The translations under genes were made by a program, and so were the position numbers. Source: an uncultured Clostridia bacterium (GTDB taxonomy: Bacteria > Bacillota > Clostridia > Christensenellales > Aristaeellaceae). From it: 64,000 nucleotides of DNA. The stretch lies in assembly GCA_946538975.1 (NCBI GenBank), contig CAMNHF010000001.1, positions 10,431-74,430 of the forward strand. Reading direction: 5' to 3'. Below, piece after piece: positions 1-64,000 of the stretch. The stretch's first letter is position 1. Each line of letters opens with the position of its first letter. Below the pieces are notes generated by a model that was given only the letters and a program-made list of their open reading frames with translations, searched no databases and was not told the origin of the DNA.

Positions 1-88
1 GTGTCGAAATTTTCCATGTGTTCCGGTATACATCGTGCGTTTACGTTGATTTCACTTAACTTTCACAAAATTAAATCTGTATTGTATC

Positions 89-117
89 TTTTCAAATAGT
101 AAAAGTTTTGATATAAT
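89..117 (+). promoter_or_regulatory. putative sigma-A type promoter of the glycosyltransferase operon
   Basis: TTTTCA(89-94), 17-nt spacer, TATAAT(112-117) with TG two nt upstream of the -10. It lies in the only AT-rich stretch before the RBS AGGAGG at about 131. Confidence 0.45.
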
Positions 118-142
118 TTCACCGTAGCAAGGAGGGGAAGCC

Positions 143-1711
143 GTGGGAATGACAAATCTGCTCCTGCGCAGCGTGCGGGAACGCGGCGTCTCTTATACCT
201 GGCGCCGCGGACTGGAGATCGTGGCCGACCGGCTCTGGGGGCCCTGGGATCACCTGTGGCGGAATGTGCGGACGGATGCCGGAACACTGCAGGCCATGCG
301 GGAGCAGATCCCGGCGGCCGGGCTCATCAGCGTGGTCATCCCCGTGTACAATCCGCAGGAGAAGCATCTGGCCGCCCTCCTGGAATCCCTGCGGGGCCAG
401 GTCTATCCGGACTGGGAGGCCTGCCTGGTCAATACGGGCGACAGTGAAGCCATCCGCGCCCTGCTTCGGGAGGCGGCGGAGCACGAGCCCCGCTTCCGCG
501 TCTTTGCGCACGAAAACGAGGGCATCGCCGGCAACACGAATTTCGGCATCCGCGAAGCCCGGGGCGAATGGATCGCCCTGTGCGACCACGACGACCTGCT
601 GACCGCGGACGCGCTGTGGCGGCTGGCCGAGTGCGCCGTGCGGGAGGCGCCCGACGTGATCTACACCGATGAGGACAAGGTAACCGAGGACGGCCGCCGG
701 CATACGGATCCGCATTTCAAGCCGGACTTCTGCCCGGACGATCTGCGCGCTTCCAATTATGTCTGCCATCTGCTGGCGGCGCGGCGGGAGCTGATGCGCG
801 CGGTGGGCGGGCTGCGGCCGGACTTCGACGGCTCCCAGGATCACGATCTGACCCTGCGGCTGGCCGGGGCGACGGCGCGCATCAGCCATGTGCGGCACAT
901 CTGCTATCACTGGCGGACGGTGGGCGGCTCCATGAGCCACCAGCACCTGGACCGCTGCCTGGACGCGGGCCGGCGGGCGGTGCAGGAGGACATGGCCCGC
1001 ATCGGCTGGCCGGGCAGCGTGAGCGTGGAGCGCGATGTGCTGCGGCTGCGCTACGACGTGCCGGAGGGGGCCCAATGCGCGGTGCTCTGCTGGGGCGAAG
1101 GCGCGGCGGAGCGGCGGGAGGCGGTGCTGCGGCTCGGCTGGCGCGGCGTGCGCGTGGAGGCCCTGCAAACGGCGGCGGAGGTGAACGAGGCCGCGGCGAG
1201 GGCAAAGGAGAACTTCCTGCTGCTTGTGCGGGCGGACTTTGCGCCGCAGGGGGCGGATTTCCTCCGCGAGCTGATGATGTACGCCCAGCGCGATGATGTC
1301 GGCGCCGTGATGCCCGCGGTGGTGGACCGGCGGGGCCGCATCGTGCACGCGGGCGGCGTGGTGGCGCCGGACGGCAGCTGCACGCCCCGGCTGCGCGGGC
1401 TGGAGGTGCGCGCCGGCGGCTGGCACATGAAGGCCCGGCAGAGCGCGAATGTCAGTGTGACGGCGCCCTGCGTGCTTATGCGGCGGGATCACTTCCTGCC
1501 CATCGGCGCCAACTGGACGGACTGGTGCCTGGCCCTCGGCGAAAGGGGCCTCCGCCATGTGTACACCCCGCACGCGCGGGCGGTGCACCGGGGGCCGGTG
1601 AGCTGCCAGCCGGCGTCGGCCTGGGGGCAGCGGCGGGATCCCTGCTGGCATCCGCAGCTGGATCCGCGGAAAGCCGACTACTCGATTCTCAGGGAGAAAC
1701 AGGAGACATGA
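143..1711 (+). CDS. family 2 glycosyltransferase (GT-A fold)
   Basis: 522-aa ORF with GT2 hallmarks ISVVIPVYNPQEKHL, DWEACLVNTGD, IALCDHDDLL and IYTDEDK. GGAGG lies 7 nt before the GTG start. The longer antisense ORF 119..1801 is an Arg/Ala/Pro-rich shadow. Confidence 0.85.
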   Translation: MGMTNLLLRSVRERGVSYTWRRGLEIVADRLWGPWDHLWRNVRTDAGTLQAMREQIPAAGLISVVIPVYNPQEKHLAALLESLRGQVYPDWEACLVNTGDSEAIRALLREAAEHEPRFRVFAHENEGIAGNTNFGIREARGEWIALCDHDDLLTADALWRLAECAVREAPDVIYTDEDKVTEDGRRHTDPHFKPDFCPDDLRASNYVCHLLAARRELMRAVGGLRPDFDGSQDHDLTLRLAGATARISHVRHICYHWRTVGGSMSHQHLDRCLDAGRRAVQEDMARIGWPGSVSVERDVLRLRYDVPEGAQCAVLCWGEGAAERREAVLRLGWRGVRVEALQTAAEVNEAAARAKENFLLLVRADFAPQGADFLRELMMYAQRDDVGAVMPAVVDRRGRIVHAGGVVAPDGSCTPRLRGLEVRAGGWHMKARQSANVSVTAPCVLMRRDHFLPIGANWTDWCLALGERGLRHVYTPHARAVHRGPVSCQPASAWGQRRDPCWHPQLDPRKADYSILREKQET

Positions 1712-2466
1712 ATCAGGAGAAAATGCTGCAGGCGGTGCGGGAGCTGCCCGGCACCATCGGCCTGTACGTGAAGAACACCGTGACGGGCGAGACGGTTTCA
1801 TTCCAGCCGGACGCCGCGGTCGGGGCGGCCAGCGTCATCAAGATGATAATCATGGCGGAGGCCTTCCGGCAGCAGGAGGCGGGCGAGGCCGACTTTGCCG
1901 AACCCTTCACCATCCGCCCGCAGGACAAGCTTCCCTCCTGCGGCGTGCTGACCTACCTGCACGACGGGCTCACGGTGCCGCTGGGCGACCTGGTCACGCT
2001 GATGATCATCGTCAGCGACAACACGGCCACCAATCTGCTGATCGACCGACTGGGCCGGGACCGCATCAACCGGATGATCGAATCCCTCGGCTTCACCGCC
2101 ACGCGGCTGAACCGCAAGTTGTGGCAGCCGGAGCTGTCCCGGCAGGGCATCCAGAACTACGTCAGCGCGGGCGAGATGGGGCGCTTCCTCGAGATGCTGA
2201 TGCGCGGCGAGGTCGTCAGCCCGTCCGCCTCGGAGAAAATGCTGAAGATCCTCGGCGACCAGCGGCTGAACGGCAAGATGCCCTTCTTCCTGCACAGCAT
2301 GGGGATCCGCTGTGCCCACAAGACCGGCGAGGACGACGGCATCACCCATGACGTGGGCATCATCTGGACCGACGAGCCCCGCATCTTCTGCTTTGTCAGC
2401 GAACAGACCGACGTGTCGCGGGCCGAGGGCCTGCTGCAGCTGCTGGCGCTGGAGAGCATCCTGTGA
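1708..2466 (+). CDS. class A beta-lactamase-like serine hydrolase
   Basis: Ordered SxxK (ASVIKM), SDN (VSDNTA) and KTG (HKTGED) motifs. ATG at 1708 overlaps the upstream stop (ATGA). Start taken at the internal Met of ORF 1525..2466. Confidence 0.8.
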   Translation: MNQEKMLQAVRELPGTIGLYVKNTVTGETVSFQPDAAVGAASVIKMIIMAEAFRQQEAGEADFAEPFTIRPQDKLPSCGVLTYLHDGLTVPLGDLVTLMIIVSDNTATNLLIDRLGRDRINRMIESLGFTATRLNRKLWQPELSRQGIQNYVSAGEMGRFLEMLMRGEVVSPSASEKMLKILGDQRLNGKMPFFLHSMGIRCAHKTGEDDGITHDVGIIWTDEPRIFCFVSEQTDVSRAEGLLQLLALESIL

Positions 2467-2475
2467 GGTGAGGGC

Positions 2476-3198
2476 ATGCTGTCCGTGGCGATGGCCGTAT
2501 GCAATGGGGAAAAATACCTCGATGAACAGATCGCGTCCATCCTGCCGCAGCTGGCGCCGGAGGACGAGCTGGTCATCTCGCTGAATCCCTCGACAGACCG
2601 CAGCGGGGAGCTGCTGCAGGCCTGGGCGGAGCGGGACGCGCGGATCCGGCTGGTGCAGTGCCCGGTGGCGGCCGTCGTCGCGAACTTCGCCAGCGCGCTG
2701 GGGCACTGCCGCGGGGAGCTGATCCTGTGCAGCGATCAGGATGATCTCTGGCTGCCGGGCAAGGCGGAGCGGCTGCGGCAGGTCTTCCGCGAGCCGGCCG
2801 TCATGGCGGCGGTGCACGCGGCGGAGCTGGTGGACGCCGGCGGCAAGCCGCTGCCCGTGCAGGAGGCGGAGAAGCCGCCCCACGACATCACAATCTGGCA
2901 GATTCTGCGCAGGAATGAGGTGCGCGGATGCTGCCTCGCGCTGCGGCGGACAGTGCTGGACATCGCGCTGCCGCTGCCGGAGGCCCTGCCCATGCACGAC
3001 AGCGCGCTGGGCCTCGCCGCGGCCTGCCTGGGCCGGGTGACCTACCTGCCGGAGCGGCTGCTCCGCTATCGCCGCCACGGGGACAATTACAGCCCCAGCC
3101 GGCGGCAGCGAATCGGGAAAATGCTGCGTGACCGCATGCAGCTTGTGCACTATCTCACTCTCGTCCGGCGGCGCATGAGGGCCGCGGATCACGCTTGA
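2476..3198 (+). CDS. family 2 glycosyltransferase
   Basis: 240-aa ORF with LSVAMAVCNGEKYLDEQIASIL and LCSDQDDLW (DxD) typical of GT2. RBS GAGGTGAGG precedes the ATG. Confidence 0.8.
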   Translation: MLSVAMAVCNGEKYLDEQIASILPQLAPEDELVISLNPSTDRSGELLQAWAERDARIRLVQCPVAAVVANFASALGHCRGELILCSDQDDLWLPGKAERLRQVFREPAVMAAVHAAELVDAGGKPLPVQEAEKPPHDITIWQILRRNEVRGCCLALRRTVLDIALPLPEALPMHDSALGLAAACLGRVTYLPERLLRYRRHGDNYSPSRRQRIGKMLRDRMQLVHYLTLVRRRMRAADHA

Positions 3199-3211
3199 AG
3201 GAGGAAAACCA

Positions 3212-4180
3212 ATGCCAAAGAAGAAGACCCGGCCGGAAGAAGAGGTTCTGACCGAGACTGCCGAGGAGCGCGAGCACAAAAAGCTGCTGATCCTGGCCCT
3301 GCTGGAAATCACCCGCCGCCACACAGATGTGGATCACCCCATGCGCTACCAGCCGCTGATCGACGCGCTGGGCGCCGAGTACGGCCTGACCGCGACCCGC
3401 AAGAGCGTGCAGCGCAACCTGCTCACCCTGCAGGGCGCCGGCTATCCGCTGCACTTCCAGCACGGCTGGTACTACGAGCATGAGTTCAGCCCCACCGAGC
3501 TGAACCTGCTGCTGAACACGCTGAACTGCGCCGGCGGCCTGTCCGACGAGCAGCGCAGCGAGCTGCGCAGGAAGATCTGCGGGCTGGGCAACGAGCACTT
3601 CCGCCCCGAGGAGCAGGAGAACAGCGGCAAGCCGAACAACCCGGAATTCCTGCACACCATGGAGGTGCTGCAGGAGGCGATCCGCCAGGGCCGCATGGTC
3701 AGCTTCCACTACGGCAACTGGGATGTGGACAAGCAGCTGCATCCCCGTGTCGATGAGAAGGGCAAGGCGAAGCTGTACCACATCAATCCCTACCGCGTGC
3801 TGACCGCCAACGGCCGCTACTACCTGGTCTGCAACGTGGACAAGTACAACACGCTGACCCACTTCCGCATTGACCGCATCATGGACATCGCCCTGCTGAA
3901 GAAGCTGGTCAAGCCCATGGCCCGCGTGGAAGGCGCGGAGAACGGCATTGAACTGTCCGAGTACATCAACAACCATCCCTACATGTACAGCGGCCGTCCG
4001 AAGCGCTGGCACATCCGCGTGGAGCGCTCCATCATCAACGACGTGCTGGACTGGTTCGGCATGAACGTGCGCTTTGAGCATGTGACGGATCAGTGTACGG
4101 ACGTGGTGGTGCGCTGCGATGAGAATTCGCTGAACTACTGGCTCAAGCGCTACGGCGATCACGCCCGCCTGCTGACCTGA
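3212..4180 (+). CDS. WYL domain-containing transcriptional regulator (N-terminal wHTH)
   Basis: 322-aa ORF with a central WYL-type block FHYGNW...YHINPYRVLTANGRYYLVCNVDKYNTLTHFRIDRI and an N-terminal HTH-like region. RBS GGAGG is present. Confidence 0.75.
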   Translation: MPKKKTRPEEEVLTETAEEREHKKLLILALLEITRRHTDVDHPMRYQPLIDALGAEYGLTATRKSVQRNLLTLQGAGYPLHFQHGWYYEHEFSPTELNLLLNTLNCAGGLSDEQRSELRRKICGLGNEHFRPEEQENSGKPNNPEFLHTMEVLQEAIRQGRMVSFHYGNWDVDKQLHPRVDEKGKAKLYHINPYRVLTANGRYYLVCNVDKYNTLTHFRIDRIMDIALLKKLVKPMARVEGAENGIELSEYINNHPYMYSGRPKRWHIRVERSIINDVLDWFGMNVRFEHVTDQCTDVVVRCDENSLNYWLKRYGDHARLLT

Positions 4181-4207
4181 GCCGTCCGCGCTGTACAAAA
4201 CAATGAA

Positions 4208-4238
4208 ACGCTGCCGTCCCGGGCGGCGTTTTTTTTGG
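4208..4238 (+). terminator. rho-independent terminator after the WYL gene
   Basis: GC hairpin GCCGT-cccgg-GCGGC followed by T8. Confidence 0.55.
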
Positions 4239-4301
4239 ATGCACGCGGCAACCGTTCCTGCTCAGTTTCCGGGGGAAGGAGGATTTGGGCACTGATTGCA
4301 T

Positions 4302-4475
4302 ATGCTCAGGCGCAATTGCTGCCAGAACTACCACGTCCGCGTGGGCGACACCCTGGTAAAGATCACCGACAACTGCCCCGTGAACAAGAAGGTCTTCCAG
4401 GTGGGCGACGCGGCCTTCATCTCCTTCGCCCCCGACTGCGTGCACCTGCTGCAGGCCGAGACCGCCGAGGCATGA
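4302..4475 (+). pseudogene. 3' remnant of an ABC-transporter ATPase (TOBE-like C-terminal domain)
   Basis: My translation gives 57 aa: MLRRNCCQNYHVRVGDTLVKITDNCPVNKKVFQVGDAAFISFAPDCVHLLQAETAEA. This resembles only the C-terminal regulatory barrel of MalK/PotA-type ATPases. No Walker motifs or nearby RBS. In-frame stop at 4293. Confidence 0.4.
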
Positions 4476-4511
4476 CCGGCTGACCCAGTCTGAATCCGTT
4501 CCACGAAAAAG

Positions 4512-4576
4512 CACCTCCCGCAGGATCCGGCCCGTTCCCGTGACGGCGCCATGGTCCTGCGGCGGGGTGTTTTTTC
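4512..4576 (+). terminator. possible terminator after the ABC remnant
   Basis: Long imperfect hairpin CACCTCCCGCAGGA...TCCTGCGGCGGGGTG with a large loop, followed by T6. Confidence 0.35.
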
Positions 4577-4676
4577 GGCGCGAAGTCCTCTCCGGTGACT
4601 GTCCCGTGATGCACGGCCGCTGCGCAAGCATTCACCGGCGGATTGCATTTCATCGCAGCTGAATGATACCCAAATA

Positions 4677-4715
4677 GAAGGGTTCAGCCAAGCCTCCGGC
4701 CCGGCTGAACCCTTC
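4677..4715. terminator. 13-bp perfect hairpin downstream of the radical SAM operon
   Basis: GAAGGGTTCAGCC, 13-nt loop, GGCTGAACCCTTC. The U-tracts are weak on both strands (TTTCC on plus, TATTTGGG on minus). It sits 68 nt past the rSAM stop. Confidence 0.45.
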
Positions 4716-4782
4716 TTTCCTGGATGCGGGCTTTTCACGGCCCCTATGAAAGAGACAAAACGAGGCTGCAGCACGCAGCCCC

Positions 4783-5883
4783 TCACAACCTCTCTCCGTT
4801 CTCGTCGAACAGGATGCCGCGCATGCACAGGCGGGGCTCGTCGCGGTCGTAGTCCCAGCTGTGGTGGGCGTCGCCGTCGCAGAAGCGCTTCACCGGGCAG
4901 GCGCAGCAGGTGGGATTGCGCTCCGCCAGGGACTGCCGGAAGATGCCGAAGCGCTCCCGCCAGACCTGCGTGAAGTCATCCCGGTAGATGCTGCCCTGGA
5001 TGGTCTTTGCATTGCGCTCGATGTCCAGGCAGGCGCAGATGTCCCCCTCGGCGGTGACGCTGGCCACGAGCCGCCCCGCCGCGCAGAGGTAGAACCAGTC
5101 GCGCACATCCCGCTCGAATTCCGGCCCCAGATAGTGGCAGCAGCCGTAGGTCACCGGCTGGCCCTTCTGCCGTTCCTCCCGGATGAAGCGCAGCACCCTC
5201 CGGTGGTCCTCCGGCGTGAGCAGCAGCTCCGGATGCAGGCGGGCCCTGCCGATCGGCTCGATGGCCGTCAGCCGCCAGGCGTCGATGTCCAGCCCCTTCA
5301 TCACCTCGTAGAGGACCGGCAGCTCGCCGATGTTCCGCCGCGTCACCACGGTGGTGATCATGACGTGGCGGAAGCCGCCGCAGTCCAGCAGCGCCTGAAT
5401 GCCCGCCATGGCCCGCTGCCAGGCCCCGGGCGCGCCCCGCATCGCGTCGTGGGTCGCCTCCAGCCCGTCGATGCTCACGGAGATCGTGCGCAGGCCCGTC
5501 TCCCGCAGGCGGCGGGCGGCCGCGGCGTCGATCAGTGTGGCGTTGGAGGTCATGCCCCAGCGGTAGCCCAGCGCCGCAGCGTCCGCCATGATGTCGAAGA
5601 AATCCTTCCGCAGCATGGGCTCGCCGCCGGTGATGCACAGCAGCAGGCCGGAGATGTCGAAGTCCCGGCGCACCTTCACCAGCAGGTCATGGATGACCGG
5701 CGCCGGCAGGTCCGCCGGGGGCACATCGCCGCAGCTGGAGCCGCAGTGCTCGCAGCGCAGGTTGCACCGGGTGGTCAGCTCGAGGAAGAGGTTCTGCAGC
5801 CGCGGCTCCCGGAAGAGCTGCTCCCGGTAGTCCGCCCGGGCCTCCAGATATTCGGCTTTCAACGCATCCCGATCCGCCATCAT
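4783..5883 (-). CDS. radical SAM/SPASM-domain peptide-modifying enzyme (putative RiPP maturase)
   Basis: CNLRCEHC (CxxxCxxC) about 40 aa from the chosen start, then GGEPML. C-terminal Cys-rich region: C-x12-GDICAC, then CCACPVKRFC. Start at MMADRD (aa 50 of ORF 4783..6030) with AAGGAG upstream. Confidence 0.85.
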   Translation of the reverse strand: MMADRDALKAEYLEARADYREQLFREPRLQNLFLELTTRCNLRCEHCGSSCGDVPPADLPAPVIHDLLVKVRRDFDISGLLLCITGGEPMLRKDFFDIMADAAALGYRWGMTSNATLIDAAAARRLRETGLRTISVSIDGLEATHDAMRGAPGAWQRAMAGIQALLDCGGFRHVMITTVVTRRNIGELPVLYEVMKGLDIDAWRLTAIEPIGRARLHPELLLTPEDHRRVLRFIREERQKGQPVTYGCCHYLGPEFERDVRDWFYLCAAGRLVASVTAEGDICACLDIERNAKTIQGSIYRDDFTQVWRERFGIFRQSLAERNPTCCACPVKRFCDGDAHHSWDYDRDEPRLCMRGILFDENGERL

Positions 5884-5897
5884 TCCGCATCGGCTCC

Positions 5898-6152
5898 TTA
5901 CATCTCGTTCGGGCCCGGACCGTAGACCGTTTCCATCAAGTGCTCCGCCTCCCGCTGCACTGCCTCCGCCGACGGCCGCTCCGCGGCAAGGCTCTCCCAG
6001 CGCCGGGCCAGCTTGTCCACGGCGCGGCATGTCTGCTCCAGAATCGCGTCCGCCGCGGGATTGGCGCAGCGGGCCAGATCATCCGCCATATCCTCCATCC
6101 CCCAGATCGCATCCATCAGGACGATCACAGGCATCAAGGGTCTCATGCGCAT
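5898..6152 (-). CDS. small ORF, putative RiPP precursor 1 (ends ...HLMETVYGPGPNEM)
   Basis: 84 codons (82 from the second ATG at 6146, which is better spaced from GGAAGGAGA). High GC3 like real genes. Stop lies 14 nt before the rSAM start. Shares its C-terminal motif and a leader block with ORF 6171..6416. Confidence 0.7.
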   Translation of the reverse strand: MRMRPLMPVIVLMDAIWGMEDMADDLARCANPAADAILEQTCRAVDKLARRWESLAAERPSAEAVQREAEHLMETVYGPGPNEM

Positions 6153-6170
6153 TCTCCTTCCTGCCGGCGC

Positions 6171-6416
6171 TCAGCGGTCCGGCCCGGGACCGTACACGAT
6201 CACCATCGGCGCTTCCCGTTCCCTGCGCCTGGCCATCTCCCGCAGCGGCCCGGCGTACTTGCGGAGCAGGCTGTTCAGTGTCCCGGCCGTTTCCTCCATC
6301 AGGCTGCAGACCTGCGGCTCGTCCTGACAGAAGGAGAAACCCTGTCCCAGCCGGCGGATCAGGTCCAGCCTCTCCTGCAGCTCGCGGATGCGCTGCTGCC
6401 GTTCATCGCTCTTCAT
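6171..6416 (-). CDS. small ORF, putative RiPP precursor 2 (ends ...APMVIVYGPGPDR)
   Basis: 81 codons with RBS GGAGGAGAG about 5 nt before the ATG and high GC3. Stop lies 18 nt before the next small ORF. Paralogous to ORF 5898..6152. Confidence 0.7.
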   Translation of the reverse strand: MKSDERQQRIRELQERLDLIRRLGQGFSFCQDEPQVCSLMEETAGTLNSLLRKYAGPLREMARRREREAPMVIVYGPGPDR

Positions 6417-6448
6417 ATGCTCTCTCCTCCCCTGCGCGGGATTGATGC

Positions 6449-6624
6449 GTTACTGCTCAGCGTCTGGGGGAAAGAAACCCTTTTCGAGGCCGAAAAGGGC
6501 TTTCCTTCCCCCAGGCCCCCATCTTTCCCCAAAGGCCTTTTCCTTTTGGGGGGAAGAGGTTTTTGCGATGCATGCGCAGCCGGACAGGCTCAGGCGCAAA
6601 TTGCCCTGCGGGCTGAGCAGTAAC
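6449..6624 (+). repeat. MITE/REP-like intergenic repeat, copy A (full length)
   Basis: Perfect 13-nt inverted termini GTTACTGCTCAGC (6449-6461) and GCTGAGCAGTAAC (6612-6624). ATTGATGC is present on both flanks (6441-6448 and 6625-6632). Internal long hairpin GGGGGAAAGAAACCCTTTTC..GAAAAGGGCTTTCCTTCCCCC. Related copies at 6708, 29441 and 47479. Confidence 0.75.
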
Positions 6625-6707
6625 ATTGATGCTGCCATCATCATACACCGCTTCCGGCTTTTCCGCAAGAGTGCAGCGGCCGCGCTCGTGAATCAGCTTC
6701 ACAGATC

Positions 6708-6872
6708 GTTGCCGCCCAGCCCGCAGGCCAGGATCGCCTGAACGTGTCCCGGGACCGTGCAAAAACCCCCACTCCCAAAGAGAAGCCTTTTCGGAAGGAT
6801 AGGGGCCTGGGGGAAGGGAAAGCCTTTTCCGCCCGGAAAAGGGTGCCCTTCCCCCAGACACCGGGCAATAAC
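6708..6872 (-). repeat. MITE/REP-like intergenic repeat, copy B (inverted relative to A)
   Basis: The reverse complement aligns with copy A along its length (cccccagaca...ggaaaagg...tttttgcac...cctgcgggctgggcggcaac). Termini are degenerate. Confidence 0.65.
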
Positions 6873-6965
6873 CACAAATCGCTTGCATCCCGGCCTTTGT
6901 GTGGTAGAATAGGGCATGGCGAAGCCCTCTCCCGCATCCCCACAGACAGGAGTGCGATTCGTATC

Positions 6966-7892
6966 ATGATTGCCATCCCGCTGGCGAAAAAGATCGCCGA
7001 ACTCTTCCTGATCCTGTTCACGACGGCCGCGCTGGTCAAGGGCGGCGTCCTGAAGGCCGAGCACAGCCGCGTGCTGTCGAAGCTGTCGCTGTATTTCGTG
7101 ACCCCCTGCGTGATCTTCAACTCCTTCCAGAAGGAGCTCACGCCGGAGATCCTGCAGGGGCTGCTGGTCGCCTGCGGGCTGGCCGTCGTCTTTCAGGCGC
7201 TGTTCTTCCTGCTGGCGGCGGTGCTGCGGCGCGTCTGGCGGGCGACGGAGGTGGAGCGCGCCTCCGTGGTGTTCACCAATGTCGGCAACCTGATCATCCC
7301 GCTGGTCTCCTTCGCGAAGGGGCCGGAGTGGGTCATCTACACCAGCGCGTACATCCTGGTCTTCAACCTGCTTTTCTGGAACGTGGGCCTCAGCATGTTC
7401 GACAGCGAGCGGGCGCCGGATCTCCGCAAGGCGCTGCTGAACCCGAACATTCTGGCCATCGCGGCCGGGCTGATCGTGCTCTTCACCCGCCTGCGCCTGC
7501 CGGAGCCGCTGGCCCTGGCCTTCAGCGACGTGGCCGGCATGATCGGGCCGCTCAGCATGATGATCACCGGCATGGTGATCGGCGGCATGACCTTCCGCGG
7601 GATGTTCGCCAACCGCCGGGTGTTCGGCGTGATCTTCTTCCGGATGATCCTCGCCTCGGGCCTCGCCGTGTGCGCCGCGGCCCTCGCCGCCCGCGTCCTG
7701 CCGGTCGACAGGGGCATCGTGATGATCGCCCTGCTCGGGGCCATCGCGCCTTCTGCCTCCAACACGAACCAGGTGGCCATCCTCTACAACAAGGACGCCC
7801 CCTACGCCTCCGCGATCACCGTGCTGACCACTCTCTCCTGCATCGCGACCATCCCGCTCTGGGTGACGGTCTACGAGGCGCTGGCCGGTTGA
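6966..7892 (+). CDS. AEC (auxin efflux carrier) family transporter
   Basis: Polytopic membrane protein MIAIPLAKKIAELFLILFTTAALVKGGVL...NVGNLIIPLV...NPNILAIAAGL typical of the AEC family. Start at an internal Met, because the 5' part of ORF 6744..7892 lies in repeat copy B. Confidence 0.75.
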   Translation: MIAIPLAKKIAELFLILFTTAALVKGGVLKAEHSRVLSKLSLYFVTPCVIFNSFQKELTPEILQGLLVACGLAVVFQALFFLLAAVLRRVWRATEVERASVVFTNVGNLIIPLVSFAKGPEWVIYTSAYILVFNLLFWNVGLSMFDSERAPDLRKALLNPNILAIAAGLIVLFTRLRLPEPLALAFSDVAGMIGPLSMMITGMVIGGMTFRGMFANRRVFGVIFFRMILASGLAVCAAALAARVLPVDRGIVMIALLGAIAPSASNTNQVAILYNKDAPYASAITVLTTLSCIATIPLWVTVYEALAG

Positions 7893-7908
7893 CGGAAACC
7901 GCAGCACG

Positions 7909-7949
7909 AAAAAAGCCGCCTGCAGCAAAATGTGCTCAGGCGGCTTTTG
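7909..7949. terminator. bidirectional rho-independent terminator
   Basis: AAAAAGCCGCCTG, loop, CAGGCGGCTTTTGG: an A-tract and a T-tract flank a 9-bp GC stem between convergent ORFs. Confidence 0.6.
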
Positions 7950-7958
7950 GCATGGCGG

Positions 7959-8327
7959 TCAGTCCCCTTCCCCGCCCTGCATGCTGCGGTTCATGCGCGC
8001 ATAGCTGCCGTTCAGGGCCAGGAGCTCCTCGTGAGTGCCGCGCTCGGTGATGCGGCCGTCCTCGATCACCAGAATCTGATCTGCGCTGCGGATCGTGGAG
8101 AGCCGGTGCGCGATGGAGATGATGGTGCGCGTCCCCGCGATGCCGGCGATGGTGACCAGGTTCGTGATGCTCTCCGGGATCATGTGAGCGTAGAGCAGCT
8201 CGAAATCCCGGGTGGCGGCATAGGTACCCGCCTCCAGAATCTGGTTCAGGATCTCCCCCGGAATCGGATCGGCCTTGTAGCTGCGGCAGCTGCGCCTCTC
8301 CAGCAGCACCTTCATGGCTTCATTCAT
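7959..8327 (-). pseudogene. chimeric remnant: nitroreductase N-terminus fused to ABC-exporter ATPase C-terminus
   Basis: [39 protein letters not shown] (nitroreductase-type start with RBS GGAGGA) runs directly into ...[47 protein letters not shown], the extreme C-terminus of an MsbA-like ABC ATPase. Neither domain is complete. Confidence 0.6.
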
Positions 8328-8537
8328 CGGTGTTTCCTCCTTCGGCTGCTTCGGGAGAACGTGATCGCCCGGATGCGGGAGATGCAGGTTTACCTGGACA
8401 AGGTGACCTGGAAGCTGAACTATTTCACCGAAAAGCTCCACGCCTGCGAGCAGGCCGGCGAAAAAGAGCCCTGAGCTGCCGCCAAACCAAAAACAGCCGT
8501 CCGTCCCTGTCGGCGGAGGGCTGTTTTGCGTTCAAGG

Positions 8538-8587
8538 CAGCAGCCTGCGCGGACCGTCACCGGCTCACGCGCAGGCTGCTGTTTTAT
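8538..8587 (+). terminator. strong rho-independent terminator (plus orientation)
   Basis: Perfect 14-bp stem CAGCAGCCTGCGCG / CGCGCAGGCTGCTG followed by TTTTAT. A weaker hairpin plus T4 lies at about 8493-8528. Confidence 0.65.
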
Positions 8588-8603
8588 CGATGGAATCTGT
8601 CTG

Positions 8604-9590
8604 TCACTTGAACACCACGTCGAAGGCGTTGTAGAAGTAGAAGCGGGACACCAGGGTCTGATGCAGCTCCGTGGAAGAGCAGAAGTAGAGGTTGTTCACG
8701 CTCTTGTCGGTGCCGTAGCTGAAGTCCTCGCTGTCCGCGATCATGGCCTTCATCAGCTCGGCGTTCACGTCGTACATCATGTCGCGCTTGCTGCCGCAGG
8801 CCGCATAGATGAAGAAGCTGTCCCTGTACTCGCTCTGGGCGGCCAGGGCGTCCTTCAGCATCTGAATCTGCTCCTCCACGGGCATCTCCAGGCTCATTTC
8901 CGCCGCGCCGGAGATGTTGGCGGAGAAGGGCATGAACCAGTAGGCCCGGTCCAGGCTGTGGAAGAACTGATGCCAGCAGGCATAGCAGCCGCGGGAGAAA
9001 CCGGCGAAGGCGCGGTGCTCGCGGGAGGCGATGAAGCCGGCGTCGTCGGTGGTCTCGGCGTAGGTGCGGTAGGTGCTCTCCACGGCGGGCATCAGGTCGT
9101 CGCGCATCTCCTTCGTGGAGAAGGCCTCCATGTCGATGGCGCGGTTCTCGTAATCGTAGTAATAGCAGGGGAAGACCATGATGAAGGGCTCGGTGATGCC
9201 GACCTCGATCATGTTGTCCAGCGCGTTCTTGGCCTTCTCGTCGGTGATGAAGCTGTCCTGGGTCTCGTTGGTGCCGGGCAGGAAGTAGATGATGTTGTAG
9301 CGCTCGGTGCCGTTCTCGTCGTAGCCGTAGGGCAGGTAGACATTGGCCCAGGTCGCCAGCTCGTCACCGTAGGCGGTGGTGGTGTAGTCCAGGCGCACCA
9401 CGGTGCCGGGCTGTTCGGAGGGGGCTTCGTAGAACTTGTTGTCGTACTTTTTGTAGGTGGTTTCCACGCCGATGACATCGGTGGTCGTGGTGACCTTCTT
9501 GTCCTCAGGCGCGGTGCGGCCGTCCGCCAGGGCGGCTGCCGCGCTCAGGAGAACCGTCAGGGCCAGGAGGATTGCTAGCAGCTTTTTCAT
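8604..9590 (-). CDS. secreted esterase, putative-esterase/CE1-like family (paralog 1)
   Basis: Signal peptide MKKLLAILLALTVLLSAAAALA. Shares blocks with three paralogs (NVYLPYGYDENGTERYNIIYF, TYRTYAETTDDAGFIASREHRAFAGFSRG with GxSxG). Confidence 0.75.
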   Translation of the reverse strand: MKKLLAILLALTVLLSAAAALADGRTAPEDKKVTTTTDVIGVETTYKKYDNKFYEAPSEQPGTVVRLDYTTTAYGDELATWANVYLPYGYDENGTERYNIIYFLPGTNETQDSFITDEKAKNALDNMIEVGITEPFIMVFPCYYYDYENRAIDMEAFSTKEMRDDLMPAVESTYRTYAETTDDAGFIASREHRAFAGFSRGCYACWHQFFHSLDRAYWFMPFSANISGAAEMSLEMPVEEQIQMLKDALAAQSEYRDSFFIYAACGSKRDMMYDVNAELMKAMIADSEDFSYGTDKSVNNLYFCSSTELHQTLVSRFYFYNAFDVVFK

Positions 9591-9665
9591 GGGGATGCTC
9601 CTTTCCGGATGGTACGCCCCGGAAGACGGCCGGAACCGCCTCCGGGGACAGCGCGGGTCGTGAGA

Positions 9666-12600
9666 TCAGGCTTCCTTCGCCTGCTTTTTCGCCTTCTGGC
9701 CGCTGACAATGGCCAGGGCCAGGAAGAGGACAGCCAGCACGCCGGTGCCGATCTGGCCGTATTTGATGGCGTCCTGCCACCAGCGGTAGGGCTCCTCCAC
9801 GACGGTGCTGTAGCCCATGCCGTTCATGGCGTTGGAGTTGGCCACGGTGTAGAGGATGTGCTTGGTGGCTTCCCGCATGGCGGTGACCACCTTGGGATCG
9901 TTCTCGTAGCCCTTCAGCTTGTCGGACCACTTGGAGGCGTCGTTGCAGTCCCAGCCGTCGCCGCCGGCTAGCAGGCCCTGGATGACGTCCATGAAGGCGT
10001 TGTTGTTGGAGAAGTCGGTCAGGGCGAAGCCGGGCATGCCAAACTCCCCGCGGAGGACGTTGGTGATCAGGTTGTAGTCGCCGCCGGCCCACACGGTGCC
10101 CAGACGGTTGAAGGAGGTCATTACGCAGTAGGCGTTGGCGTCCGCGATCGGATACTCGAAGGCCTGCAGATAGATCTCGCGGGCAGCCTGCTCATTGGTC
10201 CACACGCAGATGCCGTCGCGGCCGGTCTCCTGGTCGTTGAAGGCGAAGTGCTTGTTGTACACATACACGCCCTTGGACTGGATGCCGGCGGTCTCCGCGG
10301 CGCAGGTCTTGCCGGAGATGAACGGATCCTCGGAGTAGTACTCGAAGTTGCGGCCGGAATAGGGCGTGCGGTGGATGTTGGCGCCAGGGCCGTAGATGCC
10401 CGAGTACGCCTTGCGGTTGGCCATCAGGCAGTCATTGCCCATGGAGCGGCCGACCGCCTCGGCGATGGCGGTGTCGAAGGTGGCGGCCATCACGTCCTCG
10501 GAGGTGTAGCTGGTGGAGGAGGAACCGCCGGTCAGGGTCGCGGTGATGCCCTGCGGGCCGTTCTCGTCCTTGGTGGCAGGCTTGCCGACCGACTTGACCG
10601 TCGCGGTGGCGTGGTAGGTCTGGCCGATCAGTTTCACCATCTCGTTGAACTTCACCTGATCCATCAGGTCGTCCCAGGTGTAGGTCTTGCCGTCGGAGAG
10701 GGTGACGGAGCCGTCCAGCGGCACACCGATGAAGTGGGCCAGGGTCAGGGTGCCTTCCTTGGCCAGGGTGGGCATGGTGCCCTGTCCGTCGGAATCAATG
10801 ATCGTGTTCAGACCCTGCACCAGCTCCGCGTTGGCCGGAATCTGCACCGCGGCCTTGTAGACGCTGCCGGAGAGGTCCGCCTTAGGCATGGTGCCGGCCC
10901 AGTCGGAACGGGTGAGGTAGACGATGTCGTTGGCAGTGTCGCTGTCCACCTTGTTCAGGTCGCCGTGTTCCAGCTGGTTGGTAATGGCCACGCCGGTGCG
11001 GCTGGTGGCATAGGTGGTCTTGTCCAGGGAGCCCTGCTTCCAGACCACGGCCAGATCCGCGCGGCCCTCGCCCACCATGCGGCCGGTGTCGACGGTGCCG
11101 TTGGCGGTGTCGTTCTGGGCAGCTTTCTGCAGCAGGATGTTGTTCAGGGCGTCGTGCGCGCCGTTGCCGGCCGCGAAGTAGTAATTGCCCGCGTCGACGA
11201 TGTAGGTCTTCGCGCCGTTCGCGTCATAGGCGCGCAGCTCGGTCTTCGCGACGGTCACCGTGGCGGTCACGGTCTTGCCGGCGGGCACGTCCACCTTGGT
11301 GTAGCCAACCAGCTCCACGGCAGCCTTCTCAATGCCGTTCTGCCGGTCATAGTCGGTGTAGGGGCTCTGCATGTAGATCGTGACGGCCTCGCGGGCATCG
11401 CGGGCGGAGGGATTGGTCACGTCGACGGTGAAGTCGAAGTGGTCGCCGCTCTCCTTCATGCTGAGCTTGCCGTAGGTCAGATTGCTGTAGTTGAGGCCGT
11501 AGCCGAAGGGGAAGGCGACGGTCTTCGCGTAGTCGTATTCGCCGACCTTCGCGTTGCCCAGCACCCAGTCCTCGTAGCGGGTCTCATAGTAGCGGTAGCC
11601 GATATAGATGCCTTCCTGATAGACCACATAGTACTCGTTGTTGGTCTTGGCGAAGGCCAGACCCGCTTCCGCCGCGTTGGTGTAGGAGGTCACATAAGCG
11701 TTCTGCACGGCGGGAGAGGTCTTGTTGTCATAGCAGTAGGTGTCCACCAGGCGGCCGGAGGGATTGACCTTGCCGTTCAGGATGTCGCCGATGGCGCGGA
11801 TGCCGCTCTGGCCCACGTTGCCCACCCACAGGCAGGCGTCGATGCCGTAGTCCACGCCGCACACGGCGGGCTCCAGCACATCCACCTCCACCGCGTTGGC
11901 GGTGTTGAGCAGGACGACGATCTTCTTCACGGTGCCCTCGGCCTTCAGATCGGCCAGCTTCTGGAGCAGATCGCGCTCCTCCTGGCTGATGGAGAGCATA
12001 TTGCCGTTCGCATCGGAGGCGCCAACGACGGGCAGATCCTTGCCCTCGCCGCAGACACGGCCGATGACCACGATGGCCGCGTCGCCGTAGTCCTTCACGG
12101 AATCCCACTCGGCGGCGGTGTAGACGCTCTGGGGAACCTCGTTGACCTTGAATTCCTCATTCTTGAAGATGTAGTTGTTCAGGGAGCCGCCGGCGTCCTG
12201 CAGGCCGTACTTGCTGCCCGCGCCCTCGCGGTAGAAGGCCCACAGAGTGGGGTTCACGGAGAACCCGTCCTGTTCCAGGGCGTCCTTGAGCAGGATGGCC
12301 TTGCTGTTGTCCATGCCGCCGGAGCCGGTGCCGCCGTAGACAAAACGCGCGGAGGAGGTGCCGAAGAGGCTGACCTTCTCGCTGCCGGCGAGCGGCAGGG
12401 CGTCCCCGCGGTTCAGCAGCAGCACGGCGCCGTTTGCCACCACGGACTCACAGATGAGGTCGGCGGCCGCCGCCTGCTCCGCGCTGGTCTCATAGTCGGC
12501 CACAAAGCGGGGCGGCAGGGCTTCCGCGCTGTCATCCACCTTGGGCGGCGGGGCGTCGATGCCCAGCACCATGTCGATGATGGCGGTGTAGTTGTTTGCG

Positions 12601-12704
12601 ATGGGGCCGGCGATCATCAGGAACACAAACAGGAAAGCGAAAATCCCGCAGAGGATTTTCCAGACCAGCTTGCCCTTGGGTTTTCCGTTCGCTTTCTTGG
12701 CCAT
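9666..12704 (-). CDS. glycoside hydrolase family 3 with N- and C-terminal transmembrane helices
   Basis: 1012 aa. GH3 motifs KHFAFNDQETGRDG and GFALTDFS lie in the C-terminal half. FnIII-like block AREAVTIYMQSPYTD...VELVGYTKV. N-terminal helix WKILCGIFAFLFVFLMIAGPI and C-terminal helix IGTGVLAVLFLALAIVSG plus KAKKQAKEA. Confidence 0.85.
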   Translation of the reverse strand: MAKKANGKPKGKLVWKILCGIFAFLFVFLMIAGPIANNYTAIIDMVLGIDAPPPKVDDSAEALPPRFVADYETSAEQAAAADLICESVVANGAVLLLNRGDALPLAGSEKVSLFGTSSARFVYGGTGSGGMDNSKAILLKDALEQDGFSVNPTLWAFYREGAGSKYGLQDAGGSLNNYIFKNEEFKVNEVPQSVYTAAEWDSVKDYGDAAIVVIGRVCGEGKDLPVVGASDANGNMLSISQEERDLLQKLADLKAEGTVKKIVVLLNTANAVEVDVLEPAVCGVDYGIDACLWVGNVGQSGIRAIGDILNGKVNPSGRLVDTYCYDNKTSPAVQNAYVTSYTNAAEAGLAFAKTNNEYYVVYQEGIYIGYRYYETRYEDWVLGNAKVGEYDYAKTVAFPFGYGLNYSNLTYGKLSMKESGDHFDFTVDVTNPSARDAREAVTIYMQSPYTDYDRQNGIEKAAVELVGYTKVDVPAGKTVTATVTVAKTELRAYDANGAKTYIVDAGNYYFAAGNGAHDALNNILLQKAAQNDTANGTVDTGRMVGEGRADLAVVWKQGSLDKTTYATSRTGVAITNQLEHGDLNKVDSDTANDIVYLTRSDWAGTMPKADLSGSVYKAAVQIPANAELVQGLNTIIDSDGQGTMPTLAKEGTLTLAHFIGVPLDGSVTLSDGKTYTWDDLMDQVKFNEMVKLIGQTYHATATVKSVGKPATKDENGPQGITATLTGGSSSTSYTSEDVMAATFDTAIAEAVGRSMGNDCLMANRKAYSGIYGPGANIHRTPYSGRNFEYYSEDPFISGKTCAAETAGIQSKGVYVYNKHFAFNDQETGRDGICVWTNEQAAREIYLQAFEYPIADANAYCVMTSFNRLGTVWAGGDYNLITNVLRGEFGMPGFALTDFSNNNAFMDVIQGLLAGGDGWDCNDASKWSDKLKGYENDPKVVTAMREATKHILYTVANSNAMNGMGYSTVVEEPYRWWQDAIKYGQIGTGVLAVLFLALAIVSGQKAKKQAKEA

Positions 12705-12743
12705 GGTGACGCTCCTTTATCTCCAGAGAGGCTGCACAGAGGG

Positions 12744-12777
12744 GGAAAGGGCCGCCGCACTCGCTGTACGGCGGCCC
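12744..12777 (-). terminator. rho-independent terminator after ORF 12800..13405
   Basis: On the minus strand GGGCCGCCG, loop, CGGCGGCCC followed by TTTCCCCC. Confidence 0.45.
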
Positions 12778-12799
12778 GTTGGTTCAGGCTGGGGGAGGA

Positions 12800-13405
12800 T
12801 TACTCGGTGATGTCGAACACGTCGATGGTGTCGGTCACGTTGGAGCAGCTCACAATCTTGTTCTCCAGGGTGACGTCGTCCAGATCCTCGCGGAGGTCTT
12901 CCACGGTGATCACGGTGCCGGCGATGTTGTGGTTGGCGATGAAGTCGGCGGCGCCATCGTCAGAGCCGTCCGGGAAGGCGATCTCGGTCATCTCGTCGGT
13001 CCAGGCGAAGGTGTCCAGCACCATCGCATAGCCCAGCACATTGCGGCCGAAGCCCTTGCCGTGCTGCTCGAAGTAGATGCCGTCCACGGTGTCCAGGGTG
13101 ATGTCGAAGTGGCAGGCTTCGTCGTCGGCGGACTCAACCTTGGTGTAGGTGCCGGAGTACACGATGACCTTGTTGGCCTTCAGGCCGGGGTCGGTGGTGC
13201 CGAAGGTGTACACGCGGTAGAACAGCTCATAGTTGGTCTCGTCGCGCAGGACCAGGGAGATGTCGGAGGTCCACCACCAGCCCACCGCGTCGATGAAGTC
13301 GGTTTCGCTCAGATTGTAGGTGCTCAGGATCGGGGCCGCGGTGGCGGCGGAGACGATGGACAGGGCCAGCACGAGGGCCAGGACCAGGGCGATCAGTTTC
13401 TTCAT
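12800..13405 (-). CDS. small secreted protein, function unknown
   Basis: 201 aa with signal peptide MKKLIALVLALVLALSIVSAATA and RBS GGAGG. Acidic mature part. No family recognised. Confidence 0.65.
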   Translation of the reverse strand: MKKLIALVLALVLALSIVSAATAAPILSTYNLSETDFIDAVGWWWTSDISLVLRDETNYELFYRVYTFGTTDPGLKANKVIVYSGTYTKVESADDEACHFDITLDTVDGIYFEQHGKGFGRNVLGYAMVLDTFAWTDEMTEIAFPDGSDDGAADFIANHNIAGTVITVEDLREDLDDVTLENKIVSCSNVTDTIDVFDITE

Positions 13406-13459
13406 GGGAGTTCCTCCTTCATTTGGCTCCGCGTTGCCGCGGGCTCATGTTGTGATCTC

Positions 13460-13527
13460 AGTTTAGCGGATGCCCGGCGGCCGTTCAAGCCGAACCGCGC
13501 AACTGTTCCTTTTCACATCGTAACTGA
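13460..13527 (-). promoter_or_regulatory. LytTR-type direct-repeat operator plus -10 box, site S1 (upstream of ORF 12800..13405)
   Basis: Minus strand reads TCAGTTACG, 12 nt, ACAGTTGCG, 32 nt, TAAACT. Spacing is the same as at S2 and S3. Confidence 0.55.
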
Positions 13528-13564
13528 CCGGGATGCAGCGGCAGGGCGCATTGAGCCCCGCGGC

Positions 13565-14290
13565 TCAGCGGACCGTGATGGTGCGGGTCAGCGTGGCGGT
13601 GCCGGCCTCGCTGCCGTCGTCCAGCACATCGACGCGCTCCACGCGGGTGACCGTCACGGCGCCGTCCTCTGCGGTCTCCACGGTCTCCGTGCCCTCGCCG
13701 GTCAGGCAGGTCTCGCGGACGAGGCTGATGATGAGCTCCGTCTCCGTTTCGCCCGCGTCGGCGGAGAACACGTCCCACAGGCCGTAGATCTCGCCGCTGC
13801 CCTTCATCAGGGTGTAGCCGAACTCGCCCTCATAGCCCTCCGGCCAGCTGCCGCCGAGGTCGATGGAGATCGTGATGTGCTCATAGTCCACGCCGTTCAG
13901 GCGCAGGCTCAGGCTGAAGCCGTCGTCCTTCTCCTCCAGGGAGGCGCTCGGCGGCATCTGCTCCCAGGTCCAGCTCTGCGGCTGGTCCGCGATCATCGCG
14001 CAGTCGTAGGCAAAGCCCTCCCGGCTCATGCGGGCGGTGAGCGCCGTATGGCCGTTCAGGCTGCCCTCGCAGAGGATCGCGCCGTCCGCGTCCTGCCACA
14101 GCTTCAGGGAGGCTGTCTCAAAGGGGATGACGCCCTCCTCCGCCTCCGCGTCGGTGACGGCGGCGGTCAGGGTCCAGCTGCGGCCGTCCAGCATGCGCAG
14201 CAGCACGTCATAAGGGTCTTCGGCCGCGGCCAGAGCGGCGGGCAGGGTCAGCAGCGCCAGGGTGAGCAGCAGGGCAAATACTTTCTTCAT
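13565..14290 (-). CDS. secreted protein, function unknown
   Basis: 241 aa with signal peptide MKKVFALLLTLALLTLPAALAAA and an RBS present. No family recognised. Confidence 0.6.
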   Translation of the reverse strand: MKKVFALLLTLALLTLPAALAAAEDPYDVLLRMLDGRSWTLTAAVTDAEAEEGVIPFETASLKLWQDADGAILCEGSLNGHTALTARMSREGFAYDCAMIADQPQSWTWEQMPPSASLEEKDDGFSLSLRLNGVDYEHITISIDLGGSWPEGYEGEFGYTLMKGSGEIYGLWDVFSADAGETETELIISLVRETCLTGEGTETVETAEDGAVTVTRVERVDVLDDGSEAGTATLTRTITVR

Positions 14291-14320
14291 GATGATCTTC
14301 CTCGTTCCGTTGTGATTCGC

Positions 14321-15256
14321 TTATTCCGCATCGGCTGCAGGCCAGAGCACGCCGTCGACGAAGGCGTTGTAGAGATAGTAGCGGCTGGTGAGATCCTGGT
14401 GGATGTTGTCGGACATCACATAGTAGAAACTGTTGACGGAAGGATCCGTGCCATAGCTGAAGCGGGGATCAGCCGCCACGCTCCGGGCCAGCTCGCCGCA
14501 GCCCACGGAAGCGCCGTCCTCGGGGCCGCCGCTGGCCATGTAGATGAAGACCGGCAGCTCCGGGTTCCCCATCACGGGGGCAAAGCTCTCCAGCTCGCCG
14601 AAGGCGCCGCTGAAGGGCAGGAAGGTGCGGCAGTAGTCCGTCATGTTCGGCAGGAGGGTCCAGGTGACGCCGCTGCCCATGGAGAAGCCGCTGATGGCCC
14701 GGAAATCCCGGGAGGCGCGGAAGCCGGCGTCGTCGGCGGTCTCCGCATAGGTGCGATAGCTTCCCTCCACCAGGGGCATGATCTCCTCCCGCATCTCGCG
14801 CAGGAACAGCTCCGGATCATAGTTGGTGCCGCGGCCGAAGTAGTAGGTGGCCGTCACCAGGATGAAGGGGCGCGTGATGCCCAGGGCGATCATGTGGTCG
14901 AAGGCGTTCTTGGTGGCGTCGTTGCGGATCAGGGTGTCCGGATCGCAGCCGCGGCCGTGGAAGAAGTAGAGCACGGGATAGCGCTCCGTGCCGTTCTCGT
15001 CATAGCCAAAGGGCAGGTAGACGTTCAGGAATTTCTTGTATTCCTTGTCGTACATGGCGGTGGTGTATTTGACCCGGATGACCTCGCCGGCCTGCTCGCA
15101 GGGGGCGTCGTAGTAGTCCCGGTCGTAGTACAGGTAATGCGTGGGCACGCCGGCCAGTTCGGAGAAGTCCATCAGCACCGCATCCGCGGGCTCCGCCGCG
15201 GCGCAGGCGAGCAGGCAGCACAGCGCAAGCAGGAGGGCAAAGCACTTTTTCCGCAT
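14321..15256 (-). CDS. secreted esterase, putative-esterase/CE1-like family (paralog 2)
   Basis: Signal peptide. NVYLPFGYDENGTERYPVLYFFHG and SYRTYAETADDAGFRASRDFRAISGFSMG (GxSxG). Confidence 0.75.
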   Translation of the reverse strand: MRKKCFALLLALCCLLACAAAEPADAVLMDFSELAGVPTHYLYYDRDYYDAPCEQAGEVIRVKYTTAMYDKEYKKFLNVYLPFGYDENGTERYPVLYFFHGRGCDPDTLIRNDATKNAFDHMIALGITRPFILVTATYYFGRGTNYDPELFLREMREEIMPLVEGSYRTYAETADDAGFRASRDFRAISGFSMGSGVTWTLLPNMTDYCRTFLPFSGAFGELESFAPVMGNPELPVFIYMASGGPEDGASVGCGELARSVAADPRFSYGTDPSVNSFYYVMSDNIHQDLTSRYYLYNAFVDGVLWPAADAE

Positions 15257-15282
15257 GGAGACCGCTCCTCTCGTCTTAATCC

Positions 15283-15317
15283 AGAAAACGCAGGAGAGGC
15301 GGAAACCTCTCCTGCCG
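15283..15317 (-). terminator. hairpin plus U-tract between esterase paralogs 3 and 2
   Basis: Minus strand: CGGCAGGAGAGG, tttccg, CCTCTCCTGCG then TTTTCTGG. It ends only about 20 nt before the RBS GAGGAG of ORF 14321..15256. Confidence 0.5.
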
Positions 15318-15326
15318 GGGATGAAA

Positions 15327-16262
15327 TCACTTGAACAGGACGTCGACCATGATGCTGTACAGGTTGTTGCGGCCCTTCAGGGTCTGATGGAGGTCCTTGG
15401 AGATGGCGACGTAGAAGTTGTTCTCCTGGGGGTCGGTGCCGTAGCTGAAGGCCTCGTCGGCCAGCATGGCGTTGGCCAGGGCGACGGTGCCCTCGTAGGC
15501 CAAGTCGCGCTTGCCGCCGGAGCAGAGGATGAAGAAGGTGTCGTCCTCATAGCCGGGCTTGGCGGCGAAGGCGTCCTTCATGGCCTGCAGGTTGTCCACG
15601 CTGCTGCCGGACATGGGCACGATCCACTTCGCCAGGTCGAAGTTCACATAGGCATTGTTCCAGCAGGCATGGCAGCCCTGGCTGTAGCCGGAGATGGCGC
15701 GGTGCTCGCGGGAGGCGATGAAGCCGGCCTCATCGGGGGTCTCGGCGTACGTGGAATACTTGGATTCGACAGCGGGCATCAGGTCGTTGCGGACCTCATA
15801 GGGGAAGACGTCGTGCTGCACGACGCGGCCTTCATAGATGTAGTAGTAGGTGGGGCAGACGATGATGAAGGGATCGCACACGCCGTAGAAGATCATGTTG
15901 TCCACGACGTTCTTCACGACGGGCTCGGCGATGAAGCTGTCCTGGGTCTCGTTGGTGCCGTGGAAGAAGTAGAGGATGTTGTACTTGTTGGCCGGATCGT
16001 AGCCGTAGGGCAGGTAGACGTTGGCCCACTGCTCGTAGGTGACGCCGTCGCCGTAGACAGCCGTGGTGTAGTCCAGGCGCTCAATCGTGCCGGGCTGCTC
16101 GCACTCGGCCTCGTAGATCTTGGCGTTGAAGGTGTGCATGCTGGCGACCACGCCGCCGTCCAGTTCGGTCTCGACCGGCTTCTTCTCCTCGGGAATCTCG
16201 GCCAGGGCCGTCGCGCTCAGGCACAGCAGCAGGGCAAGAAGCAGAGCGGCAAGCTTTTTCAT
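15327..16262 (-). CDS. secreted esterase, putative-esterase/CE1-like family (paralog 3)
   Basis: Signal peptide MKKLAALLLALLLCLSATALA. NVYLPYGYDPANKYNILYFFHG and STYAETPDEAGFIASREHRAISGYSQG. Confidence 0.75.
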   Translation of the reverse strand: MKKLAALLLALLLCLSATALAEIPEEKKPVETELDGGVVASMHTFNAKIYEAECEQPGTIERLDYTTAVYGDGVTYEQWANVYLPYGYDPANKYNILYFFHGTNETQDSFIAEPVVKNVVDNMIFYGVCDPFIIVCPTYYYIYEGRVVQHDVFPYEVRNDLMPAVESKYSTYAETPDEAGFIASREHRAISGYSQGCHACWNNAYVNFDLAKWIVPMSGSSVDNLQAMKDAFAAKPGYEDDTFFILCSGGKRDLAYEGTVALANAMLADEAFSYGTDPQENNFYVAISKDLHQTLKGRNNLYSIMVDVLFK

Positions 16263-16307
16263 GGGGATACCTCCTTCAATATTCTGGCATTTCTGCCGGC
16301 TGATTGC

Positions 16308-16375
16308 ACTATACGAAATCGCGGCCCGTCCGGAAAGACGAACCGCGCAAGTGAACCTGTTTGCATCGTAATTGG
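16308..16375 (-). promoter_or_regulatory. LytTR-type direct-repeat operator plus -10 box, site S2 (upstream of esterase paralog 3)
   Basis: Minus strand reads CCAATTACG, 12 nt, TCACTTGCG, 32 nt, TATAGT. It starts 5 nt after the stop of the upstream gene. Confidence 0.55.
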
Positions 16376-16379
16376 GAAG

Positions 16380-17333
16380 TCAGCGGAAAATGACCTCGAA
16401 GGCGTTGTACAGCATGAAGCGGCCGAAGGTGGAGCTGTGGGAGAATTCGGTAAGGCAGAAATAGAGATTGTTTGCCTTCGGATCGCGGCCGTAGGAGAAG
16501 CGCTCCGTGTCGGCAATCATGAGGGCGATCAGCTCTGTCATGGAGTAGGCGGAGTCGCTCACGCCCCCGCAGGCGGAATAGATGAAGATGTCCTTGTTCT
16601 TCAGGCTGTCCATCGATGCCGCAACGGCCTCGTACTGGGTCTGCGCATCCGGGCCGAAGCCGGTTTCGCCGGACCAGGGCATGAACCAGCGGGCCACGTC
16701 CGAGAGCTCGCTCATCATCCCCCAGGTGATCATGCTGCCGCGGCTGTAGCCGTTGAAGGCGCGGTGATCCCGGGAAGCAATGAAGCCCGCCTCGTCCGGC
16801 GTCTCCGCATAGGTGCTGTAGGTGCTCTCGATCAGGGGCATGATGTCCTGCCGCAGCTCCTGCGGCCAGAGCGCGACAACTTCGCCGGTCTTCCGCCGCT
16901 GGTCGTTGAAGTAGGACGGATAGACGAAGATCAGCGGCTCGCAGATGCCCCGGGCGATCATATTGTCCAGCGCGTTCTTGTAATAGGCGTACTGGATCAG
17001 GTCGGCAGCCCCGGCCTCCGCGCCGTGGGTGTAGTAGATGATGTTGTACTGCCGCGTTTCGTCGTAGCCGAAGGGCAGATACACATACATCACCTTGCTG
17101 ATGGGGTCATCCCCGTAGACGGTGGCCTGGTACTTGATCTTGACCACGGTGCCGGGCTGGTCGCTGGGCTCGTCGTAGTACGTCTCGTCATAGTGGCGGA
17201 ACACGGTCTCCGCGCCGACAATGTCCGTGGTGACATAGAGCGTGTCCTCGCCGGGCGCGCGCGATTCGGCGCCTGCGGGGAGCAGGGCGCAGAGCGTCAT
17301 CAGGGCCAGCAGCAGGGCAATGAGCTTTTTCAC
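16380..17333 (-). CDS. secreted esterase, putative-esterase/CE1-like family (paralog 4)
   Basis: GTG start (aa 54 of ORF 16380..17492) preceded by GGAGGA. Signal peptide (M)KKLIALLLALMTLCALLPAGA. YVYLPFGYDETRQYNIIYYTHG and STYAETPDEAGFIASRDHRAFNGYSRG. Confidence 0.75.
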   Translation of the reverse strand: MKKLIALLLALMTLCALLPAGAESRAPGEDTLYVTTDIVGAETVFRHYDETYYDEPSDQPGTVVKIKYQATVYGDDPISKVMYVYLPFGYDETRQYNIIYYTHGAEAGAADLIQYAYYKNALDNMIARGICEPLIFVYPSYFNDQRRKTGEVVALWPQELRQDIMPLIESTYSTYAETPDEAGFIASRDHRAFNGYSRGSMITWGMMSELSDVARWFMPWSGETGFGPDAQTQYEAVAASMDSLKNKDIFIYSACGGVSDSAYSMTELIALMIADTERFSYGRDPKANNLYFCLTEFSHSSTFGRFMLYNAFEVIFR

Positions 17334-17361
17334 GGTCGTTCCTCCTTCCTTGCAGGGGCAG

Positions 17362-18573
17362 TCACTGGAGATAGGCGTCCATGTAGTCGAAGTAGTTGTT
17401 CCAGTCCTCCGGGGTGATGCCGTGGTTTCCCGTGCGCATGTGATAGGCCATGCTCTCCGTGAAGATCCGCTCGCCCGGGGCAGGCTGTTCAACAGGCGCG
17501 TCCTCGATCACCTCGCGGCCCCAGATGCGGAAGGCGTCGCGGGAGAGCATCAGGGCGATCCAGGTGCCCTGGGAGTCGTTAGAGGTGTCGGTCTCGGCGC
17601 TGGAGATGTAGACCTTGCGGGGCGCGACGCAGGCGATCAGCTCGTGCTGGTCCACCGGCAGCTCCTCCACGCGGTCGTTGTAGGTCTTGCAGGTTTCGCT
17701 CATCCACCAGCGGAAGTTGGCGTTCAGGTCGGCCAGCTGCTCCTTGGCGCAGCTGCGGGTCAGGGCCGCGCCGCAGGTGCCGCTGACATTGGGGATCACC
17801 AGCGCCACGCGGTCGTCGTTCGCGCCGTACCACAGGGCAGCCTTGCCCAGACGGGAGGTGCCCACCACCGCCAGACGGCTCGCGTCCACCTGCGGATCCT
17901 GCACCAGCCAGTCCGCCATACAGGTGAGCTCCAGCGCCCAGGCGCTCATGCCGGAGACCGTGTCCTTCTCAAAGATGGAGAACAGGCGCTTCTTGTAGCT
18001 GCGGACGGTGTCCGGCACAAAGTCGTTGTAGCAGGCGACGGCGATGCCATAGCCCCGCTTCACCGCCTCCTCAACGCACCAGCTGGCGGCGCCCTGGCCG
18101 CGGGTGCCCTCCTTGATCTTGGGATACTTGTTCATGGAGTAGGAGGGGAGAATCGCCGGATCCGCCAGCACGGTGTGCACCTCGCCGCCCAGGCCGAACA
18201 CCACGGGCACAGGCGCGTCCGACTTGGGCAGGATCATCAGCATCAGCGCGTCGCAGGAGCCCATCGGCGTGGTGATGGTGATCCTCACCTGCCGGCGGAT
18301 GGCAGCGCCGTCCAGGGTTTCGCCTTCCTCCAGCAGCTCAAAGCTCTTCTCAAAGCCCTCCTGCGGGATGGGGCCGTACATGCTGTCGGCAAAGAGCGCC
18401 AGCAGCTCCGTCCGCCGCGCCGCCATCTTTTCCGGCGAATCGACGGGCGTTCCGTCCTCCATCGTCATCAGCTCGGGCAGATTGACATAGGTCCGGCCAA
18501 AGATCTCCTCGGCCCGGACCGCCATCGGCAGCAGCAGCGCAAGGGCCAGCAGCAGGGCAAACAGTCGTCTCAT
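17362..18573 (-). CDS. CE15-like glucuronoyl esterase
   Basis: Signal peptide MRRLFALLLALALLLPMAVRA. The block VVGTSRLGKAALWYG resembles the CE15 nucleophile motif G-C-S-R-x-G-K. Start at an internal Met with RBS GGGAGG. Confidence 0.65.
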   Translation of the reverse strand: MRRLFALLLALALLLPMAVRAEEIFGRTYVNLPELMTMEDGTPVDSPEKMAARRTELLALFADSMYGPIPQEGFEKSFELLEEGETLDGAAIRRQVRITITTPMGSCDALMLMILPKSDAPVPVVFGLGGEVHTVLADPAILPSYSMNKYPKIKEGTRGQGAASWCVEEAVKRGYGIAVACYNDFVPDTVRSYKKRLFSIFEKDTVSGMSAWALELTCMADWLVQDPQVDASRLAVVGTSRLGKAALWYGANDDRVALVIPNVSGTCGAALTRSCAKEQLADLNANFRWWMSETCKTYNDRVEELPVDQHELIACVAPRKVYISSAETDTSNDSQGTWIALMLSRDAFRIWGREVIEDAPVEQPAPGERIFTESMAYHMRTGNHGITPEDWNNYFDYMDAYLQ

Positions 18574-18624
18574 GGAAAAGCCTCCCTTCGGATCGGTTGA
18601 CAGGAAATGGATTCGGTTGATTCT

Positions 18625-18692
18625 ACCATACAAAAAAGTGCGGCCCGCCGCAAGGCGAACCGCGCAAGTGTGCGTTTTTGCAACGCATATGG
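18625..18692 (-). promoter_or_regulatory. LytTR-type direct-repeat operator plus -10 box, site S3 (upstream of the CE15 gene)
   Basis: Minus strand reads CCATATGCG, 12 nt, ACACTTGCG, 32 nt, TATGGT. It lies 17 nt after the kinase stop. Confidence 0.55.
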
Positions 18693-18708
18693 GATGACCG
18701 GCCGCGCC

Positions 18709-20025
18709 TCAGCCTTCCTCCGGCGCCAGGAGCAGGATGTCCAGGAAGAACAGCCGGCCGCGCTGCTGGGCGGTGAGCATGCCGTTGTATTTCTTCGTGA
18801 TGCGGTCCATGCTCTTCATGCCGAAGCCGTGCCAGTCCGGATCCTCCTTGGTCCGGGGCAGGCCGTCCACAAACTCGATGTCCTCCGCGCAGGGATTCTC
18901 CATGTGGATGGTCAGCATGTTGCCGTCGCGGGCCGCGGACAGGGAGATGAAGCGCTCCACGTTCTCCGGCAGGGCCGACACGGCGTTGATGGCGTTGTTG
19001 AGGGCGTTCTGGAACAGGGAATACAGATCCAGCTCCTCCACAAAGGAGAAGTCGGTCTGGCCCAGGCTGCAGGTCAGCACAATGCCGCGCTGCTGGCAGA
19101 TGCCGATCTTCTCCGCCAGCAGGACGTCCAGCACCTCGTTGCCGGAGTTGGCGGGGCGCTCATAGGCCGCGATGGACATCTTCAGCTGGTCCAGCTGCTC
19201 CTGCGGCACGACGCCCCGGAAGGACTTGAGCAGGTGCTTCAGGTCGTGGTATTTCTCCGCGATCAGCTGGGCGCTTTCCTTGCTGGCCTCGTACTGCACC
19301 CGCTGCTGATGCACAAGCTCGCGCATGGTCTCCACGTGGCTGCTCAGCCGGGCCTGCTCCATCACGCCGAACTGCAGGGCCATCGCCAGCACGTCGATCA
19401 GGATCTGCAGCACGGCTTCCGCGAACACCGCCATGCTGTTCCGGTCGGGGTTGTCCTGGGTCAGGCGCGCCATGCCGATGCACAGCAGCAGCACCGCCGC
19501 CGAGAACACCGCCTTGATCTTGTTGTCGAAGTTCCCCTCCCTGCGCTTTGCAAAGGGCCGGATCAGAAAGAAAATCAGCACGTAGACCAGCCCGTAGCAG
19601 CTCAGATCCACCAGCGCGATTCCGGCATCCGTGCCGGCCAGCTGATTCACAAAGCCCAGCTGCCGGAAGATCGTCTTGACGCTGCCGCCGGCATCCTGCG
19701 CCAGATAACCCGACGTGGCGGCAAACATGGCCGTCCAGACCGATTCATCGAAGCAGCACCAGGTGATGCCGATCAGGATCACGTAGACAATGAAGGAAAC
19801 CACCGTATGCGACAGCATCGCCTGGGCTGTGCTGCCGGGTATGTACAGATGGCGCACCACGGCAAACATGAAACCCATGCCGGCCGTCAGGGAGATGAGC
19901 AGGCGCGGCAGGAAGCCGGCCCGCTTTTTCATCGAGTAGGAGAACATGAACAGCCCGAGCACCGACTGCAGCAGCACCAGCGCGCTTCGCCAGTCGCGGT
20001 ACCACATGGGCATATAGGACGACAC
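18709..20025 (-). CDS. polytopic sensor histidine kinase (GHKL, LytTR-partner type)
   Basis: Six to seven N-terminal TM helices, H-box KYHDLKHLL, and a C-terminal ATPase region (NALNNAINA...DGLPRTKEDPDWHGFGMKSM). Start proposed at GTG 6 nt after GGAAGGAG (aa 28 of ORF 18709..20106). The start is uncertain. Confidence 0.75.
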   Translation of the reverse strand: MSSYMPMWYRDWRSALVLLQSVLGLFMFSYSMKKRAGFLPRLLISLTAGMGFMFAVVRHLYIPGSTAQAMLSHTVVSFIVYVILIGITWCCFDESVWTAMFAATSGYLAQDAGGSVKTIFRQLGFVNQLAGTDAGIALVDLSCYGLVYVLIFFLIRPFAKRREGNFDNKIKAVFSAAVLLLCIGMARLTQDNPDRNSMAVFAEAVLQILIDVLAMALQFGVMEQARLSSHVETMRELVHQQRVQYEASKESAQLIAEKYHDLKHLLKSFRGVVPQEQLDQLKMSIAAYERPANSGNEVLDVLLAEKIGICQQRGIVLTCSLGQTDFSFVEELDLYSLFQNALNNAINAVSALPENVERFISLSAARDGNMLTIHMENPCAEDIEFVDGLPRTKEDPDWHGFGMKSMDRITKKYNGMLTAQQRGRLFFLDILLLAPEEG

Positions 20026-20737
20026 TATCTGCTCCTTCCTTGTACTGCGCCAGCGCGGCCAGGAACTCCTTCCGCTTGGACTTGCTGATGGGCAGGCTGT
20101 CCTCATGCACCCGCACCGTGTCGCCCACGATGCCCCGCACGTATTTCAGGTTCACCAGATAGCAGGCGTTGCAGCGGACGAAATGCCCCTGCTGCAGCTG
20201 CTCCTCGTAGGACTTGAGCGAGCCCCACTGCCGGAAGGTCTCCGTGCCGGTGTGGATCAGGATGTCGTGATTGGACACCTCCAGATAGATCACGTCGTCC
20301 GCGCTGATCCGGCGGATGTCCTCCTTCGTGCGCAGTTCCAGGGTCAGCTCGGTGCTCTGATGCGACAGGATCCGGCAGACCCGGTCCATCTTCGCGGCGA
20401 ATTCCTCGTAGCGCACCGGCTTGAGCACGTAATCAAACGCCCGCACTGCGTAGCCCTCGATGGCGTACTGGGTCAGCATGGTGATGAAGATGATCATCAC
20501 CTGCTCATCCTTCTGCCGGATCTGCCGGGCCACGTCGATGCCGAGCATGTCCGGCATCTGGATGTCCAGGAAGATGAGATCCGCGTCGCAGCTGTACGCC
20601 TCGAGGAACAGCAGCGGGCTGGCATAATGCTGCACGGTGCAGGTGAAATCCGGGTGATTCTTCCCGTAGCGCTCCAGCATCTGCATCAGGTGCTGCGCCT
20701 GCTCCTCCTGATCCTCCAGGATCATGATCTTTCGCAT
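19745..20737 (-). CDS. LytTR-family response regulator with an anomalous ~95-aa C-terminal read-through tail
   Basis: REC domain (MRKIMILEDQ...DLIFLDIQMPDMLG...KP) plus a LytTR domain (IYLEVSNHDILIHT...FVRCNACYLVNLKYV). No in-frame stop until 19745, so the ORF overlaps the kinase 5' end. Confidence 0.75.
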   Translation of the reverse strand: MRKIMILEDQEEQAQHLMQMLERYGKNHPDFTCTVQHYASPLLFLEAYSCDADLIFLDIQMPDMLGIDVARQIRQKDEQVMIIFITMLTQYAIEGYAVRAFDYVLKPVRYEEFAAKMDRVCRILSHQSTELTLELRTKEDIRRISADDVIYLEVSNHDILIHTGTETFRQWGSLKSYEEQLQQGHFVRCNACYLVNLKYVRGIVGDTVRVHEDSLPISKSKRKEFLAALAQYKEGADSVVLYAHVVPRLAKRAGAAAVGARAVHVLLLDEKAGRLPAAPAHLPDGRHGFHVCRGAPSVHTRQHSPGDAVAYGGFLHCLRDPDRHHLVLLR

Positions 20738-20813
20738 CCGTTCCCTCCTCCCCCGATGAAGATTCGCTTCTGATTCCATTATCCGAAGTGCTTTGTGCTC
20801 TGTCTGTATGGAG

Positions 20814-20842
20814 ATTATACCATGCCGGGAAAAAGGACGCAA
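20814..20842 (-). promoter_or_regulatory. putative sigma-A promoter of the response-regulator/kinase operon
   Basis: Minus strand TTGCGT, 17 nt, TATAAT about 75 nt upstream of the RR start. Coordinates were anchored on the ORF-track stop at 20815 because my base count was off by 1 here. Confidence 0.45.
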
Positions 20843-20980
20843 TACGTCACGGACGCATGCGCTTGATGCCACTGCTTCTGTGCTGCCCCTCCCCCGGCGG
20901 AGCCCGCATCAGCCGTAACAGCTGCGCAGGCTTGCAGAATGCCGGTCAGCCCTGCCTGATCTGCGTTTTCTACATTTCCC

Positions 20981-21016
20981 GAATTGAAAAGCGCCCTGCC
21001 CAAGCGGGCAAGGCGC
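20981..21016 (-). terminator. rho-independent terminator after the 21072..23990 gene
   Basis: Minus strand GCGCCTTGCCC, gctt, GGGCAGGGCGC followed by TTTTCAATTC. Confidence 0.6.
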
Positions 21017-21071
21017 CATCAGGATTCCTTGGGTTCCTTTTGCCAGGAACAGTAGAAGCAGGGTTATGAAA

Positions 21072-23990
21072 TCAGAACTGGTGGTTCAGGACGATCACCC
21101 GGAACATCGCGAGGCCGCTGTTCTTGAAGGCCGCCTGGCCGATGCGCGTCAGCGGCGTTTCCGCCTCGTAGTTGACCGTGGTCAGCTGCGCGCAGTTCTC
21201 AAAGGCGGAGGTGCTGATCAGGGTCAGGAAGCGCGGCAGGGTGACGGTCACGACGCCCGTGGCCTTGAAGGCGTTTGCGCCGATGACGGTCACGGTGTTG
21301 CGGTCATTGTCGTAGGTCGGGATGACAATCTCGGCCGCGGAGCCGGTGTAGGCGGTCAGGGTGGTGGTGCCGTCGGTGCCGGCGGTGAAGGTGAAGGGCA
21401 TGTCGGCGAGCGCCTTCGCGCTGTCGGAGATCTGCTCCGTGCCGTCTTCGAAGGTCACCACGCAGCGCACGGTCAGGCCGGGCAGGTCGGCGTCCATCGT
21501 CAGCGTCAGGCTGGCTCCGGTTTCGCCCTCGAAGGCGATGAAGCCGCCGTCCGCCTCGTACTCCCACTGATAGGCGGCCTCAGTGGCGGTCTCCACCGTG
21601 AAGGTCACATCGCTGCCGAAGGCGGCCGTCTGGTCGGTGGGCTGGGTGGTGATGCCCTCGGGCTGCGGCAGGAGCAGCGCCGCGCTGTCGGACTCCGTGG
21701 AGCCGACGGAGTTGGTCGCCACCACGCGGTAGATATTCGCCGCACGGTATTCGCTGACAGGGAAGGTCAGCGTATCCGTCGTGGTGCCGACCCAGACGCT
21801 GGATTCGGTCAGATCGTGCCAGGTCTTGCCCTGATCGCGGGAGTACTGCCACTTGTAGGACACAGCGTAGTCCGCCTCGGCATGGAAGGTTACCTTGGCG
21901 CCGATTTCACCGGTCTGATCCTCGGGCTGCAGGGTGAATACAGGCTTCTCCTTCAGCAGACTGACCTGAACCTCATTGGAGGGCATGGAACCGGCCGCAT
22001 TGGTCAGCATGACGCGGTACAGGTTCTTCGCGCGGGCCGCGGTCACCGGGAAGGAGAGCGCACTGGTCTTGGTGCCGGTGAAGGTGCCCTCGGTCAAATT
22101 ATGCCAGCTTGTCTGCGAGGGCGCCTTGTACTGCCACTGATAGCTCTCGGCGTTGGCGGAAACCACGGTCAGGGTCACCGTTTCGCCTTCCGGCACCGTC
22201 GTGTTCACCGGCTGAACGTCAATCGTCGGCACCGTCAGGATCGTGAACGTCGCGGCCTCCGAGGCCAGGCTGTCCAGGCTGCTGGAAACCACGCAGCGGT
22301 AGAAATTCTTCGCGCGGATGTTGGTGATCTGGAAGGTCATTTCGGCGGTCTTGGCGCCTGCCCAGGTGAGGTTGTGCCAGGAATCCTGGGTGGGCGTCTT
22401 GTACTGCCACTGATAGCCGGTGGCGCCGTTCGCGGTGACGCTCAGCGTGACCGTCTCGTTCAGCAGGGCTTCCTTCCCCTGCGGCTGCACCGTGATCTCC
22501 AGCGGCAGCGCCGTGATCACCATCACCGCATCGGATTCCGCGGAGCCCAGCGGGTTGGACGCGATGACGCGGTACTCGTTCTTCGCGCGGCCCGAGGTCA
22601 CCGGGAAGGTCAGCGTATTGGTCGTGGTGCCGGTGCAGGTGCCCTCGGACAAATCATGCCAGCTGTCCTGGGTGGGCGCCTTGTACTGCCACTGCCAGGT
22701 CATGGCGTCGCTGGCCTCGGCCGTGAAGGTGACCGTCTCGCCGACCGGGCAGTACTGATCCGTGGGCTGCGCGGTGAAGATCGGCACGCTGGTGATGATC
22801 GCGCGGACGGCTTCCGTGGCCACGGTTTCAGAGCTGTTCTTCAGCACGACGCGGTACTCGTTCTTCGCGCGGCCCGTGGTCACCGGGAAGGTCAGCGTGT
22901 TGGTCTTGACACCCACGCAGGTGCCTTCGGTCAGGTTGTGCCAGCTCGTCTGGGTGGGCGCCTTGTACTGCCACTGATAGCTGGTGACGCCGCTCGCGCT
23001 GACGGTGAAGGTGGCGCTCTCGCCCGCCGCGCTGACATAGGCGTTCACGGGAGCCTTCTTGACGACAATGGGCGTATAGACCGTCGCGGTGACCTCATTG
23101 GAATAGGCCGTGCCGCTGGCGTTGGACGCAGCCAGACGGTAGGCGTTCTTCGCCGAGCCGTTGGTCAGGGTGAAGGACATGATGTCGGTCTTTGTGCCGA
23201 AGCTGTCGAACACATTGCCCTCGGTCATGTTGTGCCAGCTGGTCTGCGAGGGGGCCTTGTACTGCCACTGATAGGCGTCCGCGCCGGTCACGGTGGCCGA
23301 GAAGGTGACCGTCGCGCCTAGCTCCAGCGTGACGCTTTCGGGCTGGTCGTTGAACACGGGCAGGGCATCAGCCTGCTCCAGCTCGGGCACGGCGGGATCG
23401 AAGGCGTCCTCGGCGACTTCCTCCACCTCATCGGCGAAGGAGGTATCCTTCAGCGCGGGGCAGCCGGCGAAGGCCTTGCTGCCGATCTTCTTCAGGGCAT
23501 GCGCGGTGACCTTCTCCAGCTTTTCGCAGCCAAGGAAGGCTTCGGCCTGGATCTCCTCCACCGTGTCGGGCAGTTCGATCTCTTCCAGGTTCACCAGCCC
23601 GGCGAAGGCCTTTTCACCGATGACCTTCACGCCCTCGGGCACGACGATGAAATCCACATCGGAGAGGCAGGCGACGAGCACGTCATCCTCGATCGTGAAC
23701 AGCGCCGGGAGCTCTTCCTCGATCCGGATGATCTCCTCCGCCTCCTCGGGGAGCAGCTCTTCCTCCTCCCAGGCGGTCAGCTCCTCCTCGACGGACAGCT
23801 CCTCCTGCTCATACTGAACCGGTTCGGGTTCTTCTTCAATCTCGAACAAAACCGGTTCCTCTTCAAAGGTCAGCATTTCCTCCTCTTCAAAGGCAAAGGC
23901 GGTCTCCTCGACCTCCTCGGCCATTGCGGGAAGAACCAGGCCGCAGACAAGTGTCAGGGCCAGAAACAGGGCCAGCAGACGGTTCTTCAT
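21072..23990 (-). CDS. large secreted surface protein: acidic linker, BspA-type leucine-rich repeats and 7 Ig-like tandem repeats
   Basis: Signal peptide MKNRLLALFLALTLVCGLVLPAMA (start at aa 24 of the ORF, RBS GGAAGGAG). LRR blocks KVIGEKAFAGLVNLEEIELPDTVEEI at both ends. Seven ~95-aa repeats centred on YQWQYKAP(S/T)QxSWHNL. Confidence 0.8.
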   Translation of the reverse strand: MKNRLLALFLALTLVCGLVLPAMAEEVEETAFAFEEEEMLTFEEEPVLFEIEEEPEPVQYEQEELSVEEELTAWEEEELLPEEAEEIIRIEEELPALFTIEDDVLVACLSDVDFIVVPEGVKVIGEKAFAGLVNLEEIELPDTVEEIQAEAFLGCEKLEKVTAHALKKIGSKAFAGCPALKDTSFADEVEEVAEDAFDPAVPELEQADALPVFNDQPESVTLELGATVTFSATVTGADAYQWQYKAPSQTSWHNMTEGNVFDSFGTKTDIMSFTLTNGSAKNAYRLAASNASGTAYSNEVTATVYTPIVVKKAPVNAYVSAAGESATFTVSASGVTSYQWQYKAPTQTSWHNLTEGTCVGVKTNTLTFPVTTGRAKNEYRVVLKNSSETVATEAVRAIITSVPIFTAQPTDQYCPVGETVTFTAEASDAMTWQWQYKAPTQDSWHDLSEGTCTGTTTNTLTFPVTSGRAKNEYRVIASNPLGSAESDAVMVITALPLEITVQPQGKEALLNETVTLSVTANGATGYQWQYKTPTQDSWHNLTWAGAKTAEMTFQITNIRAKNFYRCVVSSSLDSLASEAATFTILTVPTIDVQPVNTTVPEGETVTLTVVSANAESYQWQYKAPSQTSWHNLTEGTFTGTKTSALSFPVTAARAKNLYRVMLTNAAGSMPSNEVQVSLLKEKPVFTLQPEDQTGEIGAKVTFHAEADYAVSYKWQYSRDQGKTWHDLTESSVWVGTTTDTLTFPVSEYRAANIYRVVATNSVGSTESDSAALLLPQPEGITTQPTDQTAAFGSDVTFTVETATEAAYQWEYEADGGFIAFEGETGASLTLTMDADLPGLTVRCVVTFEDGTEQISDSAKALADMPFTFTAGTDGTTTLTAYTGSAAEIVIPTYDNDRNTVTVIGANAFKATGVVTVTLPRFLTLISTSAFENCAQLTTVNYEAETPLTRIGQAAFKNSGLAMFRVIVLNHQF
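21414..23363 (-). repeat. coding tandem repeat array (7 x ~285 bp Ig-like modules)
   Basis: (Y/W)QW(Q/E)Y recurs at aa 263, 361, 456, 549, 640, 735 and 830 of the ORF, with conserved TLTFPVTxGRAKNxYRV blocks. Confidence 0.8.
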
Positions 23991-24060
23991 GGTGTCTCTC
24001 CTTCCGCCGCAAACGCAGAGTGCATTCATGATTGGCAACAATTCCGAACTTATCATCATG

Positions 24061-24089
24061 ATTATATCACAGGGATTTCACGAAAGCAA
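24061..24089 (-). promoter_or_regulatory. putative strong sigma-A promoter of the 21072..23990 gene
   Basis: Minus strand TTGCTT, 17 nt, TATAAT with TG at -15/-14, about 65 nt upstream of the start codon. Confidence 0.55.
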
Positions 24090-24154
24090 GACTTTCCCGC
24101 CACTCCGCGCCGGCCTGTCCGCGATGGGGCAGGCCGGCCGGATGACCTGCAGGC

Positions 24155-27100
24155 TTACGGCACAAGGACGAAGCCGAATCCATACTTTTTGGCGAAGAAC
24201 TCCGCGTAGCTGCCCTCCCGGCCGAAGATCGTCAGCCCGATGACCCCGCTGAAGGCGTCCTGCGCGATGCCGGTGCAGCTCTCGGGGATGTAGATCTGGA
24301 TGAGGTTCGGGCAGTCGGCGAAGGCGCGGCTGCGGATGGCCGTCACCGACTCCGGCAGCAGCACCCGCTTGGCCAGCGTGCCATAGAACGCCTCCACGTC
24401 GATGGTGGAGAAGGCCGGCGGCAGGGTGATGTCCGGGGTGGTGAACGGCGTGTCGAGCCATTCGAAATCGATGCTGTTTGCTTCGGCATACAGATGCGCC
24501 GCGGAGCCGTCCCAGCAGTAGATCAGCGTAACACCGGAATTCTGGAAGACATCTTCATCGATAAACGTCACGCTCTTCGGGATCGTGATCGTAGTCAGAG
24601 ATTGGGCTCCGGCGAAGGCCAGCCATTCAATCCTTTCAACACCCTCCGGAACGGTGTATTCATTGGCCGTCGAATTGATCGGATACCAGACCAGACGATG
24701 ATCAGCAAGGCCAATGAGTGCGTCATTCTGAATGCTGTAGTACGGGCTCCTGCTGGCCACTGTGATACTGCCCAGATTTGCGCAGTATGCGTATGCAGCA
24801 GCATCGATATAACTGACGCTCGCAGGGATGCTTGCTCTCGTCAGTGATTCACACCACGCAAAGGCAGCAAAGCCGATTGTCTCAACGCCGTCCGGAACAT
24901 GGAAGGCAGAAAGCGATGTGCAGTATTCAAAGCTTGCAGTTCCAATCGTTCTGAGCGTAGACGTGTCAACGATCGATCCCAGATTCGAGCAGCCATAGAA
25001 TGCATAACTGCCAATGGAGGTGACGCCGTCTTCAATCACCAGCGCCACGATATCGCTGCCCCACGGTGCAGAGGTTCTCCACGGATTCTCCAGCAGACCG
25101 TAATCCCACATATCTCCTGTGCCGGAGATGATGAGTTCAGTCCCGTTCTTCCGCCAGGTCAAATTGTCACCACAGGCGCCGCCGATGATGATATATGGGA
25201 TGCTGTTGTCGATGGCATACTGATGCGCCGCGGAGCCATCCCAGCAGTAGATGGTCAGATTCGGGCATTCTGCGAAGGCATCGGTTTCGATTGTGGCTAC
25301 AGAGTTCGGAATGGTCACAGTGGTCAGCCCGCTGCAGGCGAAGGCCCGGGTGCCGATGAATGTAACCGTTTCCGGGATGGTGACTGTCTCAAGGCTCGTA
25401 TGGTCAAAGGCATACCAGCTGATCTCACGCAGGCCCTCCGGCAGAGAAACGGAGGACAAAGCCTCGCAGTGCTCAAACGCGCCGCCGCCGATGTATGTCA
25501 CGCTGTCCGGGATCACAACGGATGTAACCTGATTGCATCCCTGGAAAGCGTACATGCCGATCGACGTGATGCCGTCGCTCAGAGAGATGGTGTTGATTCC
25601 ATCAGCAAATGTGTACCAACGGGATGCATAGGATTCGGAGCTCCACATATCCCCCGTGCCGGAGACCGTGAGCGTGCCGTCCGCATAGCGCCAGGTCAGA
25701 TTGTCGCCACAGGCGCCGCCGACCTGCACGAAGGCCCAGGACTGGTTCTGCGCGTACTCACCTGCGTTATTCTCCCACTGATGCACGTTCGATCCACCGG
25801 CTATACCACTCTGAATATCCGCTGACATACCACTCGAGCGTGCGCGGAGCCTGTAACCGTAATCTGTGGATTCAATCGACCACTGCTGACGCGTGCTGCC
25901 AGTGTAGGCACTCATTTCAATATTGTCGCGCCAGGCCACGCCGCTGCCAGCAACTGTCAGCGCCATCTGGGTATCCATCTGCTTGATCGCATAGAAGCCG
26001 TTGCTTAGATAGGTCAGCGTCCATGTGTCATAAGCTGGAGCGTTGTCGGAAGACAGCCTCACATTCGTGCCTTCTGCTGCAGGTACAGCGGAGCCAATAG
26101 GATCCATATAATACTTATTGTCTACCGCAACACGAATCTCATAATCACCATCCGGCAGCACCTGACCGGCACCGGAGGACATCTCGGAACCATTCTGACC
26201 CCATGCGGCATAGAGCGTAATATCGGCATTGCCGCTGTAGGTCGCACCCGGGTAGTAAACCGTGCCGTCCGATAGTGTCCACCAAAGGAAGGTATACCCA
26301 TCCCTCGTGGGGTTATTGCTGGCCAGGGTCAGATCAACATCGCGCGTCTTGGTCTGGTTTGCGGGCATGTTGCTGACCGGATCGGTGGTGTTGGCGTCGT
26401 AGGTGACGGTGAAGGTGTCAACCGTCCAATGTGCATACAGTGTGTGATTCCCTGCTGTGCTCACAGTCGTTGCACTTGAAATCTGAGACCCGCCGCTGGA
26501 TGCTGTGTACCATCCATCAAAGGAATATCCCGAGCGACTCGGCGTTGGCAGATCGCCATAAGCACTGCCGTAAGTTACAGACTTGCTGCCGGTGTTTACG
26601 GAACCGCCATTTGCATTGAAGGTAACCGTTTCGGGCAGTCTGGCCACACTTCTTGTCTGGCTGACATAGCCGCACTTGGAGCACTGATAGGCTTCGGTTC
26701 CTTCGGAAGTGTACGTCGGCTCGACGGTGCGCACCCAGGAGAAGGAGTGGTTGCAATTCACGGCAACAGAGCAGGTTGCTGTCTTTCCACCATCCACTGT
26801 TGTCACTGTGATCGTCGCTGTACCCCGATTCACACCGGTGACGACGCCATTGGAAACTGTCGCAACAGAGGTGTTACTACTCGTCCACGTCACATTCTTG
26901 TTGGTCGCATTAGAGGGGGAGACGGTGGCAACCAACGTCTCCTGGCTGCCTTCAACGATGGTCGTGCTAGTTTTGTTTAGGGAGACACCCGTAACGTCGA
27001 CATAGGAAACGGACGCGCTGCTGGTTGCTGTGCTTCCGCTGGTTACTGCGTTCACCTTCATATCAAGCCTGACAGATCTTCCTGCACTGTCTGTGCCGAT

Positions 27101-28135
27101 GAGCGACCATGTATACGCGCCAGCCGCAGTGATCAAATTGAACTTGATACTGGAGTCTATTGTTTTGATGGTAAACGATTTGCCGCTCAAGCCGCTCTTG
27201 GTATAGTTGGTGATCACTTTGCCGTCACTGTCCCGCGTGATAATGGACTGAATGCTCGTCAAGTGATCGGCATTGGTGACCAGCGTGCCGCCCTGCAGGT
27301 ACCATCCGTTTGTGGTGTCAATTTTGAAAGTTTTCGGATAGACTACGTCGCGGAACTCAAGCGTAGTGGCAGGAGTTACAGTCTGCGGGTGCTTCAGGAT
27401 GTACCCGCCTGCGTTTTTGACCAGTGAAAGAATTGTGCTCATGGATTTGTTGCTGCTGTTTCCATTGTAGTAGCCCCAGGCAATTTGGCAACCTACAGCA
27501 GAACCATGATTCTTCATTGGTGTTCCATCTTTGTTAACGCCTGTAGAATGATTACCCCACACTTCTGCCACTGTTACAGTAGTACCTGATACCTGATACA
27601 CAATTGCAGAATGGATCGAATTACCCTGGCAGATGATGTCACCTGGTTCAAGTGTAACTGATGAGACAGCACTGCCTGATACTTTACTCCAACCGTTGCA
27701 GTTCTGCGGGTTTCCATATTCCGGCCACAGCAAATACCCCATCCATCTGGCAAAACCATAGCACTGAGTGCCGCCTGCAAAAGAATTGCTTGTGCATTTA
27801 TATCCATGGCATGAACATGCAGTTTTTGAGTTGTGTTTACATCCAGAGCTGGTCACACCAAAAGCTGACTGTGACCATGAAGAACTATTCGCAGCCGCAA
27901 TCAACTGGGATTCTGACTTCCCGCCACTCCAATACTTTCCATTAGGAAAATACGTTTTCAATTCGGTCATTCGTGAAGTTATGGCAGATAAACTGCTGTA
28001 CTGGTCGGCGTGTGCTGTCTCAGGAATTATGAAGCCACAGAAACAAATCGACATCATCAAAAGGAATAATAATGCAGCTCTAACTGGCGTTCTCACATTT
28101 GCCATACTGGATCCTCCCGTTTTCTCCTTCATCAT
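24155..28135 (-). CDS. giant secreted multidomain protein: CHAP-like amidase, Big_2, Listeria-Bacteroides repeats, ricin-type lectin and two BspA-type LRR modules
   Basis: 1326 aa with a signal/anchor at the N-terminus. CHAP-like [10 protein letters not shown]...[16 protein letters not shown]...VAEVWG. Big_2 VTGVSLNK...[13 protein letters not shown]. Two [15 protein letters not shown] repeats. QxW triplet (QQW, HQW, QSW). Two LRR modules each opening with [11 protein letters not shown]. Confidence 0.8.
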
Positions 28136-28304
28136 GACCTTTTCCTCCTCATTTTTTACACCCTTGCAGATTCCAATCCAATCCTCATCTTCCGCGCTTC
28201 CTCAACTCCCGTTCAGCCTGCGGTTACGCCGGATCATGCAGCCTCCCCTCCTCCGGTTCAATGGTTCGTTAATGTCTGCATTTGCGTACTCTTATGCGAT
28301 TATG

Positions 28305-28333
28305 ACTATATCACATTCTTCCAGTTTGCGCAA
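28305..28333 (-). promoter_or_regulatory. putative promoter of the giant surface-protein gene
   Basis: Minus strand TTGCGC, 17 nt, TATAGT with an upstream TG, about 170 nt before the ATG. Confidence 0.4.
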
Positions 28334-28413
28334 GTATGAATACGAAGCTGCGCAATATTTTGGGAAACGCAGCGGCACGAACATGCCCCCTTGACATTCC
28401 TTGCCGTCCGGGC

Positions 28414-28442
28414 TTGCTTTTTTCTCCTGCATCAGGTACAAT
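28414..28442 (+). promoter_or_regulatory. putative promoter of degV-family gene
   Basis: TTGCTT, 17 nt, TACAAT about 90 nt upstream of the chosen start. Confidence 0.4.
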
Positions 28443-28530
28443 GCACCTGTATATCTTTTTATTCCCCGAGAGTCCCGCGCGGGCGGAAAACAGCCGGCAA
28501 CGGCATATGCAAGGGAGGATGATCCGGGCC

Positions 28531-29400
28531 ATGGATTATGTTTTCATGACGGACAGCGACAGCGATCTGCCGTATGACCTGAAAGTCAGGTACGACATTC
28601 CGGTGGTCTACATGCCCTACACCCTGGATGGCAAGCAGTACTACGACGACCTGGGGCAGTCGCTGGATCACGCAGCCTACTTCCAGGCCATGCGCGACGG
28701 CGCGATGGCGACCACCAGCGCCCTCAACAAGCAGAACTATCTCGACTACTTTGAGCCGATCCTCCGCGAGAAGGACCTGCTCTTCATCGCCTTCTCCAGC
28801 CAGATGTCGATGACGATCCGCGAGGTGTACGCCGCGCGCGAGGAGCTGCTGGCGAAGTACCCGGAGCGCAAGTTCATCGTGGTGGACACGCTCTCCATCT
28901 CCGTGCCGATGACGCTGCTGGTGCTCAAGGCCCATGAGCTGTACCGCGCCGGCAAGCCCATCGAGGAGGTGGCGAAGTGGGTGGAGGACAACCGCACCCG
29001 CGCGCAGGCCTTCTTCACGGTGGACGATCTGAAATACCTCCGCCGGGGCGGGCGGATCTCCGCCACGGCCGCGATGATGGGCAACATGCTGGACCTCAAG
29101 CCGATCATCGTCGAGGGCCGCGATGGCAAGCTGATCAGCGTGGACAAGGTCCGCGGCCGCAAAAAGGCGGTCAACTACATCGTGGAGCACTCCGTGGAGC
29201 AGATCGAGGATCAGAAGGAGTCCATCGGCGTGGTGCTGCACGCGGACGCGGCCGAGGAGGCCGAGCGGATGCGCGCCATGCTGCAGGCCCGACTGCCGGA
29301 GATGACCATCCGCGTGGACAACATCGGCCCGGTCATCGGCGCCCACTGCGGCCCGGGCACGCTGGCCTTCTGCTTCCTGGGCAAGGAACGCCCCTACTGA
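28531..29400 (+). CDS. DegV family fatty-acid-binding protein
   Basis: MDYVFMTDSDSDLP...TSALN...ISVDKVRGRKKA...GPVIGAHCGPGTLAF are typical DegV blocks. Start at an internal Met (aa 66 of ORF 28336..29400); 28519 is also possible. Confidence 0.8.
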   Translation: MDYVFMTDSDSDLPYDLKVRYDIPVVYMPYTLDGKQYYDDLGQSLDHAAYFQAMRDGAMATTSALNKQNYLDYFEPILREKDLLFIAFSSQMSMTIREVYAAREELLAKYPERKFIVVDTLSISVPMTLLVLKAHELYRAGKPIEEVAKWVEDNRTRAQAFFTVDDLKYLRRGGRISATAAMMGNMLDLKPIIVEGRDGKLISVDKVRGRKKAVNYIVEHSVEQIEDQKESIGVVLHADAAEEAERMRAMLQARLPEMTIRVDNIGPVIGAHCGPGTLAFCFLGKERPY

Positions 29401-29411
29401 GCACCCTTCAC

Positions 29412-29443
29412 AGAAGCTGTCTCCGGGCGGCTTCTTTTTTTTT
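29412..29443 (+). terminator. probable terminator after degV-family gene
   Basis: AGAAGC...GCTTCT hairpin followed by T9-10. Confidence 0.45.
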
Positions 29444-29590
29444 GCAAAAACCGCCCCGGCACAGCGCATCCACAGAAAAAGCCCCCCTTTCCCCAAGGAA
29501 AGGCCTTTGGGGAAAGATGGGGGTCTGGGGGAAGGAAAGCCCTTTTCCGCCCGGAAAAGGGTTTCCTTCCCCCAGAAACTGCACATCAAT
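29441..29590 (-). repeat. MITE/REP-like intergenic repeat, copy C (truncated, same orientation as B)
   Basis: Contains the core ctgggggaaggaaagcccttttccgcccggaaaagggtttccttccccc and the ccccaaggaaaggcctttgggg hairpin. It lacks the distal ~60 bp and ends ...gcacatcaat next to the glucokinase stop. Confidence 0.65.
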
Positions 29591-29594
29591 CGCT

Positions 29595-30536
29595 TTACTG
29601 CAGCATGGCCGCGCCGATGATGCCGGCGTCGGAGCCGAGGCTGGCGATCTCGATGCGGGCGAAGGGCAGCTCCTTGTACAGGATGTACTTCGGCACTTCC
29701 GCGCGCACCGCGTCCAGCAGGAAGCTGCCGGCCTTGCTGACGCCGCCGCCCAGCACGATGATCTCCGGGTCAAAGAAATTCACCACATTGCTGATGGCCT
29801 GGCCCAGGTAGCGCACATAGCGGCGGAACACCTTCAGCGCGACCTCGTCGCCGTCCTTCGCGGCGTCGAAGACGATCTTCGCGTTCATCTTCGCCGGGTC
29901 GGAGTGGCACATGGCCATCATCGCGCTGCCGGGGTGCACCTTCAGCTGCTCCCGGGCCATCCGGATGATGGCGGTGGCGGAGCAGTACCGCTCCAGGCAG
30001 CCGTGATTCCCGCAGGTGCAGGGCTCGCCGTCCAGCTCCAGGATCATGTGGCCGATCTCGCTGCCCACGCCGTGGGCGCCGCTCCACACCTTGCCGCCGA
30101 TGATGATGCCGCCGCCTACGCCGGTGCCCAGGGTCAGGAAGACGCTGCTGGACGTGCCGGCGCTGACGCCCGTCACGCTCTCGGCCAGGCCGGCCACGGT
30201 GGCGTCATTGTCGATGAAGACAGGACGGTCGATGTGCTTGCGGAATTCCTCGCGGAAGGGCACGTGCACCCAGTTCATGTTCGGGCAGTAGACCACCACG
30301 CCGGTGTCCCGCTGCGAGATGCCGGGCACGCCCGCGCCGATGGAGACAACCTCCTCCAGCTTGTGCCCGGAGCGCGCAAGGGTGTCCAGGGCGCAGGCCG
30401 CCATCTGGGCCACCTGCTCCGCGAAGGGCAGATCAATCCGGGTCACGATGGAGCCTTTCTCCAGGATGCGCCCTTCCTCATCCACCACACCGATCTGAAT
30501 GCCGGTTCCGCCGACGTCGAGTCCGATTCTGACCAT
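29595..30536 (-). CDS. ROK family glucokinase
   Basis: MVRIGLDVGGTGIQIGVV (ATP-binding DxGGT), FIDNDATVAGLAE, and the zinc motif GHMILELDGEPCTCGNHGCLE. RBS GGAGG 8 nt upstream of this Met. Confidence 0.85.
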   Translation of the reverse strand: MVRIGLDVGGTGIQIGVVDEEGRILEKGSIVTRIDLPFAEQVAQMAACALDTLARSGHKLEEVVSIGAGVPGISQRDTGVVVYCPNMNWVHVPFREEFRKHIDRPVFIDNDATVAGLAESVTGVSAGTSSSVFLTLGTGVGGGIIIGGKVWSGAHGVGSEIGHMILELDGEPCTCGNHGCLERYCSATAIIRMAREQLKVHPGSAMMAMCHSDPAKMNAKIVFDAAKDGDEVALKVFRRYVRYLGQAISNVVNFFDPEIIVLGGGVSKAGSFLLDAVRAEVPKYILYKELPFARIEIASLGSDAGIIGAAMLQ

Positions 30537-30604
30537 GGGGTTCGCCTCCATCATTGTTGTGCTGTTTTCTTTGCGCCGCATTCCCGCGGGACAGGAAACG
30601 AAAA

Positions 30605-31543
30605 TCAGTTGGGATCCGCCGGGCCGTCGACAGTGCGCTGAATGCTGTCGTTCACGCGGCGCTCCAGCTCCATCGCGGCGTTGTAGCCCAGCCGCTTGAG
30701 CGAGAGATTGCGGGCGGCCACCTCCACGATGATGGCCATGTTCCGCCCGGGGCGCACCGGCGTGAGCTGGCGGGGGATCCGCACACCGAGGATGTCGGTG
30801 AATTCCTCCGTCAGGCCGAAGCGGTCGTAATCCCGGCCCTCCACCCAGGGCTCCAGATGCATCTCCAGGTCGATGGGCTTGCTGGCCTCCACCGCGCCGA
30901 TGCCGAACATGGCCCGCACGTCGATGATGCCGATGCCGCGGATCTCCATCATGTGGCGCACCATCTCGGGGCATTCGCCGATGATCTTGTCATCGGAGAC
31001 GCGGCAGATGTCCACCACGTCGTCCGCCACCAGCTGATGGCCGCGCTTGACCAGCTCCAGCGCCGTCTCGCTCTTGCCGACGCCGCTCTCGCCGGTGATC
31101 AGCACGCCGATCCCGTACACGTCCACCAGCACCGCGTGCCGGGTGATGCGCGGGGCCAGCGCGTGGCTCAGGTAGTCGATGGCGGCCAGGGAAAGCCCGG
31201 TCGTCACCTGCTCCGTCAGGTACACCGCCACATCATGCCGCTGCGCGATGGTCAGCAGATCCTCCGGCGGCCGCATGCCCCGGCAGCAGATGACGCAGGG
31301 GATGTCGTAGGAGAAATAGCGCTCCAGCATGGCCCGGCGCGCCTCGGGCTCCATCTCCTCCAGGTAGGACATTTCCACCTTGCCGATCACCTGGATGCGG
31401 TTGTGGGCAAAATGCTCATAGAAGCCGCAGAACTGCATGCCGGGTCGGTTCAGGTCGGCGGTGGGCACGTCCCAGGCCATCCGGGTGGAGGGGCTGAGCT
31501 CCGTCAGATGCAGTCTCCGCGCAAAATCGGTGGCTTCAATCAT
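30605..31543 (-). CDS. hprK: HPr kinase/phosphorylase
   Basis: P-loop GESGVGKSETALELVKRGHQLVADD and the downstream IRGIGIIDV block. RBS GGAGGAGGAG. Confidence 0.9.
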   Translation of the reverse strand: MIEATDFARRLHLTELSPSTRMAWDVPTADLNRPGMQFCGFYEHFAHNRIQVIGKVEMSYLEEMEPEARRAMLERYFSYDIPCVICCRGMRPPEDLLTIAQRHDVAVYLTEQVTTGLSLAAIDYLSHALAPRITRHAVLVDVYGIGVLITGESGVGKSETALELVKRGHQLVADDVVDICRVSDDKIIGECPEMVRHMMEIRGIGIIDVRAMFGIGAVEASKPIDLEMHLEPWVEGRDYDRFGLTEEFTDILGVRIPRQLTPVRPGRNMAIIVEVAARNLSLKRLGYNAAMELERRVNDSIQRTVDGPADPN

Positions 31544-32360
31544 GGGGCTCCTCCTCCCACAGGCGGCGAAGCCAGCGGGCGACGCCGTCCTCCATATTGC
31601 TTCCGGTGACCTCATCGCAGGCGGTGATGACCTCGGAGCGGGCGTTGGCCACGGCGACGCTCCGGCCGGCGGCGCGCAGCATGGCCAGATCGTTCAGGCT
31701 GTCCCCGAAGGCGGCCGCGCCCTCCATGGGAAAGCCCAGAAGCTCCGCGCAGCCGCGCAGGGCGCTGCCCTTGTCGGCCATGGGCGGATTGCACTCCAAG
31801 AAGTGCGGCTTGGAGCAGGTGACCATGGCCACCCCCTCCAGCTCGTCCCGGAAGCGGGGAAGCAGCTCCGCGATGCGCGCCGGTGTGTCCATCATCAGGA
31901 TTTTGGGCGTGGGATGGCGGCGGATGAACCCGGCCAGATCCGGCGTCAGCTCACCGCGCAGCATTGAGGAGGCGGCATAGGCCCAGGCGAATTCCCCTTC
32001 CTTATTATAGTAGAAGGATTCACCCTCGTAGGTCTGCATGTACAGCCCGCAGCGGCTGCCCATGTCCACGATGCGAAGGGCGGTCTCCTCCGGGAAGCGG
32101 CGGCACAGCAGCATCGTCCCGTCGGGGCGGCGAATCTCCGCGCCGTTGCAGGCGATGCACAGCTCCGCGCAGCCGATGCGGCGGACAAAGGGCAGCATGC
32201 TGTCGAAAGCGCGCCCGCTGGCCGGGATCACGTGGATCCCGCGCGCCGCCGCCTCCCGCAGCGTCTCCACCGTCTCCGCGGAGATGGTCAGATCGTCCCG
32301 CAGCAGGGTGTCGTCCAGGTCAAAAGCCACCGCGCGCAGGTCAAATCCGCCGCCTGTCAT
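31536..32360 (-). CDS. Cof-type HAD-IIB family hydrolase
   Basis: AFDLDDTLL (DxDxT), IPASGR, and FGDSLNDLAML motifs. Overlaps the hprK start by 8 nt. Start at the second ATG after GGAGGG. Confidence 0.8.
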   Translation of the reverse strand: MTGGGFDLRAVAFDLDDTLLRDDLTISAETVETLREAAARGIHVIPASGRAFDSMLPFVRRIGCAELCIACNGAEIRRPDGTMLLCRRFPEETALRIVDMGSRCGLYMQTYEGESFYYNKEGEFAWAYAASSMLRGELTPDLAGFIRRHPTPKILMMDTPARIAELLPRFRDELEGVAMVTCSKPHFLECNPPMADKGSALRGCAELLGFPMEGAAAFGDSLNDLAMLRAAGRSVAVANARSEVITACDEVTGSNMEDGVARWLRRLWEEEPHD

Positions 32361-32533
32361 CCGCATCCCTCCAATTGCAACAGCATTATAGCAGAGAAAT
32401 GCAAAATGCGCAATCATTTCCGGAAGCCTCCGCGCTCCGCCCGACTTCCCCAATGCGCAAAAGAAAATCCCCGTGCAGCAGGGCTTCACGGGGATCTTTT
32501 GCCGCCTATTGCAGGACAGCCATAAGGCCTGAA

Positions 32534-32704
32534 TTACTTCTGGGCCGGCGCGCCAACGGGGCAGACGGACTCGCAAGCGCCGCACTCCACGCACAGCTCT
32601 TCGTTGATTTCGTACTTTCCGTCACCCATCGAGATCGCTTCCACGGGGCAGCCTTCCACGCAGCTGCCGCAAGCGATGCACGCATCAGAGATCTGATATG
32701 CCAT
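32534..32704 (-). CDS. 2x[4Fe-4S] ferredoxin (56 aa, below ORF-track cutoff)
   Basis: My translation: MAYQISDACIACGSCVEGCPVEAISMGDGKYEINEELCVECGACESVCPVGAPAQK. Two CxxCxxCxxxCP motifs. RBS GGAGGTG. Confidence 0.85.
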   Translation of the reverse strand: MAYQISDACIACGSCVEGCPVEAISMGDGKYEINEELCVECGACESVCPVGAPAQK

Positions 32705-32804
32705 TCCTTGTCACCTCCTTCGGATGATCTGGGATCCGGTTCTATCATCGGCGGCCTGCGGCCAAAGGGCCTGGCCGCTGCATGCTTCATCTGGAACCAT
32801 TTTG

Positions 32805-32835
32805 ATTATACCACAAGGCCCCGGCAGAAAGTCAA
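32805..32835 (-). promoter_or_regulatory. possible promoter of the ferredoxin gene
   Basis: Minus strand TTGACT, 19 nt, TATAAT with an upstream TG. The spacer is longer than optimal. Confidence 0.35.
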
Positions 32836-32969
32836 GTCTAACTCGGTGGTTTTCATGGAAAATCCGGAAAAATTTTTTGCCATGTTAGACATATCAAACC
32901 ACATCCGGCGCTGTCCGGGCCGCCTGCCGGGGCGCAAAAGCGGCGGCCCGGCTATCCCCCGCAGGAAAG

Positions 32970-32999
32970 CAAAAAGCGCACGGCGGGTCTGCCGTGCGC
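32970..32999 (-). terminator. rho-independent terminator after serA
   Basis: Minus strand GCGCACGGC, agaccc, GCCGTGCGC followed by TTTTTGC. Confidence 0.65.
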
Positions 33000-33011
33000 G
33001 GGGATAAGCTG

Positions 33012-34178
33012 TCAGGCGCGGGTGAGCGTGCGTACGCGCAGCACGTTTTCCTGCGCGGCAATCTCATTGATGACCGCCTCGGGCAGCGCATCGTCCAGAT
33101 CGAAGACCGTGTAGGCGTACTGCTTGCGGCTGCGGTTCACCATGCTGTCGATGTTGATGCCCCTGGCGCCGATCAGCGAGGTCATCGCGCTGACCGTGTT
33201 GGGCAGGTTGCGGTGCAGCACCGCCACGCGGTAGCGGAAGGCCGGCGGCAGGTCGGTGTCCGGGAAGTTGACGGAATGCGTGATCGCGCCGGTGGTCAGG
33301 TAGGCGTCAATCTCGCGGGCCGCCATGGCGACGCAGTTGTTCTCGCTCTCCTCGGTGGAGGCGCCCAGGTGCGGAATGGCGATGACGCCCTGATGGCCGA
33401 GAATCTGCGCATTCGGGAAGTCGGTGACATAGCGGCGCAGCCGGCCCTTGTCCAGGGCTTCCAGCAGGGCAGCGGTGTCCACGATCTCGCCGCGGGAGAA
33501 GTTCAGCAGGGCGGCGCCCTCCTTCATGCGGCTGAAGGCTTCCGCGCCGATGGAGCCGCGGGTCGCGTCCATCAGCGGCACATGCACGGTGATATAGTCG
33601 CTGTGGCTGTACAGCTCGGCCTCGCTGGCCACGTGCACCACCTTGCGGGACAGGCGCCAGGCGTTCTCCACGGAGATGAAGGGGTCATAGCCCAGCACGT
33701 TCATGCCCAGGGAGACCGCCGCGTTGGCCACCAGGCCGCCGATGCCGCCCAGGCCGATCACGCCCAGGGTGCGCCCCTGCAGCTCGATGCCGGCGAACTG
33801 GCTCTTGCCCTTCTCCACCTGCTTGCCGATGTCGTCGCCCTGCAGGCCCTTCGCCCACTCGATGCCGGCGACGATGTCACGGCTGGCCAGCAGCAGGGCC
33901 GCCAGCACCAGCTCCTTGACGGCGTTGGCGTTGGCGCCGGGGGTGTTGAAGACGACGACGCCCTTCTCGGCCATCTCGTCCAGCGGGATATTGTTGACGC
34001 CCGCGCCGGCCCGCGCCACGCAGCGGAGGCTCTCCGGCACGGCGAAGGAATGCATGTCGGCGCTGCGCACCATCACGGCGTCCATGTCCTCGCACTCGGC
34101 GGAGACGGTGTAGCTGTCCGCCGGGAGGATGCTCTGCCACACCGGCGCGATGCTGTTGAGCGTTTTGATCTTAAACAT
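33012..34178 (-). CDS. serA: D-3-phosphoglycerate dehydrogenase with C-terminal ACT domain
   Basis: NAD-binding LGVIGLGGIGG, 2-hydroxyacid dehydrogenase blocks, and an ACT-like tail. Start at MFKIKTLN, whose ATG overlaps the serC stop (ATGTTTAA) with AAGGAG upstream. Confidence 0.85.
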   Translation of the reverse strand: MFKIKTLNSIAPVWQSILPADSYTVSAECEDMDAVMVRSADMHSFAVPESLRCVARAGAGVNNIPLDEMAEKGVVVFNTPGANANAVKELVLAALLLASRDIVAGIEWAKGLQGDDIGKQVEKGKSQFAGIELQGRTLGVIGLGGIGGLVANAAVSLGMNVLGYDPFISVENAWRLSRKVVHVASEAELYSHSDYITVHVPLMDATRGSIGAEAFSRMKEGAALLNFSRGEIVDTAALLEALDKGRLRRYVTDFPNAQILGHQGVIAIPHLGASTEESENNCVAMAAREIDAYLTTGAITHSVNFPDTDLPPAFRYRVAVLHRNLPNTVSAMTSLIGARGINIDSMVNRSRKQYAYTVFDLDDALPEAVINEIAAQENVLRVRTLTRA

Positions 34179-35250
34179 GCGCTTCAAACTCCTTCATAAA
34201 GGCGACCAGCTTCTGCACGCCCGCCAGCGGCATGGCGTTGTAGATGCTCGCGCGGATGCCGCCCACCAGGCGGTGGCCCTTCAGGTTGACCAGCCCGTTC
34301 GCGGCGGCGGCCTTCACAAAGGCGGCGTCCGTGTCCGGATTGCCGGTGACGAAGGTGACGTTCATCAGGGAACGGTCGCGCTTGTCGGCGGTGCCGTGGA
34401 ACAGGCGGCTCTCATCGAGGAAGTCGTACAGCAGCTTCGCCTTCTCCTCGTTGACCTTCTGCATGGCCGCCACGCCGCCCTGCTCCTTGACCCACTCCAG
34501 GCACAGGCCGGCCATGTAGATCGTGTAGGTGGGCGGGGTGTTGATCATGCTGTCGGCCTCGGCCTGCTTCGCCCAGTTGAACAGCTTCGGCGCGCTCTTG
34601 CGGGTGCGGCCCAGCAGATCCTTCCGGACGATGACCAGCGCCATGCCGGCGGGGCCGATATTCTTCTGCGCGCCGGCGAACAGCACGCCGAATTTGCGGA
34701 TGTCCATCACCTCGGAGAGGATGTTGGAGGAAGCGTCGGCCACCAGCGGCACCACGCCGGTCTCCGGCAGCTTCGTGTAGCGGGTGCCGAAGATCGTGTT
34801 GTTGGTGGTGATGTAGAAATAGGCGGCCTGCGGGTCGAAATCAGCCTCGTTCCAGTCCGGGATGTGGGTGTAGTTATCCTCGCGGGAGGAGGCGACCACG
34901 CGCACATTGCCGTACTTCTGCGCCTCGGCGATGGCGCCGTGGGCGAAGTTGCCGGAGTCGATCGCGTCGCAGCTGCCGCCCTCCGGCAGGAGATTCAGCG
35001 GGATGGCGGAGAACTGCTCCGTGGCGCCGCCGTGCAGGAACAGCACCGCGTAATCCTCGGGCACGTCCATCACCTCGCGCACCAGCGCCTCGGTGCGGCG
35101 GTAGATCTCCAGATACATGCCGGAGCGATGGCTCATCTCCATCACGGACATGCCGGTCTCGCCATAACAGAGCATCTCGCGCTGGGCCTTCTCCAGGGCA
35201 GGCAGCGGCAGGGCCGCGGGGCCGGCGGCAAAATTGTAAACGCGTTCCAT
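34171..35250 (-). CDS. serC: phosphoserine aminotransferase
   Basis: YNFAAGPAALP...MEMSHRS...GAQKNIGPAGMALVIVR are typical SerC blocks. Start at the second ATG after AGGAGG. Confidence 0.9.
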   Translation of the reverse strand: MERVYNFAAGPAALPLPALEKAQREMLCYGETGMSVMEMSHRSGMYLEIYRRTEALVREVMDVPEDYAVLFLHGGATEQFSAIPLNLLPEGGSCDAIDSGNFAHGAIAEAQKYGNVRVVASSREDNYTHIPDWNEADFDPQAAYFYITTNNTIFGTRYTKLPETGVVPLVADASSNILSEVMDIRKFGVLFAGAQKNIGPAGMALVIVRKDLLGRTRKSAPKLFNWAKQAEADSMINTPPTYTIYMAGLCLEWVKEQGGVAAMQKVNEEKAKLLYDFLDESRLFHGTADKRDRSLMNVTFVTGNPDTDAAFVKAAAANGLVNLKGHRLVGGIRASIYNAMPLAGVQKLVAFMKEFEAHV

Positions 35251-35305
35251 GGGCATCCTCCTTGCCGGTTATTGAGCGGTATCGCCCCGCATGGGGGCTG
35301 CGTGT

Positions 35306-35334
35306 AGTGTAGCACATTCTCTGCGGATTGTTAA
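35306..35334 (-). promoter_or_regulatory. putative promoter of serC-serA
   Basis: Minus strand TTAACA, 17 nt, TACACT with an upstream TG. Confidence 0.4.
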
Positions 35335-35377
35335 TCAAAAAACGAAGAAAAGACAGACAATGTTTTTGTGCATTCAT

Positions 35378-35414
35378 ACAGAAAACCGCGCCGGATTGCA
35401 CACCTGACGCGGTT
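35378..35414 (-). terminator. probable terminator after the metallophosphoesterase gene
   Basis: Minus strand AACCGCG, 17-nt loop, CGCGGTT followed by TTCTG. Confidence 0.4.
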
Positions 35415-35445
35415 TGGCCGGGGTTTCACCAGATCAGACAGCTGT

Positions 35446-36306
35446 TCATGAACTGAACGTTTCCCGGCATTGCTTCCAGAATGTTCGGCTGTCCACCGGC
35501 TCCGGCCAGGGGAAGGAAGCGTCGGCCGCATGCCAGGCCTCCTCACTGCCGAAGGCCAGGCCCAGGGCTTTCGCCGTCCGGTTCACGTGCGCCATCAGTG
35601 GCAGCACGGTCTCCTCGCCGCGGCGCATGATCTGCCACACGGCGCGGCTGACCTCCGGGGCGGCCTCCGCCAGACCGCCGCGAAGGAAGGCGCGGGCCTC
35701 CTCCGCCGGATCATAGGCCGCGGCGCAGCGGGTCAGCCGCCAATTCTCGCCGTCCAGCTCCAGCAGCGCGAAGGGCGCGATGCCGCCGAAGCCCGCCATC
35801 TCCGTCAGCCCCGCGGAGCCGGGATTGAAGGCCGTCCGCCCGCCCGCCGTGACGCGCCAGCAGACATGCCGGTGGCCGCTGAGCAGCAGGGTCACGCCCT
35901 CCGGCAGGCCCGGCAGCAGCGAGCCGATCGTGGCGGCGTCCATCAGCAGGTAGGGGTCGCCGGGCACGCCGTGGGTGCACAGCATGGGCCCCAAGCGGAC
36001 ATCCGTCGGCAGCGCCGCGAGGGCCGGGGCGTATTCCGCCAGCCGCTCCGCCGTCCAGAGGAGGCCGTTCCAGTTGTACCCGGCGAAATCCGCCAGGTGC
36101 CCCAGCCGTTCCTCGTGGTTCCCCAGCAGCATCAGCGCGCCGAGCCCGGACAGCCGTTCGTGCACCTCGCGGGGCCGCGGGCCGAAATTGACGGCGTCGC
36201 CCAGCGAGATGATCCGGCTGCAGCTCCGGGCCGCGCGGGTCGCGAGGATGGCCTCCAGCGCGGACAGATTGCCGTGCAGGTCGCTGAGCACCAGGTACCG
36301 GGTCAT
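35446..36306 (-). CDS. metallophosphoesterase
   Basis: LSDLHGN, GDAVNFGP, GNHEE and GHRHV motifs. ATG overlaps the upstream stop (ATGA). Confidence 0.8.
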   Translation of the reverse strand: MTRYLVLSDLHGNLSALEAILATRAARSCSRIISLGDAVNFGPRPREVHERLSGLGALMLLGNHEERLGHLADFAGYNWNGLLWTAERLAEYAPALAALPTDVRLGPMLCTHGVPGDPYLLMDAATIGSLLPGLPEGVTLLLSGHRHVCWRVTAGGRTAFNPGSAGLTEMAGFGGIAPFALLELDGENWRLTRCAAAYDPAEEARAFLRGGLAEAAPEVSRAVWQIMRRGEETVLPLMAHVNRTAKALGLAFGSEEAWHAADASFPWPEPVDSRTFWKQCRETFSS

Positions 36307-37373
36307 TGGGCGGGCAGCAGGGGCTTCAGGAAGGCGGCCAGCTCCTCCGCCATCTCCGTCTGCTCCGGGATGCGCGGATGCCCCGCCGTGCCGCGGCCAT
36401 TGCGGCGGAAGCGGTACCGCTGCGCGTTCAGGCCTTCCGCGCGCAGCTCCGCCGTGATCTCATCAATCGCCTCGTCCCAGCCCTCGTCGTGCATGATCAG
36501 CGTGGTGATGAACACCAGCGGCGTTCCCTCGGGATACTTGCCGGCCACGCCGCGGGCGATGCCCTTGTAGGCCTCCTTCCAGCGGGCGTGGTGAGCCGGG
36601 TCGCCGATGTCGATGTCATTCTGATCGGTCAGGGTATTGTGATGGTCGTTCTGCCCCAGGGCAAACACCACCGCGTGGGGCGTGAAGCGGCTGAAATCCC
36701 ACTTCGTGTACGCGCCGGCCTCGGGGAAATAGCACAGGCGGTCCCAGGTCTGCACCATGCCGATGCCCTCGGGGTAGTGGAAGTATCCCGTGTCGTCCAG
36801 CACCGCGATGCCGCCCTGGCTGGTGGTGTGCACCTCGGCCCCCAGCAGGCGGCCGCACTGCCAGGCGTAGCTCCACCAGGCATTGTCATAGGCCGAGTCG
36901 TTGGAGCAGGGATCGGTGCGGCCCACATAGTCCACGGCCTCCACGCAGGCGCCGCTGGTCACGCTGTCGCCGTAGAACTCCAGCCGCAGCGCCGGCCGCT
37001 CCGGCGGCGCGAGAAAGGCTCCGTCGCAGCTGAACCCGTGCAGGGCATAGCTGTAGGAGCAGTCCAGCCGCTTGTACACCAGCACCGTGTGCATCTCCTC
37101 CGGCGCGAGATTCTCCGCCAGGAGCAGCTGCAGCCGCCGGCCGTTCTGCTCTTTCGTCACCGGCACCTTCGACAGGCGGCCGTCCACGACCAGGCCCAGG
37201 GAATTGGTGCCCCACACCACATTGGGCGTCACCGCGCATTCCAGCCGGCTGCCGGTGAACCGCACGCAGGCAAACGACGCCGGCCAGTAGAACACCGCGT
37301 CCCCGCCCTGCGCCGCCACGCGCCCGGTCAGCTGCACCTCCGGCGCGTCCATCCGCACCTGCTTCATCTCCAT
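36303..37373 (-). CDS. SGNH/GDSL hydrolase with N-terminal beta-sandwich (CE2-like acetylesterase)
   Basis: FYGDSVTSG (GDS block), GQND, and the C-terminal DEGWDE region. Start at MEMKQV with GGAGGAGAG upstream. Confidence 0.7.
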   Translation of the reverse strand: MEMKQVRMDAPEVQLTGRVAAQGGDAVFYWPASFACVRFTGSRLECAVTPNVVWGTNSLGLVVDGRLSKVPVTKEQNGRRLQLLLAENLAPEEMHTVLVYKRLDCSYSYALHGFSCDGAFLAPPERPALRLEFYGDSVTSGACVEAVDYVGRTDPCSNDSAYDNAWWSYAWQCGRLLGAEVHTTSQGGIAVLDDTGYFHYPEGIGMVQTWDRLCYFPEAGAYTKWDFSRFTPHAVVFALGQNDHHNTLTDQNDIDIGDPAHHARWKEAYKGIARGVAGKYPEGTPLVFITTLIMHDEGWDEAIDEITAELRAEGLNAQRYRFRRNGRGTAGHPRIPEQTEMAEELAAFLKPLLPAQ

Positions 37374-37509
37374 CGCTCTCTCCTCCGTCCGTCGGGCTGA
37401 TTTCCGTCCCATCTTACCATGAAACGCCTGCCAAGGCAAGCGCCCTCGCGGCAGGATTCCGCCGCCGCCCGCAGAATTTCATATTATGGCCGGGAAGGGA
37501 GGGAGAGGC

Positions 37510-37908
37510 ATGGAGGCGGACATTCTGCAATTCTTCACTGTGCAGCCGGCGGCGCTGCCGATCTATGAGGCGCTGGAGGCGGAGATCCGCGCGCTGTTTC
37601 CGGACGCGCGGCGCCGCGTGCAGAAGACGCAGATCACGTTCGACCACCGCTGCGTGTTCGCCTGCGTGTCCTTTCTGCGCGTCCTCAACAAGGCCCTGCT
37701 GCCGAGCCCGTATCTCGTGCTCACCCTGGGCCTGCCGGGGCCGCTGGACAGTGCGCGCGCCGCGGTGCAGACGGAGCCGTACCCCGGCCGCTGGACCGTG
37801 CACATCCCCCTGGGCCGCCCGGACGAGGTGGACGCCGAGCTGCTCTCCTGGCTCCGCGCGTCCTATGCCTTCTCCGAAACCAAGCGGCAGGCGCCGCGTA
37901 AAATGTGA
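37510..37908 (+). CDS. DUF5655/YdhG-like small protein
   Basis: 133 aa (MEADILQFF...QKTQITFDHRCVFACV...). Family assignment is from memory only. Confidence 0.5.
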   Translation: MEADILQFFTVQPAALPIYEALEAEIRALFPDARRRVQKTQITFDHRCVFACVSFLRVLNKALLPSPYLVLTLGLPGPLDSARAAVQTEPYPGRWTVHIPLGRPDEVDAELLSWLRASYAFSETKRQAPRKM

Positions 37909-37999
37909 AGAACAGTTGCGGGGGCAGCGGTGCGGCGGCTGTTTCTGGGTTGTTTCCGATCCTTTCCGATCATTTCCAGTGCATGCCGTGGATCCGATC

Positions 38000-38028
38000 T
38001 TGTCAAATGATGCGGGGCATGGTATAAT
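38000..38028 (+). promoter_or_regulatory. near-consensus sigma-A promoter of the 22-codon mini-gene
   Basis: TTGTCA(38000-38005), 17 nt, TATAAT(38023-38028). Confidence 0.6.
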
Positions 38029-38051
38029 GGTACAAAAAGAGGGTGTAAACA

Positions 38052-38120
38052 GTGCTGATTTTCGCCATTGTTTACCTGGTTCTATTTGTTCTTTTCGGCC
38101 TTGCAAAGCTGTATAAGTAA
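38052..38120 (+). CDS. 22-aa hydrophobic peptide (candidate small membrane protein or type I toxin)
   Basis: GTG start 6 nt after GAGGGTG. Translation is (M)LIFAIVYLVLFVLFGLAKLYK then stop. Flanked by its own promoter and terminator. Below the ORF-track cutoff. Confidence 0.45.
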   Translation: MLIFAIVYLVLFVLFGLAKLYK

Positions 38121-38139
38121 CGATCAATTCCCGTTTATC

Positions 38140-38166
38140 CCTGCCGCCATCGGCAGGTTTTTTCTT
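38140..38166 (+). terminator. rho-independent terminator of the mini-gene
   Basis: CCTGCCG, ccat, CGGCAGG followed by TTTTTTC. Confidence 0.6.
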
Positions 38167-38290
38167 TTCGGGGGGGATGATAGCCCAGGCGCGGGGATCG
38201 AAAGGGATTACCGTAAGTTGCAATTTCAATACGCAAGCCCATTTCCGGCGAAGTCACGCTCCCGCGATGAACAGCTGTGCATGACATGAG

Positions 38291-38321
38291 AAAACCCCAC
38301 ATCCTGTAGGATGCGGGGTGC
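38291..38321 (-). terminator. rho-independent terminator after the tRNA pair
   Basis: Minus strand CCCCGCATCC, taca, GGATGTGGGG followed by TTTTCTC. Confidence 0.65.
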
Positions 38322-38327
38322 GTGGAG

Positions 38328-38415
38328 CGGAGAAGCCGGGATTTGAACCCGGGCTGCCATTTCTGACACTACTCCCTTAGCAGGGGAGCCCCTTCGGCCA
38401 CTTGGGTACTTCTCC
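38328..38415 (-). tRNA. tRNA-Ser (anticodon GCU), no encoded CCA
   Basis: Hand-folded. Acceptor GGAGAAG/CTTCTCC, anticodon arm CTCCC-CTGCTAA-GGGAG, long variable arm, T-arm CCGGG-TTCAAAT-CCCGG, discriminator G. Confidence 0.85.
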
Positions 38416-38435
38416 ACGTGGACGGTGAAACAAGC

Positions 38436-38524
38436 TGGCGGAGAGAGAGGGATTCGAACCCCCGGTGCCTTACGACATCACTGGTTTTCAAGACCAGCGC
38501 CTTCAACCGCTCGGCCATCTCTCC
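38436..38524 (-). tRNA. tRNA-Ser (anticodon UGA), CCA encoded
   Basis: Hand-folded. Acceptor GGAGAGA/TCTCTCC, anticodon arm CTGGT-CTTGAAA-ACCAG, long variable arm, T-loop TTCGAAT, 3' GCCA. Confidence 0.85.
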
Positions 38525-38868
38525 CCACAACCAGCATCGCAATTATACATGATGTTTCCGCTTTCGTCAAGCGGTAATTTTGGGATTGCAAAACGAAGCC
38601 GCCAAAAGCGCGCCGCAGACAGACGGGGCACGATCCGGCAGGCGTCTGAGCCGAAGCGCGGGGTCAGGCAGCCATTTCCCCTCCGGAAGGCCGTATCGGG
38701 GCGCTCACCGAGGCGGAGGCGAAGGCGATCGGTTTCATGGATTTCTAATCTTTTCACAATCTTCCTCTTCTGGTATTTCGGGCGGAATCTGCTATGATAC
38801 AGCCGTACCCGGGAGCAGCCGATGCTGAGCGGTTCAGCCGGTGGGGCCCCCGGAAGGAGGATACCGAG

Positions 38869-39180
38869 ATGTTCGCGCTGTTCTTTCTTCCCTTTTTCCT
38901 GATAATGGAAGTCGCCATGTTCCCGCTCCGCGTGATGCTGATGCTCCTGCGGCGCACCGGCTTCCTGGCCGCGCTGGTGGTCTTCGGGCTGTTCTCCATG
39001 GTGGGCGGAATGATCCGCCATATGCTGCCGCTGGTGCTGATCGGCGTGGGCCTGTGGCTGATCTACGGCGCCTACGTCTCCGCGAAAGCCAAGAAGGAAG
39101 GCACCGAGGTGCCGGACATCGGCCGCGCCTTCCGCGAGAGCACCGAGCGCGTCCGCAGCTATGTGCGCAGCCGCGTGTAA
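38869..39180 (+). CDS. small membrane protein, function unknown
   Basis: 103 aa with three predicted TM helices (MFALFFLPFFLIMEVAMF..., FLAALVVFGLFSMVGGMI, LPLVLIGVGLWLIYGAYV). RBS GGAGG 8 nt upstream. Confidence 0.6.
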   Translation: MFALFFLPFFLIMEVAMFPLRVMLMLLRRTGFLAALVVFGLFSMVGGMIRHMLPLVLIGVGLWLIYGAYVSAKAKKEGTEVPDIGRAFRESTERVRSYVRSRV

Positions 39181-39294
39181 GGCCGCTGCCCGAAATGGGG
39201 CGTCCCCGCAAGAGGGCGCTCCTTTTCTTTGCCTTGACGCGGCGGGGCCGGCGTGGTACACTCAGGGGGACGAAACAGCAAGGAGATGAGCCTG

Positions 39295-40089
39295 ATGGCA
39301 AGCCCGCATTCCGCCCGTCTTTGCGTGCTGGGCACGGAGCAGGAGCTGTACCGCCTGCTCTGCGCGATGCTGGAGAACGACTGCTGGCTGGATCCGCTGG
39401 ACCCGGACAGCCGGCCGAAGAGCCTGCAGGAGGCCGCGGAGCTGGTGGCGCAGGACACCGCGAAGGATGAATACGGCGACGGCTTCCGCTATTCGATGGT
39501 GCACCCGAGCCCCTTCGGCAGCGCGGTGCCCGGCAGCTGCCGCCTGCGCCTGCAGCCGCAGCCCGGCGGTCTTTGGAGCGCCTGCTTTGCCTGGCAGAGT
39601 CAGGATCCCATGCAGCAGCGCGACTGGCTCCACCTGCAGCAGCGGGCCGGCTGGCCCCTGATGACGGCGCTGGCCTGCGGCGAAAACTTCGACGAGGAGA
39701 CCGCCGCCTACATCTTCACCCGCGACCGGGTGCACGCGGACTATGACTGGATGGACTGCGTGTGGCTGTTCCTCGCCCACAGCTACGGCGAGGGCCTGCC
39801 GCCGGCGGAGGCCGGGGCGTGGAAGCGGCAGATGGACGCGATGCTGCGCGAGGGCGAGCTGGACTGGACGATCGACGAGGTGATCCGCGACAGCGAGGCC
39901 AATCTCCACCGCGTGATGGAGGCCGTGCAGGATCCGGAGGCGCTGGCCCGCGCGATGGACGAGGCCCTGCAGATGCGCGATTTCGACGCGCTGCTGGCGG
40001 CGCGGATGGCCATTGCGGAGGCGGTGCTCTGGGACACGGAGCACGCGCAGAAATGGCTGGCGGCCCTGCGCACGCTGGCGAACGCCTGA
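39295..40089 (+). CDS. hypothetical cytoplasmic protein
   Basis: 264 aa with protein-like composition, no recognised family. Start at the Met best spaced from AAGGAG. Confidence 0.5.
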   Translation: MASPHSARLCVLGTEQELYRLLCAMLENDCWLDPLDPDSRPKSLQEAAELVAQDTAKDEYGDGFRYSMVHPSPFGSAVPGSCRLRLQPQPGGLWSACFAWQSQDPMQQRDWLHLQQRAGWPLMTALACGENFDEETAAYIFTRDRVHADYDWMDCVWLFLAHSYGEGLPPAEAGAWKRQMDAMLREGELDWTIDEVIRDSEANLHRVMEAVQDPEALARAMDEALQMRDFDALLAARMAIAEAVLWDTEHAQKWLAALRTLANA

Positions 40090-40227
40090 GCGCCGGTGGC
40101 AAAATGTACAAAACCGCAAAATAAAGATTGGAGGTTTTGTCAATTTCATTTTGGCCCGCAATCGCATATAATGCAATCAGTCAAAGGTCTCCTTCGGGAG
40201 GCTCCAAACAATAAGGAGGAATGCAAC

Positions 40228-41394
40228 ATGGCAAATGTTCTGCTCAAGCACATCTACAAGGTGTATGCCGGCGGCGTGACGGCTGTCAGCGACTTCTGCC
40301 TTGAGATCCAGGACAAGGAATTCATCGTGCTGGTCGGCCCCTCTGGCTGCGGCAAGTCCACCACCCTGCGTATGGTCGCCGGTCTGGAAGAGATCTCCGA
40401 TGGCGAGCTGTACATCGAGGACCGTCTGGTGAACGACGTGGCTCCCAAGGACCGCGACATTGCCATGGTGTTCCAGAACTACGCTCTGTATCCCCACATG
40501 ACCGTGTATGACAACATGGCCTTCGGTCTGAAGCTGCGCAAGACCCCCAAGGATGAGATCAAGCGCCGCGTGGACGAAGCCGCCCACATCCTGGGCATCG
40601 ACCACCTGCTGACCCGTAAGCCCAAGGCTCTGTCCGGCGGCCAGCGTCAGCGCGTTGCTCTGGGCCGTGCCATCGTCCGTGAGCCCAAGGTCTTCCTGTT
40701 CGACGAGCCTCTGTCCAACCTGGACGCCAAGCTGCGCGTGCAGATGCGCACGGAGATCACCAAGCTGCATCAGCGCCTGCAGACCACCTTCATCTACGTT
40801 ACCCATGACCAGACCGAGGCCATGACGATGGCTTCCCGCATCGTGGTCATGAAGGACGGCGTTGTGCAGCAGGTGGATACGCCCCAGAACCTGTACGACT
40901 ATCCGGCCAATGAGTTCGTCGCCGGCTTCATCGGCAGCCCGCAGATGAACTTCTTCAACGTCATCCTCCGCAAGGAAGGCCAGGACATCTACGCTGTGTT
41001 CGGCGAGGGCGACTGCAACCGCGTCCTCGTGCCCGCCGCGAAGGTCGCCAAGTTCGTCGACGAGAGCTGCATCGGCCGCGAGGTCGTCATGGGCATCCGT
41101 CCTGAGAACATCGACGACTCTCCCGAAGCGATCGCGGCCCATCCGGAAGCCGCCATCGACGTGCACGTGGAAGTCACCGAGCAGATGGGCTCCGAGACCT
41201 ATCTGTATCTGACCACCTCCGGCAAGGACGGCAACATCATCGCCCGCGTCGATCCGCGCACCGCGAGCCGCGCCGGCCTGGACATCAAGGTCGTCTTCGA
41301 CACCAACCACCTGCACTTCTTCGACAAGGCCACCGAGATCACCCTGCTGGAGAGCGATCCCGCCGAGCGTGCGAAGCACCTCACCGAGATCTGA
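40228..41394 (+). CDS. sugar ABC transporter ATP-binding protein (MsmK/MalK/UgpC type)
   Basis: Walker [11 protein letters not shown]-loop, signature LSGGQRQR, Walker [10 protein letters not shown], plus a C-terminal TOBE region. RBS AAGGAGGA. No permease genes adjacent. Confidence 0.9.
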
Positions 41395-41412
41395 TCATCC
41401 CTTGCAATCCCA

Positions 41413-41448
41413 GGCTCCCGCTGAAAGGCGGGGGCCTTTTCATTTTGA
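41413..41448 (+). terminator. rho-independent terminator after the ABC ATPase gene
   Basis: GGCTCCCGC, tgaaa, GGCGGGGGCC followed by TTTTCATTTT. Confidence 0.55.
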
Positions 41449-41688
41449 CAGGCAGGGCGGAAAATGCGATAATCCCATATCAGTCCATGGCGGCAGGGGG
41501 CAGCGCCGCACCGCCAAGGGAGAATGGGGAAGCAATGAAGAAGCCCAATTTTTCGTCAAGTTCGCCGTTTATCAGATCGTCATCCTGATCGTCCTGATCG
41601 GCGCGGTGATACACAAATCTGCGCCCAGCCGTCCCCTCTGCCGGACTGGTCCGAAGCCGCGCCGGAGGTCTGGAAGCAGCGGGAAATC

Positions 41689-42261
41689 GTGCCGATGCTG
41701 TCGGTCGGCCTCTTCATCGAACAGTTTTCGATTGCACTTATTGCGTTCAGTTTCTGCTGCGAGAAAGAAAGCCGCTGGCTGTGGGCCAACCAGCAGAAGC
41801 TGATCACGTCCATCCATCTGAAGCGGGTGGAAGAGCTGAAGCAGCCCGGCCTGGAGGTTTTCTTTCTGCCCAAAAAGAAAAGGAAGGCCGCCATGTTCCG
41901 GGTGGTCTGCAGCGGTTACCGTTTTGCGCGCAGCCTCCGCATGCCATTGCTCGATCCGCAGTTTCAGGCGGTCATGGATCGGGTTGACAGTCCGGCGGTG
42001 CTCCGCGACCGGCACATCGTGAAAACCAGGATCATCGCGGCAGGCCATCGGTTCTGCACCGTGACGCAGCGCAATTCCCGCGCTGTGCGGAGCTCCTTCA
42101 ACGGTGTTGTCCACAGCTGGGGCACATCCCGCTCCATCTCGGAGCCCGGCAGCAGCCTCTTCACCTTCCTCGTGTTTTTCGACGACCGCAAAACCGTGAC
42201 GGAGAAAGCCTGGGAGGGCACGCCGCGCTGTGCTTTTCTGCTGGATAAGCTGGAGAAATGA
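41689..42261 (+). CDS. hypothetical protein (possibly 5'-degraded)
   Basis: 190-aa ORF with a plausible composition, followed by its own terminator. The frame is open back to 41539 without an ATG, and a separate MKKPNF... start at 41535 is out of frame. Confidence 0.4.
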   Translation: MPMLSVGLFIEQFSIALIAFSFCCEKESRWLWANQQKLITSIHLKRVEELKQPGLEVFFLPKKKRKAAMFRVVCSGYRFARSLRMPLLDPQFQAVMDRVDSPAVLRDRHIVKTRIIAAGHRFCTVTQRNSRAVRSSFNGVVHSWGTSRSISEPGSSLFTFLVFFDDRKTVTEKAWEGTPRCAFLLDKLEK

Positions 42262-42275
42262 CATGAGGCTCCTCG

Positions 42276-42307
42276 CCCTCTCCCCCGCGGAGAGGGTTTC
42301 GTTTTGT
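42276..42307 (+). terminator. rho-independent terminator after ORF 41689..42261
   Basis: CCCTCTCC, cccgc, GGAGAGGG followed by TTTCGTTTTG. Confidence 0.55.
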
Positions 42308-42885
42308 CAGCATTCGGCCCAGAGGCAGGAAAGGCACAACGCCAGCCCCCTCGCGCCCTCCTCCGCCGGGAGCGCCGTCACCGGCGGCACGTGGATGAAG
42401 CCGCAGGGGATGCCCCATTCCCGGCAGCGGCGGACCGTCCGGTAAAAGACGTCGTTGCAGACATAGCTGCCGGCCGACCAGGACAGGGCCGCGGGCAGTC
42501 CGGCCGCCCGCAGCGCCGCCGCCATCTCACGGACAGGCAGGCCGCTGAACAGGCCGTCCGGGCCGCCGGGTGCAATGGGCTGCCAGCGGGGCTGGGTGCC
42601 CGCGTTGTCGGGGATGCGGGCGTCGCACAGATTGACGGCGATCATCTCCGGCGTGATGGCGCTCCGACCGCCCGCGACACCGGTGCAGACAACGGCGTCA
42701 GGCCGCAGCTCCCCGGCCAGGCGCAGCACGGTCTCCGCGGCCCCGCCGAACACCACCGGCAGGCAGGCCCGGTGCACCGTCCAGCCGTCCAGCTGCTCCG
42801 GCAGCCGCCGCACCGCCTCCCAGGAGGCGTTGACCGCCTCGCCGCCAAAGGGCTCGAAGCCGGTCACCAGCACGCTTTTTGCCAC
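42307..42885 (-). CDS. pcp: pyroglutamyl-peptidase I
   Basis: VLVTGFEPFGGE...NASW...CTGVAGGRSAITPE...AGSYVCNDVFY...FIHVP are typical Pcp blocks. GTG start 7 nt after GGAGG. Confidence 0.85.
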   Translation of the reverse strand: MAKSVLVTGFEPFGGEAVNASWEAVRRLPEQLDGWTVHRACLPVVFGGAAETVLRLAGELRPDAVVCTGVAGGRSAITPEMIAVNLCDARIPDNAGTQPRWQPIAPGGPDGLFSGLPVREMAAALRAAGLPAALSWSAGSYVCNDVFYRTVRRCREWGIPCGFIHVPPVTALPAEEGARGLALCLSCLWAEC

Positions 42886-42920
42886 AGGCCAGCCTCCTTT
42901 GCAATCGCCGCGGCCCCTTT

Positions 42921-43205
42921 TCACTCAGCGTCGCAGAATTCGTAGTCCTCATTTTCCGCCTGCCAGAGGTAGAAGACCTCGTCGCTCTCGTCCTCATCCT
43001 CCACAAAGCGGAGCGACTCGCCGCCGTCCTCCGCGGGCGTCACCTCATAGATCGAGACGAACACATCCTCCTCGTCCGCCTCGGCGCCCTCCTCCGGCAC
43101 CTCCTGCAGCACCACATACTGCCGGCCGGCGCGGGTCAGCCGGGCCAGCAGGTCGAATGCAATATCCTCCCCCGTGTCCGAGGTCAGCACAATTCTCTCC
43201 GTCAT
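42921..43205 (-). CDS. DUF1292 domain protein
   Basis: 94-aa acidic protein (DTGEDIAFDLLARL...YVVLQEV...VEDEDESDEVF) matching the DUF1292 pattern, from memory. Confidence 0.65.
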   Translation of the reverse strand: MTERIVLTSDTGEDIAFDLLARLTRAGRQYVVLQEVPEEGAEADEEDVFVSIYEVTPAEDGGESLRFVEDEDESDEVFYLWQAENEDYEFCDAE

Positions 43206-43294
43206 GGGTCATCAGCTCCCTTCGCTGCTTCTATTGTACAGGGGAAACATGCCCGGGGCAAGGGGGCGGGCCGGGAATATTTCCGGACGGATGC

Positions 43295-44512
43295 TCATTG
43301 GACGAGGCGGAGATTGTCCTCCGGCGACTCCTCCATCACCTGGTTCATGTACAGGACTGAGGCGCTCTCTCCCAGGTACTTTTGCCACAGCAGCCAGCCG
43401 GCATCCTCCCGCCAGCCGGGATCGCCGCTCCGGAAGGTACCGCTGAAGCAGGCCCGGTTGAAGCGGGCGGAGAAGGCCAGCATCGCCTCCTGATCCGCCT
43501 CCGGGATGCCCCTGTCCGCCAGCATGGGGCGGTTTTTCTCCACGGTGATCGACGTGAACCATTCCTCGCTCATGGCCGCAAAGCCCTCGGGCAGGAAGGC
43601 CTCGTCCGGCGTGCGGGCCTCGTAGGTCAGCGTGCCGTCGTCCGCCAGCGTCACCAGCGCAAAGCGGTGGGGCCACACGCTCCACGCGCCGGTGGCGGCG
43701 TCGGCCGTGCCTCCGTCGCGGGCGATATGCTGGATGTGCATGTGGCCGGAGAGGTTCAGCCGCACGCCGTGCGCCTGCAGCCGCCGCAGCATGTCCTCAT
43801 GGCCGAACATCAGGTAGGTGTCCTGGCTGAAGCGCGTGTGCGGAATCAGGTTGTGATGCGTGAAGGTGAGCACCTCCGCCCCGGCCGCGTCCGCCGCCGA
43901 GAGCACCTGCTCCAGCCACGCGTCGTGATCCGCCATGTACACGCCGTAGACCTGCGCGCCGCCGTGCCAGACCGTCACGTCCGGCATAGCCAGCCAGAGC
44001 TCGCTGCTCAGCGGCACATGGTAGGACAGGTTCGCGCCGGCCCCGCCCTCCGCCGGCCGCATCAGCTCCGCGTAGATCGCGGCGAATTCCTCCGCCGTCA
44101 CCGCATCCGTCCAGCTCCACTGGCTGCCGTGGAAGGCGCGGGCGGCGTTGCTCTCAATGTCGTGGTTGCCGGGGATGACATAGACCGGGATGCCCTCCAG
44201 CCGGAGCGTGTTCAGCTTCTCCGCCAGCCGGATATGGCTCACCCGCTCGCCGTTGAAGGTGAGGTCGCCGGTGAGCACCAGCGCGTCGGGCCGCACTGCC
44301 CGCGCCTGGGCCAGCAGGGCGTCCAGCAGCTCGCCGCTGTACTGGGTCAGCTTGCCGTCCCCGGTGCACAGGGTGCGGATGAACAGCTCGCTGCCCTCAT
44401 ACAGCTCCGGCGCGAGGTAATGCAGATCGCTGGCCACCATCACGCGGTGCTCGCCCAGAGCGGCGCCTGCACAGAGGAGGCACAGCAGCACCAGCAGCGC
44501 AGTCCGTTTCAT
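43295..44512 (-). CDS. secreted metallophosphoesterase
   Basis: Signal peptide MKRTALLVLLCLLCAGAALG. Motifs VASDLHY, LTGDLTFNGE, IPGNHD and SGHMH. Confidence 0.8.
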   Translation of the reverse strand: MKRTALLVLLCLLCAGAALGEHRVMVASDLHYLAPELYEGSELFIRTLCTGDGKLTQYSGELLDALLAQARAVRPDALVLTGDLTFNGERVSHIRLAEKLNTLRLEGIPVYVIPGNHDIESNAARAFHGSQWSWTDAVTAEEFAAIYAELMRPAEGGAGANLSYHVPLSSELWLAMPDVTVWHGGAQVYGVYMADHDAWLEQVLSAADAAGAEVLTFTHHNLIPHTRFSQDTYLMFGHEDMLRRLQAHGVRLNLSGHMHIQHIARDGGTADAATGAWSVWPHRFALVTLADDGTLTYEARTPDEAFLPEGFAAMSEEWFTSITVEKNRPMLADRGIPEADQEAMLAFSARFNRACFSGTFRSGDPGWREDAGWLLWQKYLGESASVLYMNQVMEESPEDNLRLVQ

Positions 44513-44527
44513 CCTTCGCCTCCGTTC

Positions 44528-47365
44528 TCAGTAGATGCCGGCCATCGCCTGCGTCAGCGCGCTCATCGCGCTGATGATCGCCGTCTGCCCGACGCTGCCG
44601 GAGGAGAGAATCACCTGCATGTTGTAGATGGCGTTCTGCAGGGCCGCGTACTGGCCGCCGGCGGGATCCAGCGTCGGCAGCATCGCCTGGGCCTGCTGCA
44701 GGAGGCTCTGCGCGTCCGGGATGAAAGGCGCGCCGCTGTTGTCCACCCCGGCGGGATCGGTGTAGCCGGTGTGCAGGGTGCACACGCCGCCGGCGGAGGA
44801 GACGAAGCTCCCCAGGTACTGCCGCAGCGTGTCGTCGTACTGGGTGCCGATGAAGTTGCTCAGCGGGTGGCCCTCCGGGATCACAATGACGCCGCGGGTT
44901 ACCACGTTCGGGCAGTACTGCGAGGCCAGCATGCCGCTCTCCGCGCAGACAGACTGCGCCTGGTGGATCTGGCAGGAGACGGTGGGCTGGGTGCCCTCCG
45001 CCCAGTAATCGGTGACCGTGCCGTAGCCCATTGCGTCGCTGCGGCAGGCATCGGTGGCCAGCTGGCCGGAGACGGCGCAGGTCGTCACCCGCGTCAGGCC
45101 GTAATCGGAGGGGCTGCCCTCGATGATGTCCTGATTGCCCAGCTGCCGTGCGGTGTGGATCTTGCTCATGTAGGCCTGCCACAGGGGGGCCGCCGCGCCG
45201 CTGCCGGTGGACGAGGAGGCCAGGGCCTTGTAGTTGTCATGGCCCACCCACAGCGCCGAGGCATAGTAGCCGGTCATGCCGGAGAAGTACACGCCCTTCT
45301 GGTCCGAGTTCGTGCCGGTCTTGCCGGCGACGGTCTGGCCGCTGATCTTCGCGCTGGTGCCGGTGCCGCTCTTCACCACGTCCTTCATCATGTCCACGAT
45401 CATGTAGCTGGTGGCGGCGGAGAACACCCGGCGGCGCTCCTGATGCTGGTGGCCGTCCCAGACCACATTGCCGTCGCTGTCGGAGATGCCCAGCACGGAG
45501 ATCGGCTCCTGATAGACGCCACTGTTGGCCAGCACGCCGTAGGCCACGGTCATCTGCAGCGGGGTGACGCCGCTGGAGCCGAGGGTCACGCCGAAGGGCG
45601 TCGCGTCGATGTGGTCGTCGTCCACGCCCAGCTGGTGCAGAAAGTCCACCGACCGCGTGACGCCCACCATGGTCATCAGGGTCTGCGCCGCAGCCGTGTT
45701 GTAGCTCTTGCGCAGGGCCTCGCGCAGGGTGATCGGCCCGGTGTAGCTGGAGCCGGAGTAGTTCCGCGGCCAGGTGTCCTCCAGCTTCGCGTTCTTCCAG
45801 CCCACGATGGGCAGGGGCATATTGAACACGATCGAAGCCGGGGAAGCGCCCATCTCCAGCGCGGGGGCGTAGACCGCGATGGGCTTGATCGCGCTGCCGA
45901 CGGGCATTTTCATGTCGGTGGCGCGGTTCATCGTCTTGCGGGCGGTCGGGGTGTCACGGCTGCCGACAATGGCCTTGATCTCGCCCGTGTGCCAGTCCAG
46001 CACCACCGCGCCGACCTGCGGCTGAATGATCTCGTCATAGGTGCCGTCGCTGTTGCGGGCGCGGTACACCTTGTCCGAGGGGTCGCGCAGGGAGGGGTAT
46101 TTCGTCCAGTGGCTGACCGTGTCCTGCACGATGGTCTGGATCTCCGTGTCGATGGCCAGCATCACCCGATAGCCGCCGGTGCGCAGCTTCGTCTCCATCT
46201 GCGCACGGTTCGCGGGCGTGTTATCCAGCCCTTCCATCTCGAGGAAGATGTCCACCACCTCGCGCACCGCGTACTCGACATAGTGCGGGTACTCGTACAT
46301 GCTGGCCCCGGCGGAGGGATCCTTCTCCAGCACCTGCGCCGTCGACGGGTCGAGGGCCGCCTGGTACTGCTCCCAGGTGATGTACTGATTCTCGTACATG
46401 CAGCGCAGCACATAGTTCGTGCGGTCGTTGGTGATCTTCGGGTAGTCCACGCCCTCCTTCTCCCGGGTGTAGAAGTTGCGGCGAGGATTGTAGTAGTAGG
46501 GACTGTTGCACAGCCCGGCCAGCATCGCGCACTCCCGCAGGGTCAGTTCCCCCAGGCCCTTGCCGAAGTAGCCCTGGGCCGCGGTCTGCACGCCGTAGTA
46601 GTTCTCGCCCAGGTAGATCGTGTTCAGGTAGCTCTCCAGAATCTGATCCTTCGTGTAGGTCTGCTCCAGCTGCATCGCCAGCCAGGCCTCCTGGATCTTG
46701 CGCTTGTAGCTCTGCTCGGAGGAGAGCAGGGTGTTCTTGATCAGCTGCTGCGTGATCGTGGAGCCGCCCTGCGTGGAGGAGGAGGACAGATTGGACACAA
46801 AGGCGCCCACGATGCGCTTCAGGTCGATGCCGTTGTGCGTGTAGAAGCGGGCGTCCTCCACCGCGACGAAGGCCTGCTGCAGATAGCGCGGCATCGCGGC
46901 GATGGAGACCATCACGCGGTTCTCCGTGCCCTTGTATTCCGTGATCAGCTTCCCGTTGCAGTCGTAGATGAAGGAGGTCTGCGCCTGATCGTCCAGGGCC
47001 GCCAGGTCCAGGGTCGGCGCGGTCTCCACGTAGCCCTTCGCGATGCCGATGACCGCGCCGAGCCCGGCCAGCGCGGCCAGCAGGATCAGCACGGCAAAAA
47101 TGCGCACCACGTTCACCGCGACGCTCAGCACAAAGGGCGGCTGACCCACGCGCGGCTTGAAAATCGAGTGCGGCTCCTCCTCCGCGTCATCGCGGACAAA
47201 TTCGTCTTCCGTGTAGGCTGTCCCCCGGGGCGTCTCCTCCACCGGCGGCAGGCCGATGCCCTCCACCGGCGTGCTCTCCTGCGGATAAGACGGCTCCCAC
47301 TGCGCCCCTTCGGCCTGCCGGCCCGCGGTGCGGCGCCGCCGGGGCGTGCCGTTTCGCTGCGACAT
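44528..47365 (-). CDS. bifunctional class A penicillin-binding protein (PBP1A type)
   Basis: GT51 motifs AFVAVEDARFYTHNGID and GGSTITQQLIKN. Transpeptidase GSAIKP (SxxK), SGS and KTGT. N-terminal basic tail plus a TM helix. Start at MSQRNG (aa 33 of the ORF). Confidence 0.9.
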   Translation of the reverse strand: MSQRNGTPRRRRTAGRQAEGAQWEPSYPQESTPVEGIGLPPVEETPRGTAYTEDEFVRDDAEEEPHSIFKPRVGQPPFVLSVAVNVVRIFAVLILLAALAGLGAVIGIAKGYVETAPTLDLAALDDQAQTSFIYDCNGKLITEYKGTENRVMVSIAAMPRYLQQAFVAVEDARFYTHNGIDLKRIVGAFVSNLSSSSTQGGSTITQQLIKNTLLSSEQSYKRKIQEAWLAMQLEQTYTKDQILESYLNTIYLGENYYGVQTAAQGYFGKGLGELTLRECAMLAGLCNSPYYYNPRRNFYTREKEGVDYPKITNDRTNYVLRCMYENQYITWEQYQAALDPSTAQVLEKDPSAGASMYEYPHYVEYAVREVVDIFLEMEGLDNTPANRAQMETKLRTGGYRVMLAIDTEIQTIVQDTVSHWTKYPSLRDPSDKVYRARNSDGTYDEIIQPQVGAVVLDWHTGEIKAIVGSRDTPTARKTMNRATDMKMPVGSAIKPIAVYAPALEMGASPASIVFNMPLPIVGWKNAKLEDTWPRNYSGSSYTGPITLREALRKSYNTAAAQTLMTMVGVTRSVDFLHQLGVDDDHIDATPFGVTLGSSGVTPLQMTVAYGVLANSGVYQEPISVLGISDSDGNVVWDGHQHQERRRVFSAATSYMIVDMMKDVVKSGTGTSAKISGQTVAGKTGTNSDQKGVYFSGMTGYYASALWVGHDNYKALASSSTGSGAAAPLWQAYMSKIHTARQLGNQDIIEGSPSDYGLTRVTTCAVSGQLATDACRSDAMGYGTVTDYWAEGTQPTVSCQIHQAQSVCAESGMLASQYCPNVVTRGVIVIPEGHPLSNFIGTQYDDTLRQYLGSFVSSAGGVCTLHTGYTDPAGVDNSGAPFIPDAQSLLQQAQAMLPTLDPAGGQYAALQNAIYNMQVILSSGSVGQTAIISAMSALTQAMAGIY

Positions 47366-47478
47366 GTTCCACCTCGTATGTCTCGTTTTCCGGCAGAGAG
47401 CCGGCGCCTTATTATAGCATATCCCGCCGTCCCGGGCAAATCCGCCGGCAATTTGTTGCAAGTGTTGCGGCCCTCCCG

Positions 47479-47655
47479 GGTGCTGCTCAATGCCTAGGGG
47501 AAGGAAACCCTTTTCCCGGAGGAAAAGGGCTTTCCTTCCCCCAGACCCCCATCTTTCCGAAAAGGCCGTTCTTTGAGGAAGGGGGATTTTTGCACGATTG
47601 GCGTGCGCAGGAGGACACGCTCATGCGCATATTGCCCTGCGGGCTGAGTAGCAAC
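47479..47655 (+). repeat. MITE/REP-like intergenic repeat, copy D (full length, same orientation as A)
   Basis: Collinear with copy A from ...ctaggggaaggaaacccttttc... to ...attgccctgcgggctgagtagcaac. Termini are partly degenerate. Confidence 0.7.
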
Positions 47656-47784
47656 CTCCCTGCGAAAAGCCGCCGACGGCAAAGCCCGCCGGAGCGTGCT
47701 GCGTGATCCGGCGGGCTCCTGGCAGGGGGAAACCGTGGTCATCCCCCGGGCGCATGGGATTGCGGGATGCTGACGGGCGGCCTT

Positions 47785-49197
47785 TCACCCCATCAGCGCG
47801 CGGTCGATGGCGGCGGCGGCCTGCTTGCCGGCGCCCATCGCGGAGATGACCGTGGCCGCGCCGGTCACGGCGTCGCCGCCGGCCCAGACATGCTCGCGGG
47901 AGCTGAGGCCGTCCTCATTGACAACGATGCCGCCGCGGCGGTTCACCTCCAGGCCGGCGGTCGTGTTCTTGATCAACGGGTTCGGGCTGGTGCCGATGGC
48001 CATGATGACCGTGTCCACCGCCAGCTCAAAGGCGCTGCCGGGAATCTCCACCGGACGGCGGCGGCCCGAGGCGTCCGGCTCGCCCAGCTCCATCCGCACG
48101 CAGCGGATGCCGGTGACGAAGCCGTTCTTCGGGTCGCGGGGATTGTCGGGGTTTGCATAGCCCAGGATCTCCGTGGGATTGCACAGCAGGCGGAAGTCGA
48201 TGCCCTCCTCCTGGGCGTGCTCCACCTCCTCGCGGCGGGCGGGCAGCTCCTCCATGGAGCGGCGATAAATGATGTAGACCTTCTCCGCGCCCAGCCGGAG
48301 CGCCGTGCGGGCCGCGTCCATGGCCACGTTGCCGCCGCCCACCACCGCCACGCGGCCGCCCTTCATGATGGGCGTGTGCGGCTTGTCCAGGTAGGCCTTC
48401 ATCAGGTTGGAGCGGGTCAGGTACTCGTTGGCGGAATAGACGCCCTTGCAGCTCTCCCCGGGGATGCCCATAAAGTTGGGCAGGCCCGCGCCGGAGCCGA
48501 TGAACACGGCCTCATAGCCCATGTCGAACAGCTCGTCGACGGTCAGCGTCTTGCCGATGATCACGTTCGTCTCAATGTCCACGCCCAGCCCTTGCAGGGT
48601 CTCCACCTCGCGGGCGACAATGGACTTGGGCAGGCGGAATTCCGGGATGCCGTACACCAGCACGCCGCCGGCGGTGTGCAGGGCCTCGTAGATCGTGACC
48701 TGATACCCCTTGCGGGCCAGATCGCCCGCGCAGGTCAGTCCGGAGGGGCCGGCGCCGACCACGGCGACCTTATGGCCGTTGGGGGCAGGCTTCGCGGGCT
48801 GGCCCGCCGCGTTGGCGTTGTGCCAGTCGGCGGCGAAGCGCTCCAGCCGGCCGATGGCCACCGGCTCCATCTTCGCGCGCACCTGCAGCGTGCACTTCGA
48901 TTCGCACTGGCTCTCCTGCGGGCAGACGCGGCCGCAGACCGCGGGCAGGGTCGAGGACTGGCTGATGATCTGGTACGCCTCCTCAAAGTTCCCCTGCCTG
49001 ATCTGCGCGATGAAGTCCGGAATGCGCACGTTGACCGGGCAGCCCGCCACGCAGGGCCGGTCCTTGCAGTTCAGGCAGCGCTTGGCCTCCTCCAGGGCGA
49101 TTTCCACCGGATAGCCCTGCGCCACCTCGGCAAAGTTATGGGCGCGCACCTCCGGGCTCTGGGTGGGCATTTCATGTTTTTTCGGCTGAATGGGCAT
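47785..49197 (-). CDS. nfnB: NADPH-dependent glutamate synthase small-chain-like oxidoreductase (NfnB/SudA type)
   Basis: N-terminal Fe-S Cys motifs (CLNCKDRPCVAGCP, CGRVCPQESQCESKC) and two dinucleotide folds (VAVVGAGPSG, VAVVGGGNVA). Immediately follows the NfnA-like gene. Confidence 0.8.
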   Translation of the reverse strand: MPIQPKKHEMPTQSPEVRAHNFAEVAQGYPVEIALEEAKRCLNCKDRPCVAGCPVNVRIPDFIAQIRQGNFEEAYQIISQSSTLPAVCGRVCPQESQCESKCTLQVRAKMEPVAIGRLERFAADWHNANAAGQPAKPAPNGHKVAVVGAGPSGLTCAGDLARKGYQVTIYEALHTAGGVLVYGIPEFRLPKSIVAREVETLQGLGVDIETNVIIGKTLTVDELFDMGYEAVFIGSGAGLPNFMGIPGESCKGVYSANEYLTRSNLMKAYLDKPHTPIMKGGRVAVVGGGNVAMDAARTALRLGAEKVYIIYRRSMEELPARREEVEHAQEEGIDFRLLCNPTEILGYANPDNPRDPKNGFVTGIRCVRMELGEPDASGRRRPVEIPGSAFELAVDTVIMAIGTSPNPLIKNTTAGLEVNRRGGIVVNEDGLSSREHVWAGGDAVTGAATVISAMGAGKQAAAAIDRALMG

Positions 49198-49210
49198 TGT
49201 CTTCCCTCCC

Positions 49211-50059
49211 TCAGGCTTTCCGGAACAGGCTGCACGCCTCCTCGTAAGCGTGGCGCTCGTAATCCGCATACATGCGGCCGCGGCTCATGGCTTCGTCAAA
49301 GTCCACCTCGTAGCCGTTGAAATCGGGGCCGTCCACACAGGCGAACCGCGTCACCCGCTGCCCGTCCTGCACCAGGGTGATCCGGCAGCCGCCGCACATG
49401 CCGGTGCCGTCGATCATGATCGGGTTCATGCTGACGGTGACGCGCACGCCGAAGGGCTTCGCCGCGGCGACGACGAACTTCATCATGACCAGCGGGCCGA
49501 TGGCGATGATCCGGTCGAACTTCTCCCCCGCCGTCAGCATTTCCTTCAGCGGCTCGGTCACATTGCCGTGCCGGCCATAGGAGCCGTCGTCCGTGGTGAC
49601 GATCAGGCGGTCGGAGCAGGCGGCGAACTCATCCTCCAGGATCAGCAGCTCCCGATTGCGGAAGCCGATGATGCTGGTCACGGCCGCGCCGATCCGGTGC
49701 AGCTCCTGGGCGACGGGCATCGCAATCGCGCAGCCCACGCCGCCGCCGATGACGCAGACGCGCTCCGGGCCGTTCATCTCGGTCGCCGTGCCCAGCGGGC
49801 CCGCGAAATCCTGCAGCGCGTCGCCCTCGCGGAGGTGATTGAGCGCCTCCGTGGTCGCGCCGACCACCTGGAAAATGACCTTCACCGTGCCCTCCTCCGG
49901 GCAGGTGCCCGCGACGGTGAGCGGGATGCGCTCCCCCGCCTCGTCCACGCGCAGGATGATAAACTGGCCGGGCCGGGCCTTGCGGGCCACCAGCGGCGCC
50001 TCCACCTCGATCTGGGTGACCGTGGGATTCAATTCGCGTCTCCTGACAATCTTGTACAA
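49211..50059 (-). CDS. nfnA: FAD/NAD-binding, 2Fe-2S oxidoreductase subunit (NfnA/SudB type)
   Basis: RPGQFIILRV, VIGGGVGCA and the C-terminal CGGCR...CVDGP cluster motif. TTG start 6 nt after GGAGGG. Coordinate set from the ORF-track frame. Confidence 0.75.
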   Translation of the reverse strand: MYKIVRRRELNPTVTQIEVEAPLVARKARPGQFIILRVDEAGERIPLTVAGTCPEEGTVKVIFQVVGATTEALNHLREGDALQDFAGPLGTATEMNGPERVCVIGGGVGCAIAMPVAQELHRIGAAVTSIIGFRNRELLILEDEFAACSDRLIVTTDDGSYGRHGNVTEPLKEMLTAGEKFDRIIAIGPLVMMKFVVAAAKPFGVRVTVSMNPIMIDGTGMCGGCRITLVQDGQRVTRFACVDGPDFNGYEVDFDEAMSRGRMYADYERHAYEEACSLFRKA

Positions 50060-50396
50060 AACTGACCCTCCTCGCCTTCCGGCGGCATGTGCGCGGACGC
50101 GGCAGGCGCCGCCCTCCCAGCCGGCTGAACAAATACGATGATAACCCACGAAGCCCCGCTTGTCAATCAATTGCCCCGGAAGAAACAGCGAAGGAACAAT
50201 GCGCGGGGTGCTGTGCAGTCGTCAGACAGGCAAAGCAGCGATCGAAGGGTTATCAGGGGGGCGAAGCCAGGCTGAGCAGCAATGAGATGTCACTTCCGGG
50301 AAGGGAAAAACCGCTTCGCCTATTGCTCCTTTGAAAGAATCGTGTATAATGGCGCTGTGCGGTTTTGCCGCACCGGAATCAAGGAGGACACAAATC

Positions 50397-52358
50397 ATGG
50401 AAAGAGCCGCAGCGATTGAACAATACCGTACCGCCCTGCGGAACGGTCAGAAATACTGCAATGCCTGCATCTCCCGGGGCCAGTTCCCCTACCCGCAGGT
50501 GCTGGAAGACCTCTACCCCGAAGCGATGACCGCCGCGCGCGCCGAGCTGGGCGTGATGGAGATCCCCATGGACGCGATCATCGGCACCCTGGCCAGCGGA
50601 CGGAAATCCGCCTTCGCAGGGAACTTCATGCCGCTGCTCAACGAGAACACGGAGTTCGCGGCGAAATGGATCAACCTGTGCAGCGCCCACCTGAGCGACC
50701 GCGGCATCGTCGACCCCATCGTGTGCTTTGAGTATCTGGGCCGCTTCTATGTGCAGGAGGGGCACAAGCGCGTCAGCGTGCTGCGCTCCTACGACGCGCT
50801 GACCATCCGCGCGAAGGTCACCCGCGTCTACCCCGTCTGGAACGACGAGCCCAACATCCGCGCCTATTATGAATTCCTGGAGTTCTTCAAGCGCGCGCAG
50901 ATCTACGGCCCCATGTTCACCCGGCCCGGCTGCTGGGCGAAGCTGGAGGAAGGCCTGGGCTTTGAGAAGGGCCATGTCTGGACCGGAGACGAGCGGGCCG
51001 ACTTCATGCGCCTGTACTGGCGGCTGCGCGAAGCCTGCACCCCGCAGATGCTGGAGCAGGTGCCCGAGCACTCTCTCAGCGAGGTGCTGCTGAGCTGCCT
51101 GGACGTCTATCCCTACGAGCAGCTCAAGACGCTGGACACCGCGGAGCTGCGCCGCCGCGCGACCGCCCTGCTGCCCGATCTGCGCTACGCCGCCAAGGAG
51201 GAGACGAAGGGCGAGCTGCCCACCGTCTCCACCGAGCCCGCCATCCCCGGCAAGACCCTGGTCGGCCGCATCCTGGACGGCATCGCCCGGCCCACGCTGA
51301 ATGTGGCCTTCGTCCACGTCAACGATCCGGCCACCAGCGCGTGGACGCAGGGCCATGACGAGGGCGCCCGCCAGATGGAGGAAGCCCTGGGCAGCCAGGT
51401 GCGCGTGAAGACCTACATCGTCGGCGAGGAGGACGCGGACACCCTGATGGAGCGCGCCGTCGCCGAGGACGGGGCGCAGCTGCTGATCGCCACCGCGCCG
51501 ACCCTGCTGGCCCCCGCGCGGCAGGCCGCCGCCCTGCATCCCAGCCTGAAGGTGCTGGTCTGCGCGCTCTCCGTGCCCTATGTGGGCGTGCGCACCTATT
51601 ACAGCCGCATTCACGAGGCGAAGTTCATCTCCGGCGCGATCGCCGGCGCCCTGTGCGGCAGCGATCCCATCGGCTACATCGCCCGCTATCCCATTCTGGG
51701 CGTGCCCGCCTCCATCAACTCCTTCGCCCTGGGCGTGCGCATGACGAACCCCAAGGCGCAGATTCTGCTGGAATGGTCCGGCATGGACGTCGACCCGGTG
51801 CAGAAGCTCTGGGCCGCCGGCGCGCGCATCATCTCCGGCCATCCGGTGGCCGCCAGCACGCCCAGCAACATCGGGCCCGGCTGGTCCACCGCGCTGATGG
51901 AGAAGGATGGCTCCTTCCTGCCGCTGGCCGTGGACATCTGGAACTGGGGCCGCACCTATGAGCAGATCGTGCGCTCCGTGCTGGCCGGGGCCTGGGACAC
52001 CGCCGCGCCGCGCGACACCGCCGTCAGCTACTGGTGGGGCCTGTCCAGCGGCGTGATCGACGTGCGCCTGTCCGACACCGTGCCCCAGGGCGTGCGCCAG
52101 CTGGCCGGCATCCTGAAGGAGGGCATCATCCGCGGCACCGTGGATCCCTTCCAGGGGGTGGTGCTGGACCAGGGCAAGCGGGTGCGCTCCACCCAGGACA
52201 GCTGGTTCCAGCCGGAGGAGCTGATGCGGATGAACTGGCTGTGCGACAACGTGATCGGCCACATCCCCACCGTGGACGAGCTGCTGCCGATGGCCCGCGA
52301 GACCACGCGGCTGCTGGCCCTGCCCGAGGATGTGCCGCAGCCCGCTCCGGCGAACTGA
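50397..52358 (+). CDS. cytoplasmic fusion protein: ParB/Srx-like N-terminal domain plus BMP (PnrA/Med-like) domain
   Basis: No signal peptide. N-terminal block CFEYLGRFYVQEGHKRVSVL is ParB-like. The C-terminal ~330 aa (LNVAFVHVNDPATSAWTQGHDEG...AKFISGAIAG...GVPASINSFALG) resembles BMP family binding proteins. Confidence 0.65.
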   Translation: MERAAAIEQYRTALRNGQKYCNACISRGQFPYPQVLEDLYPEAMTAARAELGVMEIPMDAIIGTLASGRKSAFAGNFMPLLNENTEFAAKWINLCSAHLSDRGIVDPIVCFEYLGRFYVQEGHKRVSVLRSYDALTIRAKVTRVYPVWNDEPNIRAYYEFLEFFKRAQIYGPMFTRPGCWAKLEEGLGFEKGHVWTGDERADFMRLYWRLREACTPQMLEQVPEHSLSEVLLSCLDVYPYEQLKTLDTAELRRRATALLPDLRYAAKEETKGELPTVSTEPAIPGKTLVGRILDGIARPTLNVAFVHVNDPATSAWTQGHDEGARQMEEALGSQVRVKTYIVGEEDADTLMERAVAEDGAQLLIATAPTLLAPARQAAALHPSLKVLVCALSVPYVGVRTYYSRIHEAKFISGAIAGALCGSDPIGYIARYPILGVPASINSFALGVRMTNPKAQILLEWSGMDVDPVQKLWAAGARIISGHPVAASTPSNIGPGWSTALMEKDGSFLPLAVDIWNWGRTYEQIVRSVLAGAWDTAAPRDTAVSYWWGLSSGVIDVRLSDTVPQGVRQLAGILKEGIIRGTVDPFQGVVLDQGKRVRSTQDSWFQPEELMRMNWLCDNVIGHIPTVDELLPMARETTRLLALPEDVPQPAPAN

Positions 52359-52373
52359 GCGGAGGAGGGCGGC

Positions 52374-52853
52374 ATGCGCGTGACCATCATCGCCGTGGGG
52401 CAGATGCGGGAGAAGCCGTACCGCGCCATGGCGGAGGAATACCTGACAAGGCTGAGCCGCTTCGGCAGCTATCAGGTGGTGGATCTGCCCGATCTGCCGG
52501 AGCCGAAGAACGCCTCCCCCGCCGAGGAGGAGGCAGTCCGCCGCCGGGAGGGCGAGGCCATTCTCCGCGCCCTGAAGCCGGGGCAGCGGGTCATCGCCCT
52601 GGCCATCGAAGGGCGGCAGTACGCCTCTGAGGAGCTGGCGGCGCATCTGCGGGAGCTGGCCGTGCGCGGCGTGAGCGACATCGCGCTGGTCATCGGCGGC
52701 TCGCTGGGCCTGTCGCCGGCCGTGATGCAGCGCGCCGACGAGACGCTCTCCATGGGGAAGATGACCTTCCCCCACCAGCTGGCCCGGGTGATGCTGCTGG
52801 AGCAGCTCTACCGCTGCGAGAAGATCAGCGCGGGCGAGCGCTACCACAAATAA
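52374..52853 (+). CDS. rlmH: 23S rRNA (pseudouridine1915-N3)-methyltransferase
   Basis: 159 aa. ...VIALAIEGRQYASEELA...IALVIGGSLGLSP...LSMGKMTFPHQLARVMLLEQLYR is typical of RlmH/SPOUT. Confidence 0.9.
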   Translation: MRVTIIAVGQMREKPYRAMAEEYLTRLSRFGSYQVVDLPDLPEPKNASPAEEEAVRRREGEAILRALKPGQRVIALAIEGRQYASEELAAHLRELAVRGVSDIALVIGGSLGLSPAVMQRADETLSMGKMTFPHQLARVMLLEQLYRCEKISAGERYHK

Positions 52854-52879
52854 AGCCTGTACGCAAAAGGAGCTGTTTC

Positions 52880-55192
52880 GTGACGGAAAACCGCGCAGCG
52901 CGCTGGAAGAGTGCGGCCGCAGACTTTCTTCTCTACCTGCTGACGGCGGGCGGAGGGCTGCTGGCCGTCTTTTGCGCGTGCGGCCTGCTTCCGATGGCCT
53001 GGCCCGCGCTGGCGGCCACCGTGCTGTGGGGCCTCCTGATCGTCCCCGTCCGCGCCCTGTGGGGGAAGACCTGGCCCTTCGCCGCCCTGAGCGCCGCCTG
53101 CCTGCTCCTGCTCTGCCTGGGCGGCGGCGGAATGCAGCAGCGGACCGTCAGCGTGCTGTACAGCCTGCGAGACTTCGCCGTGGGCGAGCGGCTGTCCGTC
53201 CTGCTCACGGCGGGGGATACCGCGCCGCGCATGGCCGTGTGGTTCTGCCTGGTGGGCACGCTCGTCCTGGGCGGCCACGGGGGCATCGCGCTGAGCGTCA
53301 CCGCCGGGCTGATGATTCCCCTCCTGCTGCAGGGGCCGGGCGGGGCCTCCCTGCTGGCCCTGCTGCCGCTGCTGGCCGGCGTCCTGGTGTATTTGCTGCG
53401 CCAGGAGGGCACGGACCGGCGCAGGGGCATTCTGGCGGCGCTGCTTCTCGCGGCGGCGGCGGTGCTGCTGGTGCCCCACGGGGATGTGTCCGTCTCCCCC
53501 TTCCGGGAGATCGCGCAGTCCATCCGCCAGACCGTGGACCGCTACCTCTTTTTCGACGACCCGCGCAACGTGTTCTCCATCGGCGACGTGGGCTGGTATC
53601 CGAACGGCTCCGGCCAGCTGGGCGGCCGCCCCTCCCCCTCCACGGAGGAGCTGCTGGAGGTGCGCGCAGACCGCAACGTCTACCTGCGCGCCATCTCCCG
53701 CGACACCTACACCGGCCGTGCCTGGCTGGACAACACCGGCGGCAACCGCCTGCTGTGGATCCATCCCTCCTACCGGAACACCCGCGCCGCTGTGTTCAAC
53801 GAAAACCTGCCCGCCCTGCCCTCCGCGCTGATGGAGGCGGAGGAGGTCAGCGTCACCGCGCGGCACAGCTTCATCTCCACCACCCTGTTCGTACCCCAGC
53901 GCGTACGCGCCTTGCAGGCCGGCGGCAGCCTGGTGCCCTATTTCAACCAGGCCGGCGAGATCTTTGTCACCGATCCGCTGGAGCCGGGCGACACCTGGTC
54001 CGTCAGCGCGCCGCTGCCGCAGGCCGGGGACGCCGGGCTGGAGGAGCTGCTGGCCGCCGCGGCCCTCGGGACGGACGGCGATTACGAATCCATCCGCGCC
54101 GCCTACACCAAGCTGCCGGACCATCTGCAGGAGGCCGTGTGGGAGCTGGCCCGCGAGGCAGCCGGCCCCTCCGGGGATCCCTATCAGCAGGTGCTGTCCA
54201 TCCAGCGCTGGCTCCGGGACAACTGCACCTACACCCTGGATGTGGACGATCCGGATCCCGGCGTGGACTTCGCCAGCCAGTTCCTGCTGGTGACGCGCGA
54301 GGGCTACTGCGTGTATTACGCCACCGCGATGACCGTGATGTGCCGGATGTGCGGCATACCCGCCCGCTATGTGGAGGGCTTCCTGGCCCGGCCGGACAGC
54401 ACGGGGCAGGCCATCGTCACCGGCGAGGAGGGCCACGCCTGGACGGAGGTCTATTTCCCCGGCTTCGGCTGGCTGACCGTCGAGGCGACGCTGAGCGGCT
54501 CCGCCGGAGCAGGCGCTCCCTCCGCGCCGCCTCCGCAGCAGCCCGAGAACGCCACCGTCCCGCCCGAAACGCCCACGCCCGCGCCTTCCGCCGAGCCTTC
54601 ACCGGAGCCTTCGCCGGAACCTTCGCCTGAACCTTCACCGGAGCCGTCCCAGGAGCCTTCTCCTTCTCCGGAGCCTTCCCAGGAGCCGGAGGGCAGCCCT
54701 CCGCCGGACGACAATCCGCCGGAGCCAGACGCGGATCCCGCCGGCGGCAGCGGAAGCCCCGGGGGAAACGCGCCCTCGCTGTGGTGGCTCTGGCTGATCC
54801 TGCTGCTCCTGGCGCTGCTCCTGTGGCGGCTGTGGGCCGTGCAGCCCGGTCACCGGGCGCGCCGACAGCCCGACGCTGCGCACCGCTACCGGCTGTGGTG
54901 GCAGGCGCTGGAGGACGTCCTGGCCGCGGCCCGGCTGCCCCGGGCGCCTTCGGAGAGCCCCGCCGCCTGGCTGAGCCGGGTGGATGCCGCGGGCCGCTTC
55001 ACCGTCCCCCTGCAGGAGCAGGGACAGGTCATGTCCGCCGTGCTGTACGGCCGCCGGGAGCCCGGCGAGCCCCAGGCTGACCGCCTCGCCGCGGCCTGCG
55101 CCCAGGCAGAGAAGCAGCTCCGTGGGAAAGAAAAGCTCCGCCTGCAGCTCTGCCGCCTGATGGGAAGGCCCCTCAACCGCAGGACCGTCTGA
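52880..55192 (+). CDS. transglutaminase-like membrane protein with Pro/Glu/Ser-rich linker and DUF4129-like tail
   Basis: Multiple N-terminal TM helices. Transglutaminase core REGYCVYYATAMTVMCR...GHAWTEVYFPGFGWLTVEAT (Cys-His-Asp/Glu). GTG start after GGAG. Confidence 0.8.
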   Translation: MTENRAARWKSAAADFLLYLLTAGGGLLAVFCACGLLPMAWPALAATVLWGLLIVPVRALWGKTWPFAALSAACLLLLCLGGGGMQQRTVSVLYSLRDFAVGERLSVLLTAGDTAPRMAVWFCLVGTLVLGGHGGIALSVTAGLMIPLLLQGPGGASLLALLPLLAGVLVYLLRQEGTDRRRGILAALLLAAAAVLLVPHGDVSVSPFREIAQSIRQTVDRYLFFDDPRNVFSIGDVGWYPNGSGQLGGRPSPSTEELLEVRADRNVYLRAISRDTYTGRAWLDNTGGNRLLWIHPSYRNTRAAVFNENLPALPSALMEAEEVSVTARHSFISTTLFVPQRVRALQAGGSLVPYFNQAGEIFVTDPLEPGDTWSVSAPLPQAGDAGLEELLAAAALGTDGDYESIRAAYTKLPDHLQEAVWELAREAAGPSGDPYQQVLSIQRWLRDNCTYTLDVDDPDPGVDFASQFLLVTREGYCVYYATAMTVMCRMCGIPARYVEGFLARPDSTGQAIVTGEEGHAWTEVYFPGFGWLTVEATLSGSAGAGAPSAPPPQQPENATVPPETPTPAPSAEPSPEPSPEPSPEPSPEPSQEPSPSPEPSQEPEGSPPPDDNPPEPDADPAGGSGSPGGNAPSLWWLWLILLLLALLLWRLWAVQPGHRARRQPDAAHRYRLWWQALEDVLAAARLPRAPSESPAAWLSRVDAAGRFTVPLQEQGQVMSAVLYGRREPGEPQADRLAAACAQAEKQLRGKEKLRLQLCRLMGRPLNRRTV
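54590..54690 (+). repeat. coding 12-nt microsatellite-like repeat (EPSP)n
   Basis: gagccttcaccg-like units encode AEPSPEPSPEPSPEPSPEPSQEPSPSPEPSQEP. Confidence 0.7.
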
Positions 55193-55196
55193 ACGC

Positions 55197-55252
55197 AAAA
55201 ATACCGCCGTCCCCTTAAGGCAGCTGTGCCTCAGGAGGACGGCGGTTTTTCC
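55197..55252. terminator. bidirectional terminator between convergent genes
   Basis: AAAATACCGCCGTCC, 24-nt loop, GGACGGCGGTTTTTCC. Confidence 0.6.
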
Positions 55253-55287
55253 GTGCGGATCTTTGCGCTTCATGGCGGCGGAAAGCC

Positions 55288-56256
55288 TCACTCCGCCCAG
55301 GCGGTCAGCTGGGACAGCGGAATCTTCCACAGGCCGCCGCTGCGGAGCAGGCGCGTCACGCAGCCGCTGCGCCGGCCCGACTGCAGCAGGCTGCCGGAGA
55401 CGGTCACGTCCGCCGTGTAGGTCATCGTGCGGCCGTCGGCGCTCAGGCTGCCGCTGGACAGGGAGAAGGCGGTCAGCAGGGGCAGCCCCTCCATCTGCGC
55501 GACGAAGGCGTCGTAGCCCCCGCCCCCCGCGACATACTTCCACAGCCGCAGCCAGTCCCGCTGGCGCAGGCAGGTGAACACGGTCTCCATCGTCCGGTCC
55601 GCCGTCAGCAGCAGGCTGCTGTCGCGGCGCAGCGGACCTGTCAGCTCGCTGTCCGGGGCATCGTCGAGGAAGTAGTTCTGCTTCAGCCGCAGGGAGCCGC
55701 CGCTACCCTGGGAGACAAGGATCTGCACCGCGTCGATGTCGCAGTTCTCCGTCACCGTGGCGATGAGGCTCTGCATGGCCAGCCGGCGGCGCAGCGGGGC
55801 CTCCGCCAGCCAGGCGTCGGTCTCGCGCCAGTTGGCCGGCTCGTCCGGGTAGGCCGCGAGCACATCCGCGGACAGGGTCACAAACAGCGTCCGCCCCTGC
55901 AGCGAGGTGGACAGCACCCGCGTGCCCGCCGGAAAGAGGGCGGTCAGCTCCTGCTGTCCCGGCCCGGTCAGCAGGGCGGCGATCAGCGTCAGCTCCCAGG
56001 GCTGGTTGGGCAGCCGGGTCAGCGTGCGGTACTCCTGCGCCAGCAGCGGCTCGTCCAGGAAGCGGTAATACAGCACCGCGGTCTGCTGCCGGGAGAGGGG
56101 CTGCGCCTCCTCCTGGGACGGCAGCAGCACCGGCGCGTCCGGCAGATCCGTCACGGCCGCGGCCTCCAGCGGGTTGCGCGGCGCGGCGCAGGCGCTCAGC
56201 AGCAGCGCGCCGGCCAGCAGCAGGGCCAGCAGGGCCAGCTTTCCGGTTCTGTTCAT
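55288..56256 (-). CDS. lipoprotein with GerMN-like domain
   Basis: Lipobox LLLSAC. The block LYYRFLDEP...LIAALLTGPG...VLSTSLQGRTLFVTLS resembles GerMN. Confidence 0.6.
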   Translation of the reverse strand: MNRTGKLALLALLLAGALLLSACAAPRNPLEAAAVTDLPDAPVLLPSQEEAQPLSRQQTAVLYYRFLDEPLLAQEYRTLTRLPNQPWELTLIAALLTGPGQQELTALFPAGTRVLSTSLQGRTLFVTLSADVLAAYPDEPANWRETDAWLAEAPLRRRLAMQSLIATVTENCDIDAVQILVSQGSGGSLRLKQNYFLDDAPDSELTGPLRRDSSLLLTADRTMETVFTCLRQRDWLRLWKYVAGGGGYDAFVAQMEGLPLLTAFSLSSGSLSADGRTMTYTADVTVSGSLLQSGRRSGCVTRLLRSGGLWKIPLSQLTAWAE

Positions 56257-56274
56257 ATCTGTCGATCCTTTGCG

Positions 56275-57429
56275 TCAGTTCAGGCGGGCCGCCTCCTGCC
56301 CCCAGGCGTCGTACAGCACCGCCGCGTCGTCCTTCTTCTTGTGCCAGACCTGCTTGTCCGGCCAGCTGTAATCCCCCTGGCGATCCGCCTTCTGCCCGGT
56401 CACGGTGAGGCTCTCCCCCGGCGCCAGCGCCGCGCCGGCCGGGAAGACGAAGATCTCGCCGCCCCGCTCCGAGCGGATGAACCAGCCCGCCAGCTCCACC
56501 GTCTCCGCGCCGCTATTGCGCAGGGAGATGCTGTCGCCGGCGGCGTCCCGGTCATACAGCTGAAGGCCCGCGGGCACCTGCGGCAGCTCCGGCCACGCGC
56601 CCAGCTTCAGCGTCACGGCGCCGTCCGCGATCTCCGCCAGCACGCCCTGGGCGGCGTTGTTCGTGACGGCGATCTGCGCGCCGACGCCCTGCAGGGCCTT
56701 CAGCACGCGCTTGCTCGGCGTGTTCGTGTCCACGGCGGGATCGGTCGAAATCACCGCAGCCCGCGGACGGATGGCGCTCACGAAGGTGTTGGAGGTGGCG
56801 TCCGGGTTGCCGTGGTTGCCCACCTTCAGCACGTCCACCGGCCGGAGCAGCCCTGCCGCGGCCAGCTTTTCCTCCTCGGGGAACTCCATGTCGCCGCACA
56901 GCAGTATGGAGCCGCCCGCCGCCTCCGCCAGCAGCACGAGGGAGTTGTTGTTCTCCTTCTCGTCCGCCTCTGTCGGCCCGAGCACGCTCAGTCTGCCGCC
57001 GTCCAGCGGCAGGCTGTCGCCGGCGCGCAGCCAGTGCACGCTCTCGCCGCGCAGCCCCGCGGCCAGCACCGCCGGGTGCTCCTTTTCGGCCACCTCCGCA
57101 TAATACGCGGAGGCATACCAGGCGTCCACCGCCACGGGACTCTGGGCCAGCGCATACGCGCCGCCCGTGTGATCCTTGTGCGTGTGGGTCAGGATGACGC
57201 CGGTCAGCCGCTCAATCCCCCACACCTGCAGGGCCCGGCTCACCGCGCCGTAGCTCTCCGCGGTGCCGGTGTCGATCATGTAGACATCCCTGCCGCACAG
57301 CAGCAGCAGGCAGTCCGCCTTGCCCACGTTCACAGCCAGAAGCCGCAGCATCTCCGCCTCCTCCTGTTCCGCCGGGGCCGCCGCGCACAGCATCAGCAGC
57401 GCCAGCACCAGCGCGATCGCTCGCCGCAT
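56275..57429 (-). CDS. secreted MBL-fold hydrolase (ComEC C-terminal-like) with lamin-tail domain
   Basis: Signal peptide. HxHxDH motif THTHKDHTGG. C-terminal ...ISLRNSGAETVELAGWFI...FPAGAALAPGESLTV is LTD-like. Confidence 0.7.
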   Translation of the reverse strand: MRRAIALVLALLMLCAAAPAEQEEAEMLRLLAVNVGKADCLLLLCGRDVYMIDTGTAESYGAVSRALQVWGIERLTGVILTHTHKDHTGGAYALAQSPVAVDAWYASAYYAEVAEKEHPAVLAAGLRGESVHWLRAGDSLPLDGGRLSVLGPTEADEKENNNSLVLLAEAAGGSILLCGDMEFPEEEKLAAAGLLRPVDVLKVGNHGNPDATSNTFVSAIRPRAAVISTDPAVDTNTPSKRVLKALQGVGAQIAVTNNAAQGVLAEIADGAVTLKLGAWPELPQVPAGLQLYDRDAAGDSISLRNSGAETVELAGWFIRSERGGEIFVFPAGAALAPGESLTVTGQKADRQGDYSWPDKQVWHKKKDDAAVLYDAWGQEAARLN

Positions 57430-57442
57430 GCGCCTTCCCCCT

Positions 57443-57919
57443 TCACTCGATGGCGCTGACAGCCGTCTTCAGCATGTCCAGCTCCTGGGTCAGCTCCGTC
57501 TGCAATTCACCGGTGGTCGTGCCGCTGATGATCTTCGCGGTGTAGTTGTCGATGGTCGCGTACAGGGCGTCGAACAGGCTGCTGCTCACCATCTCGCGCC
57601 CGGAAAGGCTGCGCTCGGTCTGGTTCAGCAGATCCGCCGCGTAGACCTCCGAGCGGATGGCCGACAGGGTGGAAAAGCTGCTGTTGGAGGCCGTGCGGCT
57701 CAGGTTGACCACCTGCTTCTGGGCCGCCTCCACCTCGGTCAGCATCCGCCCGATGAACAGGCTGCGGCTCTCGGCGCGGTAGCGCATCGCCGGCACCGCG
57801 AAGAACAGCAGCACGATCAGCGCCACGGCCAGCAGCGCCGCGACGATGCCGGCCAGCCGGCTGCCGCCCCGCTGCGAGGGCACCACAATGTTGCCCCTGC
57901 GGTTGGAATATCGGTTCAT
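57443..57919 (-). CDS. membrane-anchored hypothetical protein
   Basis: 158 aa with one TM helix (LAGIVAALLAVALIVLLFFAV). RBS GGAGGAG. Confidence 0.55.
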   Translation of the reverse strand: MNRYSNRRGNIVVPSQRGGSRLAGIVAALLAVALIVLLFFAVPAMRYRAESRSLFIGRMLTEVEAAQKQVVNLSRTASNSSFSTLSAIRSEVYAADLLNQTERSLSGREMVSSSLFDALYATIDNYTAKIISGTTTGELQTELTQELDMLKTAVSAIE

Positions 57920-57937
57920 GGTTCTCCTCCTGTGCAA

Positions 57938-58948
57938 TCAAATGCCCTCATCGCCGGAGCCGGCGGGAAAGGCGTTGAAGCCGGCCCGCTCCGCGAAGCT
58001 CTTTTTCTTCGGCATCGCCGTCTTTCCCTCCGCGACGCCCACGGGCAGGAAGCAGACCAGCTCCCAGCCCTCCGGCACGCCGAGGATCTGCGCCATCTGC
58101 GCGCCGATGCGGTCCGTGTCCGTGATGTGGCCCTCATACCAGCAGCTCTCATAGCCCAGGCTGACGATGGCCAGCAGCATGTTCTCGATCGCCGCGGCGT
58201 AATCCTGTACGGCGAAGCAGCGGTCGCGGTAGGCGATCAGCGGCTGGGACAGCACGCAGATCATCGCCGGGGCAGTCTCCCCCACCGGCGGCTGAATCAC
58301 GCTGTGCAGCCGCGCGAGCAAGGCCGGGTCGTCCACCGCGATCAGGCTGACCGTCTGCCTGTTGCAGCCCGAGGGCGCGGCGAGGCCCGCCTGCAGGATC
58401 TCCGTCAGGTGCTCCCGGGGCACCGGGTCGGGCCGGTATTTCCCGCGGTAGCTCCGTCGCCCGAGGATCAGCCGCAGCATCTCCCCGCCCCGGGGCAGGG
58501 CCATCACGTAGATCTGGCAGGGATTCGCCTCGCCCCAGAGCTCCGGAATCACCTCCAGCTCCCGGAAGCCCAGCGCCTGATAGAAGCGGTTCGTCTCGTC
58601 ATAGTCCGCGTAGCAGCCCAGGCGCACGGTCTTCACCTGCATGAACGCGCAGCCCAGCGCCTCGGCCTTCCCGGCCGCACAGCGGAACAGCGCCCGTCCC
58701 AGGCCCCGGCGGTGGTACCGCTGCAGCACGCCCATCACCGCCACCTCCGCCGCGGCGGGGCCGGTCTTCTTCATCGCGAGAAAGCCCGCGGGCGCCCCGT
58801 CCTCAAACGCGGCGAAGAACCATTGCTCCCCGCTGTCCCGGATGTAGCTTTCCCGCGCCTCCGGGTTCCCGAACCAGTCGGTCAGCTCCTCCAGCACCAG
58901 CCGGGCAATGTGCTGCTTCTCCCGCGCGTCCTCGATCTCCCGAATCAT
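57938..58948 (-). CDS. GNAT acetyltransferase fused to nitroreductase domain
   Basis: The N-terminal ~150 aa carry the GNAT motif VLQRYHRRGLGRALF. The C-terminal ~180 aa carry nitroreductase blocks (LGRRSYRGKY, APSGCNRQ, LGYESCW). Confidence 0.7.
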   Translation of the reverse strand: MIREIEDAREKQHIARLVLEELTDWFGNPEARESYIRDSGEQWFFAAFEDGAPAGFLAMKKTGPAAAEVAVMGVLQRYHRRGLGRALFRCAAGKAEALGCAFMQVKTVRLGCYADYDETNRFYQALGFRELEVIPELWGEANPCQIYVMALPRGGEMLRLILGRRSYRGKYRPDPVPREHLTEILQAGLAAPSGCNRQTVSLIAVDDPALLARLHSVIQPPVGETAPAMICVLSQPLIAYRDRCFAVQDYAAAIENMLLAIVSLGYESCWYEGHITDTDRIGAQMAQILGVPEGWELVCFLPVGVAEGKTAMPKKKSFAERAGFNAFPAGSGDEGI

Positions 58949-58960
58949 GGCATCCTCCTG

Positions 58961-59416
58961 TCACGCTCCGCCGCGCCTCTGGCGGAAGAAATCCCGCAGC
59001 ACCGCCTCGCAGTCCCCGCGCAGCACGCCGCCGCGCCAAACGCAGCTGCCGCCCAGGGCCGGATCGGCAGGCAGGTCGTACACGCTGCCGCAGCAGCCGC
59101 AGCGGGCGTCCGCCGCCCCCCAGACGCAGCGCTCCAGCTGCGCCATCGCCAGCGCGCCCGCGCACATCGGACAGGGCTCCAGCGTCACATACAGGGTGCA
59201 GCCGCTCAGCCGGCGGCTGTGCAGCACCCGCGCGCCTGCCCGCAGCGCCAGCATCTCGGCGTGGGCCGTGGGATCCTGATCCGCCTCGCGGCGGTTGCGG
59301 GCCCGCGCGATGACCTCATCCCCGCGGACAAGCACCGCGCCCACCGGCACCTCCCCTGCCTCCGCGGCAGCGCGCGCCTCCTCCAGGGCCAGCAGCATGG
59401 CCTCTTCATCCCGCAA
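58961..59416 (-). CDS. tadA: tRNA adenosine(34) deaminase
   Basis: HAEMLA and TLEPCPMCAGA zinc motifs. TTG start proposed (LRDEEAMLLALEEA...); the start is uncertain. Confidence 0.8.
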   Translation of the reverse strand: MRDEEAMLLALEEARAAAEAGEVPVGAVLVRGDEVIARARNRREADQDPTAHAEMLALRAGARVLHSRRLSGCTLYVTLEPCPMCAGALAMAQLERCVWGAADARCGCCGSVYDLPADPALGGSCVWRGGVLRGDCEAVLRDFFRQRRGGA

Positions 59417-59524
59417 CGCAATCCCCTCTTTCCCGCTGCCACCATTGTACCAAATCACCGCACAAAATGCAAATTTCCCCGATGAAAAAGGGAGAAGGCC
59501 GCTTATCGCCCTCTCCCCTGCCAT

Positions 59525-60799
59525 TCAGATCTCCACGCGGATCATGCTCTCCACCCGGCAGATGTCCTCCGGCAGCCGCGGCAGCGCCCGCCGCACCGCC
59601 TCCTCCTCCGCCAGATGCGTGATGAACACCAGCTGCACCCGGCCGTCCTCGGCGGCGCCCTTCTGCATCATCGCCGCGATGGAGACGCCCTCCTGCGCGA
59701 AGCAGTCCGCCACCCGCGCCAGCACGCCCGGCGCGTCCACGGCGGACAGGCGGAGGAAGTAGCGGGTCGTCCAGTTCTCGCTGACTGTCAGCCGCTCCTC
59801 GCACAGGCGCTCCCCGCCCGCCGGCAGCCCGGAGGCCCCCGCCGCCGCCTGCAGGATGTCCGCCGCCACCGCGCTGGCCGTGGGCAGATCGCCCGCGCCG
59901 CGGCCCTGCAGGGTGATGGCGTCGCAGGCGTCCCCGTGCAAGTAGACCGCGTTGAAGGCGCCGTCCACCCGGGCCAGCGGATGATGCCGGTCCAGGAAGG
60001 TCGGATGCACGCGCACCTCGGCCCGGTCGCCGTCCCGCTTGGCGATGGCCAGCAGCTTCAAGGTATAGCCCATCTCCGCGCCGAAGGCGATGTCCCGCGC
60101 GGTGACGTGGGTGATGCCCTCCCGGTAGACCTTCGCGTAGGGCACGGCGCTGTGGAAGGCCAGCGAGGACAGGATCGCCAGCTTGAAGGCCGCGTCCATG
60201 CCCTCCACGTCGCTCTCCGGGTTCGGCTCGGCCAGACCCAGCTGCTGGGCGTCCGCCAGCACGTCGGCATATTCCGCGCCGCCCGCGCTCATGCCGGTCA
60301 GGATGTAGTTCGTCGTGCCGTTGATGATGCCCATCACCCGGTCCACGCGCACGCTCTGCAGGGAGGTGTTCAGCATGCGGATCACGGGGATCGCGCCGCA
60401 GACGCTCGCCTCGTAGAACAGCCCGGCCCCGCTCTCCAGTGCCGCGCGGTTCAGCTCGGCCCAGTGCAGGCACAGGGCCATCTTGTTGGCGGTCACCACC
60501 TGCTTGCCCGCGCGCAGGGCCCGGAGCATGTAGTCCGCCGCCGGCTGCTCGCCGCCCAGAAACTCCGCCACCAGGCTGATCTCCGGATCCTCCAGCACGT
60601 CCTCCGCCCGGTCGGTCAGCACCTCCCGCGGCACACCGCAGCTGCGCGGCGCGTTCACCCGGCGCACCAGCACCCGCTTCACGCGAATCCCCAGGCCGTC
60701 AAAGCGCTCCGCGATTTCCTCCCGCATATCCTCCAGCAGCCGCCACACGCCGCCGCCGATATTCCCACAGCCCAGAAAGCCGATAACCAGTTCTTTCAT
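59525..60799 (-). CDS. hom: homoserine dehydrogenase with C-terminal ACT domain
   Basis: GFLGCGNIGGG, central homoserine-dehydrogenase blocks (ASVCGAIPVI, INGTTNYIL), and an ACT-like tail. Start at MKELVIG. Confidence 0.85.
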   Translation of the reverse strand: MKELVIGFLGCGNIGGGVWRLLEDMREEIAERFDGLGIRVKRVLVRRVNAPRSCGVPREVLTDRAEDVLEDPEISLVAEFLGGEQPAADYMLRALRAGKQVVTANKMALCLHWAELNRAALESGAGLFYEASVCGAIPVIRMLNTSLQSVRVDRVMGIINGTTNYILTGMSAGGAEYADVLADAQQLGLAEPNPESDVEGMDAAFKLAILSSLAFHSAVPYAKVYREGITHVTARDIAFGAEMGYTLKLLAIAKRDGDRAEVRVHPTFLDRHHPLARVDGAFNAVYLHGDACDAITLQGRGAGDLPTASAVAADILQAAAGASGLPAGGERLCEERLTVSENWTTRYFLRLSAVDAPGVLARVADCFAQEGVSIAAMMQKGAAEDGRVQLVFITHLAEEEAVRRALPRLPEDICRVESMIRVEI

Positions 60800-60851
60800 A
60801 TGAATGATCTGCTCCTCCCGCGCCTCCTCTGCGAACCGGCGCACAGGAAAC

Positions 60852-60880
60852 ATCATAGCACAGATCGCTGTGTTTGTCAT
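60852..60880 (-). promoter_or_regulatory. putative promoter of hom
   Basis: Minus strand ATGACA, 17 nt, TATGAT about 50 nt upstream of the ATG. Confidence 0.4.
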
Positions 60881-61102
60881 GTACAAAAAAGCCGGGGCTT
60901 CCGGAATCCATTATAGCAGAAGGTGCCAGATCGCGGAAGAACAAAATCCGGCTTTCCCGGATCCCGGCATCATGCGGTTGTGATGAAAAGCATCGGCCGA
61001 AGAAGCGGCATTGAAGCCACGAGCCCGTGCGCAGGGACGGTGATTCGTTTTTGCGTTGGTTCGCGGCTGCCCGCTCGTCGGAAAAGGAGCGTTCACCCGC
61101 GG

Positions 61103-61144
61103 AACAGGAAAAGCCCTCGGAAAGCCTTGTGCCTTCGAGGGCTT
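61103..61144 (-). terminator. rho-independent terminator (minus strand)
   Basis: AAGCCCTCG, 16-nt loop, CGAGGGCTT followed by TTCCTGTTCC. Confidence 0.45.
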
Positions 61145-61203
61145 GCGGGGACAGCAGCGGGTCACAAAGCGCCAGTTTGCCTGGAACAATCGTGATCCGG
61201 TTG

Positions 61204-61244
61204 CTTCAAAACCGCTCCTCCCTCCCGAAGGAGAGAGGAGACGG
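61204..61244 (-). terminator. rho-independent terminator (minus strand) after the anchor remnant
   Basis: CCGTCTCCTCTCTCC, ttcg, GGAGGGAGGAGCGG followed by TTTTGAA. Confidence 0.5.
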
Positions 61245-61257
61245 CCTTTCATGGAGA

Positions 61258-61443
61258 TCAGGCAGCAGCCCCGGCCTTCTTCTTCTTCAGCAGCCAGCGG
61301 GCCATCACGATCAGCCAGATCGCGCCCAGGCCCAGGCCTGCGCCTAGGTTGACCTTGCCCATCAACTCGTCCACGACGTTGACGTTCTTGGCTGCTTCTT
61401 CGGCTGCGGCAGCCGTTTCCGCGTCGGCGACCACATCGGCGTA
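61258..61443 (-). pseudogene. C-terminal membrane-anchor remnant (or 34-aa ORF 61258..61362)
   Basis: My translation: YADVVADAETAAAAEEAAKNVNVVDELMGKVNLGAGLGLGAIWLIVMARWLLKKKKAGAAA then stop. This is a hydrophobic helix plus a Lys tail, as at the C-terminus of anchored surface proteins. The upstream reading frame is broken. Confidence 0.3.
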
Positions 61444-61546
61444 TCAATAACGCCGCCGTCATCATCGTACAGCCATACCGGATTTTGCCATCACCGCGGA
61501 ATCTGAATCCCTTGGGACAGCACACGGCCGGACATCATCAGGGCGC

Positions 61547-62272
61547 TCAGTCCGGTATCACCCGATACCGCATATGCCTGGCTTTGAACCAGCAGTATCC
61601 TGTTTCGATTCTGTCGACCGTCATGTCTTCCTCGTCCACAAGGTAGACAAATCCATCCTGCATCAGAACAGTTGAACCGAGCCAGTACGGATCGTAATCT
61701 TCCGGATTCCGGCTTGATGTGTCATATTCGACATCGCCCGAAAACCAGACCTCTATCTCACAGCCCCATGTCCCGTCAAACCGCACATAGAGCGTTCCGT
61801 CCTCCAGCAGCTCTTCCTTTATAATCCTGGCATCATGGAATCCGCCGGATGCCCATTCCAGGTCTTCGATATTCTTCTGTGTTCTGATCTCCTGAATCTC
61901 AGCATAGGCATATCCGGCATCCATTTGACGGCACAGATCCAGGATCTCCTGCGGCTGCCGTTCTTCATCCAGGAAGGAGTCCAACAGCGTGCGGGTGAGG
62001 AAGCCGACGCATCCCTCGCCTTCTTCATTCGTGTTCCAGCCGGAATGATCCGAATCCACAATCAGAATCTGCGGAATCAGGTATTCGGTGTTCGGAACCA
62101 TGGCCAGCCATCTGATGAGCCGTTCTTTTTTCTCATCCCAGACAATCCAGTGCGGTCTGTTGAATTGCCGAAGATGCTCCTTTCCGCAGCCGGTCGAATC
62201 TATGTGCCGGAAATAGCCGAATACTGCGGAAACATAGTACTTTCCATCCCCCTGACGGATGATCGCATGCAT
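61547..62272 (-). CDS. hypothetical protein (lower-GC islet)
   Basis: 241-aa ORF with RBS GGAGG and protein-like composition. No recognised family. Confidence 0.55.
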   Translation of the reverse strand: MHAIIRQGDGKYYVSAVFGYFRHIDSTGCGKEHLRQFNRPHWIVWDEKKERLIRWLAMVPNTEYLIPQILIVDSDHSGWNTNEEGEGCVGFLTRTLLDSFLDEERQPQEILDLCRQMDAGYAYAEIQEIRTQKNIEDLEWASGGFHDARIIKEELLEDGTLYVRFDGTWGCEIEVWFSGDVEYDTSSRNPEDYDPYWLGSTVLMQDGFVYLVDEEDMTVDRIETGYCWFKARHMRYRVIPD

Positions 62273-62556
62273 GTGATGTGCCTCCCGCGTTGCAGATGAG
62301 GGGCATGATCGTTTGTCCAGCCAAGCTGATTTGGCACCTGTAACTCGTCATGAGTATACCAGGTCATGCTTGTTAATCGCAAACGCGATCTGGTCAACAA
62401 CGTCAGTATGCTTCTGGCAGCGATTGATCGGCAGCCAGGCGAAATTGAGATGACAATTCGACATGCCAGGAAGCAGGGCATTCGGGTCTGCTGCGTCAAG
62501 CCGCTTATATAATACTGGAAACCACTTAGAAATGGCAGCAACCGGCAAAGTGCAGC

Positions 62557-63525
62557 TTATGCCTTTCGTTTTCCGAATAACCTTGAGAATATACTTGATT
62601 TTGAGGTTCTGACCGTACAATTCTCTCCGGAGGAAGGGGAACTGGAAGCTGTGTTCAGGCCCGCGCCGGCGGGCTCCTCAGTTTTACTTGTTCCTTCCTT
62701 CTTTGACAGGATGATACCATTGTAAGATCCCTTTGGGATTTCAACAGCCACCAACAGGCTGTCGGCATGTTGATCTTTGCTCAGTACCGAGCATCGCTCC
62801 CCAACGACTTTTCCATCCTCAACTCTATCCTTCAGGAAAATTGCCCGGACAACCCCCGGAGGACAGATTTGCCGTCCTGCTCGGTCGGTTACATTCAGCA
62901 CATCACCTTCCCGGATTTCTCCCCGAATTACTCTTCCGGAGAAACTCGTACGGGCGGTATCGATTTTAGCAATAGCCTCCGCTTGAAACAGTGTGTTCAT
63001 CTGATCAAGCGGAATCATAGGTGCTTTTGCCGGCTGAGGAGGGTCTTTCTCTGTGGCTTTCAGCTGAAAGACAGCCCATGGGAAACAGGGTTCAAGTACG
63101 GATAAGGTTTTTCCCAGCAGATCATCATTCCCCTTCATTATGTCATAATTGCATAGCACTGTCACTTTCATTCCTGGAAGGCCGGGGTGGATGTTCTCAA
63201 GGATCGCGCCAAGCGCAATTGCGATACAGTTCGGAAAGTAGTTTGCTTTTTGAATTGTGCAGATTACTGCAGGTTCACCATTGACTGTTCCAGAACGCTC
63301 ATCAATAAGGCTCCCGCCAATTTGACAGGCAAGAGAAAAGCGTTCATCAGGATTAAGGGTACAAGCAAGAATACTTACAGGTTGTCCGTCTGCAGCGATC
63401 AAGTGCCCGCTTTTTCTTAAGTCTTCAAATGCACCCATATGAATCTGGAACAGGCTCGGTATAATTGTTTCATTTTCGCCCTTGATCCGCTGATTCAACC
63501 GATTCCAGTTTTCTCTGACATCCAT
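62557..63525 (-). CDS. hypothetical protein with a possible translation-factor domain-II-like beta-barrel
   Basis: 322 aa from MDVRENW with RBS GGGAGGTA. The segment GRVIRGEIREGDVLNVTD...VRAIFLKDRVEDGKVVGERCSVL resembles the EF-Tu domain 2 pattern. The resemblance is weak and from memory only. Confidence 0.5.
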   Translation of the reverse strand: MDVRENWNRLNQRIKGENETIIPSLFQIHMGAFEDLRKSGHLIAADGQPVSILACTLNPDERFSLACQIGGSLIDERSGTVNGEPAVICTIQKANYFPNCIAIALGAILENIHPGLPGMKVTVLCNYDIMKGNDDLLGKTLSVLEPCFPWAVFQLKATEKDPPQPAKAPMIPLDQMNTLFQAEAIAKIDTARTSFSGRVIRGEIREGDVLNVTDRAGRQICPPGVVRAIFLKDRVEDGKVVGERCSVLSKDQHADSLLVAVEIPKGSYNGIILSKKEGTSKTEEPAGAGLNTASSSPSSGENCTVRTSKSSIFSRLFGKRKA

Positions 63526-63595
63526 TCGGTTACCTCCCTTCCTCACGAAACAAGCGTCAGGACTTCGTGAATCTGTTCGCGCATGGGTGCCTCCA

Positions 63596-63997
63596 TCAAA
63601 CAGAGGGAAAGGGCAGAAGATCCCGCGCCCTGACTTTGATCGGATGACCGTCCTCATCATTGACGATCACGAGGATGTCCGGGCAGTATTCAAAGAGCAT
63701 CTGGCGGCAGTTGCCGCATGGCGAAATGATGCGGTTCGGGTGGTTTTCCTCCACGGCCACGATGGTGTCGAAGGCGCGCGCCCCCGCTGAAACCGCCATG
63801 CCGATCGTGATGTACTCGGCGCAGGACCCGTGGATTCCGTCACAGTTGACGCCCGCGAATACCCGCCCGTCCCCGCAGCGGACGGCGCAGCCAACGGTAT
63901 GGTTCCAGTGGACCTTGTCGTGATTGCGCCTCAGCACGTCCAGCGCAGTTTCGATCAAAGAGCGGTCCTCGGCAAGGCATTCATGCCGCTGCATCAA
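63596..63997 (-). CDS. cytidine deaminase-fold enzyme, blasticidin-S deaminase-like
   Basis: 133 aa with zinc motifs HGSCAE and SPCGNCRQ. The overall layout (DGRVFAGVN, IVAVEENHPNRIISPCGNCRQ, IVNDEDGHPIKVRARDLLP) is collinear with my recollection of the fungal BSD sequence. Confidence 0.7.
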   Translation of the reverse strand: MMQRHECLAEDRSLIETALDVLRRNHDKVHWNHTVGCAVRCGDGRVFAGVNCDGIHGSCAEYITIGMAVSAGARAFDTIVAVEENHPNRIISPCGNCRQMLFEYCPDILVIVNDEDGHPIKVRARDLLPFPSV

Positions 63998-64000
63998 TCA

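Follow-up and report, generated by a model that had tools for sequence, protein, structure and literature searches.

The radical SAM/SPASM enzyme anSME reads a short proline-containing motif in otherwise unrelated proteins, which are exported later, and possesses all eight Cys ligands. The target of the mycofactocin system is a Val-Tyr pair in MftA, and MftC requires the RRE protein MftB as well as a C-terminal Tyr, which is decarboxylated by MftC. Further SPASM proteins, namely the triceptide, PqqE, StrB/SuiB, RrrB and DarE enzymes, target an aromatic residue within a short motif, and an aromatic-x-x unit is often repeated in triceptide precursors. Finally, the NCBIfam families TIGR04133 and TIGR04134 are hypothetical equivalogs, mainly from Bacteroidales, for which no published experimental characterisation was found in the literature. 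Here we describe a locus within a stretch of 64 kb (the window), which resembles the TIGR04133/TIGR04134 pair in that substrate-like genes directly precede the gene of a compact SPASM enzyme.

Organisation of the operon and its small ORFs

The minus strand of the window encodes, in this order, ORF-A, ORF-B and a radical SAM/SPASM enzyme of 366 aa, followed by a terminator; all coordinates of the operon refer to this strand. ORF-A (6171..6416) comprises 81 aa, ends with REAPMVIVYGPGPDR directly before the stop codon and is preceded by the ribosome binding site GGAGGAGAG (6422..6430). After an intergenic gap of 18 nt follows ORF-B (5898..6152), which ends with AEHLMETVYGPGPNEM before its stop codon and comprises 84 aa when read from the first ATG and 82 aa when read from the one at 6146. 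Because its ribosome binding site, GGAAGGAGA (6153..6161), abuts the first ATG (6152), the start at 6146 is likelier, and gene callers on related contigs likewise give 82 aa. The enzyme gene (4783..5883), whose product has no RRE domain, is separated from ORF-B by 14 nt. A terminator-like hairpin with a T-run (4762..4782) immediately 3' of its stop codon represents the end of the operon. The three genes, the gaps, the ribosome binding sites and the C-terminal motifs had been listed in an initial annotation, and all of them were found in place. The flanking genes, encoding a WYL regulator and a Mem_trans permease, are unrelated to the operon. An Rfam scan at gathering thresholds detected no RNA element 5' of ORF-A and just two tRNAs elsewhere in the window. 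Long antisense or overlapping ORFs (e.g., 4861..5925 and 5940..6623 on the plus strand) were rejected as chance products of a genome with 64% GC.

The data support that both small ORFs are real genes. Their GC content by codon position (0.68/0.45/0.87 for ORF-A and 0.68/0.46/0.84 for ORF-B) follows the pattern of the enzyme gene (0.67/0.47/0.94), which verifies the high third-position GC noted initially, and both ORFs are intact and gene-called in several independent assemblies. Each of them carries VYGPGP near its C-terminus, at residues 74-79 of ORF-A (6180..6197) and at 5910..5927 in ORF-B. The sequence is the proposed modification site in both proteins and fits the family motif [VLI]-Y-G-P-x-P described below. 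Between ORF-A and ORF-B the six motif codons show three synonymous and no non-synonymous differences. The motif is the same in all five strain variants of ORF-B, with 5/5 variable sites located outside of it. YGPxP or YGxPP occurs three times in the six frames of the window: two occurrences are the ends of ORF-A and ORF-B, the third is an unrelated internal YGPIP, and no further YGPxP protein is encoded in the 64 kb. Between strains, six substitutions per 246-249 nt were counted in the small ORFs versus three per 1101 nt in the enzyme gene; the strain dN/dS of about 0.3-0.6 rests on too few changes for interpretation.

Alignment of ORF-A with ORF-B gave 29% identity over 62 aa (pairwise E = 6e-4), so that paralogy outside the motif appears plausible but weak. 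AF2 (pLDDT 74) predicts ORF-A to be a hairpin of two helices (2-29 and 34-68), with the tail that carries VYGPGP predicted to be disordered (pLDDT <50). Both proteins are without a canonical signal peptide; the N-terminus of ORF-B carries a short hydrophobic stretch, PLMPVIVLM, which may be a weak signal or membrane segment. Scans of both proteins against Pfam and NCBIfam gave no significant match, and no lipobox was found. The initial annotation had made protein-level conservation of the small ORFs a test of its proposal. A two-sequence profile run against 5.8 billion proteins and a search of JGI metagenome contigs returned no homologues beyond the species, solely strain-level copies from this one species, which restricts any conservation analysis to the strain level.

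The radical SAM/SPASM enzyme and its family

The comparison of the enzyme with TIGRFAM and Pfam, proposed in the initial annotation, was carried out. PF04055 was matched with 69.7 bits (cutoff 29.5), which places the enzyme in the radical SAM superfamily, and PF13186 (SPASM) with 22.9 bits, barely over the cutoff of 21.5; the best curated family was TIGR04133, below its cutoff. The AF2 model shows a partial TIM barrel that matches radical SAM structures. The cluster motif CNLRCEHC (residues 40-47 with C40, C44 and C47; 5743..5766) is invariant in the family alignment. The same applies to C248, C267, C285, C326, C329, C335 and C353 in the SPASM auxiliary-cluster region (4825..5142), which are spaced as C267-x12-G280-x4-C285, C326-x2-C329-x5-C335 and C353, plus the upstream C248. 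Altogether, the window enzyme retains all 108 invariant residues of the 17-sequence family alignment. The fourth Cys of CX2CX5CX3C is missing in 17/17 family members, with G337-D-x-x-H341 instead; two auxiliary clusters would be possible if one of them has a free or non-Cys ligand. Only about 30 residues, forming one helix, precede the CxxxCxxC core. Alignments to CteB and SuiB start past the RRE domains of these proteins, at residues 84 and 108, and no PqqD/RRE match was obtained with Pfam or NCBIfam.

By sequence and fold, the relatives in the PDB are SkfB, SuiB, CteB, BlsE, anSME, PqqE and ChlB, with 13-21% identity. Naming a reaction from this homology was rejected, the relatives being generic SPASM/twitch proteins at that level of identity. 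In reciprocal fold comparison, anSME matches best (TM 0.67/0.67; PDB 4K36-4K39); like the window enzyme, it is a compact SPASM protein of about 370 aa without an RRE. At the sequence level anSME is distant (18-19% identity; E = 5e-11 against the family profile). Unlike anSME, the family described here has no fourth Cys in CX2CX5CX3C, and the anSME family model does not appear among the 25 listed NCBIfam matches of the window enzyme. Their substrate motifs also differ, C/S-x-P-x-R in the case of anSME versus V-Y-G-P-P in the relatives of the window enzyme, and the candidate substrates in the window have no sulfatase motif. MftC (TIGR03962) was the third-best NCBIfam match, covering almost the whole length (residues 33-337) with 122 bits and a cutoff of 265, so that the enzyme scores outside this family. 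The YGPP motif also starts with Val-Tyr, like the MftA target; in contrast to mycofactocin, however, the Tyr in the window is internal, there is no MftB-like ORF and the position before the Tyr is also occupied by L, I, A and E among relatives. Y-G-P would fit the aromatic-x-x unit of triceptides, and there was no family-level sequence match to triceptide or other aromatic cross-linker enzymes. Those systems are dependent on a leader or RRE and yield small peptides, whereas the putative YGPP substrates are entire proteins that contain signal peptides, dockerins or zinc ribbons.

The alignment to TIGR04133 spans the full length (model positions 7-337 of 350) and scores 269.3 bits. Members of the YGPP-associated clade that were tested against this model reached 249-318 bits, and true TIGR04133 members reached 512 (P0193) and 457 bits (P0203). 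For 17 other sequences the score was 249-391 bits, and one more was without a match at E <= 1e-70. With 269 bits where 425 are required, the window enzyme is assigned, as judged from sequence, to a sister clade of TIGR04133 outside that family. The original statement that the system belongs to no named family consequently has to be qualified, as the enzyme is sister to TIGR04133, a curated though uncharacterised family that bears the name 'rSAM/lipoprotein system'. TIGR04134 was matched neither by ORF-A and ORF-B nor by the four lipoproteins from relatives that were scanned, compared with 42-95 bits for genuine TIGR04134 partners.

Among 8,000 candidates scored, the window enzyme has matches with E <= 1e-20 in more than 1,300 clusters (90% identity). 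A TIGR04133 member is matched by at least 7,700 clusters at E <= 1e-60, a set that probably overlaps with the former. The enzyme family occurs mainly in abundant bacteria of the gut and rumen. Fusion proteins of the radical SAM enzyme with JAMM occur among the relatives.

The YGPP motif beside related enzymes

For the comparison of gene neighbourhoods, 80 genome loci with homologues of 39-74% identity to the window enzyme were used. The YGPP-associated radical SAM clade was delimited in this analysis, by at least about 40% full-length identity and the invariant residues, and is not a published family; with 39-74% identity to the 80 loci and the protein matches and all invariant columns present, the window enzyme belongs to it by these features. 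The other mark of the clade is a directly neighbouring gene on the same strand that encodes [VLI]-Y-G-P-P, and in the window V-Y-G-P-G-P stands in its place. In these 80 genomes the gene directly upstream of the enzyme nearly always encodes (V/L)-Y-G-P-P. For 76 loci, 300 nt or more of sequence was available upstream of the enzyme; in 61 of them YG[PAVI]P occurred on the same strand no more than 1.5 kb upstream. Its density amounted to 2.1 per kb upstream, compared with 0.08-0.09 on the rest of the same strand and 0.016 on the opposite strand. In 65 loci a motif ORF terminated no more than 2.5 kb upstream, and in 62 of these such an ORF terminated within 150 nt of the start of the radical SAM match. 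The association of the enzyme family with the motif across phyla is strong.

A total of 274 motif instances were evaluated, 239 of which are YGPP. Position -1 is mostly V (177), followed by L (55) and I (10), and also A, E and others. The residue in front of GPP is Y in 239/239 cases, and the x in YxPP is G in 239/241. Where position +3 is not Pro, Pro often follows at +4, as in YGPAP, YGPMP, YGPSP, YGPQP and YGPKP. The YGPGP of the window conforms to this YGPxP pattern; YGPG itself is found in none of the 274 instances at the other 80 loci, while the window has V-Y-G-P-G-P twice. Thirty-one of 100 motif ORFs contain a single copy, and in 30 of 100 the last motif Tyr lies within 8 aa of the C-terminus, compared with 7 and 8 aa in the window. 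The shared C-terminal motif strongly points to a link between the small ORFs and the adjacent radical SAM/SPASM enzyme.

The scaffolds that carry the motif differ widely and include lipoproteins with one to seven repeats, dockerin proteins (PF00404, E = 1e-11), membrane-anchored proteins and double zinc-ribbon proteins. The motif sits in disordered acidic linkers with up to seven copies per protein, also in secreted proteins, and two family members represent fusions of enzyme and motif (P0132, ...AVIYGPPEML...; P0136, ...TLYGPPPMN...). The partners of the nearest enzyme relatives examined (64-74% identity) are lipoproteins with internal YGPP repeats. When eight YGPP proteins from relatives were scanned, no family describing the repeat was matched, just dockerin and zinc-ribbon domains and, in one case, a weak, below-cutoff lipoprotein family. 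TIGR04134 lipoproteins contain one Y-[G/A/D]-x-P a few residues past the lipobox Cys, similar to the C-VYGPP of many Firmicute partners. Their body is folded and CarboxypepD_reg-like with a single motif, whereas the Firmicute partners are acidic, disordered proteins that contain repeats, and those in the window are helical without a canonical signal peptide. A conserved third gene was not evident in the selection of contexts inspected.

The neighbourhood analysis suggested in the initial annotation thus gave a divided answer: a motif gene does precede the enzyme in most genomes (61/76 loci), but small ORFs ending in YGPGP do not, with YGPG in 0/274 instances and scaffolds of various kinds. Compared with its relatives in the clade the window shows three differences, namely the missing signal peptide, the helical-hairpin body and YGPGP. 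By this comparison the window is an unusual, apparently non-secreted version of a very widespread pairing of enzyme and YGPP motif in gut bacteria.

Possible functions of the operon

Neither an RRE nor a conserved protease or transporter was found, the scaffolds vary, enzyme and motif are fused in two relatives and the would-be leaders are restricted to one species. Therefore, the most likely reading, which we consider probable, is that the enzyme acts in an anSME-like way: it would directly read [V/L/I]-Y-G-P-x-P without a leader or RRE and modify it. The three genes would then form a self-contained operon of an enzyme plus its substrates. The enzyme would bind the short motif within a disordered polypeptide, without assistance by a leader or RRE, and use the 5'-deoxyadenosyl radical to modify the motif, which we infer to be the modification site. 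The substrates in the window would be two small helical-hairpin proteins whose flexible C-terminal tail presents the motif. In nearly all relatives they would be secreted proteins or lipoproteins in which YGPP occurs one to seven times and is modified in the cytoplasm ahead of export. Within this reading, a tentative suggestion for the chemistry, to which we give somewhat less than even chances, is that an H atom is abstracted at the invariant Tyr or directly beside it and that an intramolecular cross-link (Tyr-Pro or Val-Tyr) forms inside the motif; epimerisation, hydroxylation and desaturation are alternatives.

Given the lack of YGPG among 274 motifs, the window peptides might be poor substrates or non-substrates. 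Canonical YGPP lipoproteins may also exist elsewhere in this genome and be the main substrates. In another reading, ORF-A and ORF-B would be leftovers or decoys, for example of a lost lipoprotein that kept its last motif, with the enzyme acting on YGPP proteins encoded elsewhere. We regard this as unlikely. It would agree with the status of both ORFs as orphans of a single species, with the missing YGPG at other loci, with the lipoproteins that occupy the same position in the nearest relatives examined (64-74% identity) and with a substitution density above that of the enzyme gene. On the other hand, both ORFs keep strong ribosome binding sites, tight spacing and the coding GC3 pattern, and in all assemblies seen, the five ORF-B variants included, neither frame is disrupted. 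Moreover, the motif is conserved between paralogues of about 30% identity by codons whose differences are all synonymous, and the 64-kb window contains no other YGPxP protein except the one with the unrelated internal YGPIP.

The initial annotation had interpreted the operon as a candidate RiPP system with the classical signature. In the leader-dependent form of this reading, helical leaders of about 70 aa would dock to the maturase and the VYGPGP core would be modified, cleaved and exported as a small bioactive peptide. Of this proposal, the real small genes and the connection of their motif to a radical SAM/SPASM enzyme are supported, whereas recognition of a leader, cleavage and export found no support. 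Two small, tandem, precursor-like ORFs with a common C-terminal core and weakly similar N-terminal regions do adjoin the enzyme, and the solved structures nearest to it in sequence and fold belong to the RiPP maturases CteB, SkfB and SuiB. However, the RRE is absent from both enzyme and operon. The same is true of a protease or transporter, with the terminator located right after the enzyme gene and no such gene conserved near the relatives. The putative leaders have no homologues beyond one species, and the core would span just six to nine residues. In addition, the motif recurs in lipoproteins, dockerin and zinc-ribbon proteins and in the enzyme itself, which no common leader could explain, so that we judge a classical RiPP to be quite improbable.

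That the small proteins are regulators, chaperones or scaffold subunits which dock to the enzyme via the motif, its target being a small molecule or another protein, is very improbable: the nearest named NCBIfam families after TIGR04133 do include the small-molecule enzymes AhbD, NirJ and BlsE, but up to seven motif copies per protein, in secreted proteins and disordered acidic linkers, argue for a modification site instead of a docking subunit, and no conserved third gene was evident in the contexts inspected.

No published description of the enzyme/YGPP system, the motif or either of the two families was found in the literature; matches to YGPGP were vaccine linkers, and the sole match to TIGR04134 was a typo for a T9SS domain. 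Returning to direct, anSME-like reading of the motif, we see a reasonable but less than even possibility that a new leaderless post-translational modification of Tyr takes place on Y-G-P-x-P, common in lipoproteins and cellulosome-associated proteins of gut and rumen Firmicutes and present also in Bacteroidales (TIGR04133/TIGR04134). If the motif is modified, many lipoproteins and dockerin proteins of Ruminococcus, Lachnospiraceae and Bacteroidales would bear a radical-derived modification introduced before export, and the cell-surface and cellulosome biology of these bacteria could need rethinking. Next to anSME, the enzyme would then also provide a second clear case in which a SPASM protein reads a short protein motif instead of a leader peptide. 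With no signal peptide, one motif each and a disordered tail, ORF-A and ORF-B would be the most convenient biochemical entry, and the window would supply the simplest soluble substrates for solving the YGPxP chemistry. The peptides of their motif tails are EAPMVIVYGPGPDR and HLMETVYGPGPNEM; the canonical YGPP counterpart is EDVYGPPEDF.

The three-gene operon and its surroundings

The operon on the minus strand begins with ORF-A (6416..6171, 81 aa), which is preceded by the ribosome binding site (RBS) GGAGGAGAG and ends in ...APMVIVYGPGPDR. ORF-B (6152..5898, RBS GGAAGGAGA, end ...HLMETVYGPGPNEM) follows after 18 nt, and after a further 14 nt the gene encoding the 366-aa radical SAM/SPASM (rSAM) enzyme (5883..4783, CNLRCEHC at residues 40-47); all features between 4783 and 6416 are present as the initial annotation described them. 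ORF-B comprises 84 aa from its first ATG and 82 aa from the ATG at 6146. The latter is the likelier start because the RBS abuts the first ATG, and gene callers picked the equivalent start on related contigs. Directly 3' of the enzyme's stop codon the minus-strand sequence contains a hairpin and a T-run (4782..4762), and the operon therefore consists of three genes only. Its flanks are unrelated, with a convergent gene encoding a WYL-domain regulator on one side and, past a repeat-rich intergenic region, a divergent Mem_trans permease gene on the other.

With 64% GC in the window, chance ORFs are abundant. ORF-A and ORF-B are nevertheless genes and not chance ORFs, because codon GC, motif rarity, synonymous-only motif codons and intact frames all point the same way. 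The GC content of the first, second and third codon positions, 0.68/0.45/0.87 in ORF-A and 0.68/0.46/0.84 in ORF-B, follows the pattern of the enzyme gene (0.67/0.47/0.94), which bears out the high third-position GC noted earlier for both. Over the six reading frames of the whole 64 kb, the loose pattern YGPxP/YGxPP turned up just three times, twice as the ends of ORF-A and ORF-B. The motif codons (GTG TAC GGT CCC GGG CCG in ORF-A, GTC TAC GGT CCG GGC CCG in ORF-B) differ at three synonymous and no non-synonymous positions, whereas the rest of the two proteins is about 30% identical. Both frames are intact in independent assemblies, and the five strain variants of ORF-B vary at five sites, none of them within the motif. 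Long antisense or overlapping ORFs within 4783-6623 (4861..5925, plus strand, 354 aa; 5940..6623, plus strand, 227 aa; 4976..5638, minus strand, 220 aa) were rejected for annotation as chance products of the high GC content.

Upstream of ORF-A the intergenic region contains a palindromic REP/MITE-like element with two 88-nt arms (6449-6536 and 6785-6872), which are 81% complementary, 248 nt apart and each a hairpin in itself. Two further copies of its 23-nt core CTGGGGGAAGGAAAGCCCTTTTC are found in the window (29525-29575 and 47522-47544; chance expectation 0). As a call for the Mem_trans gene, the long ORF 6744..7892 (GTG start) is probably too long and runs into this repeat. Between the terminator and the WYL regulator gene lies a 59-aa ORF (4296-4475, plus strand), which appears to be the counterpart of a 57-aa gene called in the corresponding place on two related contigs (L085, 3549-3722; L086, 1844-2017).

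The enzyme and its association with a YGPP motif

In Pfam the enzyme matches Radical_SAM (PF04055, 69.7 bits) and, barely over the threshold, SPASM (PF13186, 22.9 bits). The nearest folds to its AlphaFold2 (AF2) model (pLDDT 87) are SkfB, SuiB, BlsE, CteB, the anaerobic sulfatase-maturating enzyme (anSME), ChlB and PqqE with 13-21% identity, of which anSME gives the best two-way coverage (TM 0.67/0.67). The named families nearest to the enzyme comprise peptide cross-linkers as well as decarboxylases. Profile alignments begin at residue 84 of CteB and residue 108 of SuiB, past their RiPP recognition elements (RREs), and at residue 11 of anSME. The enzyme thus has no RRE, and none was found encoded in the surroundings of the operon. 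In a family alignment of 17 sequences, seven cysteines of the SPASM region (4825-5142, residues 248-353) are invariant. The fourth Cys of CX2CX5CX3C is absent throughout and C335-x-G-D-x-x-H341 with invariant G337 and H341 is found instead, and therefore one auxiliary cluster of the family probably has an open site or a non-Cys ligand, which may be His or Asp.

More than 1,300 of 8,000 scored candidates were relatives of the enzyme at E <= 1e-20, those with names deriving from Ruminococcus, Clostridiales and Oscillospiraceae. At nearly every one of 80 genome loci fetched with their flanks, one or more same-strand genes directly upstream of the enzyme homolog encode (V/L)-Y-G-P-P. YG[PAVI]P reaches a density of 2.1 per kb within 1.5 kb upstream on the strand of the enzyme gene, compared with 0.08 downstream, 0.09 farther off on that strand and 0.016 on the opposite one. 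The initial annotation had asked whether homologs are preceded by small ORFs ending in YGPGP: the motif as such is located upstream in 61 of the 76 loci that extend far enough in this direction, and 69/80 have it no more than 1.5 kb away on one side or the other, but the YGPG form is not among the 274 motif instances at other loci and the carriers have other scaffolds. Where a motif ORF ends within 2.5 kb upstream (65 loci), it ends at most 150 nt from the enzyme match in 62. Of the 274 instances, 239 read YGPP, and over all 274 the residue before Tyr is V in 177, L in 55 and I in 10; P or E is frequent at +4, and 92 instances have F at +6. In the motif proteins x is Y in all 239 cases of xGPP and G in 239 of 241 cases of YxPP. 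Thirty of 100 motif ORFs have their last Tyr within eight residues of the C-terminus and 31 carry a single copy, so the near-C-terminal motif in the window is ordinary for the family.

The motif carriers are mutually unrelated as scaffolds. They comprise lipoproteins that have a signal peptide, an acidic disordered body and 1-7 repeats, often with C-VYGPP directly behind the lipobox Cys, dockerin-domain proteins of Ruminococcus (PF00404, E = 1e-11), at times six consecutively (L025, L030), proteins that begin with a membrane domain (L062, L064), double zinc-ribbon proteins whose linker contains a single C-[IL]-YGP-[PM]-P (L073-L078) and a VYG[VI]P-repeat protein (L068). Moreover, a search of 1.84 billion representative proteins yielded two family members fused to the motif: P0132 (residues 402-406), with ...AVIYGPPEML... 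and a zinc ribbon behind the rSAM domain, and P0136 (residues 407-411), with the order rSAM domain, zinc ribbon, TLYGPPPMN and second zinc ribbon. Fusions and scaffold diversity are the strongest evidence that the enzyme would require the motif itself.

The six tandem genes each at L025 (133-3967) and L030 (47-3967) directly precede the rSAM gene and encode secreted proteins that have YGPP near either terminus and, in addition, dockerin-like GDxNxDG repeats and linkers rich in Thr, which points to a tie to cellulosome components. One rSAM subclade (P0140, P0141, P0145, P0146, P0148, P0150, P0156, P0166, P0178, P0179, P0253; 531-670 aa except for the fragment P0253) is extended at the C-terminus by about 200 aa that contain the JAMM/MPN-type metalloprotease signature HxHx7-8Sx2D and could be a built-in processing peptidase; P0143 and P0144 are of similar length without a match to the signature. 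At L080 (3103-3701 and 5106-5981), from a Bacilli metagenome-assembled genome, small helical proteins, WXG100/LXG-like by eye, flank the rSAM gene. A protein encoded downstream contains KYGVVP, KYGVAVP and AYGVQ and may represent a further substrate type.

Proposed motif-directed modification and its alternatives

The best-supported reading of these comparisons is a leader-independent, motif-directed maturase, and comparative genomics gives good support to the pairing of the enzyme with its putative substrates. The enzyme would bind [V/L/I]-Y-G-P-x-P where the chain is unfolded and use the 5'-deoxyadenosyl radical on the bound motif. In the relatives, modification would have to precede Sec or lipoprotein export, as anSME modifies sulfatases ahead of export; the substrates in the window probably stay inside the cell. 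We infer that modification takes place at the motif. As to the atom that would be attacked, the strict Tyr and Gly, the bias toward beta-branched or aliphatic residues ahead of Tyr and the prolines behind it point to Tyr or its immediate neighbors. With low confidence we propose an intramolecular cross-link within the motif, from Tyr to Pro (aromatic-x-x unit) or from Val to Tyr, for which the Val to Tyr cross-link of mycofactocin is a parallel; alternatives are epimerization, hydroxylation and desaturation.

The window seems to hold an atypical case of this large motif-directed rSAM family. The six closest enzyme relatives examined (L001, L081, L082, L084, L088, L089; 64-74% identity) all have the typical upstream lipoprotein, MKK...LSGC with two or three YGPP (three in L088, where the ORF is cut by the contig end). 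Unlike them, the window encodes two paralogs without canonical signal peptide and with YGPGP. This sequence fits the minor form Y-G-P-x-P, because in relatives a residue other than Pro at +3 is often paired with Pro at +4 (YGPAP, YGPMP, YGPSP, YGPQP, YGPKP). For ORF-A, an AF2 model of modest confidence (pLDDT 74, two-sequence alignment) predicts a hairpin of two helices (2-29 and 34-68) and disorder over the final 13 residues. Among 5.8 billion proteins and the JGI metagenome contigs, relatives of the N-terminal regions were found only in strains of one species.

This orphan status, together with the YGPG form unseen elsewhere, would also suit leftovers or secondary substrates whose true counterparts are encoded elsewhere in the genome. 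We regard this as rather unlikely, since both RBSs are strong, the ORFs show a coding signature, their motifs differ at synonymous positions only and the frames are intact in all strains; the higher substitution density of the small ORFs compared with the enzyme gene is in its favor, with changes too few to interpret. A classical leader-dependent RiPP, as initially proposed, agrees with the gene sizes, but RRE, protease and exporter are all missing, the "leaders" are confined to one species and the relatives' scaffolds are diverse; this framing thus lacks support and is unlikely. That the small proteins are docking partners and not substrates is highly improbable, since it would leave unexplained why secreted proteins of disordered structure contain as many as seven repeats.

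Relation to TIGR04133 and TIGR04134

The closest curated entity to the motif-directed family is the TIGR04133/TIGR04134 pair (JGI annotation name "rSAM/lipoprotein system"), in which both models are "hypothetical equivalogs". TIGR04133 ("rSAM_w_lipo") is the top NCBIfam model for the enzyme and aligns end to end, with a score of 269 bits where the cutoff is 425. The initial view that the core and leaders fall into no named RiPP family needs qualifying in this respect. The enzyme and the YGPP-clade members tested reach 249-318 bits, under the cutoff, while true members score 512 (P0193) and 457 bits (P0203), and no YGPP protein of the relatives scanned matched TIGR04134. The YGPP clade is therefore a sister clade and not a member. 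No literature on the YGPP clade, TIGR04133/TIGR04134, VYGPP or the motif was found with incomplete coverage of subscription journals, where absence is no proof; the nearest curated relative is known as a bioinformatic gene pair only. The finding at family level outweighs the instance in the window in importance, and the small proteins of the window would be suitable substrates with which to elucidate the chemistry.

In three Bacteroidales-type contexts, true TIGR04133 enzymes follow one or two TIGR04134-matching proteins (42-95 bits; L091 1999-2490; L093 1367-1849 and 1974-2468; L096 1524-1988 and 2009-2485). In each of these five lipoproteins, one Y-[G/A/D]-x-P follows the lipobox Cys at a distance of a few residues (CEYGTPYSKFE, EEYGVPHADFE, RYDLPYADFE, CVSLYAPLSVEF, CFLYASPHATYE), which suggests, as a lead from five sequences, that both sister families may share a target type. 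The fuller motif just behind the lipobox Cys reads Y-[G/A/D]-x-P-x(2-3)-[F/Y]-E, and in one of the lipoproteins it is followed by a weakly CarboxypepD_reg-like body (faint Pfam hit).

Follow-up and report, generated by a model that had tools for sequence, protein, structure and literature searches.

The window, that is, the whole stretch of 64,000 nucleotides (64 kb) analysed here, holds a three-gene operon on the minus strand, which reads from the sequence as P2, P1, a radical SAM/SPASM gene and a terminator in this order; in the ORF list, P2 and P1 lie directly 5' of the radical SAM/SPASM gene. The features of the operon are as follows.

6171..6416, minus strand: precursor peptide gene P2, 81 aa, ending in ...PMVIVYGPGPDR; an ORF with an SD site (GGAGG) at 6430-6426 and GC3 0.87
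6180..6197, minus strand: core motif V-Y-G-P-G-P of P2, putative modification site, from sequence and orthologue comparison
6152, minus strand: in-frame ATG, an alternative start of P1 that would give 84 aa
5898..6146, minus strand: precursor peptide gene P1, 82 aa, ending in ...LMETVYGPGPNEM; an ORF with an SD site (AGGAGA) 7 nt before 6146 and GC3 0.83
5910..5927, minus strand: core motif V-Y-G-P-G-P of P1, putative modification site, from sequence and orthologue comparison
4783..5883, minus strand: radical SAM/SPASM maturase gene, 366 aa, without an RRE domain (Pfam Radical_SAM and SPASM)
5743..5766, minus strand: codons of CNLRCEHC (CX3CX2C, residues 40-47), radical SAM [4Fe-4S] cluster binding, from the sequence; invariant in 36 homologues
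4762..4782, minus strand: terminator-like hairpin with a T-run right after the stop codon of the radical SAM gene, the operon end

The region 5898-6203, to which the original prediction referred, takes in all of P1 together with the final 11 codons of P2, and the two peptides that it had placed there, both ending in a VYGPGP tail, were confirmed as minus-strand ORFs. Gene calls on contigs of the same species start P1 with MRPLMP. A check of the operon neighbourhood found no protease, transporter or RRE gene within the operon, which is also devoid of a Y-protein gene. Signal peptide and lipobox are absent from both P1 and P2, and no export or cleavage function accompanies these non-secreted peptides in the window.

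P1 and P2 are weak paralogues, with 29% identity across 62 aa (E = 7e-4 in pairwise comparison), and VYGPGP is the sole contiguous stretch invariant between them. A six-frame scan of the 64-kb window detected YGP[PG] at three places, namely P1, P2 and the inside of a glycoside hydrolase; because the pattern is so rare and two of its three occurrences precede the radical SAM gene, the match between the two peptides is, on this count, not due to chance. Codon GC periodicity is of the coding type (the GC3 values given above versus 0.45 at codon position 2), and both genes are intact in four contigs of the same species. Searches of Pfam, NCBIfam, PADLOC and PHROGs assigned the peptides to no specific leader or defence family, and a word-indexed search for homologues returned same-species variants only. 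An exhaustive HMM search detected orthologues of both peptides in a second organism, referred to as L068 (P0123 for P2 and P0125 for P1), with the same gene order and about 45-48% peptide identity. The SD sites, the coding periodicity, the intactness in four same-species contigs and the L068 orthologues establish the two predicted peptide genes as real. That P1 and P2 are spurious ORFs, or ORFs decaying after the loss of an ancestral lipoprotein gene, is accordingly a most improbable explanation: homologues were found in two organisms only and within-species differences in P1 are more often non-synonymous (3-4) than synonymous (0-1), but L068 keeps the order, the lengths and the YGPGP tail at this level of peptide identity versus 84% for the enzyme, as well as leader stretches such as RCANPAADAIL[ED]Q.

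In the AF2 model of P2, two helices (residues 2-29 and 34-68) are followed by a disordered C-terminal tail with pLDDT below 50, within which would fall the turn that the original prediction ascribed to Gly-Pro-Gly-Pro; the motif lies 5 and 6 residues from the C-terminus in the two window peptides. The leader of each peptide contains two Cys with no conserved counterpart in the L068 orthologues, and the core contains none, as had been stated correctly before; the accompanying view that a thioether is unlikely also holds, because no Cys is conserved in the substrates. A sactipeptide or ranthipeptide thioether is thus rejected as unlikely, and the present system differs from those maturases in that the P1 and P2 cores offer no donor Cys.

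Relatives of the enzyme are numerous among gut and rumen bacteria, with about 90 related loci. An upstream same-strand ORF for a signal-peptide protein or lipoprotein with YG sites adjoins the enzyme gene in 55 of 55 genome-derived loci and in each of the 33 metagenome loci whose upstream sequence was long enough. Two loci, L015 and L098, were at first unmatched by the search pattern; the former has VYGPS and VYGSP, and the latter, read in part, has a near-identical C-terminus. Contigs L114 and L115, drawn in through an irrelevant 52-aa cluster member, were left out. The upstream YG protein is the sole neighbour conserved across loci: across 50 loci no further gene, be it for a protease, a transporter or an RRE, was found to be conserved, and a search for relatives in viral contigs found none.

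Most of the upstream proteins carry one to six [V/L]-Y-G-P-P sites, and some have dockerin domains. In 87 substrate proteins, Tyr occupied position x in 292 of 293 [VLIM]-x-GPP sites and Gly in 292 of 292 [VLIM]-Y-x-PP sites, the X of XYGP was Val at 260 sites, Leu at 39 and Met at 4, and the median distance of the last site from the C-terminus was 8 residues. More than half of the Tyr residues in 59 upstream proteins (227/417) were within YG. As judged from these counts, the pairing of the enzyme with predicted YG(P) proteins is family-wide and the Y-G-P motif is a family signature. A literature search on VYGPP/YGPGP, or on the pairing of a SPASM enzyme with a lipoprotein, found nothing relevant. 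Since relatives of the enzyme are always paired with secreted proteins bearing repeated Val-Tyr-Gly-Pro-Pro sites, the motif is very probably the target of the enzyme.

The window and L068 depart from this common arrangement. The two enzymes share 82-84% identity, against 70-75% with the closest lipoprotein-type enzymes, and deviate from the latter at just three otherwise invariant positions. By sequence comparison the two organisms form a rare derived subclade, in which two predicted helical, non-secreted peptides take the place of the secreted protein. Homology at the DNA level to the five closest relatives is confined to the radical SAM gene (blastn). Descent of P1 and P2 from lipoprotein substrates was considered and rejected, as tblastn and blastn against the same five relatives gave motif-length matches only. 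The leader-type and lipoprotein-type substrates have a motif of about six residues as their only common sequence, and because they are otherwise unrelated, this motif is what the enzyme would need. The earlier proposal that the Tyr-Gly motif is the functionally important part is therefore strongly backed, both by family-wide conservation and by this natural swap of scaffolds. The statement that VYGPGP is the only invariant stretch applies to P1 versus P2 but not to the orthologues, in which the invariant core is Y-G-P-G-P; the Val is not invariant, and one orthologue has D-Y-G.

The same comparison bears on a reading in which YGPGP/YGPP only provides docking or structure, perhaps as a polyproline-like tag, while the chemistry takes place elsewhere, such as at the leader Cys, or on a substrate outside the window. 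Each leader does have two Cys, and the search for other YG proteins of this genome spanned 64 kb. However, apart from the lack of conservation of these Cys in L068, the secreted substrates have a mean of only 0.3 Cys beyond residue 40 (the lipobox Cys aside) and otherwise consist of low-complexity, acidic, Pro/Thr-rich linkers, and a conserved modification site elsewhere is hard to place because the two substrate types have the motif alone in common. We consider such a docking role quite unlikely, and that the Tyr of the motif is the atom-level target highly probable.

The position of this Tyr is informative also about MftC, which had been offered as a precedent. An MftC-like reaction would, as in the maturation of mycofactocin, decarboxylate Tyr oxidatively and join it to Val by a C-C bond; MftC is likewise a radical SAM/SPASM enzyme acting on Val-Tyr, Val-Tyr is the most frequent dipeptide at the present site, and TIGR03962, the model for MftC, ranks with the top NCBIfam matches (122-141 bits, 122 for the window enzyme). 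These scores are nevertheless far under the cut-off of 265 bits, and MftC acts on a C-terminal Tyr, whose carboxylate is needed, together with the chaperone MftB, whereas the Tyr of P1 and P2 is followed by 5-6 residues, the sites in relatives are internal with up to six repeats, and the present operon has neither an MftB-like chaperone nor a peptidase. Because the Tyr is never C-terminal, oxidative decarboxylation cannot apply, and this precedent is effectively excluded.

As for the enzyme itself, the radical SAM cluster motif and the SPASM auxiliary-cluster domain are both present, Cys 40/44/47 and SPASM Cys 248, 267, 285, 326, 329, 335 and 353 are invariant in the 36 homologues, and the AF2 model has a pLDDT of 92. 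Matches in Pfam, NCBIfam, PADLOC and PHROGs were generic radical SAM ones only. The best NCBIfam model is TIGR04133 ('rSAM_w_lipo', a hypothetical equivalog with no recorded function), matched over the full length with 269 bits, below the cut-off of 425; the window, L068 and Ruminococcus enzymes score 269-280 bits, and since all are below the cut-off, they would form a sister clade of TIGR04133 and not a part of the curated family. The relatives are paired with lipoproteins as the model name implies, a lipoprotein or secreted partner being present in the about 90 related loci, whereas the partner in the window is a non-lipoprotein.

Other models score lower: 138 bits for AhbD, 121 for the PlpX equivalog TIGR04103 (IPR026482; cut-off 725, with PcpX itself at 731), and, for the sactipeptide/ranthipeptide maturase models, 104 for StsB (cut-off 625) and 61 for PapB (cut-off 340), while the WgkB, DynA and HxsB models give 70-120 bits for relatives; no cyclophane-synthase model was found among the top 25 NCBIfam matches. 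The shortfall against TIGR04103 rules out membership of the type I spliceases and leaves room for other splicease types, as far as model scores can tell. In pairwise comparison, the window enzyme gives 117 bits with PcpX, a validated splicease (32% identity across 269 aa), and 102 bits with PlpX, identity to the two being 29-32%; the solved SPASM enzymes BlsE, SkfB, PqqE and CteB reach at most 52 bits, although these phmmer scores are not strictly comparable with those for PcpX and PlpX. When PcpX was compared reciprocally with NCBIfam, TIGR04133 came fourth (124 bits), behind TIGR04103, TIGR03913 and the near-tied AhbD model (126 bits). Among solved structures no close relative was found by sequence or by fold, and the fold matches to SuiB, CteB and SkfB (TM 0.6-0.7) are as good as any.

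The possibility that the enzyme clusters with anaerobic sulfatase maturases (anSMEs) or another family of unrelated function was checked too, and nothing beyond the generic SPASM fold was found, so that this ground for giving up the original prediction is absent. An anSME, too, is a SPASM enzyme of comparable size that lacks an RRE (fold TM 0.69) and acts on a short local motif in a protein exported later, but the C/S-x-P/A-x-R motif is absent here, the target residue and the reaction differ, and no anSME is among the PDB sequence matches at E <= 1e-5, so that the likeness is one of generic fold only. Because scores are about equal for the AhbD, MftC and PlpX-type models, affinity of this kind singles out no splicease link, and enzyme similarity does not discriminate between the candidate chemistries.

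Spliceases belong to the radical SAM/SPASM enzymes and remove tyramine at XYG, where X is commonly Met or Leu; they can process multiple sites per substrate and accept proteins leader-independently, and in binary systems a leader helix takes the place of the Y protein (PMC11414181, PMC11626197, PMC10849128, PMC10533398, PMC9811515). The systems PlpXY and PcpXY (type I) and RhaXA, RcsXA and RasXA (binary, type II) resemble the present locus in that a radical SAM/SPASM gene stands beside X-Tyr-Gly precursors with hydrophobic X (PMC11414181, PMC11626197). YG-rich neighbours of radical SAM/SPASM genes have served as a mining criterion for spliceases (PMC10849128), and this criterion, together with the moderate PcpX/PlpX similarity, supports the choice of X-Tyr-Gly spliceases as a precedent. 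Also in common are the possibility of multi-site substrates, the relatives here carrying 1-6 sites, and the use of both peptides and proteins; like the binary systems, the window operon has neither RRE nor Y protein. A 2022 catalogue of predicted spliceases by Scott et al. reportedly exists, in which splicease types are defined by phylogeny.

There are also differences. The window enzyme is outside TIGR04103, with TIGR04133 as its nearest model; the P1 and P2 leaders are unrelated to Nif11, NHLP and Y-protein helices; the motif extends to Y-G-P-[P/G]-P; and the substrates of most relatives are Sec- or lipoprotein-exported, dockerin-bearing proteins, and the chemistry of the present system is a predicted one. 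As regards an activating helix, the model gives the P2 leader two long helices, and a profile comparison of the leader with the PlpY/PcpY activator helix gave no similarity (hhalign probability 0.2%), and a resemblance of the two noticed by eye ([AT]-L-[DE]-x-[LI]-x-[KR]-x-[YW]) was discarded for lack of this support. Also counting against a splicease, the invariant unit is Y-G-P instead of X-Y-G, with Asp taking the X position in one orthologue. RcsX left a DYG site unspliced (PMC11626197), and in PcpA, which also has an IYGP site, only the two MYG sites are described as spliced (PMC11414181; sequence in PMC9484694). The accessible literature contains no experimental data on members of this enzyme clade.

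Splicease-type excision of tyramine at X-Tyr-Gly is, by analogy with these systems, the reaction best supported, and we infer it with a probability of about one half. P1 and P2 would be paralogous precursors, each with helices in its N-terminal region and a short, unstructured core bearing one X-Tyr-Gly-Pro-Gly-Pro site, which the radical SAM/SPASM enzyme would recognise and then modify. Because the enzyme has no RRE domain and no Y-protein partner, recognition would be mainly via the local motif, possibly assisted by the helical leader. In relatives, the same recognition would operate on several [V/L]-Y-G-P-P sites per protein, with secretion afterwards. The most likely reaction would cut the equivalent of tyramine, C8H9NO, out of Tyr (-135.06 Da) and leave a ketoamide. 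Ketoamides are electrophilic warheads typical of inhibitors of serine and cysteine proteases, and a protease-inhibiting spliced product may be proposed with less confidence than the splicing itself.

The same pair of enzyme and substrate, with the same motif, may instead support another chemistry that leaves the backbone unexcised, such as a C-C or C-O crosslink centred on Tyr (a three-residue cyclophane across Tyr-Gly-Pro, for instance), epimerisation at Calpha, beta-hydroxylation or desaturation, or cleavage of the Tyr side chain. The clade would then carry out a Tyr-directed radical modification other than tyramine excision at [V/L]-Y-G-P-P, and hundreds of Firmicutes and Coriobacteriia from gut and rumen would bear it on exported proteins, lipoproteins and dockerin-bearing cellulosome components included. 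We hold this possibility to be less likely than tyramine excision. Triceptide cyclophanes have an aromatic-X-X pattern, which is formally matched by the invariant unit, Y-G-P(-P/G-P) and not X-Y-G, and in triceptides (3-CyFE), too, an aromatic residue opens a conserved three-residue unit beside a radical SAM/SPASM enzyme. The similarity of the enzyme is generic among SPASM maturases, the WgkB, DynA and HxsB models included, and the SuiB, CteB and SkfB folds match no worse than others. On the other hand, neither the middle Gly nor the Pro at +2 varies here, unlike in triceptides, and no family-specific match was found; an absolutely invariant Gly beside Tyr is a splice-site hallmark, whereas crosslink motifs vary at the middle residue. 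The pairwise scores with PcpX and PlpX exceed those with structurally solved crosslinking enzymes, with the reservation on comparability given above. We know of no report of a cyclophane or ether crosslink onto Pro at +2.

If tyramine splicing is the reaction, the enzymes would represent an uncharacterised splicease clade abundant in gut and rumen anaerobes, which would place ketoamide warheads derived from Val at multiple positions of surface lipoproteins and cellulosome-docked proteins, and a plausible role would be that of tethered protease inhibitors shielding the extracellular machinery. The window contains the simplest member, with an 81-aa single-site peptide and a 366-aa enzyme without a partner protein, and protein engineers could, if splicing is true, use this pair as a compact splice tag. 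Should the chemistry be a different one, the family would give access to a new and very widespread modification of proteins, not just of peptides, for which the two-peptide operon would be a natural minimal substrate. Whichever reaction applies, the scaffold swap points to a short motif of about six residues as the sole sequence that otherwise unrelated substrates have in common.

The genes under study form a compact minus-strand operon, in which the small precursor-peptide genes P2 and P1 are followed by the gene for a radical SAM/SPASM maturase (the window enzyme):

6416..6171, minus strand: P2, 81 aa, sequence MKSDERQQRIRELQERLDLIRRLGQGFSFCQDEPQVCSLMEETAGTLNSLLRKYAGPLREMARRREREAPMVIVYGPGPDR
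6146..5898, minus strand: P1, 82 aa (in-frame ATG at 6152, +2 residues), C-terminal end ...AEHLMETVYGPGPNEM
5883..4783, minus strand: radical SAM/SPASM gene, 366 aa, starting 14 nt after P1
4782..4762, minus strand: hairpin and T-run immediately 3' of the radical SAM stop codon

Both peptide ORFs are preceded by Shine-Dalgarno sites, and their GC periodicity is that of genuine genes (GC3 of 0.83 and 0.87 against 0.45 at position 2; genome G+C, 64%). They encode weak paralogues (29% identity, E = 7e-4) whose sole contiguous identical stretch is VYGPGP, and two of the three YGP[PG] occurrences in the six frames of the 64-kb window are those of P1 and P2. The original prediction of two peptides sharing VYGPGP near the C-terminus is confirmed by these observations; in the P2 model, two long helices are followed by a disordered tail with the motif.

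The CX3CX2C motif of the window enzyme (CNLRCEHC, residues 40-47) and its complete set of SPASM cysteines are invariant among 36 homologues. Its confident AF2 model (pLDDT 92) comprises an N-terminal helix, a partial TIM barrel and a SPASM domain, and no RRE domain was found in it. The fold is about equally near to SkfB, SuiB, CteB, anSME and PqqE (TM 0.6-0.7), and no solved structure is closely related by sequence. The top NCBIfam model is TIGR04133 ("rSAM_w_lipo"), matching at full length with 269 bits against a cut-off of 425, followed by AhbD (138), MftC (122) and PlpX-type TIGR04103 (121 bits). Residue 327, flanked by the SPASM cluster cysteines C326 and C329, is Cys in the window (TCCACPVKRFC; codon 4903-4905) and Arg in four same-species contigs, a difference that is probably neutral.

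More than 1,300 relatives of the enzyme were found at E <= 1e-20, most of them from rumen and gut bacteria (Ruminococcus and other Oscillospiraceae, Erysipelotrichaceae, Coriobacteriia). In 55/55 genome-derived loci and in 33/33 metagenome loci whose upstream sequence reaches far enough, the gene directly upstream on the same strand codes for one kind of protein. These proteins combine a Sec or lipoprotein signal peptide with a low-complexity body rich in Pro, Thr, Asp and Glu, and most have one to six [V/L]-Y-G-P-P sites (lipoprotein-type substrates). The motif at first seemed absent from loci L015 and L098; direct reading of the L015 protein showed two variant sites, VYGPS and VYGSP, and the L098 protein, read at its C-terminal end, has the same sequence there. 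The YG-site protein is the sole neighbour conserved across loci, where no conserved protease, transporter or RRE gene was found. The logo of 214 sites is N-E-P-x-x-V-Y-G-P-P-[P/E]-D-[F/Y]-[D/E].

Residue counts at the motif in 87 upstream substrate proteins
[VLIM]-x-G-P-P with Tyr at x: 292/293
[VLIM]-Y-x-P-P with Gly at x: 292/292
Tyr before GPP: 296/297
X of XYGP: Val 260, Leu 39, Met 4, other 7

A type I dockerin domain (PF00404, scoring over the Pfam gathering threshold) is present in many VYGPP-repeat substrates of Ruminococcus, which makes these putative radical SAM substrates proteins targeted to the cellulosome. Examples encoded upstream of the radical SAM gene are:

L001, 3454-3972
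L012, 2859-3968
L005, 3227-3979

Two contigs binned as "uncultured Alistipes sp." (L006, L013) also carry a Ruminococcus-like enzyme, about 55% identical to the window's, with a dockerin-type substrate; MAG mis-binning seems a better explanation than a true occurrence in Bacteroidota.

Judging from sequence comparison, the window operon is a rare derived variant. Non-secreted peptides of the P1/P2 kind (leader-type) were found in two places only: in same-species contigs, whose enzyme is 99% identical to the window's, and in L068, a contig of a second organism. There, the cassette has the same gene order, and an exhaustive HMM search gave a P2-like peptide (P0123, ending ...IRIVYGPGPDRLP) and a P1-like peptide (P0125, ending ...RRMILDYGPGPDDCD); no further homologues outside these two organisms were found among 5.8 billion proteins. 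The window and L068 enzymes (84% identical) are mutual closest relatives placed among lipoprotein-type enzymes, from which they differ at just three otherwise invariant positions, and beyond this subclade even the nearest enzymes (70-77% identity) are paired with lipoproteins that carry two or three [V/L/I]YGPP sites. Beyond the motif, nothing in common was detectable between P1/P2 and lipoprotein substrates. VYGPGP, proposed as the invariant core, holds as such between P1 and P2, whereas all six leader-type peptides share only Y-G-P-G-P as an unbroken run, preceded by Val in five and Asp in one; Met1, Pro34, Leu50 and Glu68 are invariant as isolated residues. The arrangement amounts to a natural scaffold swap, in which the substrate body was replaced and the motif and its near-C-terminal position alone were kept. 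Of all the evidence available, this speaks most strongly for the motif as the site of recognition and modification by the enzyme.

The genomic contexts of the two-peptide cassette are unrelated between the two organisms. Of the window operon's neighbours, the AEC-family transporter gene, the WYL regulator gene and the 57-aa ORF show conservation within the species only; the ORF is gene-called in all same-species contigs and absent from L068. In L068 (107-1141), genes for an XRE-type HTH regulator and an M78 (ImmA/IrrE-like) peptidase, a pair typical of mobile-element control modules, immediately precede the cassette, and a LysM gene follows it. Other features of the window are:

4302-4475, plus strand: 57-aa ORF, weak TOBE-like match, located between the WYL regulator and radical SAM genes and convergent to the operon
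6449-6536 and 6785-6872; also 29553-29575 (minus) and 47494-47516 (plus): dispersed palindromic element, about 50 nt (CTGGGGGAAAGAAACCCTTTTCG...CGAAAAGGG...CCCCCAG)
38328-38524, minus strand: two adjacent tRNA genes, the only Rfam gathering-level matches in the window

Immediately upstream of P2, the first two palindromic copies make up the 88-nt arms of an inverted repeat. In the same-species contig L063, the stretch from the transporter gene to P2 is about 350 nt shorter, which suggests that a REP- or MITE-like element was inserted.

For the chemistry at Tyr-Gly, spliceases are the closest precedent: these radical SAM/SPASM enzymes cut a tyramine equivalent (-135.06 Da) at X-Tyr-Gly to give alpha-keto-beta-amino acids, and they can do so at multiple sites and in proteins without a leader; binary spliceases work without a Y protein and are activated by a leader helix; mining of YG-rich neighbours of radical SAM/SPASM genes covered 189 genera, with 27 validated and 939 predicted pairs; and the products inhibit serine and cysteine proteases (PMC11414181, PMC11626197, PMC10533398, PMC9811515, PMC10849128, PMC11002830). 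At the sequence level, the window system fits the splicease criteria in most respects, though its enzyme is clearly not a member of the type I equivalog. PlpX and PcpX sequences were taken from supplement file 14 of PMC9484694, and the recovered PcpX text is reliable since it scores 731 bits, above the TIGR04103 cut-off. The window enzyme matches PcpX with 117 bits (32% identity over 269 aa) and PlpX with 102 bits, and solved SPASM maturases with at most 52 bits (phmmer), the methods being not strictly comparable. For PcpX itself, TIGR04133 ranks fourth (124 bits) after TIGR04103, TIGR03913 and the near-tied AhbD (126). The second of these (344 bits) is the "GDL motif peptide-associated radical SAM/SPASM maturase", a match that hints at a possible kinship of the GDL family, itself uncharacterised, with spliceases. 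The splicease affinity of the window enzyme is non-exclusive, AhbD and MftC models scoring about as well, and because of this and its position outside the type I equivalog we put splicease chemistry at a probability of about 0.5.

The suggestion of Tyr-Gly chemistry is partly supported. Splicing is its likeliest form; MftC-like decarboxylation of a C-terminal Val-Tyr is excluded in practice because the Tyr is never C-terminal. Thioethers, already thought unlikely, are excluded for want of a conserved Cys. In place of splicing, a crosslink centred on Tyr or some other radical outcome is a less probable candidate. We retain it in part since Y-G-P and not X-Y-G is the invariant unit, and since D-Y-G, found in one leader-type orthologue, is a context left unprocessed by RcsX (PMC11626197).

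The type of system, a radical SAM/SPASM enzyme with X-Tyr-Gly precursors, is already known, and the spliceases predicted by Scott et al. 2022 may include window-type systems already; the searchable open literature gave no mention of VYGPP proteins. New, as far as verifiable, are the TIGR04133-like and not PlpX-type enzyme clade, the presence of an extended Y-G-P-[P/G]-P motif in exported proteins (lipoproteins and dockerin proteins), and the derived two-peptide leader-type architecture of the window, with the motif alone kept.

In the probable course of events, the peptides would be made in the cytoplasm, and in relatives the substrate would be the pre-lipoprotein ahead of export. The RRE-less enzyme would bind the extended, Pro-flanked motif, a logic resembling that of anSME, which acts on sulfatases before export. 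The helical leader of the window subclade may strengthen binding or have an activating role, as in binary spliceases; no similarity was found between the window leaders and Y proteins. If splicing is the reaction, a 5'-deoxyadenosyl radical would initiate chemistry on Tyr, tyramine would leave, and the Val carbonyl would be joined to the former Tyr carbonyl, giving a Val-type ketoamide followed by Gly-Pro-Gly-Pro. In relatives, several ketoamide warheads would sit on acidic disordered linkers and so be anchored to the membrane or cellulosome, where they would plausibly act as protease inhibitors.

Follow-up and report, generated by a model that had tools for sequence, protein, structure and literature searches.

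The 64-kb stretch of DNA analysed here (the window), from a rumen member of the Clostridia, carries on its minus strand a two-component system followed by genes for a secreted CE15 glucuronoyl esterase, a series of esterase paralogues, two secreted proteins named here Unk241 and Unk201, and a GH3 glycoside hydrolase (Table 1). Both domain matches of the response regulator lie above their curated cut-offs, giving the domain order of the LytTR family, and the kinase has about six hydrophobic segments within residues 1-223 and no large extracellular domain. Across 23 homologues the kinase residues H260 in EKYHDLKH, N340/N344 and H399-G402 do not vary. Assignment of the regulator as an orthologue of LytR, BtsR or AgrA was rejected, as its NCBIfam matches fall far under the cut-offs (49.5 vs. 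400 for the AgrA model). The original prediction had named a LytTR regulator, a polytopic kinase, CE15 and esterase paralogues at this locus and had given the two-component genes an ordinary TTGCGT-17-TATAAT promoter; Pfam and the hydrophobic segments of the kinase bear out the former, and a direct reading of the sequence the latter.

Table 1. Features of the locus in order of transcription (window positions; bit scores are from the 43-column matrix trained without the window sites).
Feature	Positions	Strand	Evidence or remark
Two-component operon promoter	20814..20842	-	TTGCGT, 17 nt, TATAAT; TGg before -10; direct read
Response regulator, receiver + LytTR DNA-binding domains	20005..20737	-	Pfam Response_reg 1.1e-17, LytTR 4.9e-15
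Polytopic histidine kinase, AgrC-like type	18709..20025	-	Pfam HATPase_c_5 3.4e-22
S3, putative operator-promoter for CE15 + EstA	18625..18692	-	36.7 bits
S3 left repeat CCATATGCG; right repeat ACACTTGCG	18692..18684; 18671..18663	-	12 nt apart
S3 -35 TTGCGG; -10 TATGGT	18653..18648; 18630..18625	-	right repeat to -10, 32 nt
Predicted intrinsic terminator of two-component operon, within S3	18632..18663	-	hairpin 18663..18640, T run 18637..18632
CE15 glucuronoyl esterase, secreted	17362..18573	-	Pfam GCE_fung 3.5e-29; signal peptide
EstA, esterase paralogue	16380..17333	-	PF00756 0.0005, under curated cut-off; 39-41% identical to EstB/EstC
S2, putative operator-promoter for EstB + genes downstream	16308..16375	-	46.9 bits
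S2 left repeat CCAATTACG; right repeat TCACTTGCG	16375..16367; 16354..16346	-	12 nt apart
S2 -35 TTTCCG; -10 TATAGT	16336..16331; 16313..16308	-	right repeat to -10, 32 nt
Hairpin within S2	16320..16347	-	12 pairs, weak T tract ATTTCG, -20.9 kcal/mol
EstB, esterase paralogue	15327..16262	-	PF00756 3e-06; partial match to esterase part of NF041944
Terminator-like hairpin between EstB and EstC	15315..15290	-	terminator scan
EstC, esterase paralogue	14321..15256	-	PF00756 8.4e-08
Unk241, secreted 241-aa protein	13565..14290	-	no Pfam or NCBIfam match
S1, putative operator-promoter for Unk201 + probably GH3	13460..13527	-	49.5 bits
S1 left repeat TCAGTTACG; right repeat ACAGTTGCG	13527..13519; 13506..13498	-	12 nt apart
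S1 -35 TTGAAC; -10 TAAACT	13488..13483; 13465..13460	-	right repeat to -10, 32 nt
Unk201, secreted 201-aa beta-rich protein	12800..13405	-	conserved core target
GH3 glycoside hydrolase, 1012 aa, partner of Unk201	9666..12704	-	Pfam GH3_C, Fn3-like, GH3 N, permuted order
Fourth PF00756 esterase paralogue, after GH3	8604..9590	-	PF00756 2.5e-05

EstB is probably of feruloyl-esterase type, judging from its protein matches, and the GH3 enzyme has membrane segments at residues 10-43 and 982-1005, i.e., N- and C-terminal helices. Clustered degradative enzymes, a regulator and a transporter make up a Gram-positive polysaccharide utilisation locus (PMC5320581); the cluster in the window holds degradative enzymes and a regulator with no sugar transporter inside it, and an MFS_2 symporter adjoins the cluster in two related loci (L081 and L082).

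Read directly, the intergenic sites S1, S2 and S3 have an identical geometry (9-bp repeat, 12 nt, 9-bp repeat, 32 nt, -10 box), with a -35-like hexamer 9 nt past the right repeat and 17 nt ahead of the -10 box; the left repeat of S3 is degenerate (CCATATGCGTTG). The repeat strings and both spacings are exactly as originally described. The string TTGCGCGGTTCG, put forward as invariant, has three exact occurrences in the window, only at S1-S3, but is not all operator: it is the right repeat fused to a hairpin, its 3' part forming the 5' arm of the terminator hairpin described below. Over the whole family the repeat unit is in fact longer than 9 bp, with a consensus CAnTTACGATG, a 21-bp period and a position 9 nt upstream of a weak -35 box, giving an operator consensus CAnTTACGATG-N10-CAnTTACG(ATG/CGG); the 12-bp spacer holds throughout a 26-site matrix alignment. 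LytTR operators are laid out as a pair of imperfect ~9-bp direct repeats a few bp ahead of the -35; reported for them are a consensus [TA][AC][CA]GTTN[AG][TG], a spacer of 12-13 bp and a location upstream of the -35 (PMC5600425), with 4-11 bp, mostly 10, between repeats and -35 (PMC6193735), and S1-S3 match this geometry. The half-sites ACAGTTGCG and TCAGTTACG fit this consensus at 8/9 positions. A consensus sigma-70 scan did not call the S1-S3 promoters because their -35 boxes are weak, which is expected for activator-dependent promoters, though not positive evidence for them.

The six half-sites of S1-S3 were combined into a bipartite matrix and scanned over the window, as suggested with the original prediction; the three sites stood clear at 24-27 bits vs. 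14 for the next best position (shuffled-sequence maxima: mean 12.8, sd 2.7). When a 43-column matrix was trained on 23 sites, all of them from other genomes, it recovered exactly S1-S3 (scores in Table 1) and none elsewhere in the 64 kb of this genome that the scan covered, where the next best position scored -11.6 (shuffle maximum 3.3). A DNA-only scan of metagenomes yielded 54 non-redundant sites, 45 of them with a callable ORF downstream; the 41 assignable ORFs were Unk201 (19), EstB (12), Unk241 (7), the response regulator (2) and CE15 (1), while the other four were short or truncated and their sites were closely similar in sequence to those of the assigned classes. The element is thus neither a chance match nor a generic intergenic repeat found at unrelated loci, an idea raised alongside the original prediction and contradicted by the empty remainder of the window and by metagenome sites that precede the same gene families.

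To survey relatives, 80 genome loci were collected through the kinase protein alone and then scanned with the matrix. Approximately 100 matches were obtained, all but one on the strand of the two-component genes and upstream of orthologues of Unk201, EstB, Unk241 and CE15. The element recurs beside orthologous two-component systems in dozens of species. Many loci have an orthologous S3-type site directly after the kinase gene, EstB orthologues are preceded by S2-type sites, and an operator of its own stands before the Unk241 orthologue right behind the kinase gene. When 42 Unk201 upstream regions, picked by protein and not by motif, were aligned, the conserved blocks fell at both repeats, the -35 and the -10; S1 is the universally conserved site of the family. 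In a clade with ~70% kinase identity the operator also stands upstream of the regulator gene itself, and relatives with an operator in this place include L008, L009, L011, L013, L015, L017 and L020. No operator was found upstream of the regulator in the window (best 43-column score there -24.5), and this genome appears to lack regulator autoregulation, unlike these relatives and the classical autoregulated LytTR systems. Operator variants also differ between paralogous systems of one MAG (TTACG in L001 vs. ATATG in L059). The variant changes together with the regulator residue beside the counterpart of AgrA His169, a covariation that follows perhaps a single phylogenetic split and is confounded by ancestry.

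This comparative evidence strongly supports the central claim that the direct repeats are a LytTR-type operator of the neighbouring two-component system, and suggests, with a probability we place near 0.8, that S1-S3 are activator-dependent sigma-A-type promoters with the operator of the adjacent regulator as their upstream element. Several paralogous LytTR systems occur per genome in this group (L001 and L059 come from one MAG, and L081 has two modules), and a real operator might be bound by another transcription factor encoded elsewhere, such as a LytTR paralogue, its adjacency being incidental. We consider this improbable, since the element follows orthologous two-component genes over ~60 loci and precedes the regulator gene in relatives, and since paralogous systems in the same genome each have a distinct variant next to their own Unk201 copy.

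The direction of regulation is a separate matter, which sequence alone cannot give, and the adjacent regulator might instead bind the repeats as a repressor or roadblock. However, with one repeat per 21 bp, or two helical turns, and a start ~7 nt after the -10 box, the repeats would be centred near -49 and -70; they would then span roughly -45 to -74 and stay entirely on the upstream side of the -35, in the activator position known from AgrA, ComE and HdrR (PMC5600425, PMC6193735). Hexamers as poor as TTTCCG and TTGCGG are likewise expected where an activator is needed, and the operators that relatives carry ahead of the regulator gene are consistent with positive autoregulation. Repression is accordingly a poor fit, about as improbable as binding by a factor encoded elsewhere.

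S3 also has the layout of an intrinsic terminator, with a G+C-rich hairpin and then a T run downstream of a gene. The terminator scan gave 10 pairs and a T6 tail, with a folding energy of -20.1 kcal/mol, and the hairpin loop carries the -35. Across 18 orthologous sites, compensatory changes were seen in 7/11 stem pairs, and S2 has CGTC/GACG in place of the CGCC/GGCG of S3, itself a compensatory change. The S2 hairpin is probably a leaky terminator after EstA, and that of S1 is degenerate. These hairpins bear on whether S1-S3 could simply be copies of an intergenic repeat or a terminator-promoter cassette that duplication or gene conversion spread within the locus, with no dedicated regulator: the hairpin part is indeed a predicted terminator with covariation, and the sites share an extra string, CGCGGTTCG, which in relatives occurs only at hairpin-bearing sites and suggests some copying among the window sites. 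Yet the direct repeats, the 12-nt spacing and the distance to the -35 are kept at hairpin-free sites and in genomes with fully diverged flanks, L082 and L083 have a separate terminator upstream of the repeats, and the element has no further copy in the remaining 60 kb of the window and is found in metagenomes only before the same gene families. Moreover, the genes behind S1, S2 and S3 are mutually unrelated and the esterase paralogues just 39-42% identical, and recent duplication is therefore no explanation for the shared element. Such a cassette origin seems the least credible of the alternatives considered here.

Under activation by the adjacent regulator, stimulation of the polytopic kinase would lead to a phosphorylated regulator that binds both repeats as a dimer and recruits RNA polymerase, switching on three units: CE15-EstA; EstB, with read-through into EstC and Unk241; and Unk201-GH3 plus the fourth esterase. 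The DNA of S3 and S2 would double as an intrinsic terminator, its stem beginning within the final bases of the right repeat, its loop holding the -35 and its T tract abutting the -10. The embedded terminator may shield the genes behind it from constitutive transcription of the two-component operon, and they would therefore depend on the activator. A terminator folded into an activator-dependent promoter in this way would be a compact insulation device that could serve as a design principle. Regulon membership of EstC and Unk241 is uncertain because both lie behind the hairpin that follows EstB, with no operator ahead of either gene in the window.

The RR-HK-Unk201-GH3 architecture recurs from Butyrivibrio to Limiplasma. 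Unk201 orthologues follow the two-component genes in ~60 loci, with a lipobox in most, GH3 is kept after Unk201 across the related loci, and in many relatives an EstB-like gene comes next after GH3. On this comparison the universal core targets appear to be Unk201 and the GH3 gene behind it, the esterases being lineage-specific additions. The proposed regulon of plant-cell-wall esterases thus stands insofar as esterases are preceded by the operator, but not as a description of the core. An ancestral RR-HK/Unk201-GH3 module may have received esterase genes between the kinase gene and Unk201 in this lineage, each inserted unit with its own operator-promoter copy. This would illustrate enzyme recruitment into an existing regulon by CE15 and feruloyl-type esterases, which attack lignin-xylan ester bonds. 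How Gram-positive bacteria of the gut and rumen, most of them uncultured, control the enzymes with which they degrade fibre is poorly understood, and the present analysis offers a concrete candidate operator and a small, defined regulon for a GH3-linked two-component family with at least 361 loci in species-representative genomes. It also highlights Unk201, a highly conserved and uncharacterised surface protein, as core partner of the system.

VirS/VirR of Clostridium perfringens is a clostridial system, and its VirR boxes may resemble the window operators in sequence. It shares with the window system a polytopic kinase and a small direct regulon of secreted proteins, VirR binding two imperfect direct repeats just upstream of its target promoters (PMC4877802), whereas its targets are toxins and small RNAs; an Agr-like peptide has been reported as the stimulus of VirS (PMC7492741). 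In Staphylococcus aureus, AgrC/AgrA (P2/P3 operators) pairs a polytopic HATPase_c_5 kinase with a receiver-LytTR regulator and uses imperfect 9-bp direct repeats, 12-13 bp apart and ahead of the -35 (PMC5600425). The window system differs in having no agrB or agrD among its annotated genes, no RNAIII-type effector, secreted carbohydrate-active enzymes as targets, a repeat unit extended to CAnTTACGATG and, in this genome, no apparent autoregulation. In the streptococcal ComD/ComE, BlpH/BlpR and HdrRM/BrsRM systems, two 9-bp direct repeats 12 bp apart stand at a fixed, short interval (4-11 bp) ahead of the -35 and serve several promoters within a regulon (PMC6193735), but these systems control competence and bacteriocins and are autoregulated, and HdrRM and BrsRM lack a kinase.

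The original prediction considered the enzymatic output unusual for such a system, but it is less unprecedented than that. LytTR regulators beside a secreted GH3 with a C-terminal membrane helix, as in the window, were noted in Butyrivibrio proteoclasticus B316 (PUL7, 21 and 33) in 2010 (PMC2914790), and an RR[LytTR]+HK pair in the Roseburia Ros-7 arabinoxylan locus in 2016 (PMC5320581). Four Butyrivibrio loci (L044, L046, L053 and L054) belong to the present family and carry the operator. Neither publication goes beyond the annotation to an operator, a regulon, an overlapping terminator or a conserved partner protein of 200 aa.

The expression "quorum-sensing-type", also used in the original prediction, holds as a family label only. 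A true peptide circuit of Agr, Com or VirSR type, with the esterases as density-controlled public goods, would suit a polytopic HATPase_c_5 kinase that resembles AgrC-type peptide receptors and lacks a large extracellular domain; genes for small peptides are easy to miss and might also lie at distant loci. We nevertheless regard it as unlikely, if less so than the other alternatives: no AgrB family turned up among the genes annotated in the window or in L081-L083, the genes preceding the regulator vary over four contexts (BspA-like proteins, a relaxase, phage genes, a paralogous module), and the conserved companions are a GH3 enzyme and a surface protein, pointing to a substrate-linked signal. 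The signal most likely derives from the substrate, for which a plant glycoside, an oligosaccharide and a hydrolysis product are candidates, rather than being a peptide that reports cell density.

More tentatively, the kinase might read this signal via Unk201 and/or the doubly membrane-anchored GH3, as a three-part glycan sensor on a peptide-receptor chassis in which surface enzyme activity or ligand capture would be converted to LytTR-dependent transcription. This is a possibility we rate well short of even, though above a peptide circuit. If true, it would represent a widespread and undescribed class of substrate sensing in gut and rumen Clostridia, with >360 loci in species-representative genomes. 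The suggestion leans on the lack of an extracellular domain in the kinase and on Unk201, a lipoprotein in most taxa with a new beta-rich fold nearest to VtrC. Unk201 has no match in Pfam, NCBIfam or PDB sequences; its AlphaFold model (pLDDT 87.5) has as best fold match, a weak one (E ~0.009, TM 0.31-0.51, 7-9% identity), the bile-salt co-sensor VtrC. The likeness to VtrA/VtrC of Vibrio parahaemolyticus concerns Unk201 only, VtrC being the extracytoplasmic beta-barrel partner of a membrane signalling protein.

On the minus strand of the window, the intergenic regions before the genes for Unk201 (a secreted protein), EstB (one of several PF00756 esterase paralogues) and CE15 each carry a putative operator-promoter, named S1, S2 and S3 in that order (see table). 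The original prediction had described these sites as 9-bp direct repeats separated by 12 nt and had read them as LytTR operators, and its strings and spacings are exact in all three regions. A -35-like hexamer (TTGAAC at S1, TTTCCG at S2 and TTGCGG at S3) begins 9 nt after the right repeat, with the -10 a further 17 nt on, and Unk201, EstB and CE15 have their start codons 113-122 nt after the left repeat. Scanned over the window, a matrix built from the six half-sites singles out S1-S3 (24-27 bits vs. 14 for the runner-up position, with shuffle maxima of 12.8, sd 2.7), and TTGCGCGGTTCG occurs three times in the 64 kb, at S1-S3 only. Neither this matrix nor one derived from other genomes found further copies in the window. 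A consensus sigma-70 scan called neither S1-S3 nor the TTGCGT-17-TATAAT promoter, and thus lends no independent support. Rfam matches in the window were limited to two tRNAs, with no known RNA family at S1-S3 or in the Unk201 5' UTR. A CE2 carbohydrate esterase, also encoded in the window, is remote from the regulon and without an operator.

Putative operator-promoters and other features of the window
Feature	Position	Strand	Description
S1	13527..13460	minus	TCAGTTACG-12-ACAGTTGCG-32-TAAACT
S2	16375..16308	minus	CCAATTACG-12-TCACTTGCG-32-TATAGT
S3	18692..18625	minus	CCATATGCG-12-ACACTTGCG-32-TATGGT
Regulator (RR)	20005..20737		receiver and LytTR domains
Kinase (HK)	18709..20025		HATPase_c_5 domain; about six membrane segments
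GH3	9666..12704		1012 aa, membrane helix at each end
Surface protein	21072..24059	minus	995 aa
Surface protein	24155..28135	minus	1326 aa
CE2 esterase	36303..37439	minus	carbohydrate esterase
tRNA gene	38328..38415
tRNA gene	38439..38524

The two-component genes are followed by a CE15 glucuronoyl esterase, three PF00756 paralogues, the secreted protein Unk241, Unk201, a GH3 and a fourth esterase paralogue. Neither Unk241 nor Unk201 matched a Pfam or NCBIfam family, and the Pfam domains of the GH3 come in permuted order (C-terminal domain at residues 94-370, Fn3-like at 441-514, N-terminal domain at 729-903). Recent duplication could be proposed as the source of the likeness between S1, S2 and S3, and was rejected: the genes behind the three sites are mutually unrelated and the three esterase paralogues share just 39-42% identity, so the promoter similarity is not a by-product of gene duplication. 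The regulator belongs to the LytTR response-regulator family, and an NCBIfam search ruled out its being an AgrA, LytR or BtsR orthologue. PDB searches returned only receiver domains for the regulator, among the matches listed, and no sequence match for the kinase. Immediately upstream of the two-component genes, two very large surface proteins with BspA-type leucine-rich repeats are encoded; the shorter also has immunoglobulin-type domains (Ig_3, I-set), and in the longer there are Listeria-Bacteroides repeats, ricin-type lectin domains and a Big_2 Ig-like domain.

Homologues of the kinase spanned 98% to <35% identity, and with an alignment of 23 of these we assembled 80 loci out of 361 confirmed matches in species-representative genomes. 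These loci come mostly from rumen and gut Clostridia MAGs, and also from Limiplasma, Gemmiger and Butyrivibrio. Across them the element recurs, its repeats 12 nt apart and in the same orientation as the two-component genes, and all but one of the ~100 matches to a 43-column matrix share that orientation. The family consensus, nCAnTTACGATGtRAAAnnnnnnCAGTTACG(ATG/CGG)TwCGnCTTG, retains the repeats and the spacing of the original prediction with a unit longer than the proposed 9 bp (~11-12 bp, at a 21-bp period). Several columns that played no part in site selection are strongly conserved, namely the ATG that follows each repeat, the A-rich start of the spacer and, ahead of the -35, GT and CTTG. 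Repeats with a 21-bp period were also sought de novo behind each kinase gene; the output was noisy and served only to illustrate variants.

Circularity was avoided in three tests, based on a left-out matrix, a DNA-only metagenome scan and upstream regions chosen by protein. With a matrix from 23 sites of other genomes, window sites excluded, S1, S2 and S3 scored 49.5, 46.9 and 36.7 bits, as against -11.6 for the highest other position in the window and a shuffle maximum of 3.3. The metagenome pattern scan yielded 90 stretches and 54 non-redundant sites, 45 of which had a callable ORF; 41 of these 45 preceded orthologues of Unk201 (19), EstB (12), Unk241 (7), the regulator (2) or CE15 (1), and the other four ORFs were short or truncated, with sites close in sequence to the assigned classes. 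Finally, 42 Unk201 upstream regions were picked by protein (36-100% identity) rather than by motif; in their alignment, the blocks of conservation coincide exactly with the two repeats, the -35, the -10 and the ribosome-binding site. In these tests the element thus does not behave as a generic intergenic repeat found at unrelated loci.

Several lines of comparison connect the element to the adjacent regulator. It travels with the two-component genes, including at a locus (L022) where Unk201-GH3 sits upstream of them, and paralogous systems within one MAG each have their own variant beside their own Unk201 copy (TTACG at L001 vs. ATATG at L059). The regulator motif also varies with the operator, SNHD occurring with TTACG, SGHD with TTATG or TTTTG, and ARHD with TTTTGACA, so that the residue before the His is N, G or R, respectively. 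We take this His to be the equivalent of AgrA His169. This covariation is suggestive, in that it is consistent with binding and not proof of it: a single phylogenetic split could produce the same pattern, and given this confounding by phylogeny we do not count it as independent evidence. Overall, the travel with the two-component genes, the sites before the regulator gene in relatives and the paralogue variants support the prediction that the adjacent regulator binds the repeats, and the residue-variant match is consistent with it.

The geometry of the sites points the same way. At S1-S3 both repeats are located entirely 5' of a weak -35, the layout found in AgrA, ComE and HdrR/BrsR-type activation, where a 12-13 bp spacer is combined with a distance of 4-11 bp (mostly 10 bp) between repeats and -35 (PMC5600425, PMC6193735). 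Recurrence and geometry together support the core of the LytTR-operator reading at the level of sequence comparison. The phosphorylated regulator would bind the repeats as a dimer and activate three units, CE15-EstA, EstB with downstream genes, and Unk201-GH3 with downstream genes, and embedded terminators would silence them when the constitutive two-component promoter alone fires.

These terminators concern sites located directly 3' of a gene, where CGG replaces ATG after the right repeat and the next ~30 nt fold as a strong hairpin (-17 to -26 kcal/mol), with a T run behind it. The stem starts within the final bases of the right repeat, with the TTG of the -35 inside its loop and the T run directly adjoining the -10; when 18 gene-adjacent sites were aligned, compensatory double changes affected 7 of 11 stem pairs. 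An independent terminator scan called S3 (18663..18640 plus T6) and S2 (16347..16320, with a weak T tract), and at both a predicted terminator is embedded in the promoter. In two gut contigs (L082/L083) the terminator is separate and upstream of the repeats, so the overlap represents a lineage-specific compaction. The invariant TTGCGCGGTTCG of the original prediction, although common to all three sites, is thus only partly operator, as it combines the 3' half of the right repeat with the 5' arm of the predicted stem. At S1 it is kept and the hairpin has decayed. To some extent the three window sites have probably been copied from one another, given that orthologous Unk201 promoters outside the window have ACGATGTACGCCTTG instead.

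Other hairpins were noted in the locus. One with a T tract resembles a terminator (15315..15290, minus) and lies between EstB and EstC, and the 70-nt gap before EstC has no operator and no obvious promoter; control of EstC and Unk241, which stand behind this hairpin without a site of their own, is therefore uncertain. The Unk201-GH3 gap (12705..12799, minus) holds a G+C-rich hairpin, GGGCCGCCG..CGGCGGCCC, then TTTCCCCC, which may reduce transcription running on into GH3. The Unk201 5' UTR contains a small stem-loop located between -10 and ribosome-binding site (CCGCG-GCAA-CGCGG at 13429..13442, minus; ACCTGCC..GCAGGT in relatives, L003-L028 regions) whose arms vary by lineage with pairing kept, and which could be an mRNA-stabilising or regulatory element.

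Comparison of the loci also shifts the emphasis of the regulon, originally described as one of esterases. CE15 and EstB do carry sites, but the core targets are Unk201 and GH3: a site precedes the Unk201 orthologue in essentially every lineage (Butyrivibrio, Gemmiger and Limiplasma included), the order RR-HK-(inserts)-Unk201-GH3 is kept across loci, and the most distant systems retain RR-HK-GH3. A site before CE15 was seen in the window and its closest relative (L001), and the esterases are thus lineage-specific recruits to an older Unk201-GH3 regulon. In the clade at ~70% kinase identity more sites precede Unk241 and EstB, and another is found in front of the regulator gene, indicating autoregulation. 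This does not hold in the window, where the regulator 5' region has TTGCGT-17-TATAAT with a TGg extension and a scan with the matrix from other genomes found no operator upstream of the regulator.

Which signal the system might respond to was considered from its gene content. AgrCA, VirSR and ComDE resemble it in kinase type, regulator type and operator geometry, but Agr-type quorum sensing comes with linked peptide genes and autoregulation, and neither was found for this system, the latter in this genome. No AgrB family member was found among the annotated genes of the window and three relatives (L081-L083), the genes preceding the regulator are different in each of these cases, and it is the surface GH3 and Unk201 that are conserved with the two-component system. 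The quorum-sensing-type label thus finds no support, and a substrate-linked signal is more likely.

The Unk201 proteins of most taxa carry a lipobox (L-T/S-A-C-G), and those of the window clade an ordinary signal peptide. Conservation in the family (window and orthologues in L024-L067) is high, with the motifs FGTTDPG, EQHGKG.GR, LDTANWT and TVEDP, and searches of Pfam, NCBIfam and PDB gave no sequence match and no relatives of known function. AlphaFold models from a shallow alignment were unstable (best 77.7, others 40-52), and were replaced by one from a deeper alignment (pLDDT 87.5, pTM 0.80). Its sole notable neighbour in a fold search was VtrC, the bile-salt co-sensor partner of VtrA, with weak structural likeness (E ~0.009, TM 0.31-0.51). 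A co-sensor role for Unk201 is thus attractive but unproven.

The association of LytTR and GH3 genes is already known. Kelly et al. reported three LytTR regulators in B. proteoclasticus, each beside a secreted GH3 that ends in a C-terminal membrane helix (PMC2914790), and Sheridan et al. gave RR[LytTR]+HK among the genes of an arabinoxylan locus in Roseburia (PMC5320581); both noted the LytTR-CAZyme adjacency in passing, and neither defined an operator or regulon. Literature searches combining LytTR with polysaccharide utilisation, GH3 or rumen/esterase returned nothing beyond these two papers, and among the papers searched none linked LytTR with glucuronoyl esterase. The two-component system described here is a well-delimited instance of a known system type, with higher stakes if Unk201 and GH3 prove to be sensor parts.

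Some relatives show further arrangements of the module. In Limiplasma (L081, 1214..6656) a second, distant paralogous module lies directly upstream of the orthologous one and comprises an MFS_2 symporter, RR(LytTR), HK, GH3 and an unrelated 210-aa secreted protein, which was considered as an Unk201 relative and dismissed, nothing being detectable beyond the signal peptide. In L082/L083, RR-HK-Unk201-GH3-GH2 stands beside relaxase and resolvase genes, or phage baseplate and reverse-transcriptase (bAvd) genes, which suggests that the module can sit on or beside mobile elements.
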